Virus record (IMG/VR): IMGVR_UViG_3300029813_000617
Span: 27,231 to 91,230 of that record
Length of the DNA stretch: 64,000 nucleotides
Source of the DNA: a virus
Reading direction: 5' to 3' (one strand)
Under the pieces are notes generated by a model that saw nothing but the letters and a program-made list of their open reading frames with translations, did not search any database and was not told where the DNA came from. The position numbers and the translations under genes are program-made. Below, piece by piece: positions 1 through 64,000 of the stretch. Positions within the stretch are counted from its first letter, which is position 1. Each line of letters starts with the position of its first letter.

Positions 1-317
1 TTGGGGCAGCGGTAGGTGCAACCCTTCTCGACTTTGCCGTAGTCTTTGCCGAAATACTGAGTCAGATTGTCCACAGTCTTCTTTGCGATGGCTTCAAGCT
101 TGGTTTTGCCTTTGACCTTCTCCAGAAAGACTTTGAGCTTCTCTAGAGCCTCAGCATTACGGCTAGCTTTGGCATCCTCTGTCGCGGTCTGGCCTGCAAG
201 GAGCTTCAGGCGCATGAAAGCGCCTTTGGCTGCCTTAGGGACCTCTTCGCCAGAGCCATCTACTGCTTTGACGAAAGCGGAGATCCACGCCTTCACCTTG
301 GATGTGAATCCAGCCAT
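1..317 (-). CDS. Partial gene running off the window; probable head scaffold/structural protein
   Basis: ATG at 317 with AGGAGG RBS; open frame MAGFTSKVKAWISAFVKAVDG... rich in K/A/E; lies downstream of the prohead protease. Function inferred from position only. Confidence 0.5.
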   Translation of the reverse strand, partial: MAGFTSKVKAWISAFVKAVDGSGEEVPKAAKGAFMRLKLLAGQTATEDAKASRNAEALEKLKVFLEKVKGKTKLEAIAKKTVDNLTQYFGKDYGKVEKGCTYRCP

Positions 318-407
318 TGTTATCTACCTCCTGTTGAGAAAAGAGAAAAAGCAGCCACATGAGCAGCTGCTTCTTTCTACTCCACATTCGCTCCACCAAA
401 GTGAGCT

Positions 408-617
408 TTATTCAGCCTTCCGAAGCGCTATCTTTGGTTTCAGAACCGCCTTTCCATTAGAGGCTGAAAGAGTCACGTCAATCTTGTGGTGTTCATATTC
501 CCTGAGAATTGAGGCAAGCTCCCTGGACTCTAGAAGCTGCCCAATCCAGGCACGGACGATCGGGTGAGCCTCAGCCCTATTATGACAGATGTTTGAGAAG
601 TTGTCAAGTCCGCCCAC
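408..617 (-). CDS. Small hypothetical protein
   Basis: 69-aa ORF starting 2 nt after the polyprotein stop, same strand. Confidence 0.5.
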   Translation of the reverse strand: MGGLDNFSNICHNRAEAHPIVRAWIGQLLESRELASILREYEHHKIDVTLSASNGKAVLKPKIALRKAE

Positions 618-619
618 TG

Positions 620-3600
620 TTATTCGACCTGAATCAGAAACTCTTCCTTGATCGCAGGAGCGCTGACCAGGGAAATCTTGTCAATCCTGATATCGTAGAG
701 GCCATCAGAACTATCCATACGGCCTTTCCCTAAGATGGAGAAACCCGTGAGTTCTCCCGTAAGGATGCGTTGTCGAACCTGTGGTGAGAGCACAGCAATC
801 TCGATAACGGCTGTGCCCTTCCTGAACAGTCGCTTCCCAACACGAAAGCTCGCAGGGGCTTGAAAAATCTGGGTGAGCTTAACAGAACCCTTGGGAACCT
901 TCTCACTATGCTCGATATCAATCTCATAGCCATCGATGGAGCGAAGGGCCTTGGTGATTTCCTCAGCAGTAACATGGTGCTCCTGGGCATCAGTTTTGCC
1001 AGGAATCAGAAGTGGCCCATAGAGGAACATACCCTTCTCGCTAGGAGGTGAGTGGAAGAGCCTAGAACTGAAGGAGAGAGACTTCGCTAAACGAAATTCC
1101 CCATCGCCAGCTGCAAACTCTTTCCATTTCTCTTCTAGCTTTTCATCAGTAATGGGGCCAAGCCATCTACGACCTAACGAGTCAGCCTTGAGGACTTTGA
1201 GCAAGTCAGCATTCCAGACGATGTGCTTGAGTCGCTCCTTCTGTGCCTGGCGTTCTTTGGACTCACGGGAATACTGGAGGATGTAGGGCCGAGGGTTTAC
1301 AGTAACTCTGTTTATCATCCACCAGTCACCCTCTGCACCGATTTTCGTATACTCAGGTCTGGCTGCCAGGATCTGAGCACCCCAGCGACCAGAGAGCTTT
1401 TTGGTTCGATCGAACCAGAAGAAGCCTTCGTGATAATCACTCTTGCGGACACCATAAGCGCATCTGCCAAAGTCTGCAAAAATGAAACGAGCTCCAGTTT
1501 TGACTGTAGCCCCAACAGCACCTGGCGGAGCCCAATAGATGAGCCGCTTCGGATTCACGATTGTGAGCCAAATGAGAGGTTGGACTGCTTCGTCGAGTCC
1601 CCTCTCAGCCTCAATAAGCACTCTGAGTGAAATAGGATCTGTGTCTAAAAGCTCAAATGCAAGTATCGTTCCCTCAGGTAGAACTGCATCCCCGATCTGT
1701 ACGATCTCGAATTGCTTGTATGCCTCTAGCAACTCGGAGCTATTCTCAACGAGATGGAGATACCGCTCCTCATCGCAGAGGGGGTTTGGGCATTTCCTAT
1801 GTGCTACGATCTTATCATCGGGCTGATTCTCGAGAAACTTGTCACGGATGGGGTAGATATACTTGTGCCCACTCGCAAACTGTAAGACGATGGATGGAGC
1901 ATCAACTGTATACCCGATGAGATGTTCTCCCTCAGGTGACCTCATACGCCAGTCGCCGTGAACGTTCCCAACGTTCAGGATTTGGTCAAGAGACGGAAGA
2001 GATTTAGGAACTTTCTCATCAAGGAATCCATGGACAGCAGCTGAGACGTCTCCTCGCTTGTCAGCAGCAGCCTGAGCACGGCGCTTGAGAGTATCTAGGG
2101 AGCCTGTCAGAATAACTGGTTTATACTTGCGCCAAATGTCAGGAATGAGGCTCGAGTCGCTCCTGGCCTTAGTAAACTCAGCTCGGAGACTCTTGAGTTC
2201 ATCTGGTGTCCAGATACCTCGTTCGTGGTGCATATAGACGAAGGGAAAGGTCTTATCAGGAGGCTGGTGAACGAGATAGGGATCACCAAACTTACGCTCA
2301 GCCTCAGCCCGTTGCTTCTTGTGAGCGGGCTCATCGCCCTCACCAGAAGGCATACTAGACTCAAAGGCATAAACTTGGATGCTAGTGTTTGCCAGATCGT
2401 AGTAACCCAACTGGAGTCCTTCACGAGGAGAGAGAAAGTCCTGGAACTCAATGGCTACCTTTTTAGTTGTGAAGCAAGCCAGATGGTTTTTGTCCCACCT
2501 GACACACCAAGCACTATGTGCTCCTGCTTCCTCGGGTCCATCCTGACGGAAGGATTTAGGGATAATCTGAGGAGGCTTCTGAGCTGCTTCGTTAAACTTT
2601 CGAATCTTAGTTTCAGCTTCTCTGACCCCTTCTTTGCCATAAGGCTTGATACCTGTCCCAGAAAGATCGCAGTAGCCAAATTGCCCTATCTCACTAGAGG
2701 GCTGCTTATCACGAAACTTCTCTGCATCATTTTTCTGTCGATAACATGCGATAGCTCTACCCTCTGCCCAAATCACGCACCAACCATGACCTGGCTCAGC
2801 GGTAAGAGGCCCCTCAGAAAGAAAGCGAGAAGGCTTGGTGGCCTCGCGAAGCTTTTGAGCTTCGGCGAAATCATAGTTCCCAATCAAGAGTTCCTTCCGT
2901 GTACCAGGAGCCTGGCCTGTCCGAGTTTTTCGAGAATAGGTCGCATAGCGCATTCCAAGACTGACACCTTTGATGCTGGAGCCCTTGAAGGCTGCTCTGG
3001 TCCGCTTGCTATCGTACATAGAGAGCAGCCACTTACCACGAAGCCCCTTGAGGAACTTGGCCAGCCTTTCTGGCTCGGGGGCTGTAGATCCATAAGGTTG
3101 GAGATCACCACTGCCAAAGTGAGGGGGGTCAATATAGTGAAAGGTGGAAACTGAGTCATACTGCCGCATAGTCTTGAAAGCATCCTGTAGGGTGACAGTG
3201 ACATCCCCCTTGAGCTTTTGGCTAGCAGCCTGAAGCTTAGCTACTACTCCAGCCCAGGAGCGAGTTTGACCAGTCGAAGCAAAGCCCTTGGCAGGAGAGT
3301 CAGCCCAGGAGTTGAAGTTAAGGTAGAGGAACCGATAGAATCGCTCCCGCTTGCGGACAGGTTTCTGGTCTTTGAGAAACTGCCAGCGACTCTTGGACGG
3401 ACGCCAGTTCTGTTTCTTGAGCCACTCAATGTCTGACGAGGAGATATTCCTGATGAACCTGAGAGCTGCTATGATCTCAGGGTCCATATCGCCTAGGACA
3501 GATTTGGATGCTTTGTCCTTGGCAAAGAAAATCGTAGCCGAGCCACAGTAAGGCTCCACGTAAGCCTGGTGCTTAGGGATAAGTGGCAGGATGTGCTTGA

Positions 3601-5143
3601 CCAGGAGTGTCTTGCCTCCTGGATGACCAAAGGGCCTGATAGATTTTTGGAGAGTCTTGGGTGACCGTTGTACGATCTTCTCAACGTCGGCCACAGTATC
3701 AGGCTTCTTTCGAGTTGGGTCATACTCGCGAACCCTAGGGAAGGTCCACGAATAGTGTTCCTTGCCCTCGTCATCCTTCCAGACTCGCATAAGGATCGGA
3801 GCGACAGTGATAATATCACCCAACTTGGGACCAGGATCGAGCTTGATCGCATAGGTATTCCCATAGGCCCAGTCACCACGCTCTCGATGCTCGAAGCCCT
3901 TAGCCATCTCCCAGATTTGGGGATCGTCAGTGCCCTTCCAGACTCCGCCCTCATGCTCGGCGTCGAACTTGAGAGTGAGATCTCCAGGGGCCAGTTTATG
4001 CTGAGAGTCAATAGGGATTAGCTTAGAGTCATCGCGAACTGCACACCTATAGTAGAAAGTTTGGGAGTCTTTCTGGAGCTTACGAAAAGCTTTGAGGGCC
4101 TCTTCGCCTTCGAGGTTACGCTTGGAGCGATCAGGCCAAGGGTTAGGTTTGCGAGTTCGACCTATAACTTGGACATGCAGTTCAGAGACCATCTTGAGCT
4201 TTCCCCAATCGGCAGTCTCTTCTCGAGTGCGACCCCGAAGAGGATAATCAGAGTCCAGAGTCTTGACCATTGCACCCTCGCTGCCAGGATAAGCGATGGC
4301 CTTGTCAAGGGCAGCCATAAAGTCAGCCTTGGATTTGGCAGTCCAAGTCACAGCTTTTCTAAGATGCTTCTTATCCTTGGGGAGCATCCTGGAAAGAGAT
4401 GCAAGGCGTTCAGAGTAGGACTTGGTATTGAGTGCCTGACCATCCAGATAGAGAACGTCGTGGATGTTGATCCGAATATCCTCTCCCTTGACAGGAGTTT
4501 TGCCTACGATGACCCTGACCATCTCTCTGCGAGGGATAGGCTGCTCTTTCTGCCAGAGCACTAGTTCGACATCTACAATCCCCGACTTGATCGGAAGGCC
4601 GCGAACCTCGGAGACGACATCAGGAAGAATTGAGGCACGGTCACGCTTCTTGTCTTCAGTATAGATGGCTACTCGCTCTCCTTCCCAGTGGATAAGTAGT
4701 CTCAGGCCATCATACTTGGGCTGAATAGCGATAGGGCGATTAGCCTCCAGGCGTTCCTTAGCCCAAAGCTCATACAGGTCACCCTTGTTATTGAATTCGA
4801 ACTGACCATAGCCAGTACGAGCTTTCAGGGGCGTGAAGGGCTTGAAGAGAGTCACCTGCTGCTCAGCGAGAACGAGAGTCTGTGCATCATCCTCGGGCAG
4901 ACTGGATACGAATAATGCGACTCGCTCCTCATGAGAGAGCTCAGCTAGGCTCTCCCCAGATAGCTCTAGGCAGTCAGTAGGATAGAGGTTTCCTTCATGA
5001 CCAAGGGTGGGTAGTGAAAATGAGGACAGACCCAGTTCTCGATATCGACTCAGGCTATCGGCGTAGTCACCCGAGACATCGTTACCATCTGCATCCAGGA
5101 CGAAGCAGATATTTTTGATTTTTCGAATCAGGAGTTCAGCCAT
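620..5143 (-). CDS. Polyprotein: ATP-dependent DNA ligase + Dam-like DNA adenine methyltransferase + LigD phosphoesterase-like domain + XkdF-like prohead serine protease
   Basis: Ligase motifs PKYDGLR, DVE, EGAMVK, WGKLK, FPRVR. Dam-type HPGGK, YVEPYCGS, IDPPH. PE-like FVYMHHERG...HGDWRM...LSGRW. C-terminal XkdF-like YGPLLIPGKTDAQ...DIEH...GELTGFSILG. Confidence 0.85.
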   Translation of the reverse strand: MAELLIRKIKNICFVLDADGNDVSGDYADSLSRYRELGLSSFSLPTLGHEGNLYPTDCLELSGESLAELSHEERVALFVSSLPEDDAQTLVLAEQQVTLFKPFTPLKARTGYGQFEFNNKGDLYELWAKERLEANRPIAIQPKYDGLRLLIHWEGERVAIYTEDKKRDRASILPDVVSEVRGLPIKSGIVDVELVLWQKEQPIPRREMVRVIVGKTPVKGEDIRINIHDVLYLDGQALNTKSYSERLASLSRMLPKDKKHLRKAVTWTAKSKADFMAALDKAIAYPGSEGAMVKTLDSDYPLRGRTREETADWGKLKMVSELHVQVIGRTRKPNPWPDRSKRNLEGEEALKAFRKLQKDSQTFYYRCAVRDDSKLIPIDSQHKLAPGDLTLKFDAEHEGGVWKGTDDPQIWEMAKGFEHRERGDWAYGNTYAIKLDPGPKLGDIITVAPILMRVWKDDEGKEHYSWTFPRVREYDPTRKKPDTVADVEKIVQRSPKTLQKSIRPFGHPGGKTLLVKHILPLIPKHQAYVEPYCGSATIFFAKDKASKSVLGDMDPEIIAALRFIRNISSSDIEWLKKQNWRPSKSRWQFLKDQKPVRKRERFYRFLYLNFNSWADSPAKGFASTGQTRSWAGVVAKLQAASQKLKGDVTVTLQDAFKTMRQYDSVSTFHYIDPPHFGSGDLQPYGSTAPEPERLAKFLKGLRGKWLLSMYDSKRTRAAFKGSSIKGVSLGMRYATYSRKTRTGQAPGTRKELLIGNYDFAEAQKLREATKPSRFLSEGPLTAEPGHGWCVIWAEGRAIACYRQKNDAEKFRDKQPSSEIGQFGYCDLSGTGIKPYGKEGVREAETKIRKFNEAAQKPPQIIPKSFRQDGPEEAGAHSAWCVRWDKNHLACFTTKKVAIEFQDFLSPREGLQLGYYDLANTSIQVYAFESSMPSGEGDEPAHKKQRAEAERKFGDPYLVHQPPDKTFPFVYMHHERGIWTPDELKSLRAEFTKARSDSSLIPDIWRKYKPVILTGSLDTLKRRAQAAADKRGDVSAAVHGFLDEKVPKSLPSLDQILNVGNVHGDWRMRSPEGEHLIGYTVDAPSIVLQFASGHKYIYPIRDKFLENQPDDKIVAHRKCPNPLCDEERYLHLVENSSELLEAYKQFEIVQIGDAVLPEGTILAFELLDTDPISLRVLIEAERGLDEAVQPLIWLTIVNPKRLIYWAPPGAVGATVKTGARFIFADFGRCAYGVRKSDYHEGFFWFDRTKKLSGRWGAQILAARPEYTKIGAEGDWWMINRVTVNPRPYILQYSRESKERQAQKERLKHIVWNADLLKVLKADSLGRRWLGPITDEKLEEKWKEFAAGDGEFRLAKSLSFSSRLFHSPPSEKGMFLYGPLLIPGKTDAQEHHVTAEEITKALRSIDGYEIDIEHSEKVPKGSVKLTQIFQAPASFRVGKRLFRKGTAVIEIAVLSPQVRQRILTGELTGFSILGKGRMDSSDGLYDIRIDKISLVSAPAIKEEFLIQVE

Positions 5144-5162
5144 TACTGTTCACCTCAGGACC

Positions 5163-5190
5163 ATTCTACACCAAACTGGAAGTTAGTCAA
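5163..5190 (-). promoter_or_regulatory. sigma70-like promoter for the polyprotein
   Basis: TTGACT-16bp-TAGAAT, followed by GAGGTG RBS and ATG at 5143. Confidence 0.6.
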
Positions 5191-5288
5191 GCCCGCTCCA
5201 GACAAACCTGAAAATGCCAGTGATCAGTGAAAGAATGTTGGTCTGCATCAGTTTTTATTCTCGCTCTCTAGATAAGGCCGATCACAAC

Positions 5289-5759
5289 CTATTTTTCAAG
5301 CCTTAAGATCCAAGTCGTGGATTCATCGCTAAGTCCAAACCCGCACTTCTCAAAGAGCTTTATCGATCGAGTATTATGACTGGAGATGGACGCCCGGAGC
5401 TCATGTAGCCCCAGCTCCCAAGCTTTTGCTATTGTCGCTCTCAACAACTTCTCTCCTAAACCCTTACCCTGCGAAATGGGAGAGATACAAACTCCTATCT
5501 CTGCTCCGCTCACTCCAGCAGACTGTCGTAGCTGGCTATAACCGAAGAACCAACCCGGACGGCAACCTATGTAGATGCGCCACTCGGACTGTTCTAAGTA
5601 CTTGCTAAACCAAGCCTTCTGCTCTTCCACGGTGATAGGTCTAGGATCTCGTAGCCACCTGTACACTTCAGGGTTGCTACGTGTCAATCGCACAAACTCG
5701 AGTGTTCCCTCGCTCAGGGGTTCTAAGATGATATCACCAGCCAGTATTGATAACATCAA
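5289..5759 (-). CDS. GNAT family N-acetyltransferase (PseH-like)
   Basis: QGKGLG acetyl-CoA motif; N..SIKLFEKCGF; adjacent to a DegT aminotransferase. Confidence 0.8.
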   Translation of the reverse strand: MMLSILAGDIILEPLSEGTLEFVRLTRSNPEVYRWLRDPRPITVEEQKAWFSKYLEQSEWRIYIGCRPGWFFGYSQLRQSAGVSGAEIGVCISPISQGKGLGEKLLRATIAKAWELGLHELRASISSHNTRSIKLFEKCGFGLSDESTTWILRLEK

Positions 5760-6843
5760 TCACCTTTTCGATATCCTCATCTGATAGACCCAGGTGCAAC
5801 GGAAGAGAAATCAACCTCTCAGAACAAAGTTGTGCCACGGGAGTCTCACTTATAAGACCACCATAGATAGAGTAGGAGTTGTTCGGTATATAATGGACTC
5901 CTGGCTCGATACCGTTCCCTTTCAGCTTTTTTATGAGGCCATTTCGGTTTCTTGCTTGGATCCAAAAAAGATGCTGAGCACAGGTTCTAGTAGGATCTGA
6001 TAGGGGCATCTTAATCACAATGTCTCTATGAATCAAACCCTCGCTGTACATCACTGCGATCTGCCTGCGTCGCTCGTTTCCTGCTTCCAGTACCTTGAGC
6101 TGGGCTAAGCCAATAGCAGCGATTACGTCATTCATATGATACTTGTAGCCTATCTCAGTAACATCATACTGCCACGCGTAGGCTCCAGTATCCTCCTCAG
6201 TACGTCTCCAAGTATCCTTGTCTATGCCTAGCCATCGTAGTCGCTTGGCCCTTTCTGCATATTTGCGACTCGAGGTAGTTAGCATTCCGCCATCAGCCGT
6301 AGGGAGATTTTTGACAGCGTGGAAGCTGAAACAGGTCAAGCCAGAACCCCCGATAAGGCGATTTATGTAGGTGCTCCCACAGGCATGAGCGGCGTCTTCG
6401 ATAACAGTAATACCCAAGTGTCTGGCAGGCTCTTGCAACATAGCAAGGTCACAAGGCCAGCCCCCAAAGTGGACACACATAATAGCCTTAGTCTTCGGAG
6501 TGATTAGCTTCACTACAGACGCCGGATCAATGTTACACGTCCTAGCCCTAACATCAGCCCAGATAGGGGTTGCCCCACAGTATCGAATCGCATGATTAGT
6601 AGACACAAAAGTAAGTGGGGTCGTTATTACCTCATCACCAGGTCCCACTCCAACTAGCAAGAGAGCTAGGTGCAAAGCAGCTGTACCTGAGTTGAGAGCA
6701 ACTGCATACTTCGCTCCTACGTATTCAGCAAATGCTTTCTCAAACCCGGCGGTCTTGGGTCCCAGGCCAATCCAGCCCGACCTGAGAACTTCCTCGACCG
6801 CTTTAATAGCCTCTTCTGTAATGTATGGCTTAAACAACTGCAC
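5734..6843 (-). CDS. DegT/DnrJ/EryC1/StrS family sugar aminotransferase
   Basis: NSGTAALHLAL, IEDAAHA, FSFHAVKNL (PLP lysine), GGML, SLPLH. Confidence 0.93.
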   Translation of the reverse strand: MQLFKPYITEEAIKAVEEVLRSGWIGLGPKTAGFEKAFAEYVGAKYAVALNSGTAALHLALLLVGVGPGDEVITTPLTFVSTNHAIRYCGATPIWADVRARTCNIDPASVVKLITPKTKAIMCVHFGGWPCDLAMLQEPARHLGITVIEDAAHACGSTYINRLIGGSGLTCFSFHAVKNLPTADGGMLTTSSRKYAERAKRLRWLGIDKDTWRRTEEDTGAYAWQYDVTEIGYKYHMNDVIAAIGLAQLKVLEAGNERRRQIAVMYSEGLIHRDIVIKMPLSDPTRTCAQHLFWIQARNRNGLIKKLKGNGIEPGVHYIPNNSYSIYGGLISETPVAQLCSERLISLPLHLGLSDEDIEKVIDVINTGW

Positions 6844-6846
6844 CTC

Positions 6847-7542
6847 TCAGTCCTCCCACGGAGTAAAGTCTTTGTTCCAATAGTTGTCACTGGATTTATG
6901 GATCTTATCTGCCAGAGTGATTGGGACATGCTCTATCTTGAAATGTTGTGCAATTCTGAACCAATAGTCCCAATCTGCCGTCGCGGAATAGGAAGCACCT
7001 GGGTGAGAATATCTCCCGTGCTTATTTCTGAAATATCCCACTTTATCAATGACCTCTCTGCGATGCATTACTGCCAAGACTGCTATGAGATTTGTGCGTT
7101 TCATCATCTCCATATCAAAATCGCGAGATAGATCACGCCTGGCAATCTCTCCCTGCCCATATAGGTTTCTGTGCCAAACATAGTCACAAAAGGCTAGTCC
7201 GACGCCTGGATGTGCGTCTAAGTAAGCACTCATAATCTCTAAGAACTTGAGTTTGTAAGTGTCATCATGGTCAAGATAGCAAAAGTACTTCCCACGAGCA
7301 ATCCTCATACCGTCATTCCTAACACACTCGCCCTGCCTTAGATATGGCCCCGCCTTTTTGATATAGATGATTCTGGAATCATCAAACTGCTTGATTACTT
7401 GTTCAGTGTTGTCAGGAGAGACGTCATCAATGATAATAAGCTCGAAGTTGGGCATGGTTTGGAGTAACACGCTTCTAATAGATCTCTCGATGAAGCGTGC
7501 TCCTTTGTAGGTAGGCATTATGACAGATACTAAGGGGTTCAT
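6847..7542 (-). CDS. Glycosyltransferase family 2
   Basis: VSVIMPTY, IIDDVS, LDHDD, DWDYW. Confidence 0.9.
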   Translation of the reverse strand: MNPLVSVIMPTYKGARFIERSIRSVLLQTMPNFELIIIDDVSPDNTEQVIKQFDDSRIIYIKKAGPYLRQGECVRNDGMRIARGKYFCYLDHDDTYKLKFLEIMSAYLDAHPGVGLAFCDYVWHRNLYGQGEIARRDLSRDFDMEMMKRTNLIAVLAVMHRREVIDKVGYFRNKHGRYSHPGASYSATADWDYWFRIAQHFKIEHVPITLADKIHKSSDNYWNKDFTPWED

Positions 7543-7544
7543 TA

Positions 7545-8666
7545 TTACTCTCTTGCTATTCTGATGATTTGGCAAACCCTACTGATCTCTCTCTGACTCA
7601 CAGAGGTGCCAGTAGGCAGACAGAGCACTTGCTGAGTTAGGAGATCAGTCTCTGGCAACAACAGGCCCTCGTAAAAAGGGGAAGAGTGATACGGCTCCAT
7701 GCGATGGCAGCCTGGATAGAAGTAACGTCGAGCAAGTACATTCTCGGCATGCAGAACCTCAACTAGGTGATCCCGACTGATACCAGAAATCGCCTCATTG
7801 ATCTCTAAAACGATGTACTGATAATTACACTTCTCGGTTTCGTCATAGGCTAGGAGCTGAATTCCAGGTATGCCCTCCAACTCCTCTCGATATCGCTTAT
7901 AGTTGCGGTAGTTGACAGCAACAAACTCACTAAAACTCTCCAGTCCCGTCAGCCCCATTGCTGCCGATATCTCACTCATCTTGCCATTAGTGCCAACGCT
8001 AACAACGTTATCATAGCCTGCAAAACCAAAGTTCTTCATCAAGCGAACCCTGGCAGCTAAGTCATCATCGTTGGTAGTTATCGCCCCACCCTCGAAAGTA
8101 TTGAGAATTTTTGTCGCATGGAAACTAAACATCTCAGCATTGCCAAAACTACCAACCATTTGCCCTTTGTGCGAACATCCAAAGGCATGGGCAGCATCAA
8201 ACAGGAGCTTTAGACCTTGTCGCTGTGCAAGCTTAGTTAACACTTCTATATTACAGGGCCGTCCCCATACATGAACGCCGATAATGCCAGTAGTACGTAA
8301 TGTGATCAGTCGCCTCACTTGATCTGGATCTATGTTACAAGTGTAAGGATCAATATCGCAGAAGACAGGCGTAATTCCCAGCCACTGCAAAGCATGAGCT
8401 GTAGCAATAAAGGTAAATGAAGGCACAATGACTTCGCCAGACAGCCCCAATGCTCGGATAGCGACCTCCAGCGCAACAGTACCATTACAAGCAGCAACAC
8501 AATGCTTGACTCCTAAAAGGTCAGCAACGCGCTGCTCGAATTCCTGCACATAGCGACCCCTGTTAGTCAACCAGTGTCTATCCAGGAGATCGTTGATACG
8601 CTCTAGTAGACATTCACGACTGCCGATATTAGGACGACCGACGTGTAGTGGACTCATAATAGTCAA
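7545..8666 (-). CDS. DegT family aminotransferase, VioA/DesI-like (dTDP-4-amino-4,6-dideoxyglucose transaminase)
   Basis: WLTNRG, NGTVAL, FDAAHAFG, SFHATK, NFGF, NGKMSE, RRYFYP are typical of the VioA subgroup. Confidence 0.88.
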   Translation of the reverse strand: MTIMSPLHVGRPNIGSRECLLERINDLLDRHWLTNRGRYVQEFEQRVADLLGVKHCVAACNGTVALEVAIRALGLSGEVIVPSFTFIATAHALQWLGITPVFCDIDPYTCNIDPDQVRRLITLRTTGIIGVHVWGRPCNIEVLTKLAQRQGLKLLFDAAHAFGCSHKGQMVGSFGNAEMFSFHATKILNTFEGGAITTNDDDLAARVRLMKNFGFAGYDNVVSVGTNGKMSEISAAMGLTGLESFSEFVAVNYRNYKRYREELEGIPGIQLLAYDETEKCNYQYIVLEINEAISGISRDHLVEVLHAENVLARRYFYPGCHRMEPYHSSPFYEGLLLPETDLLTQQVLCLPTGTSVSQREISRVCQIIRIARE

Positions 8667-9313
8667 ACGGCATCAACCTTTCGTATAACCCTGGCAGGAA
8701 CCCCATAGGCCACCATATTATCGGGGACATATCTTAGCACAACAGCGCCAGCCCCCACCAGGGAACCCCTACCGATAGTTACATGCTCTATAACTATTGC
8801 TCCGATGCCAACCCACGCAGCTGAACATACCCTTACTCCGCCAGCCAGACAAACTCCTGGGCAAATGTGAACTCCATCACCTATGATGCAGTGGTGACCA
8901 ATACTAGTGCAAGAATTGATTATTGCGTTCTCTCCGATCGTTGCCCCAGGTTTTATCACTGCCCCAGCCCCAATCACAGTACCTGAGCCGACAGGCACGT
9001 CAGCTGCGATGACAGCACTGGGATGAATGGCGGTAGCCAATCTAAAGCCACTATCACGAACCAGTTTGGACAACCTTAGTCGTGCTCTGCAGTTCCCGAA
9101 CGCAAGAATACAGTACTCGACACCCATTTCCTTGAGATTGTCTAATTGTTCCTTTCCACCAAGAATAAAGGCTTCACAGAACTCTATACCACGACGCTCG
9201 GGATTCACATCGTCGAGAAATCCTACAATCTCGTACTCGCCCTGCAAGCGTACAATGTCGGCAACCACTAAAGCGTGTCCTGAAGCACCCCAGACCACCA
9301 ACTTGCGTTTCAC
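8663..9313 (-). CDS. NeuD/PglD/VioB-like hexapeptide-repeat sugar acetyltransferase
   Basis: WGASGHA..V, GFLDD, IHPSA, hexapeptide repeats, GVPAR. Confidence 0.9.
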   Translation of the reverse strand: MKRKLVVWGASGHALVVADIVRLQGEYEIVGFLDDVNPERRGIEFCEAFILGGKEQLDNLKEMGVEYCILAFGNCRARLRLSKLVRDSGFRLATAIHPSAVIAADVPVGSGTVIGAGAVIKPGATIGENAIINSCTSIGHHCIIGDGVHICPGVCLAGGVRVCSAAWVGIGAIVIEHVTIGRGSLVGAGAVVLRYVPDNMVAYGVPARVIRKVDAV

Positions 9314-9319
9314 GAGGTA

Positions 9320-9448
9320 CTATCTCCTTTTCGATACGTCGCTATCAACCGAATACAGATGAACATCTTTGCACCAACGAAGCACTTTACAGATTTCGAG
9401 ACCGACTTCTGTGCCTCCTGGAAACACCAAAACTCTGTAGGGTCTCAC
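9320..9448 (-). pseudogene. Truncated N-terminus of an ATP-grasp-type sugar-cluster protein
   Basis: 42-aa ORF VLVFPGGTEVGLEI with RBS and GTGA overlap with the upstream stop; resembles N-termini of much longer proteins. Confidence 0.45.
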
Positions 9449-10047
9449 ACTCCTGCCTCTGAAGGTAGGATGCGCTGGCAAATAAGCATATTGGGAACCT
9501 CCTGAACTCTCTCCCATTCAGGATTATTAGTTAGCACCTGGTTTACGGCCTTTGCAACGCTTTTCCACTCAATGTCATGGAAGGCAACATGACCACCCAC
9601 AACAACCCATTTTAGGAATCCGCAGTCACTAAGAACTGTTGCGGTGTCATGACCACCGTCTATGAAAAGTAAACCTACTGGCTCCCAATCTAACTTAACA
9701 GCATCCAGGGAGTTCATCTCGTGAACTTCAATCTTATGTCTCCAAGGCTTCACATTCCGCTCAAAAATGTCGCGAGTATCGGGTTTTTTTGAGGGTACAA
9801 TTCCCCGCCCTGTTTTATCTCTGGGAACTCTACCACCCCTCGGAGCTTTCACAAGAAAGTAATCAATGCAGATCACTTTTCTCGCCACAGGAGCCATTGC
9901 AACGGTTGATTTGCCGAAATAGCTACCAACCTCCAGCACAACTTGATCCCGCGCAAGGCGCTCTAACACCTCAGCCTGTGCCAAGGATAACCAGCCGAAA
10001 ACTTTAGCTATTCGCTGAGATAACGATATCTCCGCCATAGTACTCAC
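9445..10047 (-). CDS. Class I SAM-dependent methyltransferase (Methyltransf_24-like)
   Basis: VLEVGSYFGKST, FIDGGH, FHD. Confidence 0.85.
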   Translation of the reverse strand: MSTMAEISLSQRIAKVFGWLSLAQAEVLERLARDQVVLEVGSYFGKSTVAMAPVARKVICIDYFLVKAPRGGRVPRDKTGRGIVPSKKPDTRDIFERNVKPWRHKIEVHEMNSLDAVKLDWEPVGLLFIDGGHDTATVLSDCGFLKWVVVGGHVAFHDIEWKSVAKAVNQVLTNNPEWERVQEVPNMLICQRILPSEAGV

Positions 10048-10922
10048 TCCCCAAAAATCTCTAGTTCCTTAATGACGTATTTGCACCACTTACCAAATGC
10101 TAGATCTTGATACCACACTACCTGAGCAAGTTCTCCCATTTGCAATAGCTTCTCCACCGAGGAGGAGAAAGAGTTCAAGATATCCTCAGCTTCCTCAGCC
10201 GAACTCGCATAGAAACTCATTTGATCCCAGTCCAGGAACGCTTTGAAAGGGCGAGTATCTATGTCACTGATAAGTAAAGGCACTATCCCTAACTGCATTG
10301 CCTCATAGAACCTAAAGGAAGTTGGCCCATAGCCTCGCGGGCTGAGGGCGATATAGGACTGGAGCATCTGGTTGACAAAGAAACCAAGACTTTTGACGCT
10401 GCCGCGTATGTCAGTATCATCTCTCTTGCCTAGAAGGCACTGCATCTCGAATCGGATCGTTGGGTATGTCCCCAACCTCCCAACAAAAGAGGCTAGCCAC
10501 TTTTTTCTCGGCTTAGGAGAAGGAGTCTTGTATGGATAAACCAACAAGGGCACATCGAAACTTTTTCCTCTGCGGGACGAGAAAAACTTGGTGATTCTAC
10601 CAAGATCAACTAGAGGGCCTGCAGAGTCCTGGCAGATTGTAAAGGTCCTATCCTCATTGAGAGTTCGTTCTAACACTTGCTGCTGAAGGAATTCCAGTCC
10701 CGTCTTTCCATGACTGTGATTCCAGTGATACCAGGTCCAGTATATGGGAAGATAATGCCAATCAGCAACACCAGGTCGATTCGTGACAAATCCTGGGTTC
10801 TGCTCGAGAAATCTAAGGAAATCTTGCTCAATGCCATAGCTTCCTTTGTTATGTGCAGGATAGGCAAATACGGTAGATTGTGGTTGGAGCTCAGGAGGTA
10901 CTGGCAGAACGAATATCTTCAC
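10044..10922 (-). CDS. Exostosin-family (GT47-like) glycosyltransferase
   Basis: SFVG, LSPRGYGPTSFRFYEAMQLGIVPLLISD. Confidence 0.8.
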   Translation of the reverse strand: MKIFVLPVPPELQPQSTVFAYPAHNKGSYGIEQDFLRFLEQNPGFVTNRPGVADWHYLPIYWTWYHWNHSHGKTGLEFLQQQVLERTLNEDRTFTICQDSAGPLVDLGRITKFFSSRRGKSFDVPLLVYPYKTPSPKPRKKWLASFVGRLGTYPTIRFEMQCLLGKRDDTDIRGSVKSLGFFVNQMLQSYIALSPRGYGPTSFRFYEAMQLGIVPLLISDIDTRPFKAFLDWDQMSFYASSAEEAEDILNSFSSSVEKLLQMGELAQVVWYQDLAFGKWCKYVIKELEIFGE

Positions 10923-11011
10923 TTCAACGACTCCATCCGCATCTTTTACACAGGGGTAAGAAGCGTTCTCCCCTGCTTAGTCTTTCGTATACCTCTTTGT
11001 ATGGCTAAACA

Positions 11012-11698
11012 TCAATTCCCCTTAATCAGGTCAGCACACCAGAGGCAGAACAGAGAGCCTTTTAGTCTGGTCAGTACCTGTTCCGTACCAGGATTTGGAT
11101 AAAAAAAAGCCTCTTCTACCACAGAGAATTCTGGTAGTGCAGCTAAGACTTGAGATTTGGTGAAAATCCTGTGAGCATTGAAGCAGAGCATGGATGTATG
11201 GCTTATAGGTACACTTATTATGAAGTGTCCTCCTGGCTCAACTACTCGGGAAACCTCTTTGAATGCTTTGATGCTGCCATACGGGTCTAACTTGTCGCCA
11301 TACCGACCTAACCCAACATGCTCTATTACGCACAAGCTACACAAGAGTTCCACGGAGCCATCGGCAACAGGAAGATTGGTGATTGAAGCTCGCCTGCAAG
11401 TCAAGTTAGGTAAAGAGACTGGAAGGGGCCTTATATCAAAACTAGTAGTTGGGAACAACCGAGAGATGATCCCTACGAGAAGTGCAGTTGAACCCACGTC
11501 AACTACACTCTTTGGATGAATCTCAACGATTCTCTTAAAAGCCCACGTATCCTGACGGAAGCAAAATCCATCCACATGAGTCACAGCGGTTTTCTGGCCG
11601 AGACACGGGTATCGAATTCCTCCCTTCTCTGCACCAGGAAGTTTCATGTAGGCTATGTACTCTCTGCGATACTCCTCCATCATCTCTTCCCGATTCAC
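11012..11698 (-). CDS. DUF268-like / class I methyltransferase-fold protein
   Basis: VVDVGS, SLCVIEHVGLGRYGD.LDP.G, FNAHRIF. Confidence 0.75.
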   Translation of the reverse strand: MNREEMMEEYRREYIAYMKLPGAEKGGIRYPCLGQKTAVTHVDGFCFRQDTWAFKRIVEIHPKSVVDVGSTALLVGIISRLFPTTSFDIRPLPVSLPNLTCRRASITNLPVADGSVELLCSLCVIEHVGLGRYGDKLDPYGSIKAFKEVSRVVEPGGHFIISVPISHTSMLCFNAHRIFTKSQVLAALPEFSVVEEAFFYPNPGTEQVLTRLKGSLFCLWCADLIKGN

Positions 11699-12291
11699 TA
11701 TTCTGTCTCCACTTGATACGAAAACACCAGAACTCCTCGATGTATCTTCTGGAAAGATCCCTTTCCCGTGTAATCCAAACAGACAAAACTCGAACTAATT
11801 CTGTATACAGCAAAGTCCACCTCAGCTCTTGTAGGCCAGTTATAGCCACACACCTCGGGATCTCTCTTTCCAAAATCATCTACATCGTCGATTGCGATAA
11901 CAAGTGAAGAGCTAGGACAATATTGACGAATAGTTTCTAGCTCATCTAACAAAGGGCACGGAAAATCTGCACCGCCAGTGCCACTGCCACTAAAGTGCCC
12001 ATCTAGCCAGAAGAAGATTCGATCTTCGGAAGAACACAATGGAAAGGTCTGCTTACGAAAGATCTCGTAGCTTTTACCCAGGAAGACCTGCTGATTCGCC
12101 CCTGTTGGATACTGAGACACCGCTAACCTATAAAGCCCTAGTGCAACTTCAACAGTATAACAGCGCTCAAATATACCTGACTCAAGAGCCCTTCGGAAAG
12201 AGTACCCCAGATGTGTCCCTGACTCGATGAATACATTGCACTGAGCATCCCTAGCAATCTTCAAGATTTGAGATGTGATAGTGGACATCAT
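11698..12291 (-). CDS. Putative methyltransferase-fold protein
   Basis: FIESGTHLG, FWLDGH, CPLLDEL, IDD. Confidence 0.6.
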   Translation of the reverse strand: MMSTITSQILKIARDAQCNVFIESGTHLGYSFRRALESGIFERCYTVEVALGLYRLAVSQYPTGANQQVFLGKSYEIFRKQTFPLCSSEDRIFFWLDGHFSGSGTGGADFPCPLLDELETIRQYCPSSSLVIAIDDVDDFGKRDPEVCGYNWPTRAEVDFAVYRISSSFVCLDYTGKGSFQKIHRGVLVFSYQVETE

Positions 12292-12295
12292 CTAC

Positions 12296-12943
12296 TTACT
12301 TAGGGTCTCGGCAGATCGCAACAACTGGCGATGCTTTTGTGTCAGTATCCAAGGAAGGACCGAGAGTGTGATTAGAGAGCCTAACGTCACCGAAATATGA
12401 GAGAAGGACATCTCGAAACTCTCCAGCAGTCCATTCTCGAACATGCCGTATGTTTCCTGGGGGGCCCTCGCTCTGTGCTCCTCCTCTAGAGTTTCTGTTC
12501 GGCGACGAGATGTAAAGAGTTCCTGGGTCTTTGAGAATGCGGCGTAGCTGACTCAGCACCTTCTGATAATCCTTGACATGCTCAATGATCTCAATGGCAG
12601 CGATGATATCAAAGCCAGCGTCGGGCAGAGAAGAATCCTTTATATCCCCACACAGAAAGCGAACGTTCTTCAAGGGGAAACACTTCCTAGCAAACTCATA
12701 GCCACGAGGGACTATTTCGACTCCAGTCACCGACCGAGCCTCTTGGGCCAGAATGGCTGTACCTAAACCTGAACCCGATCCGACATCACAAACTACCCTA
12801 TCTACAGACTCACGTGCAACAGCCTCGTAGATTTCTCGCTGGGGGTAAGAGAATAACACCCTACTTTTCCCCCAACGATCGAACATAGTCTCTACAGGAT
12901 TACATTCCATCTCGGGATTTTCTTTGTACATCATGGTCCTCAC
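12296..12943 (-). CDS. Class I SAM-dependent methyltransferase
   Basis: DVGSGSGLG, EIIEHV, ISSPN, HVREW. Confidence 0.88.
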   Translation of the reverse strand: MRTMMYKENPEMECNPVETMFDRWGKSRVLFSYPQREIYEAVARESVDRVVCDVGSGSGLGTAILAQEARSVTGVEIVPRGYEFARKCFPLKNVRFLCGDIKDSSLPDAGFDIIAAIEIIEHVKDYQKVLSQLRRILKDPGTLYISSPNRNSRGGAQSEGPPGNIRHVREWTAGEFRDVLLSYFGDVRLSNHTLGPSLDTDTKASPVVAICRDPK

Positions 12944-13734
12944 TTTACAGGAGTATTTGGGAGACTGACTATCTCCCGCCAGTTCTTGTTGCGGTGTATC
13001 TCAAGACCACCAAACTGCATATTTACGAAACCTAGCTTTTTGGAGAGTTGCTGCTCACCCCAGTTATTTTCGTTCCTATAATACAGTTCTACCAGACCTA
13101 GGGCGATGTTGCTGCGAGCAAGCAGTTCTTCCAGGAACTTGGCACGATATACTGATAGCCAAAGAACAACTGGCCAGCACCTGCTCTTCAACACTCCATC
13201 TTGGAAGCGTGTCCACCATAACGTATAGTCCTGTTGTCGAGTAGGTGTAAGGTGTACTCCTCTGAAAGAAACCTGACCAGGGTCAACGCTTATATGGGTA
13301 AGGTTGCCTAGTTGGAAGTTGTGAGCTCTTCCGATTAGCGGATAGCCAACCAGGCGTATCTGCACTAACTCTTTGTCTCTTTCAAAAGCATCGCAACTAT
13401 GCTTAAGGAGTTGCTCCAACTCAGAAACATACACATTGTCATCTAAGTGAATGAAACTAAGATCGGAGCCTTGTTCATGAGCCTTGCGTACAGCAGAGAG
13501 AAGAGCCGCAGTGCCACCAAGACGCTTCAGACGCTGAATGTAGGTAATGTTCGGCTTGTTATAAATCTCCTTGCCTACTCCATACCAAGTGGATCCAGGC
13601 TTTGGTAAATCGTCAACAACAATGTGAGGATAAGTCTCGCCAACAACCTTCCTTAGTGAGGCTAGGGAGTACCGAGCAAACTGAGCACGCTGCTGACTGT
13701 GAATGTAGCTCGGCGTCACAATTGTAAGCTGCAC
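12940..13734 (-). CDS. Putative GT-A fold glycosyltransferase
   Basis: TIVTPSY, IVVDD, HLDDN; GTG start after GGGGAG RBS. Confidence 0.6.
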   Translation of the reverse strand: MQLTIVTPSYIHSQQRAQFARYSLASLRKVVGETYPHIVVDDLPKPGSTWYGVGKEIYNKPNITYIQRLKRLGGTAALLSAVRKAHEQGSDLSFIHLDDNVYVSELEQLLKHSCDAFERDKELVQIRLVGYPLIGRAHNFQLGNLTHISVDPGQVSFRGVHLTPTRQQDYTLWWTRFQDGVLKSRCWPVVLWLSVYRAKFLEELLARSNIALGLVELYYRNENNWGEQQLSKKLGFVNMQFGGLEIHRNKNWREIVSLPNTPVK

Positions 13735-13738
13735 CTTG

Positions 13739-14239
13739 CTATTCTCCCCTTGAGGCTTCGCACAAAAGATCCCCATCTATAATGGATCCATTGCGCGAGG
13801 GAACTACTCTGCAGCTTATGATGCTGAATCCCGCCTGCTCTACAAAATGTCTTAGGCTCTCCACGTCAAATAGGTTGTGGTTTAGATACCCAGGTCCTCT
13901 ATTCTGCATACCCAGAATGCTGTGAAGTCCCGTGCTCGCTCGGAAAGCCAAGTCTCCTGCAAGCCAACGCCTCATATGTGTAGTGATGTTAGGGCATCGA
14001 ATTTTCAACCGCCCTCCAATCTTCAATACTCTGAGCCACTCTCTAAGCGTCGCAGGAAAATCTGAGGCAGGTATATGCTCAACCAAGTGCGATGAGTAAA
14101 CCTCGTCTACACTCTCGTCAGGATAATCCAGATGTCTTACATCCATTCTCTGATCAGCTTTAGAGTAATACTTATCTATGTTCACGTAGCCCTTGAGAAG
14201 AGCTCCGCCACAACCCAGGTTCAGTTTTAGAGTACACAC
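13739..14239 (-). CDS. SAM-dependent methyltransferase (type 11-like)
   Basis: LNLGCG, YVNID, SHLVEH, RVLKIGG. Confidence 0.85.
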   Translation of the reverse strand: MCTLKLNLGCGGALLKGYVNIDKYYSKADQRMDVRHLDYPDESVDEVYSSHLVEHIPASDFPATLREWLRVLKIGGRLKIRCPNITTHMRRWLAGDLAFRASTGLHSILGMQNRGPGYLNHNLFDVESLRHFVEQAGFSIISCRVVPSRNGSIIDGDLLCEASRGE

Positions 14240-15222
14240 TATGAAACCCTCCTAATCATCTGAGCTATACGCATGTCCCAAGTGTGACGAGCAAGTACTT
14301 CCCTTCGCCCTGCAGTAGCAATTTCCTCACGTTCCTCCTCGTGGGCAAGATAGTACTTGGCTAACTCTATAGCTTCAGGTACTGAGTTGAACCACACTAG
14401 GTGTTTCCTGTTCTCAAAGAATGTCTCTATGCCAGGTACATAGTGAGTTAAGTGAAAAGCCCCACTAGCCATCGAGTTCATGGCACGTCTCCACGATGCG
14501 TACATATGAATATCGTTCACACCATTGACACCCAGGGTAACTTTTGTGCGAGAGCAAACTTTAGAGAATGTGCCACCAAAGACAAATGGGTGCAGGTACA
14601 CATCTCCCCTCTCTCTCAGATACACCCAACTCCCGATAGTTCCAAAGATATGTAAACAGAATCCCTCACCAAGAATAGTTTCTAGCAACTGGCGGCGAAC
14701 CTTGTAGCCTGTATTCTGAGGAAGAGGGATATTAGATCCCATAAAGACTAGATCCCAGGTCTTCTCTTCCTTTTTTGGGTAGAATACTTCAGGATCGACA
14801 CCGCAACCCCACCAATCTCCAACATACTTCACACCCGCTGCTTCATATATGTTGCGACACCTCGCGTCATCATTGTTGAACAAGGTGCAATCTGCGTACT
14901 GACCTATATCAACTACCCATGGTTGCAAGTTCCACCGAAAGTCTCCATAGAAATGAATGACATAGGTATCCAAGCTCTCCTTGATTGCTTCGACAGTAGC
15001 TCCAGAAACGTTTCCGCACTTCCCAAGGTGAATCAGGCGAGGCTGAAACCGCAGAGCAGCCTCGACTAGCATCTCATTCATTCGAATGACACCGTGTTTG
15101 GCAGCGAGAGATCCATTATCGAAAGTTTCTAGGGTAGCGATTTTGCGATACGCCTTTATTATACCATTCACGTTGTCTGCTGAGTAGGCAGACGAGATAG
15201 TATCAACGTATAGAACTTTCAT
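14239..15222 (-). CDS. GT-B glycosyltransferase (CgeB-like)
   Basis: DLVFMGS, R...MASGAF.LT, YYLAHEEEREEIA..G...HTW..R. Confidence 0.8.
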   Translation of the reverse strand: MKVLYVDTISSAYSADNVNGIIKAYRKIATLETFDNGSLAAKHGVIRMNEMLVEAALRFQPRLIHLGKCGNVSGATVEAIKESLDTYVIHFYGDFRWNLQPWVVDIGQYADCTLFNNDDARCRNIYEAAGVKYVGDWWGCGVDPEVFYPKKEEKTWDLVFMGSNIPLPQNTGYKVRRQLLETILGEGFCLHIFGTIGSWVYLRERGDVYLHPFVFGGTFSKVCSRTKVTLGVNGVNDIHMYASWRRAMNSMASGAFHLTHYVPGIETFFENRKHLVWFNSVPEAIELAKYYLAHEEEREEIATAGRREVLARHTWDMRIAQMIRRVS

Positions 15223-16118
15223 ACAGATGCCTTTCCCGCAACTACTGCGTCGATTATGCGCTCCCCTACTCGTTTCCAAGTATGTTCCTGGACTTTCTCC
15301 AGGCCAAGCTTGCAAAGGCACTCTCTTTCTACATCATGGGACAGATAGTAGTCAATAAGATCAAGTTCCTCTGTAGGACTCCTGAACTGAGGTACGGCAT
15401 CTCCGAACAAATCCTCTATTCCGGCGTTCCAGGCCGAGATACAGAATCCACCGCTCGCCAATATGTCGAATACTCGGACTGGAACAAAACCCTGGTCTGA
15501 CATTTCGTGATACTGGTCATTCAGACTTATCTTGACTGAGCCATACAAATCAGCCAAGTCGTCATAAGGGAAAAACGCACCCCCATAGTATTTCTCAGGT
15601 AGAAGACTTTTCCATTGGCCACTCCACGCCTTTATCCTGTAATCTCCAGATAGCAAGGGGGTCAGAGCTCGTCGCCCCCAAGTTCCCTTGGGTCCCTGTC
15701 CTGGCCTGGGATTAGCTACAAGAGCTATGTCGCAGCCGAAATCCTTACGCTCTATGGGGGGAGTCTTGGAGCTAGCCCCAACCATCGTCTCAACATTTTG
15801 GCAACCCATATCACGGAGGACTTGAGTGAATGGTGAAGAGAGACAGAACACTTTGCCAAAGCGTTGCAGATAACTAGGGTTCCTCCCAGCAGAATTTGGG
15901 TGATCATAGAGCCAGGCGATAGTATAGATGTCGGGTAACCTTTGAAAATCATAACCCAATTGAAAGAAGCAAGCATCTGGATCCTTGTCTGAGACTTCGA
16001 CTCCTAGTGACTGTAGAGCCCTAGTGATCTCCTGTCTTACCCAATAGTCACCCCATAACAGAGCGGTGGATGGTGGTTTGGCATACTGCATATCACTCGA
16101 GAGGACATATATCCTCAT
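15219..16118 (-). CDS. GT-B glycosyltransferase (CgeB-like)
   Basis: WGDYW, ISLND, RVFDILASGGFCIS, HTWKR. Confidence 0.8.
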   Translation of the reverse strand: MRIYVLSSDMQYAKPPSTALLWGDYWVRQEITRALQSLGVEVSDKDPDACFFQLGYDFQRLPDIYTIAWLYDHPNSAGRNPSYLQRFGKVFCLSSPFTQVLRDMGCQNVETMVGASSKTPPIERKDFGCDIALVANPRPGQGPKGTWGRRALTPLLSGDYRIKAWSGQWKSLLPEKYYGGAFFPYDDLADLYGSVKISLNDQYHEMSDQGFVPVRVFDILASGGFCISAWNAGIEDLFGDAVPQFRSPTEELDLIDYYLSHDVERECLCKLGLEKVQEHTWKRVGERIIDAVVAGKASV

Positions 16119-16119
16119 C

Positions 16120-16980
16120 TTACACGCCCCCTGGCATCTTTCCGCTATCAGGGCACCAAGTGTACTGCCCTATATCTCGAACTGTCACCTTGGTTTCATA
16201 GTGGCCGGGGTTTCCTAGTTTACCTTGCTCAGTTAGTTCTCTAACTCTCAATACGGCAGCATTATGAGCAGACGTTTTGAAGTCTCTATACATTGCCCCA
16301 TCTTGCATCTCAAAGTTTTCGTCAGGCAACTCTCTGCAGTTAGCATTTCTCACATAGGCACTTCTGAGTCCATGATGCTGCTGCCTCGTATGGAGCTCGC
16401 TATCCTCTAGGCCATATATACTGTGTTCACAGAAATACCCCAGCCTCACGAGTGTGGCAGCACTCATAACATAGAGTCCCCCAGGATTAGGGCAATTATC
16501 CAGGAAAACTCCCTCAACCTCTTTCCAAAGAGTCGGGGTAAACCACGTGTGTCCCCAGGGCTGACCAAACCCCTGCACGTTGTTGCCAACTATCCCGAGA
16601 CCAGGGAGCTCCGAAGCATAGCAAAGATAACTAAGCCAGTACGGGCTAACCTCTATGTCATTATCTATACAACAGTACCAAGCAGCTTCGCCTTCCGAGA
16701 CCTTTAGCCCAAAGTTCTTCCCTACTGCGATTCCTCTATTCTCGGGCAACAAAATCAATCTATCGATCAAGTCTGCTCGCCTGAGCTTCTTCAAGTTCGC
16801 AACGGTTTCATCCCAACTACCATTATCAACAACTGTTAAGACGTGAGGTAGGAAAGTATTCGCGAAGACCGAGATCAGGCTCTGGCCAGTACATTTCCAT
16901 CTGTTAAAAGTGACCATCGTAACGGAAGCCCTCTGTTCAGACTTCTTAGCATCCGCTACGAACTGTTCAGGGCTAAACAC
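16120..16980 (-). CDS. Glycosyltransferase family 2
   Basis: VTFNR, VVDNGS, IDND, YGLED. Confidence 0.85.
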   Translation of the reverse strand: MFSPEQFVADAKKSEQRASVTMVTFNRWKCTGQSLISVFANTFLPHVLTVVDNGSWDETVANLKKLRRADLIDRLILLPENRGIAVGKNFGLKVSEGEAAWYCCIDNDIEVSPYWLSYLCYASELPGLGIVGNNVQGFGQPWGHTWFTPTLWKEVEGVFLDNCPNPGGLYVMSAATLVRLGYFCEHSIYGLEDSELHTRQQHHGLRSAYVRNANCRELPDENFEMQDGAMYRDFKTSAHNAAVLRVRELTEQGKLGNPGHYETKVTVRDIGQYTWCPDSGKMPGGV

Positions 16981-16985
16981 CTAGT

Positions 16986-18815
16986 TTATCCTTCTTCCTT
17001 GGATTGTGCGAGTATCCCTGTCCACCCAGAAGCCGCTTCTTTTTTCCTCATTTTTGATATGTGACTACCAGGCCCAGACGTCCTGACATCTCGCGCTGCA
17101 TCAGGCCACCTGAAATCCATATCAACCTTCTTGCTCAGAGCAGGAAGTTTCTCGGTCCACAGCTGTCTATACCGAGCAAGACTTTCAGGCGGAATCCACT
17201 TGCCAGTCTTCCGTTGAGTATAAGCCCACAAATGAGTCAACACAGCTGTCGGGCAGTAAATGTTTTTCAGGCCCGCCTCGAGACACCTTAAGCCGTAGTC
17301 TACATCTCCATAGCCAAGCTTGTACCCTTCATCTATTAGACCTACTAGTTCTATAGCAGATTTCTTGATAAGCAGACATGCACCTGTGTTAAAGGGAACC
17401 TCTCTCACTTCTAGTGATTCTGGGGTATCTGCAGAAGCTCCGTCAAAGGGATGGAAAGGATTCGTGCGATGAATGCTCCCTCCTATGTGCTGAATTCTCC
17501 CATCAGCATACAATAACTTGGCCCCAACTGTTGCCACGTCATCAGGTTGAGCTAATCGAATCATTTCCCTGAGCCAACCTCTAGTTCTCACAATGGTGTC
17601 ACTGTTCAGAAGTAGACAGTATTCTCCTCTAGAGTGCCAGATCCCCTGGTTGTTTGCAGCAGCCCATCCGAGGTTTTCCTCATTGGCTATCAGTGTCAGA
17701 CAGTTCTGTTTTTCAAGCCATTCCACACTTCCATCCTTACTTCCATTGTCAACCACGATCAATTCGAAGGAGCGGATAGTTTTATCCAGAACACTTCTGA
17801 CGCAATCGGCTGTAATCTCGAGAGTATTGTAAGTGACAACTATTACGGAAGTTAGTCTCGATACTATCTTGGGAGGCCACCGCTCCAGACCCTCCCGTAT
17901 CAGAAGCTGACTCCGAGGCAACCGAAGATGTTTAGATGTCCCGAGATCTTTGGGTATTTCGAATGTACTAGAAGAAAGCCCTTCGGAACTTTTGGGACTC
18001 TTTGGAGCTGAGTTCTTCCCCTGGAACAGATCCTCGTCACTACGCAACTCTGGCCACTGGGATACCAATCTTTGAAGGTTATAATCTCCCCGACCTGCTG
18101 ACTCTGGTCCTAAACCATTCTCGAAGTGACACAATATGGCTTTGGGTTGATACACAACCTTCCAGCCTGCTTTGCGAGCACGCCAACAAAAATCAGTATC
18201 CTCGAATTGGCCACCCTCGAAGCCCTCATCGAAGCCTTTAAGGTCTTCCCACACTTTACGACGGATCAGAATACATGCTCCTGTCACAGCGTTTAACTCA
18301 CGTCGCACGTTAGCTTCTTCACAAGAGAGGCTCTTTCCTCGAAAGGGATGATAGGGATGTTTTTGACTGGTACGAGCTACTCCTGCATGTTGAATTGTGC
18401 CTCCCAGTGGCTTCCCTTTTGTCTCGGGATAGACTAGTAAGGCACCTACAAGACCAATCCTGGGATCAGCCTGTAATTCCTGCTGCATGTGAGTAAGCCA
18501 CTGCTGCATTGGCTCCGTATCAGCATCCAGCAAACAGATATCACCAGGAACTTGCTTGACCGCCCAGTTAATGATGTCAGGGAAGTTCCTGCGAACCTTG
18601 GATCTGAGGATTACAGCTTGTCCTGAACGCTTGAGTTCACTCAAGTACTTTCGAAGCTCAGTACTAGGGGAGCAGTCATCGGCGATATAAAGCCGATAGG
18701 TTGCCTTGGTATGCTCGCGAAGAGCGTGGATGCAGCGACGCAAATACTCTACCCCATTGTACGTTGGGATCACAATGGAGATTACATCAGTAGTAGCATC
18801 GGAAGAGGGGCTCAT
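16986..18815 (-). CDS. Tandem two-domain glycosyltransferase family 2
   Basis: Domain 1: SIVIPTYN...DADT...TGAC...EDTDFC. Domain 2: SVIVVTYN...NSDT...TGAC...DVDYG. Confidence 0.9.
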   Translation of the reverse strand: MSPSSDATTDVISIVIPTYNGVEYLRRCIHALREHTKATYRLYIADDCSPSTELRKYLSELKRSGQAVILRSKVRRNFPDIINWAVKQVPGDICLLDADTEPMQQWLTHMQQELQADPRIGLVGALLVYPETKGKPLGGTIQHAGVARTSQKHPYHPFRGKSLSCEEANVRRELNAVTGACILIRRKVWEDLKGFDEGFEGGQFEDTDFCWRARKAGWKVVYQPKAILCHFENGLGPESAGRGDYNLQRLVSQWPELRSDEDLFQGKNSAPKSPKSSEGLSSSTFEIPKDLGTSKHLRLPRSQLLIREGLERWPPKIVSRLTSVIVVTYNTLEITADCVRSVLDKTIRSFELIVVDNGSKDGSVEWLEKQNCLTLIANEENLGWAAANNQGIWHSRGEYCLLLNSDTIVRTRGWLREMIRLAQPDDVATVGAKLLYADGRIQHIGGSIHRTNPFHPFDGASADTPESLEVREVPFNTGACLLIKKSAIELVGLIDEGYKLGYGDVDYGLRCLEAGLKNIYCPTAVLTHLWAYTQRKTGKWIPPESLARYRQLWTEKLPALSKKVDMDFRWPDAARDVRTSGPGSHISKMRKKEAASGWTGILAQSKEEG

Positions 18816-20283
18816 TGATCTCCACCTTTGTGAGTGGGATGTGGGGGACTAGATAGGACTTGAAGATAGGCTTGCCTTGCATGGCCTTCTTGGGTCCACA
18901 CCAGTTGAAAGTTAGGGTTACAGCGTCAGGCAGAAGACGTCTCAGTTTGAGTTCGATACCCGAGTTACGCTCAGCCTCTCTAACTGAGATGATATCATCA
19001 GCCAAGGTAGCATAGGGATCTTCCACAAGTGCAGCTGGAGGGAGACCTCGATAGAGTTCCCAAGAACGCTCTGATATCCCCTCATGTCGAGTCTCTCGTT
19101 GAGACCAAGGACCTCTCCAGTTCACAGGTACAGCTACCAAGTCAAGCAGAGGCACATAGTCGAAGGCAGGGCCACGCTTATCATAGACTCGGTGGATCTT
19201 GTCAGAAGGGAGCTTGATGACGCGCAGGAGAGCCTGAGTGACCTTTGGATTCTCCTCATCGTCTCGGATAACCAGGTCACAATCGTGAGGTTTGCGAAGC
19301 TCGTAGACTGCGGATCCTGTGTGGCTAATATAGGAATCAACGATGACGAAGGGGACAAGGCGAAGTTTGGCCTTGCGCAGTTCTCGGTCCAAGTCATCAA
19401 CCATCTCATGTGGCAGGCCGCGCCGCTTCATTTCCTGCAAGGCGAAAAAGTGCGCATTCACGACATCTTCCCTGCTGGCCCCTTCGCCTTTAGCATAGAG
19501 CTGGTGAAGAGAGTCATGATAAGTTACTAGTGCCTCGTCATCCTTGATCTCTCGAGCCCTGGCATAGAGGCTCTTCTTAATCGGAATCTCAATGCCCTCG
19601 CCCTCCAGGGATCGCCTAGCTCTATCAAAGAGTTCCCTCGCATGCCGCTTGTAGCCGCTAGGGTGAAACCTTGCAGCCTCGCGCTCTATGAGTTCTTTGA
19701 GGATTGCACGATACTTCTGCTCAATGAGCTCGAGGGAATAGGCAGGCCCTTTGCCTTGCTGCTTAGTAGACCACCAGGCCAGCAAGATTCGCATGTCATC
19801 ACGTAGAATGGCATTGCCCCGCTTGGTCTTGGGAACTTTCGTGGGATCGTAAGAGGTTAGATCTCTGATCTTCTCCAAATGGAGTTCTTTGGGTGCTGGG
19901 TCAAGCCACTTCCAAGACCTGAGCCAAGTCTGAACTTTGGTATCAGGGGGAACTTGAGTTCGCTTAGGAGGATCATAGGTTTCCAGAACCTGGACTTCAT
20001 AGGCATAAAAGTTCAGGCTGCCTGGCCACCATTCATCCCTTTCCCTCTCAGTGATGCGATGCTTGCTACGGAGACCCCTGAATTCGCCCAGAGTTATCGT
20101 CTTAGGGCTGCCCAGAACGATCTTGCCATAACACTTTAGCTCCTGGTCTTGCTGGTCAGCGAATAGATAGATAGGGATACGGACATATTTGTAAAACCGC
20201 TTCGCCCTGATGATCATGGTCTTGTTGACGGTCATAATCATCTCGGCGTGATGCTTAGGACTTAGATTGAGACCTATTTGCAT
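18787..20283 (-). CDS. Multidomain head-module protein (ASCH-like N-terminus; pol-beta-type nucleotidyltransferase motif)
   Basis: GLNLSPKHHAEMI...KTMIIR at the N-terminus; ISHTGS...HDCDLVIR matches the GS...DxD signature. Confidence 0.55.
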   Translation of the reverse strand: MQIGLNLSPKHHAEMIMTVNKTMIIRAKRFYKYVRIPIYLFADQQDQELKCYGKIVLGSPKTITLGEFRGLRSKHRITERERDEWWPGSLNFYAYEVQVLETYDPPKRTQVPPDTKVQTWLRSWKWLDPAPKELHLEKIRDLTSYDPTKVPKTKRGNAILRDDMRILLAWWSTKQQGKGPAYSLELIEQKYRAILKELIEREAARFHPSGYKRHARELFDRARRSLEGEGIEIPIKKSLYARAREIKDDEALVTYHDSLHQLYAKGEGASREDVVNAHFFALQEMKRRGLPHEMVDDLDRELRKAKLRLVPFVIVDSYISHTGSAVYELRKPHDCDLVIRDDEENPKVTQALLRVIKLPSDKIHRVYDKRGPAFDYVPLLDLVAVPVNWRGPWSQRETRHEGISERSWELYRGLPPAALVEDPYATLADDIISVREAERNSGIELKLRRLLPDAVTLTFNWCGPKKAMQGKPIFKSYLVPHIPLTKVEINEPLFRCYY

Positions 20284-20470
20284 GAACTTCCTCAACTTGT
20301 GTTATAAAAGAATCGAGTTCAGCATTGGTCAAATAGATGCTACATATTCCCTTAGGGCTTATGCAGCGAATCATGTACTCACCACAGTCAAAACCAGGCC
20401 CCTGGTTCTGAAAAAGTTGCAAGGTCGTCCTATCCTGGAAACCTTCGTAAAACGCCATCTTCAGCCTCAT
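20255..20470 (-). CDS. Small hypothetical protein
   Basis: GAGGGG RBS; fills the gap directly after the portal gene. Confidence 0.55.
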   Translation of the reverse strand: MRLKMAFYEGFQDRTTLQLFQNQGPGFDCGEYMIRCISPKGICSIYLTNAELDSFITQVEEVHANRSQSKS

Positions 20471-20482
20471 TTTGCCCCTCTC

Positions 20483-21808
20483 CTATCCTCGCTTCAAACT
20501 GACTCCGAGACCTAGCTGCTCGAGTAGAGCTCCAAAGACACGTTTGCCCAAGTCTGCGTCTATCCATTCGTTCTTTTGAGCAGTATCCAGGGCCTGAGTA
20601 ATGCGACTCATCGCGCCACCAGTTCGCTGGAGATCCCTGAGAGAAATCTTGGGCATGATGATGTCAAGTGCTGTGTCTACATCCTTATCAATTATCCCGT
20701 GGATGATCTTCTGGTCAATCACAAAGTTCAGAATCTCCCGTAAAAATCCTTCGATTTCAGACTGGCGTGCACTGAGAGATTGATAAGCTGGTGCAGCCAT
20801 AGACTCAGCAATTGCTCTGCCTGCAGTGGCGGGTTCGCTGAAGAAGTGGACGGGGATACCCATGCCTCCTAGCGCATAGTTGCGGATGAGCATAGCTTCA
20901 TCAGTGATGTTCTCAGCCTTTAGACCTATCTCCATAGGCTCCCATTTGACCCACTCATTATGGACGAGGAAGGCCCCTGGTTTGGGTGGATTGGCTTCCA
21001 GCTGAGCGACTTGCCTCTTAATTTTGGCATCATCAGCACCCCTCATCTCGACATCCCATATCCAGCCAGCCTCATGAGTCATTCGCTCTAGAGAGTTGAA
21101 GATAAGCTGGTCTAGACAGTCGATGAAGTCAGCTGCGGCAAGAAGGTCGCTAAGGCCCCGGCTTGCATCCCCTACACGGTTGACCGAAAAGTAGAAACAA
21201 TCACCGACTCGCCTTTGGTAGACGGAGGGTGAGTCGAGATCTTCGGATCTTAGTCTCGCCTCTACACCTCGCTCTACATGGATGACTTTGAGTTCCTTGT
21301 TCACACCGGGCTGATCCGTCGATCTGAGCACGACCCTATCATGACGCAACAAGTTCGTGATATCTAGATGGACATCCTCGACTTGGAAGGGGGAGATATA
21401 GGCAAGCTCCACATCCCCGTTGTGCCTGTTCACAGTTGCTGGAACGGTCACTTCGCCATAGAGACTGAGTTCGAAGGCTAACAGAGGCAGGAACCTATCC
21501 AGGTTATGAGTAGGGTTTCCCCAGAACTTCTCGATGCAGGACTGAACAACTGGAGATTTGGCCTTTACACGAACCCCACCGCCAACTACATAGTCTCGCA
21601 TGAGTTCAACGCTTCTATGTGCCAGGGGGTTAAAGCGATAGAGATAGAGGGAAACCTGGAGCATCCGCTCGTGGTCATAGTCGGGCAGATTGCGAGGAGC
21701 TGTATCTGTGAGACGACGCCACTTCCAGGCATCTGTGTCCACTTCTGGTAGTGATGTGTCTACTGCCTCTAAGAGCCGTTTTCTCTGAACTTTTCCCAAA
21801 ACTGGCAT
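20483..21808 (-). CDS. Phage portal protein
   Basis: 441 aa downstream of terL; YRFNPLAHRSV...ELSLYGE...RGLSDL...GIPVHFF...RQ pattern. Confidence 0.85.
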   Translation of the reverse strand: MPVLGKVQRKRLLEAVDTSLPEVDTDAWKWRRLTDTAPRNLPDYDHERMLQVSLYLYRFNPLAHRSVELMRDYVVGGGVRVKAKSPVVQSCIEKFWGNPTHNLDRFLPLLAFELSLYGEVTVPATVNRHNGDVELAYISPFQVEDVHLDITNLLRHDRVVLRSTDQPGVNKELKVIHVERGVEARLRSEDLDSPSVYQRRVGDCFYFSVNRVGDASRGLSDLLAAADFIDCLDQLIFNSLERMTHEAGWIWDVEMRGADDAKIKRQVAQLEANPPKPGAFLVHNEWVKWEPMEIGLKAENITDEAMLIRNYALGGMGIPVHFFSEPATAGRAIAESMAAPAYQSLSARQSEIEGFLREILNFVIDQKIIHGIIDKDVDTALDIIMPKISLRDLQRTGGAMSRITQALDTAQKNEWIDADLGKRVFGALLEQLGLGVSLKRG

Positions 21809-21822
21809 TTCTATACCCTTTC

Positions 21823-22440
21823 TTATCTTGCACTCAGGAACCTTCCACTTGAGTCTCGTTCTCTAATCTCAGGCCTTTGGGTAAGCACAGTTAAGACTTT
21901 CTTATCCGCCCATCCTGCAGCAACACGCTTGTAAAGTGTCCAGACATTCAAATCCAACTCTTCAGCCCATTCAGCTACACACTTCGTTTGACCTCTTACC
22001 GTCAGAAGAACGTTGTTCAGCTTGTTCCGATTTTGCTCCGAACGCGGAACCCAGCGGCAGTTCTCTTTCGAATAACCTTTAGCGGAGTCAATTCTGTCGA
22101 GAGTCATCCCCTCAATATAGCTAGGCCCCATATCTTCCCAAAACCCCATAAAGGAAACCCATCTTTCCGCATACTTGATTCCGCACCCACCATACCACCT
22201 ATAACTCTTGTTCCTCGGATTTGAACATCTGTCTTTCATAGACTGCCAAGAGATATACGGCGGCGTATGACTCATCCCGTGCTCTTCGCCACGGCCTCGG
22301 ATAGGGATTCTACACTCATTCAGATTCCGCCTAACTATCTCACAGGAAGTATGCAAGATGTGAGCTACTTCCTTTTGTGTTCTCCGCTCAACGACGTAGA
22401 GTCGGAGCAAGTCCTCTCTGCGTAGTACTATCTTTCTCAT
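21823..22440 (-). CDS. HNH-type homing endonuclease with N-terminal HTH
   Basis: SWQSMKDRC...YGG.GI...W.SF..F..DMG...TLDRID..KGYS.ENCRW...QNRN. Confidence 0.85.
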   Translation of the reverse strand: MRKIVLRREDLLRLYVVERRTQKEVAHILHTSCEIVRRNLNECRIPIRGRGEEHGMSHTPPYISWQSMKDRCSNPRNKSYRWYGGCGIKYAERWVSFMGFWEDMGPSYIEGMTLDRIDSAKGYSKENCRWVPRSEQNRNKLNNVLLTVRGQTKCVAEWAEELDLNVWTLYKRVAAGWADKKVLTVLTQRPEIRERDSSGRFLSAR

Positions 22441-22473
22441 ATCTAACTTTTCCCTTCCATAATTGCTATGCTA

Positions 22474-22502
22474 ATTGTATATGGGAAGGGAGAATTTGTC
22501 AA
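22474..22502 (-). promoter_or_regulatory. sigma70 promoter overlapping an RBS-sequestering hairpin
   Basis: TTGACA-17bp-TACAAT; inverted repeat TCCCTTCCATA/TATGGGAAGGGA. Confidence 0.7.
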
Positions 22503-22507
22503 CTTCC

Positions 22508-23074
22508 TCACCACCGGTAGAAACAATACGTGAGAGATCGTGAGTGACCCTGAAGTGCTCTAAAGATGAGTTTGGCTCCACTAGTGACAACGAGTGGCTC
22601 AAGTACGAAGTAAGGATCATCTAGGGGGCCACGCAAGGTCTGCCCAAAGAGCTTGGCTGAGTTACCCTTATGGTCTGTGCAGACGAGGGCGATATCCACC
22701 ACATCTCCTGATGCCAAGTTGACCAGGTTCATATTGCCACCTAGCATGATGGGTGAGCCATCTTTCGAGTTGAGCTCCAGCAGTGTATAGGAGGTACCGA
22801 TTTCGGGCAAGAGCTCGTCCTGAATGATGATATCAGGAGTACGAATCTGCTTCTCGAGCCAGTAGCGGAGCTGGGCGCGTAGGCGCTTCTGGATACGGGA
22901 CTCGCCTTCCTTTAGAGACCTTTGGGTTCGAGACTCTACAGCCTGGAGATCTGAGACGAGTTTAGCTATACGACTCTCTGTATGAGCCTCCAGGATGTTC
23001 AGTGCTGCCTTCAGGGCAGCCAAGTCCGCTTCCACAGCATCAACCCTTGTGGCCAGTTTCCTTCGTTTCATCAC
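22508..23074 (-). CDS. Hypothetical protein (coiled-coil N-terminus)
   Basis: 188-aa ORF overlapping the terL C-part stop. Confidence 0.65.
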   Translation of the reverse strand: MMKRRKLATRVDAVEADLAALKAALNILEAHTESRIAKLVSDLQAVESRTQRSLKEGESRIQKRLRAQLRYWLEKQIRTPDIIIQDELLPEIGTSYTLLELNSKDGSPIMLGGNMNLVNLASGDVVDIALVCTDHKGNSAKLFGQTLRGPLDDPYFVLEPLVVTSGAKLIFRALQGHSRSLTYCFYRW

Positions 23075-23949
23075 CGCCTCAGCCTCCTGCTATGACTAGT
23101 ACGAGATCCCCGTCTACCAAAAGGTGAGCGAGAGCCTCGAAGAAGTCTGCCACCACTGTGCAAAGCGGGACCAACCATGCGATTCCCAGGAACGTTGTCA
23201 GGATGTGCAGATATGAAGATAGGGTCGCCACTGGCGAGTCTTGCGCCCTCAATCGCTTTCTGGACTGCGTCCAAAGTATCATTCCGTGAAGTCTTTCCAG
23301 TGAAGCTGACCCACTCATCAACAAAGTCTGATACAGAGTCAGCAGGCTCTATTTGCGTGAGACCTGCCTCGTCAGTAACAAGCTGGCCTCGAACCTTGAT
23401 CTTGCCACTTTCGAATAGAGGAGCCATAGCAACATAGCGAAGCTCAGGAGGAAAGCGGGTTGTGCTCTCGACTATGGGTAAACGCTGTTCAGGGTTGGGA
23501 AGTATGTATCGAGTAAAGAGAGCTTGGGCTGCTACAGCTTCGACGGTAATTTGGGCTGGTCGCCAGACACTCGCCTCAAGATGAATGCGTTGGGCCTGCT
23601 CCAGTGGATCTATTTGTAGATGGTAGGCTGAATTAAGATAGCCATTATGTTGAGAGTCTATACCCAGAACTGCTAGGGCGAAATAGTCCGTGCCTGCCCT
23701 GCCCGATGGAGAGGGGTCAACTCCGATATAGTAGACGAGTGGTGGCAAGTCCTTGTCCAGGTAGAATTGCAACCACTCCTTCTTCAGGAAGGCGGATCCA
23801 AGGTCAATTGGATCGAGCATGTATTGGGAGCTGAAGGGGATAGAAGTGATCTCCATCTTTTTTGCCTGGAGACGCTCGATAGACCAGCGCTCAGGCCAGT
23901 TTGATCGACCATCTTCAGTGATAGCAGGAACTACTAAGATTCCAGCCAT
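23071..23949 (-). CDS. Terminase large subunit, C-terminal nuclease part
   Basis: PAI...WPERWS...SQYMLDP; IGVDPS...DYFA; ITVE; NDTLDA. Confidence 0.85.
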   Translation of the reverse strand: MAGILVVPAITEDGRSNWPERWSIERLQAKKMEITSIPFSSQYMLDPIDLGSAFLKKEWLQFYLDKDLPPLVYYIGVDPSPSGRAGTDYFALAVLGIDSQHNGYLNSAYHLQIDPLEQAQRIHLEASVWRPAQITVEAVAAQALFTRYILPNPEQRLPIVESTTRFPPELRYVAMAPLFESGKIKVRGQLVTDEAGLTQIEPADSVSDFVDEWVSFTGKTSRNDTLDAVQKAIEGARLASGDPIFISAHPDNVPGNRMVGPALHSGGRLLRGSRSPFGRRGSRTSHSRRLRR

Positions 23950-24269
23950 CGACCTTGTCCCAATGCGTTCTCAATCAGATAAATCACCCCATGAGGAACA
24001 TACCTGCTATATCGAATTGTCAGTTTTCCAAAGACACCTTCTGAAGCCCAGGGTCCAAATGGGACCCCTACTTGCTTCGCCACCAGATGCCAATCTATCA
24101 AGAGCAGATATTCCCTCTCGGGATCAATCTCGGTGTCAGGGAACAAACATTCCAGGAATCGGCAGGCATCTTTCTGAGCTGCCTCTACAGCAAGATCATG
24201 TACTCTTGAAAGATCCTCAAGTGTTAGAGGTGTCATTCTCTCATTGTTGGTAGCAGTACATGTTTGCAT
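23934..24269 (-). CDS. Hypothetical protein between the terL halves
   Basis: 111-aa ORF with AGGAG RBS. Confidence 0.55.
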   Translation of the reverse strand: MQTCTATNNERMTPLTLEDLSRVHDLAVEAAQKDACRFLECLFPDTEIDPEREYLLLIDWHLVAKQVGVPFGPWASEGVFGKLTIRYSRYVPHGVIYLIENALGQGRWLES

Positions 24270-24273
24270 CAGT

Positions 24274-24696
24274 CTATCTCCTCAGCCACTCTTGCTCCCA
24301 TTGATGCCAAGAACCAACAGTGCCCAACTGGATCCTCCCTCTCCGATAGCCAAAGAACTCTCTCAGGAAATTCTTTAGCCGCTCCCAGACATAATCAACG
24401 CGACTGGTGGTGACAATCATGGTAAGCCTCACGTACCGCCAGGGGCCTGGTCCCTCTCCCCACGCAGGCAGGGGTGGCTCTGGGCAACAGGCCTCAATAG
24501 CCTCATCACAAGTGACTGGATGCCAGTTCTTAACATCCCTGCCCTCCATTTCCTTCGTGTCGCTAATCTCCCAAGCAGTACAGAGAGGAAACTGACCTCG
24601 ATGACCTCGACCGTGGAAGTCCTTTAGGATCCACTCAATCCTGCGTTTTTCCCGACTTGGCCGTGTGGAAAGAACTCCATATCTAAGCCTTGTCAC
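24274..24696 (-). CDS. Hypothetical protein between the terL halves
   Basis: 140-aa ORF with GGAGG RBS. Confidence 0.55.
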   Translation of the reverse strand: MTRLRYGVLSTRPSREKRRIEWILKDFHGRGHRGQFPLCTAWEISDTKEMEGRDVKNWHPVTCDEAIEACCPEPPLPAWGEGPGPWRYVRLTMIVTTSRVDYVWERLKNFLREFFGYRRGRIQLGTVGSWHQWEQEWLRR

Positions 24697-24709
24697 CTTC
24701 CAATCCTCC

Positions 24710-25636
24710 TTAATCTGTTCTCCTAGCCTCGGCTATTGCCTGCTCATGAAGCTCTTGTCCAGCTAAGGGATCTAGCCCACCTTCCCGCTCCATCTTGTAG
24801 AGCTCACTATCGCGAGGATACTTCCCTGGCAAGACAAAAGCACCTTTCTGCCAGACTGCCATCTCACTAGGAAGATTCTTCCAACGCTCCATTATCTCCG
24901 CATAGATGTCATCCTGACTCCAACGTGAGCCGCTAACTACGACTTGTCCGTCGGGTTCCAGGGTATTGAGGAGAGTCGTCCAGAGCCAATCAGAGGCATG
25001 CTTACGCAGAGCAGGAGAGACAGCCTCCTTTTCCCCTACGATGTCGTCCACGATGATGATGTCTGCTCTAGCTCCTAGGAGAGCAGAACCAATCCCCGTT
25101 GCCAGGAGGGATGAGTGCATAGCGTAGTGGGAGCGGCCTACGACCCGCTTCTCAACGTCAGTCCAGCGGAGCGTCCTTGGTCTGGGGACCAGGAAGCCAA
25201 AGACCTCCTGATATTTCTCGTTTCTGTACATGACATTTTCGATCTCAGACAACCACCACTTGGCCTGAGTTATAGTATTCGATGCTACTATGATTCTGAG
25301 ATCCCTGTTTACCCCTAGTCTCCAGCAAGGATAGGCCACTGAGCCCAAAACGCTTTTTCCCCACGATCGTGGCAGCAGGGTGAGAACCCGCTTCTCAAAC
25401 AGGAGATTCTTGATCATTTCCTTGTGGAACCACTGGAGCTTCAGGGGCACGCCCTTTTGGTCAACAAAGACATACTCGATGAAGAAGGCAAGGTCTGCGC
25501 GAGCTCTTCGAGGGGCTGTATCGCGGACCGCGAATCCCTCAATTAGTGAGTCAGCGAAGGCAGAACGGGGGTTCGTGGTCTTCCAGATAGGTTCCCCCTC
25601 AGGTGGTTTTGCTATGTCGATCGCTGGCTTTGGCAT
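24710..25636 (-). CDS. Terminase large subunit, N-terminal ATPase part
   Basis: LPRSWGKS (Walker A), GARADIIIVDD (Walker B), SGSRWSQDD (motif III). Confidence 0.9.
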   Translation of the reverse strand: MPKPAIDIAKPPEGEPIWKTTNPRSAFADSLIEGFAVRDTAPRRARADLAFFIEYVFVDQKGVPLKLQWFHKEMIKNLLFEKRVLTLLPRSWGKSVLGSVAYPCWRLGVNRDLRIIVASNTITQAKWWLSEIENVMYRNEKYQEVFGFLVPRPRTLRWTDVEKRVVGRSHYAMHSSLLATGIGSALLGARADIIIVDDIVGEKEAVSPALRKHASDWLWTTLLNTLEPDGQVVVSGSRWSQDDIYAEIMERWKNLPSEMAVWQKGAFVLPGKYPRDSELYKMEREGGLDPLAGQELHEQAIAEARRTD

Positions 25637-25651
25637 AGTAACCTCTGATCT

Positions 25652-25680
25652 ATTCTAGCAGGAATAGGAGCACATGTCAA
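25652..25680 (-). promoter_or_regulatory. sigma70 promoter for the terL/head operon
   Basis: TTGACA-17bp-TAGAAT with TGn extended -10. Confidence 0.7.
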
Positions 25681-25738
25681 GCCCAGTAGCAGACTACTAT
25701 CGAGAAATAAGCTCCCAATTGTAGACTGTTGCTAAGAC

Positions 25739-25767
25739 TTGACCTGGGAGCATAGATAGTATAGAAT
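25739..25767 (+). promoter_or_regulatory. sigma70-like promoter for the putative terS
   Basis: TTGACC-17bp-TAGAAT. Confidence 0.65.
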
Positions 25768-25802
25768 GGACTGTGAGGGTTGTATTCATCAGGAGAGGTC
25801 CA

Positions 25803-26405
25803 ATGGCTGGAACAATCACTGACGAAATGCGACGCAAGTCCATCGAGGCTAGGAATGACCCTAGTAGGATATGTGGTGCGCCCGCACCGAAAAGTCGGAC
25901 TGGGATCTGTCGTAACTGGGCTGGGCAGAGGACCAACCACAAGGGTACGGGATATTGCTGGCTCCATGATACGAAACTACCTGGGACAGAGGTAGTAGAC
26001 TTGGTGGTTTTGTCCGATCAGGAAGCTCAAGATCCCGAGATACTGGAACTTCGTCGAGAGATCCAGATGGCGAGAAACAAGCTCCGCCTCTATGCTGAGG
26101 ATAGTGAGGATGATAGTGAGCCTGCTGGGGACCTGAAGACTATGGCCCTACTTCTAGACACCATTCGCAAGCTGGTCATGACCAAGAACAAGATCGAGCA
26201 GGATCGTCGCTACCTGATTCCTGTTAGTGTAGCTGTCAATATGGCGAAGCGTTTGACAGAGCTCATCAGTGAATACTTGCCTGAGGAGCAACGATTCGCC
26301 CTGAGAGATGAGGTCATCGAGTTACTCAGGACTGAGTTGGCCCTGGATAACAAGGGGGCTTGGGTGGATCCAGCAGCTAGGTGGTCAGGGCAAAGAAGAG
26401 GCTAG
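25803..26405 (+). CDS. Putative terminase small subunit (CGA...C...C..H zinc-finger type)
   Basis: ICGAP...CRNWAGQRTNHKGTGYCWLH followed by helical LRREI..AR; adjacent to terL. Confidence 0.6.
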   Translation: MAGTITDEMRRKSIEARNDPSRICGAPAPKSRTGICRNWAGQRTNHKGTGYCWLHDTKLPGTEVVDLVVLSDQEAQDPEILELRREIQMARNKLRLYAEDSEDDSEPAGDLKTMALLLDTIRKLVMTKNKIEQDRRYLIPVSVAVNMAKRLTELISEYLPEEQRFALRDEVIELLRTELALDNKGAWVDPAARWSGQRRG

Positions 26406-26425
26406 GCCATAAGGGAGGAGAAGGC

Positions 26426-26620
26426 ATGAGTGCTTGGCAACAGTTCTTTGTGGATCATCTTATTCTGGAAGACAAGAAGATTATGGAGTTCCTCTCCTGG
26501 CTGCTCATAGCTGGAGACATGATTGGACTCAACCGACACAAGCTCACATATGAACAGCTCCAAGCATTGTATGAGGAAGAACCATGGCAGATACTATACC
26601 AATGCAGGGAAGGGGCATGA
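26426..26620 (+). CDS. Hypothetical protein
   Basis: GGAGG RBS. Confidence 0.55.
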   Translation: MSAWQQFFVDHLILEDKKIMEFLSWLLIAGDMIGLNRHKLTYEQLQALYEEEPWQILYQCREGA

Positions 26621-26787
26621 CCAAAATCTATTGCAGTGGATGTGGTGCGTTCATAGGAGAAGTTGATCTGGAATATGAAGATGACGATGCTGTGAGTGGG
26701 ATATGCACAATTTGTGCTGGTGTGTCATCGACTGCTGAGGCAGATCCTGGCGATAATGGGCATGGGCCACAAGGAGAGATCAGATGA
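26617..26787 (+). CDS. Small zinc-finger protein
   Basis: CSGC...CTIC; ATGA overlap with upstream stop. Confidence 0.55.
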   Translation: MTKIYCSGCGAFIGEVDLEYEDDDAVSGICTICAGVSSTAEADPGDNGHGPQGEIR

Positions 26788-27173
26788 GGAAATGCTCGCG
26801 CTGCTACTTAAGGGGTACGTCGCGACTAGGGCTGTTCAACACTATCATCGGTTGTCTGTTCAACCGCGTTCTGGTGAAGCGGGTAGACAGTGATACCAAG
26901 AAGACTGTTGGCTGGTTTTGGGATAAAGCAACGAATTGGCCCAAGGTAAAGAGGGAGAGAAAGAGAAAGTGTCTTTTGTTCCATCACTTCAAAACTATCC
27001 GCGATACTGGAGCCACCCTCTACCAGGAGTGTCTGAGATGCGGTATGCGCATCGCACGACAGAACGCTTGTGGAGGATATCAGCCGGTAGACCAGCAGTG
27101 GGTTGACACTGGAGAGTGGACAAAGATTGGGAAGCCTCCAAATGTCGATTCCAGCGTCTCGAGATATAGTTAA
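26784..27173 (+). CDS. Hypothetical protein
   Basis: ATGA overlap; Cys-containing. Confidence 0.55.
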   Translation: MRKCSRCYLRGTSRLGLFNTIIGCLFNRVLVKRVDSDTKKTVGWFWDKATNWPKVKRERKRKCLLFHHFKTIRDTGATLYQECLRCGMRIARQNACGGYQPVDQQWVDTGEWTKIGKPPNVDSSVSRYS

Positions 27174-27232
27174 CAGCACTTTTAGACCTGGCCTTTCTGC
27201 GACCAAGTCTAATTGATAACTCTTGGGGGTTT

Positions 27233-27252
27233 AGGGGCTAGGAAGCCCCTTT
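27233..27252. terminator. Hairpin between convergent operons
   Basis: AGGGGCT-AGGA-AGCCCCT flanked by T/A runs. Confidence 0.4.
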
Positions 27253-27260
27253 ATGTGAAG

Positions 27261-28094
27261 CTACGCCATCACAGCGTAGCTCGAGGTGACCAACATCGGG
27301 TCACATCCCCTGGCTGGAGTAAGTCTAGGGCTATAAGAGAGCCAATCTATTAGGTCTAGATTTACTCTAACCTTCACCATCCAGGAGGCGACAATTCTGC
27401 CTCCAAGCTCAGCAAGCTCTTCCTCAAAGAATCCTATTAGCTCAGATGTCATCGCCTCGAGTTCCTCAGCAGTCTTCCTAATAGGAATAAGGCTAAGGGT
27501 CCTTGACATAGCTAACCTTTGAGCTTCTACCTGGACTCCAGGGAGAGCCTTCACTTGGACTTGCTTCTGCCAGATGGTCACATACCCTTTTTTGTCCTCT
27601 TTGGAAGCCTGTACAGTGCGCAGGGGACCTCGGAAGCTCGAACCCTCAGGCATCCTATCCATGATGGTATTCCAGTCAATATCCTGGACTTTGATTTGCT
27701 GGAGACCTGGGATGCCTGGATGGGGACTCTCTACTAGCATAAAGCGGGTCCCGTCACTCTGATGACACCATCGATAGCGGATACCATGTCTGCGCATCCA
27801 CATGCGGTCTGCCTTCCACTTCAGAGAGTCAGGTGAGTAAGAATAGTAGGCCCAGTAGAGCCAACTACCAGCTTCAGAGGCATTGGCAGTCTCACGAATG
27901 ACTGCGGCTTGCCTGCACTCTGGGCAGGCATTAGGACCTTGATAGAGACCACAGTAGATCTGGAAGTTGATGAAGCCCTTAAAGTATGCGGCTACTTTAG
28001 TGAACCAGCCCCCGCATTTTGCCTTTCGAGCTTCCCGCTTAGTAATAGCTGGCTTTCCGAAGTCAAACACTAGCATCCTCCTTAACTTTCTCAT
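27261..28094 (-). CDS. Hypothetical protein with N-terminal Cys cluster (possible replication/DNA-binding protein)
   Basis: 277 aa; CGG...CGL...CPEC. Function is inference only. Confidence 0.55.
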   Translation of the reverse strand: MRKLRRMLVFDFGKPAITKREARKAKCGGWFTKVAAYFKGFINFQIYCGLYQGPNACPECRQAAVIRETANASEAGSWLYWAYYSYSPDSLKWKADRMWMRRHGIRYRWCHQSDGTRFMLVESPHPGIPGLQQIKVQDIDWNTIMDRMPEGSSFRGPLRTVQASKEDKKGYVTIWQKQVQVKALPGVQVEAQRLAMSRTLSLIPIRKTAEELEAMTSELIGFFEEELAELGGRIVASWMVKVRVNLDLIDWLSYSPRLTPARGCDPMLVTSSYAVMA

Positions 28095-28308
28095 TGTGGG
28101 GCTTCCAGTCTACAAGATAGTCGCGTAACTCTCCGCTCCTCTTGATTTTGACTATAAGCGCCTCCCTGGAGTTTGCCTCAAGGAATTTCCCTGTGTAGGG
28201 ATCAACTGTGACATATCTAGTACGCCTGCCAGGGCTGTCTATCGCGAAAAAAGTGGGCACTAAAACAGTCGCTTCCTCTCCGCTCTGCATCCTTACTGGT
28301 ACTCTCAT
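28063..28308 (-). CDS. Hypothetical protein
   Basis: TAATG coupling with the upstream gene. Confidence 0.55.
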   Translation of the reverse strand: MRVPVRMQSGEEATVLVPTFFAIDSPGRRTRYVTVDPYTGKFLEANSREALIVKIKRSGELRDYLVDWKPHNEKVKEDASV

Positions 28309-28634
28309 TATTCACTCTCCTCTGGTCTAAAAGCGTTATAGACTACAAGCCCAAGTTCAGCCTGGGAAACTATATGTACTGGACAGGAATACGGCTCCCC
28401 AGGTTTAGGACGCCAGATCATGCCCCAGTTTGGCTCAAAGAATATGCCACCTGGAAGACCTATGGGATCCCATTCAGTCACTGTTCCACCTAGCATGACA
28501 TGTCCCCCTTCTCGATAGAAGGTATCATGCACGGTCCTAGCCCAAAGCTCATCTCGCTCGGATACTGCCTGCTGAACTGCATTCTGGATCTCTTTCCCAA
28601 AAAGCCATATTGCCAGTCGTTGCCTCAATGCCAT
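28308..28634 (-). CDS. Hypothetical protein
   Basis: AAAGGA RBS. Confidence 0.55.
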   Translation of the reverse strand: MALRQRLAIWLFGKEIQNAVQQAVSERDELWARTVHDTFYREGGHVMLGGTVTEWDPIGLPGGIFFEPNWGMIWRPKPGEPYSCPVHIVSQAELGLVVYNAFRPEESE

Positions 28635-28677
28635 GTCCTTTCTCCCTGACAAAGCTACGTGTTTGTCAGTCAGGGAT

Positions 28678-28872
28678 TCATACAAGTTTTGGATGTGGCT
28701 GACCTCTGTCCCCAATCTGTTTGACTTGCCAGCCTGCTGGCGCATTCTCGTTTAGCCTGTGGCATTGTGCCTCAGCTACTCCCACGAATGGAGTGTGGAA
28801 AACCACCCTGTTGGTTAGCCACCACTCCGAACTCTTTCCCGAATACTTCCAGATACCATACACTCTAGTCAT
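28678..28872 (-). CDS. Hypothetical protein
   Basis: GAGG RBS; overlaps the upstream stop. Confidence 0.5.
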   Translation of the reverse strand: MTRVYGIWKYSGKSSEWWLTNRVVFHTPFVGVAEAQCHRLNENAPAGWQVKQIGDRGQPHPKLV

Positions 28873-29275
28873 CTCGATTCCTCTCCTCTGCATCATTGAG
28901 ATACTTGGCACATTCCTCTAGCGTACTAAGTGCCTGCCCGCCATTGGCCTCAACCAGCCTCGCCACTGCGTCAAAAGACCGCAGCTGACCAGGGGTAAAC
29001 CTCAAACCTCCGTCCTCTGCCAGCACACAAAAAACCGTTGCCTTTGGGCGTTTGTTGCTATCATCGACTACCTCAGCGATAGCATATACACCTGTCATCA
29101 ACGGTGTGACGGTGTAGAGACAAAAATCGCATATTTCGCGCTGCCGTATCTCTTCTGCCTGGCAGGCTGGTGTCCAGTCTGCTACTACAGGATTATAGTA
29201 CTCGATCTGCAGCATAGGAATCAGCTTGTCTCTCCAGGTCGATTCGTTGCGCGTTCCACCTAGAAATACCTTCAC
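28865..29275 (-). CDS. Nucleoside 2-deoxyribosyltransferase-like protein
   Basis: VFLGGT.N.STWR...YYNPVV.DW...GVYAIAEVVDDSNKRP. Confidence 0.75.
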   Translation of the reverse strand: MKVFLGGTRNESTWRDKLIPMLQIEYYNPVVADWTPACQAEEIRQREICDFCLYTVTPLMTGVYAIAEVVDDSNKRPKATVFCVLAEDGGLRFTPGQLRSFDAVARLVEANGGQALSTLEECAKYLNDAEERNRDD

Positions 29276-29286
29276 ATGCCCTCCAA

Positions 29287-29460
29287 ACAAAAAAGTCTCC
29301 CGCGCTTCTCTCAGGCGGCCAGTTCGGTGGTGAGAGACACTTCATCCCTGAGTGAGACAAATGAAGCTTCTCTCGCTGACCACCTGAGAGAAAAACGGGA
29401 GGTTCGCATGGACATGAAAAAACCTCATTCGTTTCACCCTAATCGGCCTCTCACCACCAG
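29287..29460 (-). ncRNA. Structured leader / attenuator-like RNA
   Basis: Long hairpin CTCCCG..TTCTCTCAGGTGGTCAG / CTGGCCGCCTGAGAGAA..CGGGAG followed by a U-run; alternative pairing GGTGGTGAGAG/CTCTCACCACC. Confidence 0.55.
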
Positions 29461-29467
29461 CACGCCT

Positions 29468-29496
29468 ATCGTACCACATTCGGCCTTCGTTGTCAA
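29468..29496 (-). promoter_or_regulatory. sigma70 promoter (leftward)
   Basis: TTGACA-17bp-TACGAT with TGn extended -10. Confidence 0.7.
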
Positions 29497-29703
29497 GTCC
29501 CAATATCTTGCTGCGTAGGGCTTTGTCAAATCCCCGAATCGCCTAACTACCTATTATGTAAAGACGAAGCCCCCCGCCTTGGGAAAAATGGGCTGAGGGG
29601 CTATCCAACCTGGCCCCCCTCCCTCCTCCCAGGGTTCCCCTTATAGTCAAGCCGTCTTTACGCAGAATTTACGTATGGCTTGACCATAACATCGTTGGGA
29701 CGC

Positions 29704-29733
29704 TTGACCAGACTGTTGTCCACATGGTAAAAT
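29704..29733 (+). promoter_or_regulatory. sigma70-like promoter (rightward early operon)
   Basis: TTGACC-18bp-TAAAAT with TGn extended -10; upstream inverted repeat GTCAAGCC...GGCTTGAC. Confidence 0.55.
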
Positions 29734-29788
29734 GCCGATACTATAGTGTAGGTTACACAAGCGAAAGCGGAAGGGAGAAAGGTGGACA

Positions 29789-29959
29789 ATGGCAGGGCAA
29801 GCGAGAGTCCGATTAAGTAGAGATACGTGGGCAATGATTCGCCTTTACATGGCGATCAACCCAATGGGCAGTGTACGGGTGTTGGCCAACATTATCCACG
29901 TGGGCAGCCGGTTTGACGTGGCGCAGGCGCGAGTACTATTAGCCAGGCTCGCATCATAG
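29789..29959 (+). CDS. Small hypothetical protein (56 aa)
   Basis: AAAGGTGG RBS; MAGQARVRLSRDTWAMIRLY... Confidence 0.5.
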   Translation: MAGQARVRLSRDTWAMIRLYMAINPMGSVRVLANIIHVGSRFDVAQARVLLARLAS

Positions 29960-30081
29960 GCCACTACCGCTAGCACCTTAACATATACGGAAGGCCATAG
30001 GCGCGGGCCAAAGCCGACCGTCATAGAATCTCCAGACCCCGACCGGTGGCCGGTGCTATCCCGATAGGGGGAGTGAACATA

Positions 30082-30579
30082 ATGGCGAAAGCCACAGCAT
30101 CACCGGCAACCCAAACCGACAACCCGCCGGAAGAGGAAGCCCCGGCGGAAGCCCCGATGTCCGCAGTTGCGACCCTGACTGCCAAGCGCGCCATCTATGC
30201 CGACCACGCCGACCTGTTCGCCAATGAGCTCGCCGCCATCGACGCCGCCATCAACGCCGAGGTGTTCAACGCCAGTGTAGGCGTGGAGCTCGACAAGCTC
30301 GACATAACGGCAATCACCGGCTCCAAGAGTGACGGCGAATGGTCATTCAGTAGAATGCGCCGAGTATCGGCCTCCACCACAACCGACACTGACAAGGCCG
30401 ACAACCCGACGACCACGAAAGTGGACCGGCGCGCCCGGCTCCACAATGGCACGATCTACAGATCGGCCAAGGCGCTTTGCGTCGCACTCGGCCACCCGAC
30501 GAACGGCGATTCCGCCGTCCGAGTGTTGGCAAAGCACAGCATCACCTGGTACGATCTGCCTGTCCAGGTGACCGCGTAG
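30082..30579 (+). CDS. Hypothetical protein
   Basis: GGGGGAG RBS; GC3-rich codon usage. Confidence 0.65.
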   Translation: MAKATASPATQTDNPPEEEAPAEAPMSAVATLTAKRAIYADHADLFANELAAIDAAINAEVFNASVGVELDKLDITAITGSKSDGEWSFSRMRRVSASTTTDTDKADNPTTTKVDRRARLHNGTIYRSAKALCVALGHPTNGDSAVRVLAKHSITWYDLPVQVTA

Positions 30580-30707
30580 ACTCGATAGTGTGACGACCCG
30601 ATAGTGTGATCCGCCGCACCGGCCACCGGTCGAGGTTTGGAGAAGCCCACAGGCAGGTATCGGGCCAGTGACATCGCGGCATCACCACAGTAGGCATCCG
30701 CAGTATA

Positions 30708-30787
30708 CCCAGGAACTGAACTGCTAGCAACCCAAGGAACTGGCAACCCCAGGAACTGACGACCCAAGGAACTGACCCGAGAACTGG
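30708..30787 (+). repeat. CCC(A)AGGAACTG direct-repeat cluster 1
   Basis: 4 exact GGAACTG copies plus one GAGAACTG. Confidence 0.85.
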
Positions 30788-30795
30788 AGGACATT

Positions 30796-30981
30796 GTGAG
30801 GAAACCCTGGACCGACGAGAAAAAGATCGAGATGCTCCATCACGTTTTGACCACACCCACGAAGCGAGTAAGGGTGACCATCGAGGTGAGTATCCTCGCT
30901 AACCTAGACCCGACAGGTGTGGAAGGCGAGAAGGCCATCCGAGATCTGATCGCAAACGAGTTTTACACACTGATCTTCTGA
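30796..30981 (+). CDS. Hypothetical protein
   Basis: GGAGG RBS. Confidence 0.55.
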   Translation: MRKPWTDEKKIEMLHHVLTTPTKRVRVTIEVSILANLDPTGVEGEKAIRDLIANEFYTLIF

Positions 30982-31080
30982 TTCTGACCCGATACCCCGC
31001 CACGGCATACTAGACCGCACGCCACCCAGGGGCAGCTAGTGTATGCACCCACAGTGTACCCAGGCGCATCCAGTGGGTTA

Positions 31081-31186
31081 CCCAAGGAACTGAAGGAACT
31101 GGACACTGTCTGGGAACTGGCCAGCCCAAGGATTGGGCTAGGAACTGGACTGGGTAGGAACTGGGTAGATTAACCCGAGGAACTGG
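31081..31186 (+). repeat. GGAACTG direct-repeat cluster 2
   Basis: 6 GGAACTG copies. Confidence 0.85.
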
Positions 31187-31195
31187 AGACAGAGA

Positions 31196-31390
31196 ATGGA
31201 CAAGCTAGTATCCCACTCAGAGTGGTATCGCCTATGGGCTATGGCGCGAGGATGCTATGGGATACGGCAGCAGCGCAAGGCGAGGCGCAGGCTGACAGTT
31301 ATGATGTTGGACTTGCGTCAGGCGAGTTACCATAACCTGGCTGACCAGATCGCCACAGTCATTCAGGAGTCATTTAGAAGAGAGCATTGA
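31196..31390 (+). CDS. Hypothetical protein
   Basis: GGAG RBS. Confidence 0.5.
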   Translation: MDKLVSHSEWYRLWAMARGCYGIRQQRKARRRLTVMMLDLRQASYHNLADQIATVIQESFRREH

Positions 31391-31394
31391 GTCA

Positions 31395-31733
31395 ATGCTA
31401 GGAGAGGGGAGAATGAACGTCAAGGGAATACCAGTGGCACCAGAGGCAAGGTATCCATCTTGCCCCAGACCTGATCAGGCAAAGGTAGAGCCTGGTCACA
31501 CTCCGCAGGGAGATGTCGCAGACTATATCTCCCTCACCATACTGATCGAGAAGTCGAAGGCCGACAATCTTGACCGCACTTTCTGGGCTACCCCAATCGG
31601 TACTCTCGTCCGCATGGAGTACGCTCGTTTCGAAGCTCTCAATAGGCTCATGCAGACCACGCTTGGGGAGAAGCTCATTGACAGGATGAAAGAGATGGGT
31701 CTCAGCTACAACCTACCAGACTCGGCTCGCTGA
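31395..31733 (+). CDS. Hypothetical protein
   Basis: ORF in the co-directional array. Confidence 0.55.
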   Translation: MLGEGRMNVKGIPVAPEARYPSCPRPDQAKVEPGHTPQGDVADYISLTILIEKSKADNLDRTFWATPIGTLVRMEYARFEALNRLMQTTLGEKLIDRMKEMGLSYNLPDSAR

Positions 31734-31741
31734 AACGATAA

Positions 31742-31812
31742 CCGAATAGGGGGGGGTTAGCCCTCTCCCCCTACTCTCCTTACTGAAGGGGAGTAGGTGG
31801 AGCGGACAAGCC
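31742..31812 (+). repeat. Dispersed two-hairpin element, copy 1
   Basis: Similar to 33329-33404 and 36885-36952. Confidence 0.75.
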
Positions 31813-31841
31813 AGGTCAACAGACCGAAGGGAAGAGGGAGG

Positions 31842-32090
31842 ATGGACGTACAAGAGAAGGCACTGGACATCATCGAGAAAGCCGTAGAAAAGCGGAGTGC
31901 CGAAGCTACACTGGCGATCATGGCGGGAGTGACAGACAAGGGAATGGCCACAGCCTTGGTAGTCGTGAAGCAAGGGGTCACTGACGCCGTAGCCGAGGGC
32001 TACGATGAGCGAGAGCTATGGCAGATGATCTACGATCTCACCACCAGTGCCTGCAAGGCCTTTGAGAGCTTACCCAGTTACATGGGATAG
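31842..32090 (+). CDS. Hypothetical protein
   Basis: GGGAGG RBS. Confidence 0.6.
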   Translation: MDVQEKALDIIEKAVEKRSAEATLAIMAGVTDKGMATALVVVKQGVTDAVAEGYDERELWQMIYDLTTSACKAFESLPSYMG

Positions 32091-32118
32091 CGCAAGGAAT
32101 AGGAAGGGAGACAGAGGG

Positions 32119-32463
32119 ATGGAAGTAAAGATACACCAGGCATTCTTGGTGGTGAAGAGTCGAGAGACCCGACTGACCAAGGACAAGGCGCGGCAGTTTC
32201 CGATTCGGCACTGGAGAGACTACAACTGCGATCTCCGACCCGAGCGGATGCTGATCGGCCAACCAGTACCAAAGCCGATCTGCAAGGTGAGGGCACGGAC
32301 ACTTGACCGAGACCTGTCTGGCTGGATGATCCTCGTGCCAGATAAAGAGGCAGGGCTGATCTGGGTACGCCCAGTGTTGGTCCCTCTCCGCAACCAGGAG
32401 AAGATCCGGGAAGAGGGCGGTCGCTGGGATGTACTGTCGGCGATCCCGACGGTGATCCTCTAG
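32119..32463 (+). CDS. Hypothetical protein
   Basis: RBS plus ORF. Confidence 0.6.
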   Translation: MEVKIHQAFLVVKSRETRLTKDKARQFPIRHWRDYNCDLRPERMLIGQPVPKPICKVRARTLDRDLSGWMILVPDKEAGLIWVRPVLVPLRNQEKIREEGGRWDVLSAIPTVIL

Positions 32464-32484
32464 GGCAAGTGAAAGGAGAGAGAG

Positions 32485-32715
32485 ATGGAGAAGAGAGCAG
32501 AAGGGATGGCACATGCCATCACCACAGTGGGGAGCTATCTGGCAGAGAAGGTTAAGCATCTGAGAGGTGTGCAGGCTGATTGCTGCCCTTCTGTGCTATC
32601 AGAGGAGGACCGTCGCCGCGACGCCCAGTTACAGATTGACGCCCTGAAGGATGTGCAAGTCCGGCTGGTGGGTGTCTTAACTGCATACCACCTGGATGAC
32701 CTGGCAATCCTCTAG
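32485..32715 (+). CDS. Hypothetical protein
   Basis: AAGGAG RBS. Confidence 0.6.
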   Translation: MEKRAEGMAHAITTVGSYLAEKVKHLRGVQADCCPSVLSEEDRRRDAQLQIDALKDVQVRLVGVLTAYHLDDLAIL

Positions 32716-32740
32716 GACAAGCGAAAGGAGAAGCGGCAGT

Positions 32741-33247
32741 ATGTTCTGGGTATGCTACGGGGAGTTCAAGGGCAGTAGGAGATTCCGTCGGACTTGGATC
32801 GTTGAGGCAGACTCCTCACCCGACGAGCCAGACGAGAACGGCGAGCGCGCCTATCCCTTCAATGGGATGGGAGGCTACGTCTGGCACGGTTACGGTACTC
32901 GTGAGCACGGTTACAATACTCGCGAGGAAGCTCTCCAAGCTGAGTCTGATCTCGTGGGTGGGGGTATGATGCCAAAGTCCCAGGTGGAGTCTGAGGCTGA
33001 GATGGTGGGTAGCAGTGTAGTGGGTGGTCAGGTAAAGGTCTTGTTCCCCGACGGCACAGAGCGGATGTGCCGAGTGGGACCGACCAACGCGGCTGGCAAC
33101 ACCCTCGTCTGGGTTCCAGTCTATGGCACCTGGCTCAAGATGTGGAAGAGCCAGGAGCTACTCAAGGAGATTGTGCCAAAGGGCGAGGTACTCCTGGCAG
33201 AATCCTCCTTTGATCCCAGGTTGCACAGGAGGTGCAAGGTGGACTGA
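32741..33247 (+). CDS. Hypothetical protein (possibly two fused genes)
   Basis: AAGGAG RBS; second possible start at MMPKS. Confidence 0.55.
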   Translation: MFWVCYGEFKGSRRFRRTWIVEADSSPDEPDENGERAYPFNGMGGYVWHGYGTREHGYNTREEALQAESDLVGGGMMPKSQVESEAEMVGSSVVGGQVKVLFPDGTERMCRVGPTNAAGNTLVWVPVYGTWLKMWKSQELLKEIVPKGEVLLAESSFDPRLHRRCKVD

Positions 33248-33328
33248 GGGCAGCGAAGGCTGTACTACCGATTTGTATGATGAGTGACAACCAGGAGGGC
33301 GGGATGATCTAGTACAGCAGAATGACAG

Positions 33329-33404
33329 CCAAATAGGGAGAGGGGCTGCTAACCCTCTCCCCTGACTCTCCTTACTAAAGGGGAGTGAGGGAAGTGGATT
33401 AGCT
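33329..33404 (+). repeat. Dispersed two-hairpin element, copy 2
   Basis: GGGAGAGGG/CCCTCTCCC and ACTCTCCTT/AAGGGGAGT stems. Confidence 0.75.
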
Positions 33405-33412
33405 GAAAGGAG

Positions 33413-33712
33413 ATGAGAGTGAGTGAAGTAAAGCCGAGAAGTGGGATGGTAGTATCCATCTTCTGTAACGCTCCCGAAGGGGCTATGCTACCTGAGTGGA
33501 GTGACATCTCCGCAGAACTCCGAGAGGAGATTGACCGAATAGGTGGTTTGCCCTGTTGTGAGTTTACTCCAGAGAACGTCGGGGTCATGGGTGTGTACTG
33601 CATCCGTTGCGAGTACTGCCTCTGGCAGGAGACTGCGATGGTGACGACGAAGGGAGATAGGAGTTATGCCAAAGGGCACAATTTACCTGATCCACTTCAG
33701 TCGCCCCTATAA
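33413..33712 (+). CDS. Hypothetical protein
   Basis: AAAGGAG RBS. Confidence 0.5.
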   Translation: MRVSEVKPRSGMVVSIFCNAPEGAMLPEWSDISAELREEIDRIGGLPCCEFTPENVGVMGVYCIRCEYCLWQETAMVTTKGDRSYAKGHNLPDPLQSPL

Positions 33713-34157
33713 GCATGCTCGCCACTACCTGGGCTACACTACCAATCTTGAGGAGCGCCTTAAGTGCCACCGATCTGGTGACAACCACAGTGCTCGCCTC
33801 ATGCAGGTGATTACGGAAGCAGGCATTCCCTGGGAGCTAGTGCGTACCTGGCAGGGAAGTCGCAAGGATGAGAGGCGGCTGAAGAAGCAGAAGAATAGCC
33901 CAAGACTCTGCCCAATATGTAGAAGGGAGAGAGGGATGACAAAGCCAGCTAGGATTATCAAGGCGCGAGTAGGAAAGCATACCCATTACCTGGAGCTCCG
34001 AGGTGGAGCCAAGGGCAAAGGCAGAAGGCTGACTAGGGTACGCTATGATGCCAACAGTCCTATCGCCTTCTGGAGAGCAGTGGACAGCCTAATCCAGAAA
34101 GCACAAGAGCTTGGGTACGCAGTGGACGAGGAGCAATTGCCCCTCAGTCCAGTGTAA
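33666..34157 (+). CDS. GIY-YIG-like endonuclease with a fused C-terminal domain
   Basis: IYLIHF...HYLGYT.NLEERL..H..G...ERRLK...CPIC. Confidence 0.75.
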   Translation: MPKGTIYLIHFSRPYKHARHYLGYTTNLEERLKCHRSGDNHSARLMQVITEAGIPWELVRTWQGSRKDERRLKKQKNSPRLCPICRRERGMTKPARIIKARVGKHTHYLELRGGAKGKGRRLTRVRYDANSPIAFWRAVDSLIQKAQELGYAVDEEQLPLSPV

Positions 34158-34190
34158 GGATAGGCGGGTAAGCCAAGCAAGGAGACACTT

Positions 34191-34397
34191 ATGTGCCAGC
34201 AGGAGAATGAGGGCCATACGATCTGCATCTGTACCATGTGTGGAGCACAGAAGACCGAGGAACTGGCTGATGGCAACACCGAATGTCTGTCTTGCGGATT
34301 CATCTTCAATCCAAAGAATCCTGGGGTGACGCGCGTGGGTGTTGCCTGGGAGATTGAGTGGATGTTGCCTTGGAGGCTGGGCGGTTCGTGGGCCTGA
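34191..34397 (+). CDS. Small zinc-finger protein
   Basis: CTMC...CLSC. Confidence 0.5.
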   Translation: MCQQENEGHTICICTMCGAQKTEELADGNTECLSCGFIFNPKNPGVTRVGVAWEIEWMLPWRLGGSWA

Positions 34398-34512
34398 TCT
34401 CTGAGGCCTGGGATAAGCAGATCGAGGATATAGAGCAAGTCCTGCAGCAGCAGATGGCGGTAGTCTCAGCATAGGCTACCATCGTACAGAAGGGAGAATG
34501 GAGGGAATTGGT

Positions 34513-34698
34513 ATGGGTGCGGAGCGGGAGGAACTGGTCGCCGAGCTCGAAACTTTGAGGAAGAGTGAGATCGTCCGAGTTCTCGCTCGCAAGCACGTTG
34601 CGAAGGTGGCGGTACTCAAGCAGAGATCGAAGGCTGAGTTAGTCCAGACCCTGGCAGACGCGATCGATGAGGGTACAGTCAAGTTTTCCGATCTCTAG
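34513..34698 (+). CDS. Hypothetical protein (paralog of 35324-35515)
   Basis: AEREEL.AE...KAEL. Confidence 0.6.
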   Translation: MGAEREELVAELETLRKSEIVRVLARKHVAKVAVLKQRSKAELVQTLADAIDEGTVKFSDL

Positions 34699-34741
34699 TA
34701 CCCACCTGCTTTTATCAAGAACGGAGAGAGGCAAAATACCA

Positions 34742-35113
34742 ATGCGACTAGAGAGCACAGTCAAGATCAGCATCCCAGACATCCGAGAGGAACTCAAGAA
34801 GATTCCCCTCTGGGCAAACGGAAAGGATCAGTGCCGTAACCAGTTCCTCGGCTGCTACTATGGGGAACTGAGTCGGTGCATTAGCGAGGCGATGCGTGCA
34901 GCCCAGGGCGAGGTATTCTTCTCGGACCTAGAGACCCCCAAGGACCGCAGTGGCGAGGATGATCCTAAGAGACAGTACATCATGGAGTTCGAGGTGTTCG
35001 ACCGAGCCAAACCACGCGGCAACTCCTGCAACTGGCACGGGCAGAATACCTCACAGTGGGTGTATGCCGGTGCTATAGTCTACCAGGACGGTCGGGTATC
35101 GACGCACCACTGA
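34742..35113 (+). CDS. Hypothetical protein
   Basis: GAGG RBS. Confidence 0.6.
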   Translation: MRLESTVKISIPDIREELKKIPLWANGKDQCRNQFLGCYYGELSRCISEAMRAAQGEVFFSDLETPKDRSGEDDPKRQYIMEFEVFDRAKPRGNSCNWHGQNTSQWVYAGAIVYQDGRVSTHH

Positions 35114-35154
35114 CAATCGCCTTTGAGTCAAACACACAAAAGGAGAGAGGGGCT

Positions 35155-35358
35155 ATGAATAGGGGTGTCAGAGTTAGGCCACCATATAGCCTCGCTGGCG
35201 AACTGGGGATGGTTGCCGAGATAACCCCCAGACCTGGATCTGGTGTCTGGGTGCGAATCGACAACGATGGTGGCGCGTGGCTCCTCTACGAAGAAGAGAT
35301 AGAGGTCCTGGAAGAGGGATGCAATGGAACAGGCAGAACGGGAGAAGCTCTTTGCTGA
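35155..35358 (+). CDS. KOW/SH3-like small protein
   Basis: GVRVR...GELGMV...VRID...YEEEIEVL. Confidence 0.55.
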   Translation: MNRGVRVRPPYSLAGELGMVAEITPRPGSGVWVRIDNDGGAWLLYEEEIEVLEEGCNGTGRTGEALC

Positions 35359-35515
35359 GTTTGGTGCTATGGAGAGGACGGAGCTAGCTGAACTTCTCTC
35401 TGGCTGCTTCGAGGGAGAGAAGTCTAGGGCAGTACTTGAGGGAATGACAAAGGCTGCACTGATCTGGCTTCTAGTAGGTGCAGCAATGCCAATGGTGCGA
35501 AAGGAGAGAGACTGA
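35324..35515 (+). CDS. Hypothetical protein
   Basis: GAGGG RBS. Confidence 0.55.
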   Translation: MEQAEREKLFAEFGAMERTELAELLSGCFEGEKSRAVLEGMTKAALIWLLVGAAMPMVRKERD

Positions 35516-35733
35516 TGGGCAAGACAGAGAAAGCAGCTTTCATGTTTCTAGTGGCACTTACTGTCTGTGTATTAGTCGCCGTCGCCTCCTGGATAGCAAG
35601 TGAGCGCTACATCCTCGGTGGCCTGCTCAAAGATGGGTACAGTGTGACCTTCGATGAGTCAGTCTCTCCTGGTGAGGGCTTCTATATTGTGCGGATCTGG
35701 CGCGATGGCTCCTGGGTAGCAGTGGAGAGATAA
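35515..35733 (+). CDS. Small membrane protein
   Basis: N-terminal hydrophobic helix. Confidence 0.55.
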   Translation: MGKTEKAAFMFLVALTVCVLVAVASWIASERYILGGLLKDGYSVTFDESVSPGEGFYIVRIWRDGSWVAVER

Positions 35734-35759
35734 GTCAACAAGAGGAGACAAGGGGCAAC

Positions 35760-36218
35760 ATGAGTGACAAAGAAGCAAGCACTGAGAAACAAGCTCTGGA
35801 TTACGCCCTGAAGTTGACGGACTTCCTTTATGACTCTCACTATCTTGCGCACCTTCCTACCAGGATGACGGCGAGCAGAAGCACCTATCACCAGGGCGGA
35901 AGGGGAGGCTACCCGCACAGGATTACCTACGGTGTGCAGACTCTGCTCAACTTCTATCAGCAAGGCTACTGGTGCACCCAGAGAGAGCTACGGTATGTCT
36001 GGGTAGAGGAGACACAAAGGGAGGCAAAGGGTTTTGAGGCAGTATGGCGGCTCGTGCTTCACGAATTTGCTCATGTAATACAGGTGAATAGGAAGCAGAG
36101 GTTCAAAGGAGGTCTCCATAACTGGTACTATATGGGGATACTACGAGACCTTGTTCGGGGCTTTCCTTTCTGGCAGTATGGACCCGAGAGATTCACCGAA
36201 CAGAAAGGAGATGCATGA
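35760..36218 (+). CDS. Zincin/SprT-like metalloprotein
   Basis: LHEFAH...H motif. Confidence 0.6.
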   Translation: MSDKEASTEKQALDYALKLTDFLYDSHYLAHLPTRMTASRSTYHQGGRGGYPHRITYGVQTLLNFYQQGYWCTQRELRYVWVEETQREAKGFEAVWRLVLHEFAHVIQVNRKQRFKGGLHNWYYMGILRDLVRGFPFWQYGPERFTEQKGDA

Positions 36219-36406
36219 CACTGACTATCGGCGAGATCCTCAAAGCAAAGGGGGTCATTCTTTCCCAGGCAGCATTGAGGAGAGTCCCGCTTGGCAAAGA
36301 ATGTCCTAAGTGTGGTGAGGACAGGCGGCAGTATATCCACAACAAGAGGCAGGCACGAGCCTGTCTGACGTGTGGGTATGAGTGGAGAGAAGGGGAAGTA
36401 AGATGA
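36215..36406 (+). CDS. Zinc-ribbon protein
   Basis: CPKC...CLTC. Confidence 0.6.
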   Translation: MTLTIGEILKAKGVILSQAALRRVPLGKECPKCGEDRRQYIHNKRQARACLTCGYEWREGEVR

Positions 36407-36669
36407 AGCTTTGCCCCAGTTGTGAGCGGCAACTATTCGACGAGATAGCCAAGGCGATAGAGGGCTGCAGTGATCTCTGGCCAGAGGAGCTCCTTGCTCC
36501 CCTGGTGGACTATGGCCCAGAAATTGACGAGGATGTATTTCTGACTGCCATGGCTGAGCGTGGCTGGCTAAACTGCAAGGGATGCCAGCTATGGGTACAC
36601 AGCACAGATGAAGAGGGCTTATGTGTGGACTGTGAGGAAGGAGAGATGCCATGCCATGCTGGAGAGTAA
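36403..36669 (+). CDS. Zinc-finger protein
   Basis: CPSC, CKGC, CVDC. Confidence 0.55.
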   Translation: MKLCPSCERQLFDEIAKAIEGCSDLWPEELLAPLVDYGPEIDEDVFLTAMAERGWLNCKGCQLWVHSTDEEGLCVDCEEGEMPCHAGE

Positions 36670-36860
36670 CCCTAATCGACTTGCGGACAGACGAGACCTT
36701 CCACCAGGACGTGGAGGCTGAGACTCGCGCCAAGGCTATGCGCCAGGCAGAAAGCCACATGCGGAGAGCAGAACGTCCTGGAAAGGCGATCAACGCCCAA
36801 GTCCTGGCTACGCACTATGACTCCGAGGGGAGACCCTATTCGGCTCCACATTTACGATAG
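36651..36860 (+). CDS. Hypothetical protein
   Basis: Overlapping ORF in the array. Confidence 0.55.
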   Translation: MPCWRVTLIDLRTDETFHQDVEAETRAKAMRQAESHMRRAERPGKAINAQVLATHYDSEGRPYSAPHLR

Positions 36861-36884
36861 GCGTCAGGGGGTGTAGCCAGGGCA

Positions 36885-36952
36885 GAATTGGGGAAGCTAA
36901 CCCCTTCCCCTTACTCCTCTAAGTGTAGAGGGGTGAGGTGAGTGGATAAGCC
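36885..36952 (+). repeat. Dispersed two-hairpin element, copy 3
   Basis: GGGGAAG/CTTCCCC and TTACTCCTCTA/TAGAGGGGTGA stems. Confidence 0.7.
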
Positions 36953-36969
36953 AGAAGGGAGAGGGTAGG

Positions 36970-37182
36970 ATGGCACGCTGTGTGCACCAGTGGGACATAG
37001 TGGACAAGACGGTTCTACCATCAGGGTATGAGCAGATGACTGCTGGAAACAGGGTTCTGGACGAGGTGAAGGGTATGACCACAGACTTGACACAGGCCTT
37101 GTTTCAGAAGGTCGTGGTGCTGACATTGACCTGCCCCAAGTGTGGACGCCTGCGAGTTGAGAGGACGAGGCTATTCGGGTAG
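36970..37182 (+). CDS. Hypothetical protein
   Basis: C.H.W...CPKC. Confidence 0.55.
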   Translation: MARCVHQWDIVDKTVLPSGYEQMTAGNRVLDEVKGMTTDLTQALFQKVVVLTLTCPKCGRLRVERTRLFG

Positions 37183-37193
37183 AGGAGGAAGAG

Positions 37194-37721
37194 ATGCAAG
37201 TTGAGATTGACGAGAGGGAGTTAGGCACTGTCTTGGCAGCCCTCCGCCACTGGCAAGACAGCCCAGAGGTTTGGGGCCTTGTTGCGGCGGGAGAGATGTT
37301 GACACATGAAGAGGGCGGACTGTTCGACATTGCAACGGACAGTGGGAGATTTGATGCCCTCAGTCCCGAAGAGGTCGATGCTCTCTGTGAGCGGATCAAT
37401 ACTGACCAGGTCCTGAGATGTCCTGAGTGCGGAACAGAGCTCCGTATCTTCTGCTCCTATACGGGGTTCGAGTACTATGTTGCCCAGGTCAATACCGAGG
37501 GTACAGTAGTGGGACCTCTACTCAGCAGAGACAATGACGAGTGGAAGGCTCGATCCTTCCAGTGCCCCAAGTGCGAGTGGGAAGAGAGATTCCAAGCACA
37601 TCTGAGGGCAATAGCCCAAGGAGGTCTAGGTGAACAGCAAAGAGAAGCTGGAGAGAATGGTCCAGCAGGCCCACGTCGAGTACAAGGAGCGGGCCGAGTA
37701 CGAACAGAAGGAACGGGCTGA
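37194..37721 (+). CDS. Hypothetical zinc-finger protein
   Basis: GGAGG RBS; CPEC...CPKC. Confidence 0.55.
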   Translation: MQVEIDERELGTVLAALRHWQDSPEVWGLVAAGEMLTHEEGGLFDIATDSGRFDALSPEEVDALCERINTDQVLRCPECGTELRIFCSYTGFEYYVAQVNTEGTVVGPLLSRDNDEWKARSFQCPKCEWEERFQAHLRAIAQGGLGEQQREAGENGPAGPRRVQGAGRVRTEGTG

Positions 37722-37932
37722 GCATGAGCACCGAGCTTCCTGGAGTCCCTATCTCCTAGCCCTGGATGTTGCTAGGGATGTCGGGCCTCGCAGATGGGGC
37801 GAGGCACTGCGGATGTGTGCCGATATTCCTGTACTGGGCCATATGGCAGACAAGGAGCCAGGCTCGCTTGCGATAGGCGAGAGGGCTGTCAACACTGTGC
37901 GGAAGTACATTGCCAATCAGATAGTACTATAG
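37630..37932 (+). CDS. Hypothetical protein
   Basis: AAGGAGG RBS. Confidence 0.6.
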   Translation: MNSKEKLERMVQQAHVEYKERAEYEQKERAEHEHRASWSPYLLALDVARDVGPRRWGEALRMCADIPVLGHMADKEPGSLAIGERAVNTVRKYIANQIVL

Positions 37933-37943
37933 GAGAAACACAC

Positions 37944-38357
37944 ATGAAGGTTGTTGGTGATCGAGTGAGGATCACTGTGGGTGACGGGGATTGCCTACTG
38001 CTACCAGACTACATGATCGGCAAAGTGGGGACGATCACCCGCATAGACTCAAATACAGACAGACCTGAACTTGATGAGCTCTTCTGGGTACATCTCGATG
38101 CAGGGGGCGTATGGAGCCTCCGTGAGAATGAGCTGGAGTTGGCGAAGAAGCCACCAGTTGAACCACTGCGACGGTGCGTGCCAGTACGCTGGCTTGTAGG
38201 GCACTGGGTCATGGCTATTGGGACTTGCCTCCTGGGACTTATAATCTTGTGGCTGACACTGGATCTCGTTATCGCGCTGGGTGCTTGCCTCTTCATATGG
38301 GCACTCTATGGCTGCTACCAACTCTATCAGGGCAGGAGAGGTAGACATGGAAATTGA
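37944..38357 (+). CDS. KOW/SH3-like domain plus two TM helices
   Basis: VGDRVRI...GKVGTI...ENELEL; hydrophobic C-terminus. Confidence 0.6.
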   Translation: MKVVGDRVRITVGDGDCLLLPDYMIGKVGTITRIDSNTDRPELDELFWVHLDAGGVWSLRENELELAKKPPVEPLRRCVPVRWLVGHWVMAIGTCLLGLIILWLTLDLVIALGACLFIWALYGCYQLYQGRRGRHGN

Positions 38358-38616
38358 ACGGATACTGAGAGCCACAGCAACGATTACATCTACAATCCCA
38401 GAGGAGGAATACGAGCAAGCGAAGGCAAACGGCACACTGAGGTCTGTCGCCATCAGTCAGCTACACTTCTATCTCTGGGATTATGATCAAGCACTTTTGG
38501 ATGAGATTATCCAGGATTCCAAGACATCCTATACAGTGCTCTGCACGAAGTACAACCGAGATGATCAACAACTACTGAGTACCATTGTAGCAGAGAGGCC
38601 AATCCTAGAATCCTGA
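38347..38616 (+). CDS. Hypothetical protein
   Basis: GAGG RBS. Confidence 0.55.
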   Translation: MEIERILRATATITSTIPEEEYEQAKANGTLRSVAISQLHFYLWDYDQALLDEIIQDSKTSYTVLCTKYNRDDQQLLSTIVAERPILES

Positions 38617-38780
38617 AGGAGGGATCACCATGCAGCAGGAATGGGGACAGGCCTGGCTGAAGCCACAGAGAAAGCGCCGTGACCTGAGCGGCCTGTGGCT
38701 GTTTCTGGGCATCATCGCATTCCAGGTAGGGCTGTGGGTGGTGGACTATCTGGAATATCACGACTGGGGAGGATAGGCAG

Positions 38781-38984
38781 ATGGAGAGTCACACAAGAAC
38801 TGTTGGAGACCGAATCAGGGCTAAGAAAGGGAGTAACCCTCCTGGATCACTCACACGCCTCATTGGTCAAGAGGGAGTGATCGCCCGTGTCTCTCCTTGC
38901 TTCGCTCCCCGTTTGGCAGTGGTGCGCTTCGACGATGGCACTGAACTTGCCCTCTACGCAGATGAGATGGAGGATATCGAGTAG
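38781..38984 (+). CDS. KOW/SH3-like small protein
   Basis: VGDRIR...GQEGVI...VVRF...DEME. Confidence 0.6.
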   Translation: MESHTRTVGDRIRAKKGSNPPGSLTRLIGQEGVIARVSPCFAPRLAVVRFDDGTELALYADEMEDIE

Positions 38985-39269
38985 ATGAAGAGAGATGGTC
39001 ACACAAGGGCAGTCGGAGACCGAATCAGAGTCAAGAAGGATGCTCATGTCTATGGGCAACACCTCCGCTTCGTCGGCAAGAAAGGAACTGTTGTGCGTCT
39101 CGCTCCTGGCTACTCCCGCTCCCCTCTCATCGTAGTGCGCTTTGCGAGACAGGGCTGGCCGCGCTGGCTACGGCTGACGAGGAAGTCTGGTAGTATTGAG
39201 CTTGCATTCTTTGAGGACGAGGTGGAGCTAGTTAGCAGTGACGACTCCACTAGCGAGCAAGGAGGGTAG
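38985..39269 (+). CDS. KOW/SH3-like small protein (tandem paralog)
   Basis: VGDRIR...GKKGTV...VVRF...EDEVELV. Confidence 0.6.
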   Translation: MKRDGHTRAVGDRIRVKKDAHVYGQHLRFVGKKGTVVRLAPGYSRSPLIVVRFARQGWPRWLRLTRKSGSIELAFFEDEVELVSSDDSTSEQGG

Positions 39270-39273
39270 ACAG

Positions 39274-39552
39274 ATGGAGAAACTACTCAAGGGACAGGCC
39301 GCCTACAATCTGATGGGCTGGCCGTGCATCGTCATGCAGAGCGGTCGGAGAAAGCACAATGCGGACTCTGAACCTATCCTGTGTGAAGTCTGGGGGCTGT
39401 TCCACGAGTGTGGCTCGGTCTTCAGGGGAGAGTTGTCCGTGGCCACTGACGAGGCAGCCTGGGAGCAGGCCGTCCGCCAGTACAATGGTGATCCAGACGA
39501 TCGCTACTTCAAGGGTGCTGTCCTCTTTGATGCCCCGCCAGTAGCCCCGTAA
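39274..39552 (+). CDS. Hypothetical protein
   Basis: GGAGG RBS. Confidence 0.6.
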   Translation: MEKLLKGQAAYNLMGWPCIVMQSGRRKHNADSEPILCEVWGLFHECGSVFRGELSVATDEAAWEQAVRQYNGDPDDRYFKGAVLFDAPPVAP

Positions 39553-39569
39553 CTGGCAGGAGAAACAAC

Positions 39570-39809
39570 GTGGTGAAGCATGACAGAATAGCACGGGTCT
39601 ACCAAGCACTAACTGCCCTGGTCGAGTTTACTGTCGAGTGCCGCCCTGATTTTTCGACGAAGGAGGGATATGAGCCAGGCGATGAGAAAGCACCGTTTTT
39701 CTCGGAGACGTTCCTTTATCTACTTCTTGGCAAGATGGATGCGCGAACATTGCTGGCTCGGCTTCGGCGGGTATGTGAAGCAGTAGACATGGACACATCG
39801 AGATTTTGA
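39570..39809 (+). CDS. Hypothetical protein
   Basis: AGGAG RBS. Confidence 0.6.
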   Translation: MVKHDRIARVYQALTALVEFTVECRPDFSTKEGYEPGDEKAPFFSETFLYLLLGKMDARTLLARLRRVCEAVDMDTSRF

Positions 39810-39871
39810 TGCCAAGAGGCAAGCACACTGCCCCACTGGTGACATTGTAACAGCCAGAAAGGACCCTCCTG

Positions 39872-40291
39872 ATGAGCGCCTACATCGTCGATGACAAGAC
39901 CATCAACCGCATTGTTTCAGCCGCTATACTCCACACTCTAGGTTCTCTCGCACCAGCACCCAGGCTCCTCGTGCCTGACAACCCAGAACTTGATGACTGG
40001 CATTCGCTCGGCTCGGCTATGCGAGATATGAACGTAGCCGCTGTGATCGCTCGCTATGGCCCCTCTGACTCCCTGCCTGGGCCATCACCCCTCCTGCCCT
40101 ACCAGTTTCAGCCCGTGACTGCTCCAGGTCTTGTCCAAACCATCAAGAGCCTGGCGTGCTACCTGTACCAATGTTCAGAGGGCGATATCCCTAACTGGCG
40201 ACTGTATCAGCAGCTCGACAAGTGGCAAACCGAGCTTTGCCAACACTATGTCACAGAATCTGACGCATACGAGCAAGCCGAGTGGGCCTAG
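39872..40291 (+). CDS. Phage hypothetical protein
   Basis: MSAYIV...N.....RY...CYLYQCSE. Confidence 0.7.
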   Translation: MSAYIVDDKTINRIVSAAILHTLGSLAPAPRLLVPDNPELDDWHSLGSAMRDMNVAAVIARYGPSDSLPGPSPLLPYQFQPVTAPGLVQTIKSLACYLYQCSEGDIPNWRLYQQLDKWQTELCQHYVTESDAYEQAEWA

Positions 40292-40338
40292 TCTACTATG
40301 CCCCACTAGCGGCATTGTAACTGGCAAGGAGAGATAGA

Positions 40339-40641
40339 ATGAAGACCCAAGACCTGGCCTTCAACCTGGCTGACCTCACAAGCATCATGCGAACTGAGCC
40401 GATCCTATTCTCGTGCATGATCCAACCAGTCCTGACCGAGACCACCAAAGGCTTCAACAGCAAGAGCGTAGACGGTATCTATGTCCTCTGTTGCCCATTG
40501 AGTGCCGAGCGTCAGAATGCCATCGTCGAGGTCATCCGACGACCTCCTGGCAATCACCGTCCTGGTATCCCACGCCATCAGCTTCGCATGAAACAGCGAA
40601 AGTATGATCGGAGTAAGAGGGGCCGCTGGGTCACAGTCTAG
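40339..40641 (+). CDS. Hypothetical protein
   Basis: AAGGAG RBS. Confidence 0.6.
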   Translation: MKTQDLAFNLADLTSIMRTEPILFSCMIQPVLTETTKGFNSKSVDGIYVLCCPLSAERQNAIVEVIRRPPGNHRPGIPRHQLRMKQRKYDRSKRGRWVTV

Positions 40642-40692
40642 CCAACCTGCTGCCCTACCAGCGGCCCCGTAACTGGAGAAAGGAAGGACAGA

Positions 40693-41001
40693 ATGCCCCT
40701 GACTGAGAAGCTACATCCCAGTAGGTTTACCGCCATGAGTGGCAAGATGTCTGCCATTCTGAGTTTCGTCCTGAATCAGTCCTGGACCGATCCTGGGATA
40801 CAGGAATTGCATGTCACCAGCGACGGCTGCCTGATGGCTCGTGTCGATGGAGACATTGGCTGCAATGACTTTATCGGGGCCGTGAGTGACTGGGACTCCA
40901 ATCTGCAGCGACTGTTCGAGGTGGCGGAGCTGACACCCGAAGAGCGGCAGGAGTTTGCAGGACTATGGCAGACCCGGGTAAAGGACTGGCGAGTTTCCTA
41001 G
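40693..41001 (+). CDS. Hypothetical protein
   Basis: AGGAAGG RBS. Confidence 0.6.
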   Translation: MPLTEKLHPSRFTAMSGKMSAILSFVLNQSWTDPGIQELHVTSDGCLMARVDGDIGCNDFIGAVSDWDSNLQRLFEVAELTPEERQEFAGLWQTRVKDWRVS

Positions 41002-41051
41002 GTGGAAGGGGGAAGCAGGTGGGTTCGAGTCCCACCGCCGCCTCTGGTCCA
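41000..41051 (+). other. tRNA-like half (T-arm plus acceptor-like stem)
   Basis: GGTGGG-TTCGAGT-CCCACC T-arm; AGGTGG/CCGCCT flanking stem; no D or anticodon arm. Confidence 0.5.
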
Positions 41052-41075
41052 ATTCTAGCAAGAAAGGAGCACCCG

Positions 41076-41372
41076 ATGTCCAGCAATGAGGTCGCAGTCA
41101 ATACCATCAATCCTGTTCGCGGGGCTGTCGAGGCTGCGCTGCGACCTGAGAACCTACAGGGTGTCCTCATCGAGGGCACTGCCACCCGTGTGCGAGCCAT
41201 CCCCCCCCTTGCCCTGGTGGATGAGGACGTGGGCTGGCTGACACGCCACCTGACGGAGCGCCTAGTAAACGGCACGCTCAAGCCTGGCGAGATCGTGTTC
41301 AATCGATACACCGCCTGGTCTGTCTCTGGTGACCTATCTGTTTCGGCCACTGGCACTGTTCTCGAGCGGTGA
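41076..41372 (+). CDS. Hypothetical protein
   Basis: AAAGGAG RBS. Confidence 0.6.
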   Translation: MSSNEVAVNTINPVRGAVEAALRPENLQGVLIEGTATRVRAIPPLALVDEDVGWLTRHLTERLVNGTLKPGEIVFNRYTAWSVSGDLSVSATGTVLER

Positions 41373-41412
41373 ACCCATTGCTGTTGCTCATTAGCATACA
41401 ACAGGAGGAAAT

Positions 41413-41868
41413 GTGGCAGAACTAATTATCGACCCAGAGCGAGTCAACAAGGCTTTCCTGGAGGTCCTCTACACCGAGTCTGAAGTGGAAGCCTACGCTG
41501 ATTCTGAGCTAGGGGCTGAGGGTCAACCCAAGGGGGCTATCATCGTAGAGGGAATCATGAACAGGTTTGGATTCCATCCTGAACGCCTGGAGCAGAAGCG
41601 TGAACAGGTGGGGCGCTGGCTGAGAGCTCTCCCTCACCAGTTCCACGCAGATGGTGGTGAGGATAGTGGCGGCTGGTCATTCCTGAATGCGTGCAACCAG
41701 GAGAACGGTATGCAGTGGACTGGCCTACATCAGCGTATGGAGCAACTGTTCTGTCTCGGGATGGGGTTGGGACTCGTCAGGTGCCAGTTCCCCCGCGAGA
41801 TGTGGAGTATCCTGCATGGGGGAATGCCTTACTACGTCATTGACCTTGACGCACAGATCCGGGACTAG
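41413..41868 (+). CDS. Phage hypothetical protein
   Basis: GGWSFLNAC...QWTG.H..MEQL...GGMPYY. Confidence 0.7.
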   Translation: MAELIIDPERVNKAFLEVLYTESEVEAYADSELGAEGQPKGAIIVEGIMNRFGFHPERLEQKREQVGRWLRALPHQFHADGGEDSGGWSFLNACNQENGMQWTGLHQRMEQLFCLGMGLGLVRCQFPREMWSILHGGMPYYVIDLDAQIRD

Positions 41869-41908
41869 CGACCAACTCTGCCAGCGCATAATGGAATGGG
41901 AGGATACC

Positions 41909-42331
41909 ATGATCGACCTATGGCCAGAGGACATCCGGGCAGTGAGTGTAAAAGCTCCAGTGACCATTCTCAGAGAGCAGGCTGCATTCCTGGGCCAGAG
42001 GACCAAGAACATCGTTACCGCTGAGGTAGTCCGCTGTGTAAGCATCGACACAGTCAAGTTCGCCTTCTACATTGTAGGGCCAGCTATCAGCAACTACCGA
42101 TGGCGAGTCTTTACGATGTCCTATGGTGCGGAGTACTACCCACTGACCCTCGAACTCGCCCCAGGTGTCCTACAAGGATTCTGTGATGATGCAGCTCCAC
42201 ATGGTGTGACTGCTACCATCAGCTCTCGCGACGAGTTCCTGGTAGAGCTACGCAAAGTGTTCGCTGCTGACAAGACGCTACGAGTCATTCGAGCAATCCT
42301 GGCTCTGTCAGGCGTTGAGCCTGACGACTAG
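41909..42331 (+). CDS. Hypothetical protein
   Basis: DLWP...P..ILREQA..L...T.N. Confidence 0.65.
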   Translation: MIDLWPEDIRAVSVKAPVTILREQAAFLGQRTKNIVTAEVVRCVSIDTVKFAFYIVGPAISNYRWRVFTMSYGAEYYPLTLELAPGVLQGFCDDAAPHGVTATISSRDEFLVELRKVFAADKTLRVIRAILALSGVEPDD

Positions 42332-42346
42332 CTAGAGGAGGGATAT

Positions 42347-42664
42347 ATGGACAAGGAGAAATTCCGCAGGGCAGTCCTGGACTCAGCGGAAAACCTTGTA
42401 AGGAGAGTCCTGAGTCACAGAGTCAAAGGTCATACCCAGATTCCAGCACTTGTCTATGACCTGCGACTGGTCGGCATAAAGCCTCTTCTATCAGTCAAGA
42501 GTGGTGGTGGCTTTGTAGAAGGTGTCCAGACTACTACCTTCGGCGACACACTCAGTGAACTGATTGGTGGTGAATGGCGACTTGATGAACAGTACCAAAG
42601 AACGGAGGTCAGTGGTAACCCATCAGAAGGAGAGTGGCATGGACAAGGTGAAGTTCCGAAGTGA
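42347..42664 (+). CDS. Hypothetical protein
   Basis: GGAGG RBS. Confidence 0.6.
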   Translation: MDKEKFRRAVLDSAENLVRRVLSHRVKGHTQIPALVYDLRLVGIKPLLSVKSGGGFVEGVQTTTFGDTLSELIGGEWRLDEQYQRTEVSGNPSEGEWHGQGEVPK

Positions 42665-42938
42665 CATGCACGAGGCACTAGATCGCCTAGTGACCCGAGC
42701 CCTAGAGGGCAAACTGGATGATGTGGACATCTGGGACCTGCAGTTGATTGCGACTACATCCAGGCGAGACTCTGGTGGTGCTGTCTGGATTGCGGATTGG
42801 AACACGAGCACCACATTCGGAGAAGAGCTCGTCATGCTGGTTGATGGCAGACTGAGGCTCGACAGTATCTATCACAGGGAGTCGCCGGCAAAGGACACTT
42901 ACACAGGAGTGACATCAGACAGCAACCTATACAGTTAG
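42639..42938 (+). CDS. Hypothetical protein (tandem paralog of the previous gene)
   Basis: MDK.KFR...TTFG..L..L..G..RLD..Y.R shared. Confidence 0.6.
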   Translation: MDKVKFRSDMHEALDRLVTRALEGKLDDVDIWDLQLIATTSRRDSGGAVWIADWNTSTTFGEELVMLVDGRLRLDSIYHRESPAKDTYTGVTSDSNLYS

Positions 42939-42959
42939 CATATAACAGGGGAAAACCCC

Positions 42960-43160
42960 GTGAAGATTGATGGCCTACATATCAGGCCCCATCTCTCAGT
43001 AGACATGGAAGAGAACTCTCTTGTCATCCTGGGAGTATGCGCAAGGGCACTGCGCCAACTCGACATAGCGGAGACGGAGATTCGCCGCTTCAGGCGAGAG
43101 GCAATGTCCGATGACCGTGAGCACCTGATCGCAGTTGTCCAGAGTGTCTTCGAATGCTAA
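42960..43160 (+). CDS. Hypothetical protein
   Basis: N...ILG...RAL...F..EA.S.D..HL. Confidence 0.6.
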   Translation: MKIDGLHIRPHLSVDMEENSLVILGVCARALRQLDIAETEIRRFRREAMSDDREHLIAVVQSVFEC

Positions 43161-43191
43161 GAGGAGCCATAGTTGGCGGAAGAAGGGAAGA

Positions 43192-43722
43192 ATGAGTCCT
43201 ATCGAGAAACTTCGCCTCTGCCCCCGTTGTGAGGGCAACATTTTGGCGGACAAACAGAAGATTTGTCCTCTATGTTCTCTAGACGCAGCCATTGGAGGCA
43301 TCCGAGGATGGAGAGTGGGATGGAGGGGGCTTTATTGGGAGAACGCGGCAGTGCGGAAAATCCGAATTACAGACTGGCACCCAACTCGACAGATAGGCAG
43401 AGCCCTGACCATGTTAGTCTGGCTGAATAACGAGTGTGAGTCTGGTATAGATTTCGAGTTACTCAAAGAAGGTGAAAAGAGAGTCTGTCTGATTCACTAC
43501 AATGGCGAAGTAGCTACCTCTGCGGAGGTGACTGACGATTATGCCTTGCCCATCTGCAAGGCTCTTGTGGCATCGGGTGTAGCTGCAGAAACCGATTACT
43601 TCCAGATACAGGCAGAGAAAGATAAGAGAGAAAGGCGGGCGAGAAGCGCATTCGATATACAAGGTCCTGAGCCACACTGGGGGGCCGAGGAAGAAGCACG
43701 TGCTGCTGCATTTCCTGGCTAG
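43192..43722 (+). CDS. Hypothetical protein
   Basis: CPRC...CPLC. Confidence 0.55.
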   Translation: MSPIEKLRLCPRCEGNILADKQKICPLCSLDAAIGGIRGWRVGWRGLYWENAAVRKIRITDWHPTRQIGRALTMLVWLNNECESGIDFELLKEGEKRVCLIHYNGEVATSAEVTDDYALPICKALVASGVAAETDYFQIQAEKDKRERRARSAFDIQGPEPHWGAEEEARAAAFPG

Positions 43723-43843
43723 GAGAGCAACATGAGGGATTTTCAGCCAGGGAGGCAGTCCCAGAATGGCAGGTCGATCTCTCACCGGTGATACTCAGAA
43801 TGCTCAACCAAGGAGGAGAGAGGTGAACTACTGGGAAGGCATA

Positions 43844-44173
43844 ATGAACTGGCCAATCGACTCAGATTGGAAGTGCGAGATCTGCGGAATGACTTCGCCA
43901 GGGTCGTCGGTGGGTCCTCTGTTGGGCGAGCCCTTCCTAACCTGGGGTTTCCGCAATGGTACATGCCGCTGTGATATCTGCCATACCCAGTACACGATGA
44001 GGGACTGGGGGGCCGAGAAGTTTACACCAGTAACCAGACCCATCTGTCTCCTGAAGCCAGAGTACAAGGCAGCCTTTGTCAAGCTCTGGGCAGAACACCA
44101 CCGCCCAGTTGACCAGATCACAGACGAGGAATGGGAGGCAGCAGGGATCGTTCTCGAAGTTCCAGTCGAGTAG
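43844..44173 (+). CDS. Zinc-finger hypothetical protein
   Basis: CEIC...CDIC. Confidence 0.55.
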   Translation: MNWPIDSDWKCEICGMTSPGSSVGPLLGEPFLTWGFRNGTCRCDICHTQYTMRDWGAEKFTPVTRPICLLKPEYKAAFVKLWAEHHRPVDQITDEEWEAAGIVLEVPVE

Positions 44174-44198
44174 CACAGCACGGAGAAAGGAGTCAACT

Positions 44199-44546
44199 AT
44201 GTCTTGGGATGTAACCCTGATGAAGGATGACCTCCCTGTAACTGTAGAATTACATACTGAGGGGGGGACCCAGGCCATTGGTGGCACAACTGATGCCTGG
44301 CTGAATGTCACCTACAACTACTCACCATACTACTATAAGTACCTGGACAACGACAAGAGTCTGAATTGGCTCAATGGACGAAAGGCCAGTGATTGCATTG
44401 AGCAGCTTCAGGCAGCTGTGATGAACCTGGGCACCGTGCGAGATCCAGACTACTGGAAAGCAACGCCAGGCAACGGAGGGCACGCCCTGGGCATTTTGCT
44501 AAGGTGGGCTCGGCAGCATCCCGACGCGACCTTCGAGGTCACATAG
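44199..44546 (+). CDS. Phage hypothetical protein
   Basis: LNVTYNY...YWKATPGN...A..HPD. Confidence 0.65.
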   Translation: MSWDVTLMKDDLPVTVELHTEGGTQAIGGTTDAWLNVTYNYSPYYYKYLDNDKSLNWLNGRKASDCIEQLQAAVMNLGTVRDPDYWKATPGNGGHALGILLRWARQHPDATFEVT

Positions 44547-44746
44547 GAAAGGAGCGAGTCGCAGCTATGAGGGAGTGTTCAGAAGGCGCGGGACCAGCCT
44601 TCAGGGACACACGAGTGGGCAGAAGCATCTCTCGACACAGAGGCTATACCAGACCCTAGTTGACTCGTGGCCAGCGCCATCGCATCCGCAAGAGGCAGCA
44701 CCAGGCCAAGAAGCGAGGCAGACGCAAGTAGAAAGGAGGACTGAAA

Positions 44747-45298
44747 GTGCATGCAAGATTGATTGTGCTTCTGGATAGGAAAGAGGGTGAGACCTCCTCT
44801 GATGCCAGGGAGAGAGCTAACTCACGCCTTATGAGTGAGAGCTTCACTGGAGAGGGGGGTCTGTTTGCCTCCCCTCCATCAGATTGGTTCGTTATCGGTG
44901 GCAGATGGTCAGGGCAACTGACCGAACTCAAGCTAGACCAGGACCAGTGGAAGGCCTTCCGAGTAGAGTATGAAGACCGAAGACTAGGCTGGATTAGCAA
45001 AAAGAATCCAGAGGAGAAGCAGAAGGCAAGAGCACAGAAGCTCTTCCGACAGTTCTTCCCTGAGTTCAAGGGGGAGCTACCGGTCAACCGAGATCCCTAT
45101 GAGACCCTCGGTTTCGAAGACGACGCCCAGGTCCTGGACGAGGTGCTCTACGAGTTCCTGGAGGGACTTGAAGACTACGCTCAGGATGGTAGTCTCTACG
45201 AGGGCGGTTGCTTTGTCGATCTGGATGACCCTCGTGCTGGGCTAGACTTAGCTATCATTGGCAAGAAGTGGTGCGTGGTCATAGACTTTCACAGCTAG
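44747..45298 (+). CDS. Phage protein of the DW..IGGRW.G...VD.H type
   Basis: SDWFVIGGRWSG; C-terminal VIDFHS. Confidence 0.65.
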   Translation: MHARLIVLLDRKEGETSSDARERANSRLMSESFTGEGGLFASPPSDWFVIGGRWSGQLTELKLDQDQWKAFRVEYEDRRLGWISKKNPEEKQKARAQKLFRQFFPEFKGELPVNRDPYETLGFEDDAQVLDEVLYEFLEGLEDYAQDGSLYEGGCFVDLDDPRAGLDLAIIGKKWCVVIDFHS

Positions 45299-45356
45299 CT
45301 CCAAGAGGAGGTGATGCCAGGGCAAACGAAGCACCGTAGGTAGCTGTAGGCAGGGG

Positions 45357-45470
45357 GGTGACCTCAGGTGACCTTTAGCCAGAGGTGATTTGAGCTGACC
45401 TTTAGTCAGAGCTGACCGCTGACCGAGGGCAGCGAGAATAGTCAGAGCTGACCGTGGGCAGTAGCTGACC
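45357..45470. repeat. G(G/C)TGACC repeat cluster
   Basis: 7 exact copies; TAGTCAGAGCTGACCG occurs twice. Confidence 0.8.
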
Positions 45471-45496
45471 GTAGACAGTGAGAAAGGAGAAGAGTT

Positions 45497-45871
45497 ATGG
45501 GTGGGCATGACACAGTAGTAGTAGCCAGTATCCCGAAGTGCAGTTTCTGCGATAAGCCTGGAGTCTATGATGCCAAAACTACCCTGGAACCCTGGGCCGA
45601 TCTCTGTGAGGCGCATTTCCAGCAACTGGGCTGCGGCCTAGGTCTCGGGCGAGGTCAGAAGCGCATCCTGAGTTCGGAGTTGTCCAAGAACCCCGAGATC
45701 AGCTTCGAGGATTGGATGCACCAGGTTGACGTTGCACTGGAGTCGGAGATTGGCATGGACTCCAGTATCTTGCCAGACCGAGACTACTACACCTATTATG
45801 AGTCAGGCATGAAGCCGAAGGAGGTGGCGCAGGAGGTTCTTGAAGAAGAGATGGGTGGCTTACTCGGATAG
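45497..45871 (+). CDS. Hypothetical protein
   Basis: CSFC...YDAKT...WA.LC..H...G.GLG.G.GQ. Confidence 0.65.
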   Translation: MGGHDTVVVASIPKCSFCDKPGVYDAKTTLEPWADLCEAHFQQLGCGLGLGRGQKRILSSELSKNPEISFEDWMHQVDVALESEIGMDSSILPDRDYYTYYESGMKPKEVAQEVLEEEMGGLLG

Positions 45872-45911
45872 GGGAGCCTAGCTCCCCACATTCTCCTAAG
45901 GAGAGAGAGAG

Positions 45912-46523
45912 ATGCCAGAGGAATTGTTCTACCAGATCACCAAGCCCAGGGACTACTGTTATATTGGAGTCTGGTTCGACTCACCAGAGAAGTCCTACTC
46001 GAACGAAGTCGGGGTGACCTTCAAGGCTGACCCTGATGCGGGGTCCCGTGCCTCATGGTCCATTCAGGCAAAGTCCTACCGCGAGATGGTCCGGCTACTG
46101 GCAGTGGCGCACAAGTTCGCTGTGGATTCGAATGTACCAGGGGAGCAAGACAGAGTTGATGTCGGTAAGCTTCTTGCATACCTTGAGGAGACAGGGTGCC
46201 AAGCCGTAAAGGATGACCGCCTCGACAAGTGGGTTCGGGTCAGCGAGCTTGAGCCAGGAGAGCTCTGGGAGATCGACAGAGAGACTATGAGACACGCATA
46301 TCCTGCTCAACGCTTCTACCAGTTCCAGGCCTTGGCCTTGGACGAGGGCGAGGCACAGAGGCGTATTGCAAGTGCCATTTGCGAGGCTGGCAGATGGGAC
46401 TTCCTGAGAGAGTGGCTAGACGAATGTCTGCCAGTTGTCAAGGATACCAGTAAGAAGGCTCCAGAAGTCATCACACTTGACATGGCGAGGCAGTTCCTGG
46501 AGACGAGGCCACAGGCGGAGTAG
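45912..46523 (+). CDS. Hypothetical protein
   Basis: 203-aa ORF with RBS. Confidence 0.6.
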   Translation: MPEELFYQITKPRDYCYIGVWFDSPEKSYSNEVGVTFKADPDAGSRASWSIQAKSYREMVRLLAVAHKFAVDSNVPGEQDRVDVGKLLAYLEETGCQAVKDDRLDKWVRVSELEPGELWEIDRETMRHAYPAQRFYQFQALALDEGEAQRRIASAICEAGRWDFLREWLDECLPVVKDTSKKAPEVITLDMARQFLETRPQAE

Positions 46524-46576
46524 CAACATAGCAACTTGGGGCTGCTTACTATTAGCAGCCCCGGAAAGGATAGGAG

Positions 46577-47233
46577 ATGAGCTGGGAGAATATCTTCCGA
46601 CTATACGAAAAGGTGATTGAGGAGGCATCTGAGAGGGACTTGGGGGAACCCCTAGCAGACTTTCTGTCACGCCATCATCCTAGGGAGATACCAGATGAGC
46701 TTGACGAGCTGACCGTGCAGGCCCTTCTAGCTATGGCCCAGTACGATGCGGGTGTTGTATTTGGTGGGGTCTCCGGTATGGGTATGCGCTTTGCAGCGAG
46801 AAGCACCATTTTGGTAACCTCCCTTCTGCACTCAGCCTACCTCGTTGGCAAGCAGGGCAAGTCCCAGGAATGCAGTGAGGAGCCTAGTGGCAGTAGCGAA
46901 GAGCCCAGCTGGGAACAGGCTTTCGAGGATCTCTCGCAACTACACAAGTTTCAGGCTGAGTTCAAGGAGGAGTTCCCAGACGTAGACCCCGAGATGGGCG
47001 AATCCATTTGCAGGTTGAGGCTCTTCCTGGAAAGCAACTACAACAAGCAGGTCTGTACGGAGCATCGCAGGACTGTCGCAAAGGCTTCCGATGCCATATT
47101 CGACTACCTGGTACAGGGGTTGTCACATTCAGATCCTTCAGACCTTGCCGAGGACACCTGGCTGCAAGTGACCTGGCATCTGGCTGGGGCTATCTTCAGC
47201 TCAGGCTATACGAAAGGGAGGGCAGAGAAGTGA
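46577..47233 (+). CDS. Hypothetical protein (two copies of a helical domain)
   Basis: AYLVGKQG and SGYTKGRAE domain ends. Confidence 0.6.
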   Translation: MSWENIFRLYEKVIEEASERDLGEPLADFLSRHHPREIPDELDELTVQALLAMAQYDAGVVFGGVSGMGMRFAARSTILVTSLLHSAYLVGKQGKSQECSEEPSGSSEEPSWEQAFEDLSQLHKFQAEFKEEFPDVDPEMGESICRLRLFLESNYNKQVCTEHRRTVAKASDAIFDYLVQGLSHSDPSDLAEDTWLQVTWHLAGAIFSSGYTKGRAEK

Positions 47234-47499
47234 CTAAGAAACTCTTCTGTGTGGAGACTCGCGAGGTGTGGATTCAGCCAGTCTACATACTGGCTGGGTC
47301 CCACGAGGATGCTAGGAAGCGAGTGCAGGATGGCGAGGGAGCGCAGCACGCAAATGGCTTTGAGTACTCTCACACAATGGGACCCGAGTACTCGGGCTGG
47401 CCTACCAATGAGGTCCAGGATGAGAAAGACATCAAGTTCTTCACGGAGCTTCTCCAGCGGGAGGAGGACGTGGACGCACTTGATGAACATGAGGCTTGA
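47230..47499 (+). CDS. Hypothetical protein
   Basis: GTGA overlap. Confidence 0.55.
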   Translation: MTKKLFCVETREVWIQPVYILAGSHEDARKRVQDGEGAQHANGFEYSHTMGPEYSGWPTNEVQDEKDIKFFTELLQREEDVDALDEHEA

Positions 47500-47969
47500 C
47501 AGGAGACAAAGCTATGAAGAAGAAGGTGTGGGTCACTCCCGACCGAATGTTGATGCAGACAGGGCATGCAACATTCGACAGACAGACTAACGTCATCAGC
47601 ACGGGCAACATTATAGCCAACACACAGAATGCCTTCTACGTGCGTGGCGAACTGTGTGTCAAGTGCTGGGGTCCAAAGGCCTATCAGCCAGGTGAGCTGC
47701 GTGACTTCGACCTGGGCAATTGGCCGAAGATGCCCCTTTCAGTGCGGAGAGCAATCGTCCGAATGACTACAGGACGACAGGATTCTATTTGGGCTTCAGA
47801 GTTTTTCCACTATAACAGCCACAGGTGCATCATACATGGCTATATTGTCACCACATCTGATCACCAGTTATTGGACACATTCGTGACTGGCCCAACTTAC
47901 AAGAGTGCGGCTGTTATCAAGGGAGTCCTCCCATATGTTGCAGAGCTGGTGGCCGAGGGAGAGAAGTGA
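47496..47969 (+). CDS. Hypothetical protein
   Basis: ORF in the array. Confidence 0.6.
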   Translation: MTGDKAMKKKVWVTPDRMLMQTGHATFDRQTNVISTGNIIANTQNAFYVRGELCVKCWGPKAYQPGELRDFDLGNWPKMPLSVRRAIVRMTTGRQDSIWASEFFHYNSHRCIIHGYIVTTSDHQLLDTFVTGPTYKSAAVIKGVLPYVAELVAEGEK

Positions 47970-47999
47970 GGTCTCGTGTTCAATTAGGAGGGCAGAACA

Positions 48000-48386
48000 A
48001 TGGCTAACACCTATACCCAGTTCAGTGAGATGATCCCCTGCGAGACAAAGGAGCAACAGGAATGGCTCATGCAGGAGATCGCAGTGGCAGTCTACGATGA
48101 TGATGGCGCGAGACACCCAGCATGTGATCTTAGGGCAGACAGAGAGAATGTCTGGGTCTATTCGGAGGACTCGGCTGACATCGGTGCATTAGCAGATATA
48201 GTCGCCGACTTCCAGTTACGGTTCGAGGTAGACGAGCCCTGGACCCTTACCTGGGCCGAGACTTGCTCTAAGCCTCGGGTAGGCCAGTTTGGTGGCGGAG
48301 GAGTGGTCGTCTACAGAGGTAAAGTCAGCTGGCTGAATACCTGGAGTTGGTGTGAAGCTGAGAAGGGAAGGATGGAAGTCTCATGA
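48000..48386 (+). CDS. Phage hypothetical protein
   Basis: MAN.YTQFS...WAETCSKPRVGQFGGG. Confidence 0.7.
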   Translation: MANTYTQFSEMIPCETKEQQEWLMQEIAVAVYDDDGARHPACDLRADRENVWVYSEDSADIGALADIVADFQLRFEVDEPWTLTWAETCSKPRVGQFGGGGVVVYRGKVSWLNTWSWCEAEKGRMEVS

Positions 48387-48640
48387 GTCTCTACCCACAG
48401 CAGACAACGAATCCCAATGTTCCCGAGGACGTCTTCCTGGTAGCTGAGGTTGAGACCTATGAGAGGGTCACCTACTTCATCGACCTCGAAGGCAATTGCT
48501 GGCGGGTCAGTGGCTGGGCATCAAGCGGGACCCGGCCTGTTTACCCATTCCAGCTCTGTAGACTCACAGGCGACACCTGGAAGACGATTGAGGCACGCTA
48601 CGATTCGTGGAAGCGTCAGCGGGAAGAGGAGGGAATATAG
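48383..48640 (+). CDS. Hypothetical protein
   Basis: ATGA overlap. Confidence 0.55.
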   Translation: MSLYPQQTTNPNVPEDVFLVAEVETYERVTYFIDLEGNCWRVSGWASSGTRPVYPFQLCRLTGDTWKTIEARYDSWKRQREEEGI

Positions 48641-48973
48641 ATGGCAGAGGATCCAAAAGCCACAGCTCAGAAGATCGTGGGCCTGGCGAAAGGGCCTGTT
48701 GTGAGATTTGTCAAAAAGTATCAGCCAGCTGAGGCAGCAGCAGCAGTCGAGGCGGTAGCCAAGCATTCAGCTACCATCGTAGAGATATCTGAGGCTCTTC
48801 ACGGGTATGCTGCTATGATCCATCTATCAGTAACCTATCTTGCAGAAGGCCCTGAGCCTCCTGAGCCATTCCAGAAGGCTTCGGTCGCCTTTGTACTCTC
48901 CCTCTTCATGGCAGGGTACAACGCGGGGGTAGCAGACACACAAAAGGAGGAGCACGATGCTCAAGTTCCCTGA
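48641..48973 (+). CDS. Hypothetical protein (helical paralog family)
   Basis: FVKKYQP...AGYNAG. Confidence 0.6.
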   Translation: MAEDPKATAQKIVGLAKGPVVRFVKKYQPAEAAAAVEAVAKHSATIVEISEALHGYAAMIHLSVTYLAEGPEPPEPFQKASVAFVLSLFMAGYNAGVADTQKEEHDAQVP

Positions 48974-49337
48974 GAAGATGACGATGGGGGAGTGCTATAA
49001 GCCAGCGATGGAGATCACCGACCAAGAGCAGGCTGACGAGTACTTCGAGGCACTGGTAACTCGCTCTATGACGTTCTTCGGGCAGTCAAGAGAGGAAGCG
49101 GAGAGCATCCAGCGACAGAACCTGGGCTACTGGGCAGGATACTATGACCGCGAGACCAGGGTCAGGGTTGAGCGGCTCTTCCGCTGTGCTCATCCCATCT
49201 TTGGCAAGGCAGAGGTAAGCGTACCCACTGCCGAGGAGGCATACCAGGCAGGTGTAGACCTTGCAAGTGGTACTTGCCCCAAATGTGGACAGTGGTTCGC
49301 TACTCACAACGATGATGGCTCCTGTGTAGGGGACTAG
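48957..49337 (+). CDS. Hypothetical protein
   Basis: NLGYWAGYYD...HPIFG. Confidence 0.65.
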   Translation: MLKFPEKMTMGECYKPAMEITDQEQADEYFEALVTRSMTFFGQSREEAESIQRQNLGYWAGYYDRETRVRVERLFRCAHPIFGKAEVSVPTAEEAYQAGVDLASGTCPKCGQWFATHNDDGSCVGD

Positions 49338-49352
49338 CAGAGGAGGAAGCCA

Positions 49353-49913
49353 GTGAAACCGAGACTAAGGAAACGGCGAACAAGGAAGCAGAAGACAGCC
49401 GTTTGTGATACTTGCGGAGAGAACTTCCACCCTTTCAAGGTGGCGGGTGAGGAGGAGGATACAACCTGCGTTCGCTGCCGGCACCTGAAATTGGAGCTAC
49501 CTGACGATCGCTTTGTCGAGTTCCTCAAGCGAGCGGTGGTTCGACTACGCGAGGGCTTGGAGCTTCAGTACTTCGACTGTACAGAGATCGGAGCCAAGGA
49601 GACTCATTGTTCATGGGGCACATGCAGCCATGATGTAGAGGCGTGGCCTGATGCAGAGGATCACTTGTGGCCTGATCAATTCGTTGGACCTGGTTACCAG
49701 CGAGTAGCTCCGAAATATCACAAGTTGAGGCACTTCTGTCCGTTTGACAGGCGAGTCGGCAGTCGCTTCAGTGGTAAACCTAAAATTGCCAGCTTCCCAG
49801 ATGGATGCTTCTATCGCTGTATGATCTTCAACCCAAAGGGCTCTCGACCAACTCGGGAAGAGGCTATCCTACTGTACGAAGCACAGATTGTGAGAGCTTG
49901 CAAGGGGGGTTAA
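49353..49913 (+). CDS. Cys-rich hypothetical protein
   Basis: GGAGG RBS. Confidence 0.55.
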   Translation: MKPRLRKRRTRKQKTAVCDTCGENFHPFKVAGEEEDTTCVRCRHLKLELPDDRFVEFLKRAVVRLREGLELQYFDCTEIGAKETHCSWGTCSHDVEAWPDAEDHLWPDQFVGPGYQRVAPKYHKLRHFCPFDRRVGSRFSGKPKIASFPDGCFYRCMIFNPKGSRPTREEAILLYEAQIVRACKGG

Positions 49914-49959
49914 GGATAACTCTGTCTCGCGTAGTGGATTGACAGAAGAGGAGGGAGTA

Positions 49960-50232
49960 ATGTCAACGTCGGTGGACGAGCTTCAGGTATTCATGGAGAA
50001 GCATCAGGCGAAAGACATCGAGGAGGCGACGCGGCTTTACAACACTATCCCTGTACTTAGAGAGGTGGCCCTGGCGATCGGCAACCTGACGCAAGTGATA
50101 ATGGTCCTAGCGTTGCCCCCCCAGTCAGAGCAGGACGCGAAGGAAGTTGCGAACCTGGTAAGGATCTTCGCAGTGACTCTGTACCTGGTAGGATACAGGG
50201 CAGGGAAGGCGGAGGGCAATGGCTCGGTGTGA
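49960..50232 (+). CDS. Hypothetical protein (helical paralog family)
   Basis: FMEKHQ...LVGYRAG. Confidence 0.6.
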   Translation: MSTSVDELQVFMEKHQAKDIEEATRLYNTIPVLREVALAIGNLTQVIMVLALPPQSEQDAKEVANLVRIFAVTLYLVGYRAGKAEGNGSV

Positions 50233-50695
50233 CAATTGGAGAAAAGCCTACAGCGAAGGTCAGCCGATAGTGGTGCCAGCCTGTGACCGAGGTTTTGCCA
50301 TACTAGAGCTGACCATCACCTACAGAGAGGGAGATAATGATACCCTGCTACTCTGTAGGGTAGGGCCTGCGCAAACAGGATTGCCAGAGATGCTAGGAAG
50401 CATGGGTACACAGTGCGAAGGAGAAAGCTGTAGGGGGCTATTGATGCAAGTTAACTGGATTCCCTGCGAGGAACGGCTGCCAGCAGAAATGGACTTCTAC
50501 TGGGTAGGCTGGTATGGCTCTCTACGGAAGAGGAAGCCGATAATCGGCGAGTGGCTTCCCAGAGTAAGGGCTTGGTATCTGGAAGGCCACCATTATCGGC
50601 CAGGAGAGGTGCTGGCTCCCACGCACTGGGCTGAGGTAGATTGGCCTGAGCCGCCACAAATAGGAGAGGGGAGAGAGACAGTATGCAAACTCTAG
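50219..50695 (+). CDS. Hypothetical protein; C-half DUF551-like
   Basis: WIPCEERLP...THW...PEPP. Confidence 0.55.
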   Translation: MARCDNWRKAYSEGQPIVVPACDRGFAILELTITYREGDNDTLLLCRVGPAQTGLPEMLGSMGTQCEGESCRGLLMQVNWIPCEERLPAEMDFYWVGWYGSLRKRKPIIGEWLPRVRAWYLEGHHYRPGEVLAPTHWAEVDWPEPPQIGEGRETVCKL

Positions 50696-51348
50696 ACTTT
50701 GGCGAGGTCATGGAGAGGGACGACTGCTGGTTTGACCACTATGATCTGGCTTGTCCCTACTGTAGCGGAGAAGGTGAGCACAAGTGTCAGACCTGCGGTG
50801 GTGAGGGATTTGTGGAGTGTCTGGCATGTGAGTCCTCTGGTCGGGTGGATGACAAAGACTGCCCAAAGTGCGATGGCGTAGGTTGGTGGACCTGCGAAGA
50901 TTGTGGTGGCTCTGAGACGATTTCCTGTGAGCACTGCGACAATGGCCACTTCGAGGTCTTGTGGAACACTGCCTTTGAGGTCAAGGTCTGGGATGACTGG
51001 CTAGACGTTGATCGCAACAGTGACAAGTGGAAGGAAGCCCATAAGCTGGCCTGGGACATGGGCTTCTGCCTAATTGAGCATGGGCAGAAGCGGTACCTCC
51101 TCATGGGTATGTGCGGGCAGGACTGCACCTGGTTGATTCACTACACCAGGTGGAAGCTACAGAACTTCCTGGACATCGAGGACTGCTACCAGTGTCTTGG
51201 GTCTGGTGGCTATGTCTTCCTGCTTGAACCAAAGCGTCAGGAGTTATGCCGATATATCAAAGGTCACCTTACTACGCCTGAGAACTATGCCAGGAGCTAT
51301 GCATGTGACATCGTCAGGCTTGATACTATCATGGGAGGGCAGCTATGA
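50683..51348 (+). CDS. Protein with DnaJ-type cysteine-rich repeats
   Basis: Multiple CxxCxGxG repeats; no J domain seen. Confidence 0.7.
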   Translation: MQTLDFGEVMERDDCWFDHYDLACPYCSGEGEHKCQTCGGEGFVECLACESSGRVDDKDCPKCDGVGWWTCEDCGGSETISCEHCDNGHFEVLWNTAFEVKVWDDWLDVDRNSDKWKEAHKLAWDMGFCLIEHGQKRYLLMGMCGQDCTWLIHYTRWKLQNFLDIEDCYQCLGSGGYVFLLEPKRQELCRYIKGHLTTPENYARSYACDIVRLDTIMGGQL

Positions 51349-51560
51349 TTCTCTATTCGACCACTTTCAATTTCGGCGAGGTGCTCCAGATGCAACCTGG
51401 AGGAGACAACATGGTGCGCCACGAACTGGTAGACCAAGCCTGGCTCCGTTGGGCATACGAAGATCCAGCAGGCCATGCGAAGTATGACGAGGTCGCACAG
51501 GGTACAATCGAGATAGGCGCCACGGGGTACACCGTTGCGATTGAGATGGAGAAAACATGA
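51345..51560 (+). CDS. Hypothetical protein
   Basis: ATGA overlap. Confidence 0.55.
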   Translation: MILYSTTFNFGEVLQMQPGGDNMVRHELVDQAWLRWAYEDPAGHAKYDEVAQGTIEIGATGYTVAIEMEKT

Positions 51561-51784
51561 GACTCAAGGTAGAGATGCCTGCGAAGATCATGAGGAAGAG
51601 TAATGAGCCTCGATCAAAATGGGATGTATCAGATGGGCTTTGGGAAGACACAATCACCGTAGCCTTAGAGTGTGTAGGAGAGAATGAGGTGTCTGTATCT
51701 CTACGACATCCCGACATAGGCTATATCACCTTCGCTTGCCAGGCTGCGGAACTTCTGCGGGCGGTGAGGATGCTAGTAGAGTAA
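51557..51784 (+). CDS. Hypothetical protein
   Basis: ATGA overlap. Confidence 0.55.
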   Translation: MRLKVEMPAKIMRKSNEPRSKWDVSDGLWEDTITVALECVGENEVSVSLRHPDIGYITFACQAAELLRAVRMLVE

Positions 51785-51798
51785 AAAGGAAGGAGGGG

Positions 51799-51996
51799 AT
51801 GGAAAAGGTGTCTGAAAAAGCCTGGAGACTTGATGCCCAGCATGACACTTGGCCTGACCGCTATAGCTTTGGTGCTGCACTCACCCTCGATCGGAGGCTG
51901 GCTCCACCCATCAAGCTACGGCTCCATATTCACTTCGGCATTCACACCTGGTACATTGAGCTGTACCGACAAAGGCCAATGATTCGAAAGGAGTAA
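51799..51996 (+). CDS. Hypothetical protein
   Basis: AGGAGG RBS. Confidence 0.55.
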   Translation: MEKVSEKAWRLDAQHDTWPDRYSFGAALTLDRRLAPPIKLRLHIHFGIHTWYIELYRQRPMIRKE

Positions 51997-52001
51997 ACAC
52001 T

Positions 52002-52241
52002 GTGACCCTAACCTCACGTCAATACGTTGCTGGGTCGGGCCACTTATGCCCTGTCTGTCGGTCACTTGATATCGGAGGTGGGCCTGCTGTCACTCAGTCT
52101 GCCATAGTCTTCCATCGTTCCATGCACTGTAACTGCTGTGGCTCCACTTGGCTCGACATACACCAGCGCGTCTATCGACTTGTGGGCTATGAGCAACTGA
52201 AAATAAGGAGAGAACACTATGCCAATGACCGCCAGGGCTAG
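52002..52241 (+). CDS. Zinc-ribbon protein (paralog of 54586-54813)
   Basis: Y....G..CP.C...C..C...W.D...Y.L.GY. Confidence 0.6.
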   Translation: MTLTSRQYVAGSGHLCPVCRSLDIGGGPAVTQSAIVFHRSMHCNCCGSTWLDIHQRVYRLVGYEQLKIRREHYANDRQG

Positions 52242-52665
52242 AACACTGCTCTTGAATCAGTGGAAGGCCTTCTTGAAGTCGGGGCTGGCCAGGGAGAAGT
52301 TTGGTAAGCGGCTCTATCGCTGTCTCACATTGTACTGCTCTTTCATCGCACACTATGACCTGGATGGGTTCTATACCTATTACTTCTGCTCAGGTGGAAG
52401 GAAGATATGCGAGTTCCTCTCTCAGTTCGATGCGAGGGGAGACTGTGCATCTGCTGAGCTAGGTATGTCCTACTGGTTGGACAACGAAGAAGGAATCGGC
52501 CACGCAATGGTTGAGATAGCAGAACCCTACGTAGCAGCATTGATGGAGCAGGCGATGAAGGACCAGGAGCTAGTTGACATGAAGGAGGCTCGGGCTCTCA
52601 TGCAGAGAGCTAATCCTACACTACTCCGCGAAATCGAGGAGATGTTTGGACCTCTCGCCTACTGA
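52219..52665 (+). CDS. Hypothetical protein
   Basis: W..F...F.K.LY..L...FIAHYD..GFY..YF. Confidence 0.65.
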   Translation: MPMTARARTLLLNQWKAFLKSGLAREKFGKRLYRCLTLYCSFIAHYDLDGFYTYYFCSGGRKICEFLSQFDARGDCASAELGMSYWLDNEEGIGHAMVEIAEPYVAALMEQAMKDQELVDMKEARALMQRANPTLLREIEEMFGPLAY

Positions 52666-52810
52666 GTTAAGTAGAAAGGAGGAGGAAGATGACTGACTGG
52701 CAGGTTTTCCTTGCTACCCTTAGGGTTGGCCTGAGGTTCGCTGTAGGATTTGCTGCACTAGCGCTAGTTGTGGCATTAGCCAACTGGGTGCGACAGAGGA
52801 AGGGACACTA

Positions 52811-53011
52811 ATGGAGTACCTAGGCGAGGTTCCAGACCGAGAGAGGCATACAGTCGTCAGGATGACTGGACGTGAGTACCAGGCACTATGTGCACTGGTA
52901 GATTGCATATGGCGTCGTCAAGGAGTCGGGGGACTTCCAGCGAGCCGACAGGATATGACTGAATTCCTAGAGTTTGCGCGTAGGATAATTGAGGAAAGGG
53001 GAGAGACATGA
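52811..53011 (+). CDS. Hypothetical protein
   Basis: RBS plus ORF. Confidence 0.5.
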   Translation: MEYLGEVPDRERHTVVRMTGREYQALCALVDCIWRRQGVGGLPASRQDMTEFLEFARRIIEERGET

Positions 53012-53259
53012 GAGCTCCAGTACTACACACTCACATCGAGGACGTCCTGCCTGATGACCACCCACTTGCTTTCGACACGGTCTACTGCGAGGGACCCGAG
53101 TGCAATCGTATGTTGCATGCCTTCAATAACGAGTGCATGCAAACCTGGGTGGAGACAGGAAAGGGCAACTACTGTATCTGGTGCTTCATGAGAGTGACAA
53201 AAGGCCCAGAGGTACTAGAGGAAGAGTGGGGATTGCCCGATGGCAAAGCACCACGGTGA
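53008..53259 (+). CDS. Hypothetical protein
   Basis: ATGA overlap. Confidence 0.55.
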   Translation: MRAPVLHTHIEDVLPDDHPLAFDTVYCEGPECNRMLHAFNNECMQTWVETGKGNYCIWCFMRVTKGPEVLEEEWGLPDGKAPR

Positions 53260-53273
53260 CAGGAGGAGAGAGC

Positions 53274-53603
53274 ATGAGCGAACCAGAACCTCTTACAGGT
53301 TCAGCAGCCAACCTACGAGCATTTGTTCAGAAGTACTGGCCAGAACAGGAAGGTGAGGGGAGTCGCCTCTACGCATCCCAGCTAGTTATCCGAGAGATAG
53401 GACTCGTGCTCTGCGACTATGCGATCATAGCAAGTCGAGCAGATAAAGCAAGCCGAGCAGATGAGATAGATGCTGCGGATACCGTAGAGCGGCTAGAGAA
53501 GCTATTCAAGATCCTCTCAGTGAGCATATTTGCAGCAGTGCGGAAGTCACTAGCTGACTCAGGAGTGATTTTTCCAGTCATCAAAGAAGAGGGAGGAGAG
53601 TAA
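53274..53603 (+). CDS. Hypothetical protein (helical paralog family)
   Basis: FVQKYWP...RLY....VIREI. Confidence 0.6.
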   Translation: MSEPEPLTGSAANLRAFVQKYWPEQEGEGSRLYASQLVIREIGLVLCDYAIIASRADKASRADEIDAADTVERLEKLFKILSVSIFAAVRKSLADSGVIFPVIKEEGGE

Positions 53604-53604
53604 G

Positions 53605-54141
53605 ATGGGACAATACTTCGTCGCGGTATCGCTGGATTCTCGGGAATGGGTCAATGCTCACAGCTTTGGCAACCCAGTCAAGCTGAGGGAGATGGCCAAC
53701 AACCCAGCAGGCGTAGGGGTAGCCCTGATGATCCTACTCGCCTGTTCTAGTGGGCGGGGAGGGGGGGACTTCCCTGACAACCCAGTGGTGGGCAGGTGGG
53801 CAGGCGACAGAATTGCCCTCATAGGTGACTATGCGGAGGATGATGATCTGCCGGCAGACTACCTGGGTTACGGGGCCTCGAAGATCTATGGTCTCTGTAC
53901 CCGTAAAGGGGATCCACTTGAGGACCTGGAGGGTGAACCCTACACAGACATCTCCGACTTGGTGAAGCCAGTGATCGAAGCTGTCTGTAGAATAAGGTTC
54001 GAGCAGGATGAGAGTGGCCTCCTCTTCAAGCGGGACCTCGCCACAGGCAAGCGTATCAGGCCAACGATATGCCCTGACTTCGTTGTTGGGAGTGGAGGGA
54101 TTCGCCGAGAGCCGCTCCTCAAAGGAGGCCTTGAGGAATGA
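53605..54141 (+). CDS. Phage hypothetical protein
   Basis: MGQYF...KL.E...GRWAGDRI..IGDY. Confidence 0.7.
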   Translation: MGQYFVAVSLDSREWVNAHSFGNPVKLREMANNPAGVGVALMILLACSSGRGGGDFPDNPVVGRWAGDRIALIGDYAEDDDLPADYLGYGASKIYGLCTRKGDPLEDLEGEPYTDISDLVKPVIEAVCRIRFEQDESGLLFKRDLATGKRIRPTICPDFVVGSGGIRREPLLKGGLEE

Positions 54142-54344
54142 AAGCAAGAATTCAGGTAGAGGCAGTTCTAGGAAAGGACTTACTGCCTGGAGATCTCTTT
54201 TCCTCAGGAGGCCCTGGGTATTGGGACACTGCTATGGACAAGGGCAGTGTCGGTGAGAAGGTCTACATCAGAACAAATGCTCCTTGCCCAGAAAGCCAGG
54301 AGAATGAGCCTATCTTCAGGATCACCATTGAGTTGAGTGACTGA
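54138..54344 (+). CDS. Hypothetical protein
   Basis: ATGA overlap. Confidence 0.55.
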   Translation: MKARIQVEAVLGKDLLPGDLFSSGGPGYWDTAMDKGSVGEKVYIRTNAPCPESQENEPIFRITIELSD

Positions 54345-54355
54345 GGAGAAAAGGG

Positions 54356-54571
54356 ATGAGTGCACAAAGTGGGGACGAGTGGGTCTCTGTCGAGGGATTC
54401 TCTATGCTCTGGAGGCTTACATGTGCTCTGGCTATGGAGCTTGATATAGACCCCGAGAGGCTGGTTGAAGCGTTCACCAGCGAGGCGGCTATGGACTATT
54501 GCCGACAATTAAAGGATATAGTCGCAGCTTGGCCCAAAATTCGTCCGAATGGGGAGAGCGGAGAAGACTAA
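54356..54571 (+). CDS. Hypothetical protein
   Basis: GAGGAG RBS. Confidence 0.55.
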   Translation: MSAQSGDEWVSVEGFSMLWRLTCALAMELDIDPERLVEAFTSEAAMDYCRQLKDIVAAWPKIRPNGESGED

Positions 54572-54585
54572 GGAGGAATGAGACT

Positions 54586-54813
54586 ATGGTTATGTCACCA
54601 GAGGAGTACGCAGAGAAGGGAGGTGTCCTCTGTCCAGCCTGCGGGCCAGAGACAGGGGAATACACAGTTGAAGGGAGACAGGTGCACATCAGTTTTGGCC
54701 GTGCTACCCAGCAGTGTACGTGTCTCGCTTGCCATGCTGAGTGGACTGACGAGTACGAACTGACTGGTTACAGCAACCTGGAGCAGAACCTAGAACAGGA
54801 GGAAACCCAATGA
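54586..54813 (+). CDS. Zinc-ribbon protein
   Basis: CPAC...CLAC..W.D.Y.L.GY. Confidence 0.6.
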   Translation: MVMSPEEYAEKGGVLCPACGPETGEYTVEGRQVHISFGRATQQCTCLACHAEWTDEYELTGYSNLEQNLEQEETQ

Positions 54814-55775
54814 GCCACTTTACTGTACTTGTGCCTGCGGACGACGTGAACGATCTCGAGGACAGGCTCCTGCCCTTCATGGAGAACTGCTGCGGAACCC
54901 CGCCTTACGATTATATGACCTTCTTCGACGAGGAGGACAGACTTCAGGATAAGGGCAAGGAGATCATCGTAGCAGACTCCTACGCGGGCGAGAAGAACCC
55001 CGAGTCTGTCGGCAAGACCCATCTCCAGTTCTTCGGCCAAGGAGACTTTGACAAGTTCTGCGAAGAGTGGGCAGGCCTCAGCCGAGATCCCCTCGAAGGT
55101 CGCATCGGGTATTGGCAAAATGAAGACGCCAAGTGGGATTGGTATTCAGTTGGAGGTCGCTGGACAGGCTACCTGCAACTGAAGCAGCAGGTCACTCCAG
55201 CGGATGTCGCGAGAGACATAGTGGGCTATGGCAGACCTGGCGTCTTTGGCAAACCTCAAAGAGGCCCACTTTGTTGCGATTGGGCACCCGTATCCTGGAT
55301 AGACTGGAAAGGAATGCGAGACAAAGATTTCGAGGAAGCCCTAGAACACTTCCGCACCTTCAAGAAGTGCCAGGCTGAGGCCGAAGCAATGGACGTCCAG
55401 GCTCACCTTGACGAGTTCAGGGTTGACTTCCTAAAGCTCCTTGAGGAGAGGGAAGATTGGCAGGGCACACTCCATGAGTACACCGAGCAGAGGCTCCTAG
55501 GAGACATCCTACGGAGAGAGAAGATCTTCCTCTGGGGCCAAGATGACCTCCTGGCACTGTCCGAGGAGGAGTTCATCCTGAAGCAGAAGGCCAAGGCACT
55601 GACTTTCGCCTTCGTGGATATGGAAGGCCGCTGGGTGCAGCGGGGCCAGATGGGATGGTGGGCCCTGGTGAGTGACAAGAACGAAGGCTACGATGCAACC
55701 TTCTGGTTATTTGTGAAGAGGCTTGAGGAATCAAGTCCCAACCAGAGGTGCTACCTCGTGGATTGCCATATCTAA
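54810..55775 (+). CDS. Phage protein of the MSHF...WDWY..GGRW...VDCH type
   Basis: MSHFTVLV, AKWDWYSVGGRWTG, GQMGWW, LVDCHI. Confidence 0.75.
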   Translation: MSHFTVLVPADDVNDLEDRLLPFMENCCGTPPYDYMTFFDEEDRLQDKGKEIIVADSYAGEKNPESVGKTHLQFFGQGDFDKFCEEWAGLSRDPLEGRIGYWQNEDAKWDWYSVGGRWTGYLQLKQQVTPADVARDIVGYGRPGVFGKPQRGPLCCDWAPVSWIDWKGMRDKDFEEALEHFRTFKKCQAEAEAMDVQAHLDEFRVDFLKLLEEREDWQGTLHEYTEQRLLGDILRREKIFLWGQDDLLALSEEEFILKQKAKALTFAFVDMEGRWVQRGQMGWWALVSDKNEGYDATFWLFVKRLEESSPNQRCYLVDCHI

Positions 55776-55787
55776 GGAGAGATCACA

Positions 55788-56342
55788 ATGACTACAGACG
55801 AATTAGCTATCCCGGAACCCGACGAGGACGAGTTAGCCAAACTGGAAACCGACGGACTGGAAGCTAGCCTCATCGTCAAGACCTGGCAAGAGAAGGAGGT
55901 CTGCTTCCACCTCCTGAAGACACCCAGGGCATACTCCTTTGGGGGCCACTACTGTGGCTACTGTGTCTTCCCCAAGAGGCCAGTGATCGAGCAGGGATAC
56001 TATGGACTGCTAACCTATGTGCCCATCCACGGCGGTATCACCTACGCCAGGGAGACCAAGGAAGGCAGGATGGTCTATGGCTTCGACTGTGCCCACGCAG
56101 GAGACGAGGATGACCTAAGGTGCAGGGACGAACTATGGCTGACTCACGAGGTGGAGACAATGGCCCTGGCTATCCTCATAGCTGCGAAGCATGAGGAAGC
56201 CTACCTTCTGGCAAAGGATAACGAGGCGAAGGCTGCTGTCATCCAGGCATTCATTGACAAGACAACCGATATACTTGAGCGAGATCTGACGGTGGCAGAT
56301 AACTTTGGCGTGATGATAAACCTGCTGTGTGGAAGACTGTAA
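55788..56342 (+). CDS. Phage hypothetical protein
   Basis: HYCGY...HGGITY...GFDCAHAGD. Confidence 0.7.
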   Translation: MTTDELAIPEPDEDELAKLETDGLEASLIVKTWQEKEVCFHLLKTPRAYSFGGHYCGYCVFPKRPVIEQGYYGLLTYVPIHGGITYARETKEGRMVYGFDCAHAGDEDDLRCRDELWLTHEVETMALAILIAAKHEEAYLLAKDNEAKAAVIQAFIDKTTDILERDLTVADNFGVMINLLCGRL

Positions 56343-56686
56343 TGCCACTCAGGAGGGGAGGAAAGCGACGGCAACAGAATGTATTCATCTGGACAACCAA
56401 AGATGGCACCCAGTTAAAAGTAACCCAGATGACAGATAGTCACCTGGCGAATACCGAACGCTTTCTTGAGAGAAGGCTCCTCAGCTTGAAGGCACAGAAG
56501 GCAGTTGGGACTGAGATGTTGGGCCTTCTGAAGGGGACGCCCTTGACTGAAATGTGGCAACTACTCTGGTCATCTTTGGCTAGACTCTATGTCCTTGGTC
56601 AACAGATTCGACAATGTGAGGAGGCGAGAGGACATATTCGGGCAGAGATAGACTCTAGGAACCTGCCCCGAATCAGAGAAAGCTGA
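56342..56686 (+). CDS. Hypothetical protein
   Basis: WTTKDG...M.DSHL.N. Confidence 0.6.
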   Translation: MPLRRGGKRRQQNVFIWTTKDGTQLKVTQMTDSHLANTERFLERRLLSLKAQKAVGTEMLGLLKGTPLTEMWQLLWSSLARLYVLGQQIRQCEEARGHIRAEIDSRNLPRIRES

Positions 56687-56690
56687 TTCG

Positions 56691-57545
56691 ATGCTTGATT
56701 CCCACCTGCGACCACGGGACTGGGGGGACTTCATCGGACAGAGCTTCGTCAAGGGAATACTACAACAGGCTCTGAGGGCAAGCCAGGACCGAGGAGAGCC
56801 GCTGGACCACGTTCTGCTCTATGGTCCAAGTGGGCTCGGGAAGACCAGTCTAGCTCGGCTGGTGGGAGGAAAAGCCTTGGTAGAGATGCATGGTCAAGAC
56901 CTGTCTCTGCTAGGGCGAGTTCTAGCACGAGGTGAGGGGGCAGGATGTATCTTCATAGATGAGTTTCACACCCTGGATAGTAGCTTCCAGGAACTGATGA
57001 TTCGACTCATAAATGAAGGGAGGTTGGGGACGGTCATTGCGGCCACAACACGACCTACCGAGATCATCACCCCTCTCAGGAACAGGTTTGGGATCTCACT
57101 CAGATTGGACTTCTACTCAGAAGACGCCCTAGCTCAGATAGCTAGGAATTCGGCAGAAGTTCTTGCGTTGACACTGACTGAGGACGCTGATAGTGTGCTT
57201 GCCAAGAGGTCTAGGGGCACTCCGCGAGTTGTGAATCAGCTCCTAAGGCGTATCAGGGATATGGGAGCCAGCTTTACGGGGGTCACCATCGGGGAGGCCC
57301 TGAGCGGGCTAGGTACTGATACTTGGGGTGTACGCCGTGACGAGCGAGAGTATCTGAGAATCCTAGCTTTCAGGTTTGGGGGTGGACCGACTGGCTTAGC
57401 AACCTTAGCAGGCTCGATGGCTGAGACGCCCGAGACTCTCAGAGAGCTCTACGAGGTCTACCCTCTGAGACGCGGCCTTATCGAGATCACCTCCAGGGGA
57501 CGCAAGCTCACTCTGGAAGGAAAGATCTATGTCAGCAAGATATGA
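56691..57545 (+). CDS. ruvB: RuvB-like Holliday junction branch-migration ATPase (shortened)
   Basis: LRP...FIGQ, LDHVLLYGPSGLGKTSLA, FIDE, ATTR, PLRNRFG, RGTPR, GGP.GL, T.RGR. Confidence 0.85.
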   Translation: MLDSHLRPRDWGDFIGQSFVKGILQQALRASQDRGEPLDHVLLYGPSGLGKTSLARLVGGKALVEMHGQDLSLLGRVLARGEGAGCIFIDEFHTLDSSFQELMIRLINEGRLGTVIAATTRPTEIITPLRNRFGISLRLDFYSEDALAQIARNSAEVLALTLTEDADSVLAKRSRGTPRVVNQLLRRIRDMGASFTGVTIGEALSGLGTDTWGVRRDEREYLRILAFRFGGGPTGLATLAGSMAETPETLRELYEVYPLRRGLIEITSRGRKLTLEGKIYVSKI

Positions 57546-57760
57546 CTAGGCGAGCAAGGATTCTTTGGCGTATAGCTGAATACGGAGCTTGCCTTCTTGG
57601 CCTTGTCCTGGTGATCACTGGGATAGCTATAATCGGCTTTGGGGAACTCGGCTATCTGCCAAGAAGGTCAAAGCTCTGGGGGGAACTCTTAGCATTAGCT
57701 CTCTCGCTAGTGGGATTAGCGCTCTGTGTACTCGCTGGGCTAATAAGGTACAGATTATGA
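57542..57760 (+). CDS. Small two-TM membrane protein
   Basis: Two hydrophobic helices. Confidence 0.55.
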   Translation: MTRRARILWRIAEYGACLLGLVLVITGIAIIGFGELGYLPRRSKLWGELLALALSLVGLALCVLAGLIRYRL

Positions 57761-57785
57761 AGTCGATGGGGGGAGGCACAAAGCT

Positions 57786-58169
57786 ATGAAACCAGCGCCT
57801 GATTTTCTCAGTCAGTACCAGGAATGTCATGACTGCGGAGCGAAAGAGGGAGATCTGCACACACTAGGTTGTGACATGGAACGCTGCCCAGTGTGCGGTA
57901 GGCAGGCTATAACCTGTTGGGAGCATTGTTTCTACCCTGATGGGAGTCCACGGGAGAGTTTCGTTCAGGGAGACCGATACCCTTATATCATCATACCGGT
58001 GTACTGTTGCAGATGCCTGGAACCCTATCCTAGCTTCTTCAACGCTGACGATTGGGACGAGGTCGTGTCGCCTGATCTGCGAGGCAAGGTTCTGTGTGAG
58101 GAATGCTTCAAATTCGTGAAGGCGGCGTGGACGAAGGCACAGACATCGGCCAGGGAGGAAGCGGAATGA
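57786..58169 (+). CDS. Cys-rich zinc-binding protein
   Basis: CHDCG...H..GCD.ERCP.CG.Q...C. Confidence 0.65.
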   Translation: MKPAPDFLSQYQECHDCGAKEGDLHTLGCDMERCPVCGRQAITCWEHCFYPDGSPRESFVQGDRYPYIIIPVYCCRCLEPYPSFFNADDWDEVVSPDLRGKVLCEECFKFVKAAWTKAQTSAREEAE

Positions 58170-58462
58170 ACAGAAAACTACTATCACTGACCCTACTTGC
58201 CATGTTTGTGACTTTAGTGACAGCAGGTGTAGCGCTTGACCAGGAGGTGGTGCAGCTAGAGAGTGAGCGAGAAGTACTCCGCTTACAGCAGGAAATTGAT
58301 CATCTTGACGAAGCGACATTTGCATCACTGGTAAGGACTGGTCGGATTCTGCAGGAAACGTACATCCTCGATGAACTCTTCGCTGATGGCTACTATGTCA
58401 AGATCGACCGCACAATACCTGTCGGCAGAGGTCGATGCACCATCAAGGCCTTCACGAAATGA
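58166..58462 (+). CDS. Hypothetical protein with signal/TM helix
   Basis: N-terminal hydrophobic segment; C-terminus resembles 35515-35733. Confidence 0.55.
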   Translation: MNRKLLSLTLLAMFVTLVTAGVALDQEVVQLESEREVLRLQQEIDHLDEATFASLVRTGRILQETYILDELFADGYYVKIDRTIPVGRGRCTIKAFTK

Positions 58463-58851
58463 GTCCACGAGTGATCGCAGCATTTCTCATCCTAGCCATC
58501 AATGCTGCACCAAAGAACCCAACACCTATCTACATGAAAGCTGTGGTTGGAGTCTGTGCTAGCATCTACGATGTGGACATCGAGTTGTGCTACTGCATTA
58601 TAGAGGGTGAGTCAGAGTGGAATCCAAATGCAAAGGGGGACAATAGAAAGTCTGTAGGTCTCTGGCAGTGGAGGGAAGAGTCAATCAGATACGCCTTCGA
58701 TGACATGGGGATATGCTGGGACTGGATAGAGGACGGCGATCCGCGCCTGAATATATGGGCAAGCACGCTTGCTGCTTGCTATGCACTAAATCAGGGCTGG
58801 GGCTGGTGGTCAGTACAGGAACAATGTGAAAGAGAGTTAATCGGAGGATAA
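58459..58851 (+). CDS. Lytic transglycosylase (SLT)-like protein
   Basis: IIEGESEWNPNA...SVGLWQ; N-terminal signal-like segment. Confidence 0.65.
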   Translation: MSPRVIAAFLILAINAAPKNPTPIYMKAVVGVCASIYDVDIELCYCIIEGESEWNPNAKGDNRKSVGLWQWREESIRYAFDDMGICWDWIEDGDPRLNIWASTLAACYALNQGWGWWSVQEQCERELIGG

Positions 58852-58852
58852 C

Positions 58853-59233
58853 ATGCTTCACGTTAGCAGACCATTCGTAGCAAAGCCAGGAGAGGTCTTT
58901 GTCGTGTCAGGGATACAGGAAGAGAGCTGGCAACTCTGTCCTGAGTCTGAAGCTGAGGGAAAGCGGGTCATTGTGTGTACCCACTGTGACAAGCCAGCTA
59001 TCCAGCTAGACCACTTCTGGCCCTACTACTCAGACCACAATCTTTGTGCCTTTCACGCTGCTCCGACAGGTTGGGCTAAGACACAGTGGGGCAAAAAGTG
59101 GCACTGGATAGAGAAAGGGTTGTTCACCTGCTGTTGGGGCCTCCGCTACAGTGGTCGAGTCAGACTAGCTGTGGACAAACCAGAGGAGGGGACTATTTGC
59201 AAGCGGTGTCACGCTCAAATATCAAGGAGGTGA
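58853..59233 (+). CDS. Hypothetical protein
   Basis: GGAGG RBS. Confidence 0.55.
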   Translation: MLHVSRPFVAKPGEVFVVSGIQEESWQLCPESEAEGKRVIVCTHCDKPAIQLDHFWPYYSDHNLCAFHAAPTGWAKTQWGKKWHWIEKGLFTCCWGLRYSGRVRLAVDKPEEGTICKRCHAQISRR

Positions 59234-59234
59234 G

Positions 59235-59570
59235 ATGGCTGACTGGGCCTCGGCATATCCTGACAGTCCAGATTCAGTAGCAAGCGTGAAGCTGCTAAGG
59301 GATAATTCTACAAAGTCTCAGTGGGCCGAGAAACTACTCACGGCAGCACAGGTGCCCTTTGAGTCGGTTTCCACGACTGACCGAGCTAAATTGCCTATCC
59401 TGGTGTTTAGTAGCAAACAGGGTATCGTGGAACTAGTGGGCTTGCCTCTCATCAAAGCCTGTGCACAGTGGTTTGCGCGAGCAGTAGTGGTGTCCATGCT
59501 GTACAAAACTGCTGCAAGGAACCTGTCAGCAAGCGCGAGTGATGACAAAGAAGGGGGAGACACGAAGTGA
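59235..59570 (+). CDS. Hypothetical protein
   Basis: AAGGAGGT RBS. Confidence 0.55.
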   Translation: MADWASAYPDSPDSVASVKLLRDNSTKSQWAEKLLTAAQVPFESVSTTDRAKLPILVFSSKQGIVELVGLPLIKACAQWFARAVVVSMLYKTAARNLSASASDDKEGGDTK

Positions 59571-60013
59571 TCTACGTTGAGAGTCCAACCTGGCTGTCGC
59601 GGTTCAGCCTTCAGAAGAAGGTTCTGTTCCTGGCTGGCGGCATAACGAACTGCCCTGACTGGCAGCAAGAGATGAGACAGATGTTAGCAGATACCGATTG
59701 GCTCTTGCTCAACCCACGTCGGAAGCACTTCCCAATTCATGACCCCTCTGCTGCACCAGCACAGATCACCTGGGAATACATGCATCTACGCAGAGCAACT
59801 GCAATCCTGTTCTGGTTTCCCTGTGAGACGATCTGCCCGATCGTCCTGTACGAGCTCGGGGCATGGTCTGTAATGGACAAGCCTCTATTCATAGGTGTCC
59901 ATCCTGACTATAGCCGACGGCAGGATGTTGAGATACAGACCAGCCTTGTCAGGCCTGACTTGAGTATCGTGTACTCACTCGAGGAACTGGCAGAGGTTGT
60001 TCGCAATGCCTGA
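59567..60013 (+). CDS. Nucleoside 2-deoxyribosyltransferase-like protein
   Basis: LFLAGGI...WQ...NPRR...QITWE...ILFWF...PIVLYELG. Confidence 0.8.
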   Translation: MIYVESPTWLSRFSLQKKVLFLAGGITNCPDWQQEMRQMLADTDWLLLNPRRKHFPIHDPSAAPAQITWEYMHLRRATAILFWFPCETICPIVLYELGAWSVMDKPLFIGVHPDYSRRQDVEIQTSLVRPDLSIVYSLEELAEVVRNA

Positions 60014-60797
60014 CTTACTCCCCTTCGAGGTCATAGCTGCTTCCAGGCAACTTCTCTCAGAGGCTGAGGCAGAGTCTGGCGTACTCTCAGTCGAGTTCGC
60101 TGCAGTGACTGGCTCCCATTCCTGGGCGCTCGCTACCGAGGAAAGTGACATTGATGTGCGAGGAGTATTCGGCAGACCTCTCCATCAAATTCTGGCTCTC
60201 CAGCAGATTTTATACCCTGATACTTGGCAAGGTTCTTGTGATCTGCTCGACTGGCAGCTATACGAGGTGGCCAAGACTCTGAGAATGCTTTGTGCAGCGA
60301 ACGGGAACGTGGTTCAGATGTTCTACAATCCTCTCAAAGTCCGCTGCACTGAGTGGGGGGAGAGGCTAAGGGAACTTGCCAAACTCTGTCTGACAAAGCG
60401 GTTGGCGAGATATTTCCTGGGCTACGCGACGAGTCAGCGGAAAAGGGCTATGCGAAATCGCGGTGGGAAGGCCCTGATCTACACCTTCCGAGAAATATAT
60501 GCAGGCATCTACCTTATAGCCGAGGGAGAGATCATCTTCGACTTTGGCAGCCTCTGCGAGGCCATAGAGTCTCGATGGTTCAAGTCGAACGTACTCCCCT
60601 GGGCCATGGCACATAGACACATACCAACACCAGTTGCGATTGAAACTGAATTCGAGAAAGAATGGCTATCACTACAGGAGATCATGTTGCGAGAGGTAGT
60701 CCATAGTTCTCTGCCCGCACGAGAGCCTGAGGACTTTGAGACTCGATGCAATGACCTTTTGATTGACTATCGCCTGCAGGGGATGAACCGTGGCTGA
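60006..60797 (+). CDS. Predicted nucleotidyltransferase (pol-beta superfamily, YcgL/RlaP-like)
   Basis: GSHSW.LA..ESDIDVRGVF; NGN; Y..GYA..Q; K...Y..R. Confidence 0.8.
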   Translation: MPDLLPFEVIAASRQLLSEAEAESGVLSVEFAAVTGSHSWALATEESDIDVRGVFGRPLHQILALQQILYPDTWQGSCDLLDWQLYEVAKTLRMLCAANGNVVQMFYNPLKVRCTEWGERLRELAKLCLTKRLARYFLGYATSQRKRAMRNRGGKALIYTFREIYAGIYLIAEGEIIFDFGSLCEAIESRWFKSNVLPWAMAHRHIPTPVAIETEFEKEWLSLQEIMLREVVHSSLPAREPEDFETRCNDLLIDYRLQGMNRG

Positions 60798-61575
60798 TCC
60801 ACTCTCGGGCAAGCAGTGGATGGTTGTCTTAGGAGACTGTCGCAAGGTCATGGCAGAAATGCCCAATGGGTGTGCTGATATGGTGCTAGTTGATCCGCCT
60901 TGGAATGTCTCACAGAATGTCACGATTCACAGATCAATGAATCCTGAGAAGTATGGCAAGTATGCAGATAAAGACATCTCTCTCGATTTCGGAGATTGGG
61001 ACCACTTCGAGAGTGAAGCTCACTACCTTAAGTTTACCGCAGAATGGATGGAGCAAGCAGTCAGGGTAGTGAAAGAGGCGGGACATCTAGTAGTCTTCTT
61101 TGATACGAACAAGGTTTCCTATTTGATCGAAATTGGTAAAAGATTCGGTTGCAGGATGCGCCAAAATCTTTATTGGGTTAAGAGCAACCCAGTTCCAAGA
61201 GCTCGTAAGGTGAACTTTATGAGTGCAGTTGAGCACGCAGTTTGGCTTACCAAGGAGCCAAGAAAGGGTGCTACCTTCAACTATCAGCTCGGTCAACAGA
61301 GCAACGTCGTCAGAGCACCAATCGTCCATCACACTAGGCGTATACACACGACACAGAAACCAGTCGCAGTCCTATCCACCTGGATCAGATATCTGAGTAA
61401 CGAGGGCGATCTTATCCTCGACCCCTTCTGTGGATCAGGGGCTACTATCGTAGCTGCATTACGTCTAGACCGCAGGACAATTGGTATTGAGCAGGACGAA
61501 GGGTACGCGGCAGCTGCCCAGAAATGGATAGTCAATGACTGCCCAATGTTCAACATACCAGGAGAGGTGACATGA
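60790..61575 (+). CDS. DNA methyltransferase, N4/N6 beta class
   Basis: DPPW precedes H.TQKP...DPFCGSG. Confidence 0.92.
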   Translation: MADPLSGKQWMVVLGDCRKVMAEMPNGCADMVLVDPPWNVSQNVTIHRSMNPEKYGKYADKDISLDFGDWDHFESEAHYLKFTAEWMEQAVRVVKEAGHLVVFFDTNKVSYLIEIGKRFGCRMRQNLYWVKSNPVPRARKVNFMSAVEHAVWLTKEPRKGATFNYQLGQQSNVVRAPIVHHTRRIHTTQKPVAVLSTWIRYLSNEGDLILDPFCGSGATIVAALRLDRRTIGIEQDEGYAAAAQKWIVNDCPMFNIPGEVT

Positions 61576-61820
61576 CCAAAGTCCGTGCTGAAGCACAACG
61601 GCTGGTGGACGAGGGGGCCGTCATCGCTCTCGTTCGTACAAGCTCTAGCACCTATGCCATAGTCTTAGAGGGCAACAAGCATTATGCCACCAAAGTCTAT
61701 GTCAACGGTCACTTCACTTGCGGCTGTGATTGGGGCAAAGCCCACTCACGCACCGACAACCTCTGCGTCCACGCACTGGCGGTGAGGTTGGCTGCAGAGG
61801 AGGCAAGGGAGACAAGATGA
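61572..61820 (+). CDS. SWIM zinc-finger protein
   Basis: CGC...CVH..AV. Confidence 0.7.
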   Translation: MTKVRAEAQRLVDEGAVIALVRTSSSTYAIVLEGNKHYATKVYVNGHFTCGCDWGKAHSRTDNLCVHALAVRLAAEEARETR

Positions 61821-62104
61821 GCCTAGGAAGACAGAAACCAAGTGAGTACTTTCTAGGAGCTATCCTACGTGGCTATGACAAAGAGAAGGCTACAGGAAGC
61901 GAGGTGACATGTTCTGCCATATGGAATCATGTATGCCGTGAGTGTATACAGAGGCCTGGTGCGTTTCTCACAATGTTCGAGTGGGATACACGCAAAGGCA
62001 AGCAGAACCGAATTAGCACGATAGCAGACTGCATCCGTGCAGGGCTAGTGCCAGGACTCAAGCTAGAGGTTAATGAGAAGGGTTATGAGAGGGTAGTGGA
62101 ATGA
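61817..62104 (+). CDS. Hypothetical protein
   Basis: ATGA overlap. Confidence 0.55.
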   Translation: MSLGRQKPSEYFLGAILRGYDKEKATGSEVTCSAIWNHVCRECIQRPGAFLTMFEWDTRKGKQNRISTIADCIRAGLVPGLKLEVNEKGYERVVE

Positions 62105-62107
62105 TGT

Positions 62108-62338
62108 ATGCTGTCCGATGCTGAACATACCAGGGGAGGCAGGATGAGAAAACGACGGATTGCAATAGTAGTTTGTCCTGATTGCGGCTTCATTGACAAC
62201 GATGTTTGCTTTGAGCCAAAGTGGGGATTTACAGAGTGGCACTGTCCAGAATGTGGTCACATTGTAGACCTAGTAAAGGAGCTCGGAATCACTTATGGAG
62301 AACAGTTGCCATTGAATATGTCAGGGGAGGCCACATGA
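62108..62338 (+). CDS. Zinc-ribbon protein
   Basis: CPDC...CPEC. Confidence 0.55.
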   Translation: MLSDAEHTRGGRMRKRRIAIVVCPDCGFIDNDVCFEPKWGFTEWHCPECGHIVDLVKELGITYGEQLPLNMSGEAT

Positions 62339-62655
62339 AGAGGATCTACGTAGCTGGCCCCTACACCGAAGGCGATGTGGCACAGAATGTCCGCATCGCT
62401 ATTCTAGCAGCACACAGGCTGTCACAAGCAGGATATGTGCCTCATGTTCCACACCTATGTCACCTTTGGCATCTGCTCTGCCCGCATGACATAGACTTCT
62501 GGTATGAGCAGGGTCTCTGCTGGGTTGAAGTATGCGATTGTCTTCTGCGCTTGCCTGGCGAGAGTGCTGGTGCTGACCTCGAGGTAAAACGTGCCCAGGA
62601 ACTGGGTATCCCTGTGTACTGGTCAGTTGAGGGGGCATTAAGGGCAACATGTTAG
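62335..62655 (+). CDS. DUF4406/NDT-fold protein
   Basis: RIYVAGPY...PH...CD....LPGES.GA..E...A...GIPV. Confidence 0.75.
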   Translation: MKRIYVAGPYTEGDVAQNVRIAILAAHRLSQAGYVPHVPHLCHLWHLLCPHDIDFWYEQGLCWVEVCDCLLRLPGESAGADLEVKRAQELGIPVYWSVEGALRATC

Positions 62656-63287
62656 GGCTAGGGCAGATGAGGCTGATAGCCAAAACTGGAGCCAAACTCC
62701 CTCAGCGCATTGAGGTTGCCAGAATCGAGAACTCTGCTGCAGACAAAATAGTCATCCGTCACCACTACCTCCACAGAAGGAGAACTGGTGGACTTCAGCT
62801 CTCTCATGGTGTGTTCTTCGATGGGGTAATGTCAGGAGTCCTAGTTTGGGCAAGCCCTACTTTTCATCATTTCAAAGGTTTGATCCCACCCCTCCACCAA
62901 AAAGAGGTAGTGGAACTAGCTCGCTTCTGGCTGAGTGACACCATGCCCTATAACTCTGAGACAGCTACACTAAAGCAAGGGATGAAGGCGCTGAAGAGAG
63001 ATTGGCTTACCCATACAGGCTACCGCCCTGCAGTCGTTGTCTCATATAGTGATGCCGAGGTAGGCCACGAGGGCACCATTTACAAGGCAGCCAACTTTCG
63101 GTGCTGGGGGTTTGCCAAATCAGCGCGACTTGCAGACATTGACAAGGGATACAGTCGCAACCGAGAGAAGTGGAAGACTGACAGATACACAGGAGATCCT
63201 GTGGGAGAGGATGCCCCTAGGAGCTCAGGCACAAAGCGCATGTGGGTGTACTTCTTAAGGAAAGTGCCAGGAGTGGAACCGAGATGA
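62649..63287 (+). CDS. Mom-like adenine modification (GNAT-fold) protein
   Basis: HHYLHR, VELARFWL.D...NSE, VVSYSD..VGH.GTIYKAANF. Confidence 0.75.
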   Translation: MLGLGQMRLIAKTGAKLPQRIEVARIENSAADKIVIRHHYLHRRRTGGLQLSHGVFFDGVMSGVLVWASPTFHHFKGLIPPLHQKEVVELARFWLSDTMPYNSETATLKQGMKALKRDWLTHTGYRPAVVVSYSDAEVGHEGTIYKAANFRCWGFAKSARLADIDKGYSRNREKWKTDRYTGDPVGEDAPRSSGTKRMWVYFLRKVPGVEPR

Positions 63288-64000
63288 GTGAGATGCTGGG
63301 TCCTTATATTTTAGGTCCAGCAGGCCCTAACTTTGGAGTATTCACAGGTGATGCTCGTATTTTGTCTGAGGCTATCCCTGATGAGTCAGTAGATCTAGTT
63401 CTCACAGATCCAGTTTACCGAAACTTTGACGACTACCGCTGGCTGGCGGAGACAGCAGTGAGAGTATTGAAACCAGATTCTGCTTGCTTGGCCTTCTGTG
63501 GGATCGGCTATTTGCCCGAAACCCTTGCAGCGATGCAGGTAGATGGACTTTCCTACAGATGGCGGCTCATAATCCGAACAGTCTATGCCAAGGAGTTTCA
63601 TGGACGACTTTGCGTTATGACCCAGGAATGCCTGTGGTATGAGAAGGGCCATTCCCGCTTGCGACAGTCCCTCTTCGAGTGGAATAACTCGACCCACAAA
63701 GGTTTTTACGACGTGGACGGAGCAAACTGGGGAAAGGGTTTCGATATACTACTCCGGTACGTGGAGACCTTCACAGAACCAGGTGCTACAGTGTTCGATC
63801 CTTTCACAGGGGGTGGCACTGTCCCAAGTTGTTGTGTTGCATTGGGTAGAAAGTATTTAGCCTTCGAGATAGTCCCTAGCAAAGCAGAGATAGCCCGCGA
63901 GCGGATACGCACGATGCAGATGCCACTATTTGTCTTGGGGTCTGAGCAACAAGAGATGTTTTCACTGCGAACGCCGAGAAAAGCACAAAGTCCGCAATAA
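63284..64000 (+). CDS. DNA methyltransferase, N4/N6 beta class (variant DPVY)
   Basis: LVLTDPVY; VFDPFTGGGT. Confidence 0.8.
   Translation: MSEMLGPYILGPAGPNFGVFTGDARILSEAIPDESVDLVLTDPVYRNFDDYRWLAETAVRVLKPDSACLAFCGIGYLPETLAAMQVDGLSYRWRLIIRTVYAKEFHGRLCVMTQECLWYEKGHSRLRQSLFEWNNSTHKGFYDVDGANWGKGFDILLRYVETFTEPGATVFDPFTGGGTVPSCCVALGRKYLAFEIVPSKAEIARERIRTMQMPLFVLGSEQQEMFSLRTPRKAQSPQ

Follow-up and report, generated by a model that had tools for sequence, protein, structure and literature searches.

What a set of sugar-handling enzymes is doing inside the head operon of a tailed phage, and on which molecule it acts, is the question raised by this locus, carried by an uncultured tailed phage of ~100 kb. 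In the window (the whole 64,000-nucleotide stretch analysed, taken from a 91-kb record labelled as a provirus in IMG/VR and 84% complete) all the open reading frames from 620 to 25636 lie on the minus strand. Those of the cassette, at 5289–18815, comprise seven glycosyltransferases (GTs), five methyltransferases, two aminotransferases and two acetyltransferases (Table 1). The earlier note had described 15 intact, tightly packed genes; intactness and packing stand, whereas the count of open reading frames is 16; their division into classes follows from the assignment of the 278-aa protein as GT2-like and of the 197-aa protein, by its fold, as a methyltransferase. The junctions mostly overlap or are at most 5 nt wide, with internal gaps of 89 and 131 nt, and none of the 16 proteins has a transmembrane segment.

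Table 1. Cassette genes, flanking genes and promoters in the window, by descending position.
Feature	Position	Strand	Evidence
Sigma-70-consensus promoter, upstream of HNH gene	22474..22502	-	TTGACA-N17-TACAAT
Portal protein	20483..21808	-	phrog_10963 E 3e-29; shares putative transcription unit with cassette
Upstream flank, 502-aa protein	18787..20295	-	ASCH-like N-terminus by Atlas model
Double-domain GT2, 609 aa	16986..18815	-	PF00535 twice, E 1e-46
GT2, 286 aa	16120..16980	-	PF00535 E 6e-17; G001 ortholog 63% identical
CgeB-type GT (Glyco_trans_1_2) copy 2, 299 aa	15219..16118	-	PF13524 E 6e-17
CgeB-type GT copy 1, 360 aa as listed	14239..15321	-	PF13524 E 2e-25, whole model covered
Short Methyltransf_11-like protein, 166 aa	13739..14239	-	PF08241 E 9e-10
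Divergent GT2-like GT, 278 aa	12940..13776	-	PF00535 under cut-off
Class I SAM methyltransferase (Methyltransf_11), 215 aa	12296..12943	-	PF08241 E 3e-19
O-methyltransferase-fold protein, 197 aa	11698..12291	-	AF2 model and Foldseek
DUF268/Methyltransf_11 methyltransferase, 228 aa	11012..11698	-	PF03269 E 6e-12
GT47 exostosin-like GT, 292 aa	10044..10922	-	PF03016 E 5e-17; 54% identical in G001
Methyltransf_24 methyltransferase, 200 aa	9445..10047	-	PF13578 E 9e-12
Left-handed beta-helix sugar N-acetyltransferase, NeuD/VioB/PerB/PglB/PglD type, 216 aa	8663..9313	-	TIGR03570
DesI/VioA-like nucleotide-sugar C-4 aminotransferase (DegT), 373 aa	7545..8666	-	PF01041 E 3e-110
GT2, 242 aa, between both amino-sugar gene pairs	6847..7575	-	PF00535 E 6e-25
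ArnB/PseC-like nucleotide-sugar aminotransferase (DegT), 369 aa	5734..6843	-	PF01041 E 5e-107
GNAT N-acetyltransferase, 156 aa	5289..5759	-	PF13302 E 1e-19
Sigma-70-consensus promoter, before 1507-aa gene	5163..5190	-	TTGACT-N16-TAGAAT
Downstream flank, 1507-aa protein	620..5143	-	PF01068, PF02086, PF14550

All seven GT genes proposed earlier were upheld, and the one given as tentative is a divergent GT2: some members of the family of the 278-aa protein score PF00535 and bear the name GT2, the top PDB match of the family profile is SpsA, and residues D112 and D113 are invariant. The double-domain enzyme starts with a 29-nt overlap with the end of the 502-aa gene; its C-terminal domain is 74% identical in a third assembly, G001, where the gene order and the 29-nt overlap are kept, while its N-terminal domain is also found in L009, a second independent assembly with the identical overlap and the same MSPSS start. 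The recurrence of this junction in L009 and G001 rules out a chimeric assembly, one of the outcomes that the earlier note had named as refuting. For copy 1 of the CgeB-type transferase (53% identical in G001 and 58% in L092, an unrelated phage) the real start is probably ~30 codons further downstream; copy 2 has no counterpart in G001 and shows 35% identity to one domain of an L092 fusion protein. An eighth GT, outside the cassette, lies immediately ahead of the tail-tube gene in translational coupling, with a 4-nt overlap on either side, and G001 has it at the corresponding site with 62.5% conservation.

The expected five or so methyltransferase-fold proteins are indeed five. The 197-aa protein has no family match at the sequence level, but its AF2 model (25-sequence alignment, pLDDT 91.7) is that of an O-methyltransferase, and Foldseek returned solely class I SAM methyltransferases, with COMT, CCoAOMT and Hen1 types at the top. 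Its L092 counterpart (72% identical) forms a fusion with the DUF268 methyltransferase, the latter being 68% and 64% identical in G001 and L092, respectively. The 215-aa enzyme shows 56% and 54% identity to the same two, and the 166-aa protein, which covers just the latter half of the Methyltransf_11 model, 31% and 65%.

Two aminotransferase–acetyltransferase pairs were also found as claimed, one DesI/VioA-like with a VioB/PerB-like partner and the other ArnB/PseC-like with a GNAT. The 373-aa aminotransferase scores 538 bits with TIGR04427, short of the cut-off of 650, and its top PDB match is DesI (2po3, E 3e-125). Its 216-aa partner exceeds the curated cut-off of TIGR03570 (213 vs 160.8 bits) and matches PerB in the PDB (2.5e-37), followed by PglB, VioB and PglD. 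The 369-aa aminotransferase is closest to ArnB (E 2e-73), with no NCBIfam equivalog model reaching its cut-off, and the GNAT shows a weak PseH-like match (45 bits vs the cut-off of 93).

The NTP_transferase, 4,6-dehydratase, Bac_transf, Glycos_transf_4 and Wzx families have no match in the 91-kb record, nor does it hold a lipid-carrier initiating (phosphoglycosyl) transferase, so that the reported lack of an NDP-sugar pyrophosphorylase, dehydratase and flippase extends to the whole record. As pyrophosphorylase and dehydratase are missing, the phage would rely on nucleotide keto-sugars made by the host, as had been proposed.

The placement between the portal region and the protease was confirmed, with the portal and the 502-aa protein upstream and the protease-bearing 1507-aa protein (an ATP-dependent DNA ligase, a Dam methylase and, at the end, an XkdF-type protease) downstream. 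The 502-aa protein, whose translation probably begins at the fifth codon, an ATG, has no Pfam or PHROG match. The promoter ahead of the HNH and portal genes is the final intergenic consensus site before the cassette; from there through the cassette end no intergenic position carries another, the single consensus site between 22502 and 5190 lying within the portal gene, and the region scanned with the promoters shows no excess of terminator-like sites. The promoter at 5163..5190, just beyond the cassette, marks the 3' limit of the transcription unit. This arrangement suggests that the cassette and the portal gene probably form one transcription unit, in agreement with the claimed embedding in the head operon. 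Late co-expression with the head would follow from operon structure only, and as a point against it the promoters of the unit resemble ordinary host sigma-70 promoters, as does one that opens the plus-strand region taken as early.

A related phage (portal 66% identical) carries a cassette of GTs and methyltransferases only at the same site, and ~60 remoter relatives with the same portal and capsid type have nothing there. Between G000 and G001 the core cassette genes (47–74% identity) are conserved much like the virion genes (57–72%). In L092 the same core module, at 52–72% identity, directly follows capsid and fibre-like genes, with no polyvalent head proteins beside it.

We give slightly better than even chances to cytoplasmic glycosylation of virion proteins, by which the cassette would place a complex glycan on the phage's own particle. 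The enzyme classes are observed, and the steps of the mechanism are inferred from them. The cassette would act as a wholly soluble, phage-borne glycan-assembly line, produced together with the head proteins, and its product would be a methylated oligosaccharide with N-acetyl-amino-sugars, built in the cytoplasm directly on virion surface proteins. Activated keto-sugars, e.g. dTDP-4-keto-6-deoxy-glucose made via RmlA/RmlB, would come from the host; the DesI/VioA-like and VioB/PerB-like enzymes could convert them to an N-acetyl-4-amino-4,6-dideoxyhexose donor, and the ArnB/PseC-like enzyme and the GNAT to a second N-acetylated amino sugar. A CgeB-type transferase may then prime Ser/Thr of a structural protein, in the way that CgeB acts on the spore-crust protein CgeA, with the GT2 and GT47 enzymes extending the chain and the five SAM methyltransferases O-methylating it, while the eighth transferase would serve the tail.

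This reading is supported by the wholly soluble enzyme set, by the lack of an initiating transferase, flippase or sugar-activating enzyme, by the recurring overlap with the preceding head-module gene, by the promoter layout, by the virion-like conservation of the core genes, by the GT coupled to the tail-tube gene and by the core module beside the L092 capsid gene. Against it, no Ser/Thr-rich tail or loop sets the capsid domain of this lineage apart from that of relatives lacking the cassette, the cassette GTs show no homology to mycobacteriophage GTs or genes detectable by tblastn, and the record is an incomplete one with a provirus label. The tail tube is Ser/Thr-rich (18%, rising to 13 within a stretch of 30 residues), which is not diagnostic. 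Soluble GTs can also modify membrane-anchored host polymers, e.g. prophage TarP.

The last point leads to remodelling of the host envelope, in which the soluble GTs and amino-sugar enzymes would hijack the lipid-carrier machinery of the host and alter its O-antigen, capsule, S-layer glycan or teichoic acid, excluding other phages or keeping progeny off debris. The enzyme families are typical of bacterial surface-polysaccharide clusters (NCBIfam matches include TuaG, WcaA, Eps and Hps), the GC content is ~3.5 points below that of the flanks, as for an acquired island, the provirus label fits, and a GT2 enzyme acting peripherally can do without a membrane segment. We nevertheless consider it unlikely, given the lack of an initiating transferase, flippase, polymerase or any membrane protein, a record without integrase or resolvase, the absence of any intergenic consensus promoter between that of the HNH and portal genes and the cassette, and a module that in unrelated phages adjoins the gene for the capsid or the tail tube; production with the head proteins would also leave scant time before lysis to alter the surface. 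Another cytoplasmic target (a host protein, a small molecule or the packaged polyvalent proteins flanking the cassette) seems more doubtful still. The cassette does have a part of the polyvalent head-protein region on either side, domains like the 502-aa protein are part of 895–1515-aa post-portal proteins in relatives, and sequence alone names no acceptor, but the L092 module has capsid and fibre-like neighbours instead, and we know of no precedent.

The least probable of these readings, in our view, is hypermodification of DNA, in which sugars would be attached to modified phage bases to protect against restriction, a strategy of T-even phages and of the 5hmC-glycan clusters described by Pyle et al. 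(bioRxiv 10.1101/2023.12.21.572611). In that work phage enzymes of GT-A and GT-B type, relatives of lipopolysaccharide and teichoic-acid enzymes, put mono- to trisaccharides on DNA, the GT-A-type ones deriving from envelope-glycan enzymes, and some clusters lie near structural genes; the present phage also has a heavy DNA-modification load (two N6/N4 methylases, an NDT-like gene and the Dam part of the 1507-aa protein). However, the defining mark of those clusters is a 5mYOX/TET or ThyS-like enzyme encoded beside them, and neither was found here: the record has no thymidylate-synthase-type hydroxymethylase, no C5 cytosine methylase and no Tet/JBP match (a search without positive control). A set of seven to eight GTs with five methyltransferases and two amino-sugar pathways goes beyond the mono- to trisaccharides that the preprint reports on DNA, and the tail-tube gene has a GT coupled to it. 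Both DNA glycosylation and envelope remodelling are weakened.

So far, virion glycosylation of this type has been known only from actinobacterial phages (mycobacteriophages), and in a far simpler form. There, capsid and tail-tube subunits are glycosylated by phage GTs and an O-methyltransferase (Freeman 2023, via PMC11600133 and PMC12619734), and the accounts of Che8, Corndog and clusters O and F1 (PMC11600133, PMC11256854, PMC12619734) describe the same enzyme classes, as in our cassette, and the same targets, matching the tail-tube-coupled GT and the head-operon location. In these accounts the systems have about 2–4 GTs and one methyltransferase, against eight GTs, five methyltransferases and two aminotransferase–acetyltransferase pairs here, amino-sugar synthesis genes go unmentioned, and the GT genes of F1 phages lie near the genome 3' end rather than within the head operon; the present system is known from its genes.

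Mimivirus decorates its particle in a comparable way, its fibril glycans using cluster R135-L143 with the aminotransferase L136, the PglB-like acetyltransferase N-L142, five GTs and a predicted methyltransferase (PMC9614988). It shares with this phage a viosamine-type aminotransferase, a hexapeptide acetyltransferase, several GTs and sugar O-methylation genes, but is a eukaryotic giant virus with its own 4,6-dehydratase (R141), whereas the tailed phage has neither dehydratase nor pyrophosphorylase. In the Bacillus spore crust, CgeB (PF13524 family) primes CgeA at Thr112 and works with CgeD/Sps, including SpsA-like GT2 enzymes, all soluble, so that a protein shell is glycosylated within the cytoplasm without a lipid carrier (PMC13577073); this is a cellular system with another acceptor, and the likeness is at the family level only. 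Among the glycan islands of cyanophages, that of Synechococcus phage S-SKS1 has a GT47-like gene 30% identical to the 292-aa GT47, in a run of sugar epimerases and transferases, but sits among auxiliary metabolic genes and not in a head operon.

The cassette is far more elaborate than the known phage virion-glycosylation systems, and the earlier judgement that it is unusually elaborate for a tailed phage holds, since ~60 relatives are empty at the site and the described actinophage systems have 1–4 GTs. If the glycan is indeed built on the virion, the variation of gene content among relatives would give rise to differing glycan 'serotypes'.

The IMG/VR record spans 91,230 bp of a 136-kb parent contig, is labelled as a provirus and is estimated to be 84% complete; the window covers its bases 27231-91230. 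Every gene within window 620-25636 lies on the minus strand, and the order of the head genes, with the cassette between them, is listed in the table. Of the two terminase halves, one gene encodes the ATPase and the other the nuclease, with a pair of small ORFs separating them; the related phage G001 also has both halves. The 502-aa protein has an ASCH-like N-terminal domain (Atlas model), and its C-terminal half, read by eye, contains a GS-x9-DxD motif resembling Pol-beta-type nucleotidyltransferases; an 86%-identical homolog exists, and in other phages related domains form part of post-portal proteins of 895-1515 aa. The capsid fusion carries several N-terminal zinc ribbons and, at residues 423-449, 13 Glu-Pro repeats that join the protease-like part to the capsid domain.

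Features of the phage under study (G000) and of two other contigs. Positions are those of the window unless a contig is named; L003 is the part of the G000 record left of the window, L092 an unrelated viral contig, L022 a distant relative.
Feature	Position	Strand	Remark
Terminase large subunit, split in two genes	23071-25636	-	first in transcription order
HNH endonuclease gene		-	between split terminase and portal
Portal	20483-21808	-	after HNH gene
502-aa protein	18787-20295	-	without family matches; between portal and cassette
Cassette, 16 genes	5289-18815	-	after 502-aa gene
1507-aa protein		-	ATP-dependent DNA ligase, Dam methylase and XkdF-type protease; after cassette
Capsid gene leader	320-610	-	about 230 nt between consensus promoter (607-579) and gene start
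913-aa zinc-ribbon/protease-like/capsid fusion	L003:11806-14547	-	left of window
Two small connector-like genes			left of window, after 913-aa capsid fusion
383-aa glycosyltransferase	L003:9354-10505 (genome 22354-23505)	-	between connector-like and tail-tube genes
Tail-tube gene, then tape measure			left of window, after 383-aa glycosyltransferase
Sigma-70 consensus sites	22502; 5190; 607	-	before the HNH, 1507-aa and capsid genes, respectively; also before the terminase and before the gene after the tail tube
NDT-like gene	28865-29290	-	
Region taken as early	56691-64000	+	RuvB-like ATPase, RlaP-type nucleotidyltransferase, two N6/N4 DNA methylases
L092, order 1			capsid gene, then 305-aa fibre-like protein rich in Ala, Gly, Thr, Ser
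L092, order 2	L092:5137-8715		1192-aa fusion of GT2, two CgeB-type domains and methyltransferase
L092, order 3			short-methyltransferase homolog and divergent-GT2 homolog
L092, order 4	L092:9956-11251		431-aa fusion of 197-aa-type and DUF268 methyltransferases
L092, order 5			Methyltransf_11 gene, then more structural-looking genes
VioA/DegT-like aminotransferase gene	L022:357-1526		directly upstream of portal gene

The enzyme classes given for the cassette in the earlier note hold, and the gene count is corrected from 15 to 16. Pfam and NCBIfam clearly recognise six glycosyltransferases (a double GT2, two single GT2s, two of the CgeB type and one GT47), four methyltransferases, two DegT aminotransferases and one GNAT. 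Both CgeB-type proteins match PF13524 almost completely (model positions 1-143 and 6-143 of 144), and the hexapeptide acetyltransferase falls in the NeuD/PglB/VioB family (TIGR03570, 213 bits vs the NCBI curated cut-off of 160.8). The first aminotransferase has DesI (2po3, E 3e-125) as by far its best PDB match and scores 538 bits, below the cut-off of 650, with the DesI/VioA equivalog model TIGR04427. DesI forms dTDP-4-amino-4,6-dideoxyglucose. The adjacent acetyltransferase gene, which overlaps that of the aminotransferase by 4 nt, encodes a VioB-like protein whose nearest PDB entries are PerB, PglB, VioB and PglD, enzymes that each acetylate a C-4 amino group. For the second aminotransferase the nearest entry is ArnB.

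The remaining two enzymes are more divergent. For the 278-aa tentative transferase, PF00535 scored and a GT2 name occurs in some family members; the best solved match of its profile is SpsA, the Asp-Asp pair is invariant, and the family is carried by roughly 25 contigs. The 197-aa protein has no family match by sequence. Its AlphaFold model, at pLDDT 91.7 with a 25-sequence alignment (35 from the single sequence), matches only class I SAM methyltransferases, with cation-dependent O-methyltransferases as best matches. The cassette genes are tightly packed, with a GC content of 0.475 vs 0.51 in the flanks and a GC3 of about 0.46 vs about 0.55. An eighth glycosyltransferase (383 aa, phrog_7162, weak GT-B Glyco_trans_1_4 match) is encoded outside the cassette, its gene overlapping by 4 nt both the connector-like gene upstream and the tail-tube gene downstream; it is 62.5% conserved at the same place in G001. 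PDB sequence searches with a CgeB-type enzyme and with this tail-tube-linked one gave no match.

Eight sites fit a strict sigma-70 consensus in the record, where about 1.2 are expected by our estimate, and seven of them are intergenic and face a gene. Between 22502 and 5190 the sole consensus site is inside the portal gene, and across 4500-22500 neither promoter-like nor terminator-like sites are enriched. Because of these promoter positions and the lack of enrichment, a single transcription unit seems to run from the HNH gene through the portal and 502-aa genes to the last of the 16 cassette genes. The capsid leader ends in a GC-rich hairpin and T-run immediately before the ribosome-binding site, a possible site of attenuation or antitermination in the control of capsid expression. 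An archaeal host, raised by the Guaymas Basin bin of G001, was judged unlikely given the repeated sigma-70-consensus promoters before operons.

G001 is a scaffold of 86 kb from a Guaymas-type MAG bin, and its portal is 66% identical to that of G000. Exactly the same site is occupied there by 14 glycosyltransferase and methyltransferase genes, flanked by a 492-aa counterpart of the 502-aa protein and by a 1343-aa ligase-Dam-protease protein. Seven cassette genes are common to the two phages, at 47-74% identity, a level comparable to the 57-72% of the virion genes; both amino-sugar pairs are missing from G001, with other transferases and methyltransferases in their place. Another, independent assembly (L009) again shows the portal, the 502-aa homolog and then a GT2 that begins with the same peptide and overlaps by the same 29 nt, so that the portal-side junction is real and a chimeric assembly is ruled out. 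The portal family comprises about 2,000 representative clusters by profile search. Among 80 IMG/VR loci whose portals are 27-41% identical, most have portal and capsid 1-3.5 kb apart (up to ~6 kb with an intervening polyvalent protein), and no homolog of any cassette gene lies between the two, which marks the cassette as a lineage-specific insertion. Against 50,697 phage records, megablast with the cassette found no match and the portal gave only a 31% match, to Microcystis phage Mae-JY22, whose neighbourhood is uninformative. A metagenome scan recovered a single 3.4-kb contig, and a genome scan G001 again and no other. The aminotransferase gene beside the portal in L022 suggests that this head module may have acquired genes for sugar tailoring on more than one occasion.

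A second carrier, the 58-kb viral contig L092, was reached through the family of the 197-aa methyltransferase; the L092 capsid is of another family (phrog_212, 309 aa). Its homologs are 52-72% identical to the cassette proteins and nearly the same in order, and some parts of the cassette are nearer to L092 than to G001; these relations argue for movement of the module between lineages. In both lineages it lies in the head-gene region, and the gene fusions of L092 suggest that the enzymes act together. A wider reading, tentative and rather doubtful at present, takes the core (CgeB-type glycosyltransferases, divergent GT2 and four methyltransferases) for a mobile module that coats particles. It would cross unrelated tailed-phage lineages, insert in head-gene operons and diversify as transferases and amino-sugar pathways are gained and lost, so that glycan serotypes would vary as they do with the O-antigen loci of bacteria.

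Glycosylation of virion proteins in the cytoplasm is the best fit for the cassette, and we give it somewhat better than even chances. This direct route is favoured because the cassette is all-soluble (no protein has a plausible membrane segment, i.e. a 19-residue hydrophobic stretch above 1.7), lipid-carrier and export functions are missing, the portal is apparently co-transcribed, a glycosyltransferase is coupled to the tail tube, and the module neighbours the capsid genes of two unrelated structural modules. The absence of pyrophosphorylase, dehydratase and flippase, stated in the earlier note, is confirmed over the whole 91-kb record: profile searches with positive controls found no nucleotidyl-transferase, 4,6-dehydratase, initiating phosphoglycosyl transferase (Bac_transf or WecA/MraY type) or Wzx-type flippase (PF01943). 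RmlA and RmlB, the suppliers of dTDP-4-keto-6-deoxyglucose, are likewise absent from the record, so the host would have to provide both. Remodelling of the host envelope is a possible alternative, since lipid-linked intermediates of the host can serve as substrates for peripheral GT2 enzymes and the record carries a provirus label; a cluster of the surface-polysaccharide or O-antigen type is nevertheless disfavoured by the missing initiating transferase and flippase and by the lack of membrane proteins in the cassette. As regards serotype conversion of the GtrABC type, which relies on the membrane proteins GtrA, GtrB and GtrC, the cassette proteins have no transmembrane segments, and neither a tyrosine integrase nor a serine recombinase (resolvase) was found in the record.

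Glycosylation of the phage DNA is a weakened explanation: no hydroxymethyl-base pathway was found in the record, and the size of the enzyme set counts against it. In the 84%-complete record, searches with positive controls gave no thymidylate-synthase-type hydroxymethylase (PF00303) and no C5 cytosine methylase (PF00145), and Tet/JBP (PF12851) gave no match in a search lacking a positive control. Clusters for DNA glycan hypermodification pair a glycosyltransferase with a 5mYOX/TET or ThyS-like hydroxymethylase, and for 5hmC with a C5 methylase as well. Virion decoration, the role also proposed earlier, is partly supported by the soluble enzyme set, the apparent portal co-transcription, the tail-tube-coupled transferase and the capsid-side recurrence, but the search for an acceptor segment on the capsid came out empty, the capsid domain having no lineage-specific extension compared with relatives lacking the cassette. 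The tail tube contains 18% Ser/Thr, with 13 of 30 residues in one stretch that is conserved in G001; as an acceptor this stretch is only suggestive.

To our knowledge, only a few actinobacteriophages, with very small sets of genes, have been shown to form glycosylated particles. Mycobacteriophage capsid and tube subunits are glycosylated by phage glycosyltransferases and an O-methyltransferase (as cited in PMC11600133, PMC11256854, PMC12619734). The present phage is similar in encoding both kinds of enzyme (7 glycosyltransferases and 5 methyltransferases in the cassette, plus one glycosyltransferase at the tail-tube gene). In mycobacteriophages the acceptor segment is a C-terminal region. The transferases share no detectable homology: at E<=1e-3, tblastn with four of the glycosyltransferases matched no Mycobacterium phage among the 50,697 phage records. 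The cassette is therefore likened to that system in its working and not placed as a member of it. Two further parallels are known: CgeB primes the spore-crust protein CgeA (PMC13577073), and the Mimivirus fibril-glycan cluster combines a viosamine aminotransferase, a PglB-like acetyltransferase, glycosyltransferases and O-methylation (PMC9614988). The kind of function would thus be a known one, phage-encoded virion glycosylation, and the novelty would lie in its scale, the amino-sugar modules, the head-operon position and a core module that appears mobile.

If the cassette coats the virion, tailed phages would match giant viruses in how elaborate their glycans are, with methylated N-acetyl-amino-dideoxy sugars among the components, and glycan content would differ between close relatives. 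The cassette is predicted to be a compact, all-soluble enzyme set for cytoplasmic protein glycosylation. Should the module prove mobile, complex virion glycocalyces would be general in some environmental phages and not an actinophage curiosity. Adsorption, grazing and stability in sediment could all change with such a coat, as could recognition by antibodies or host defences.
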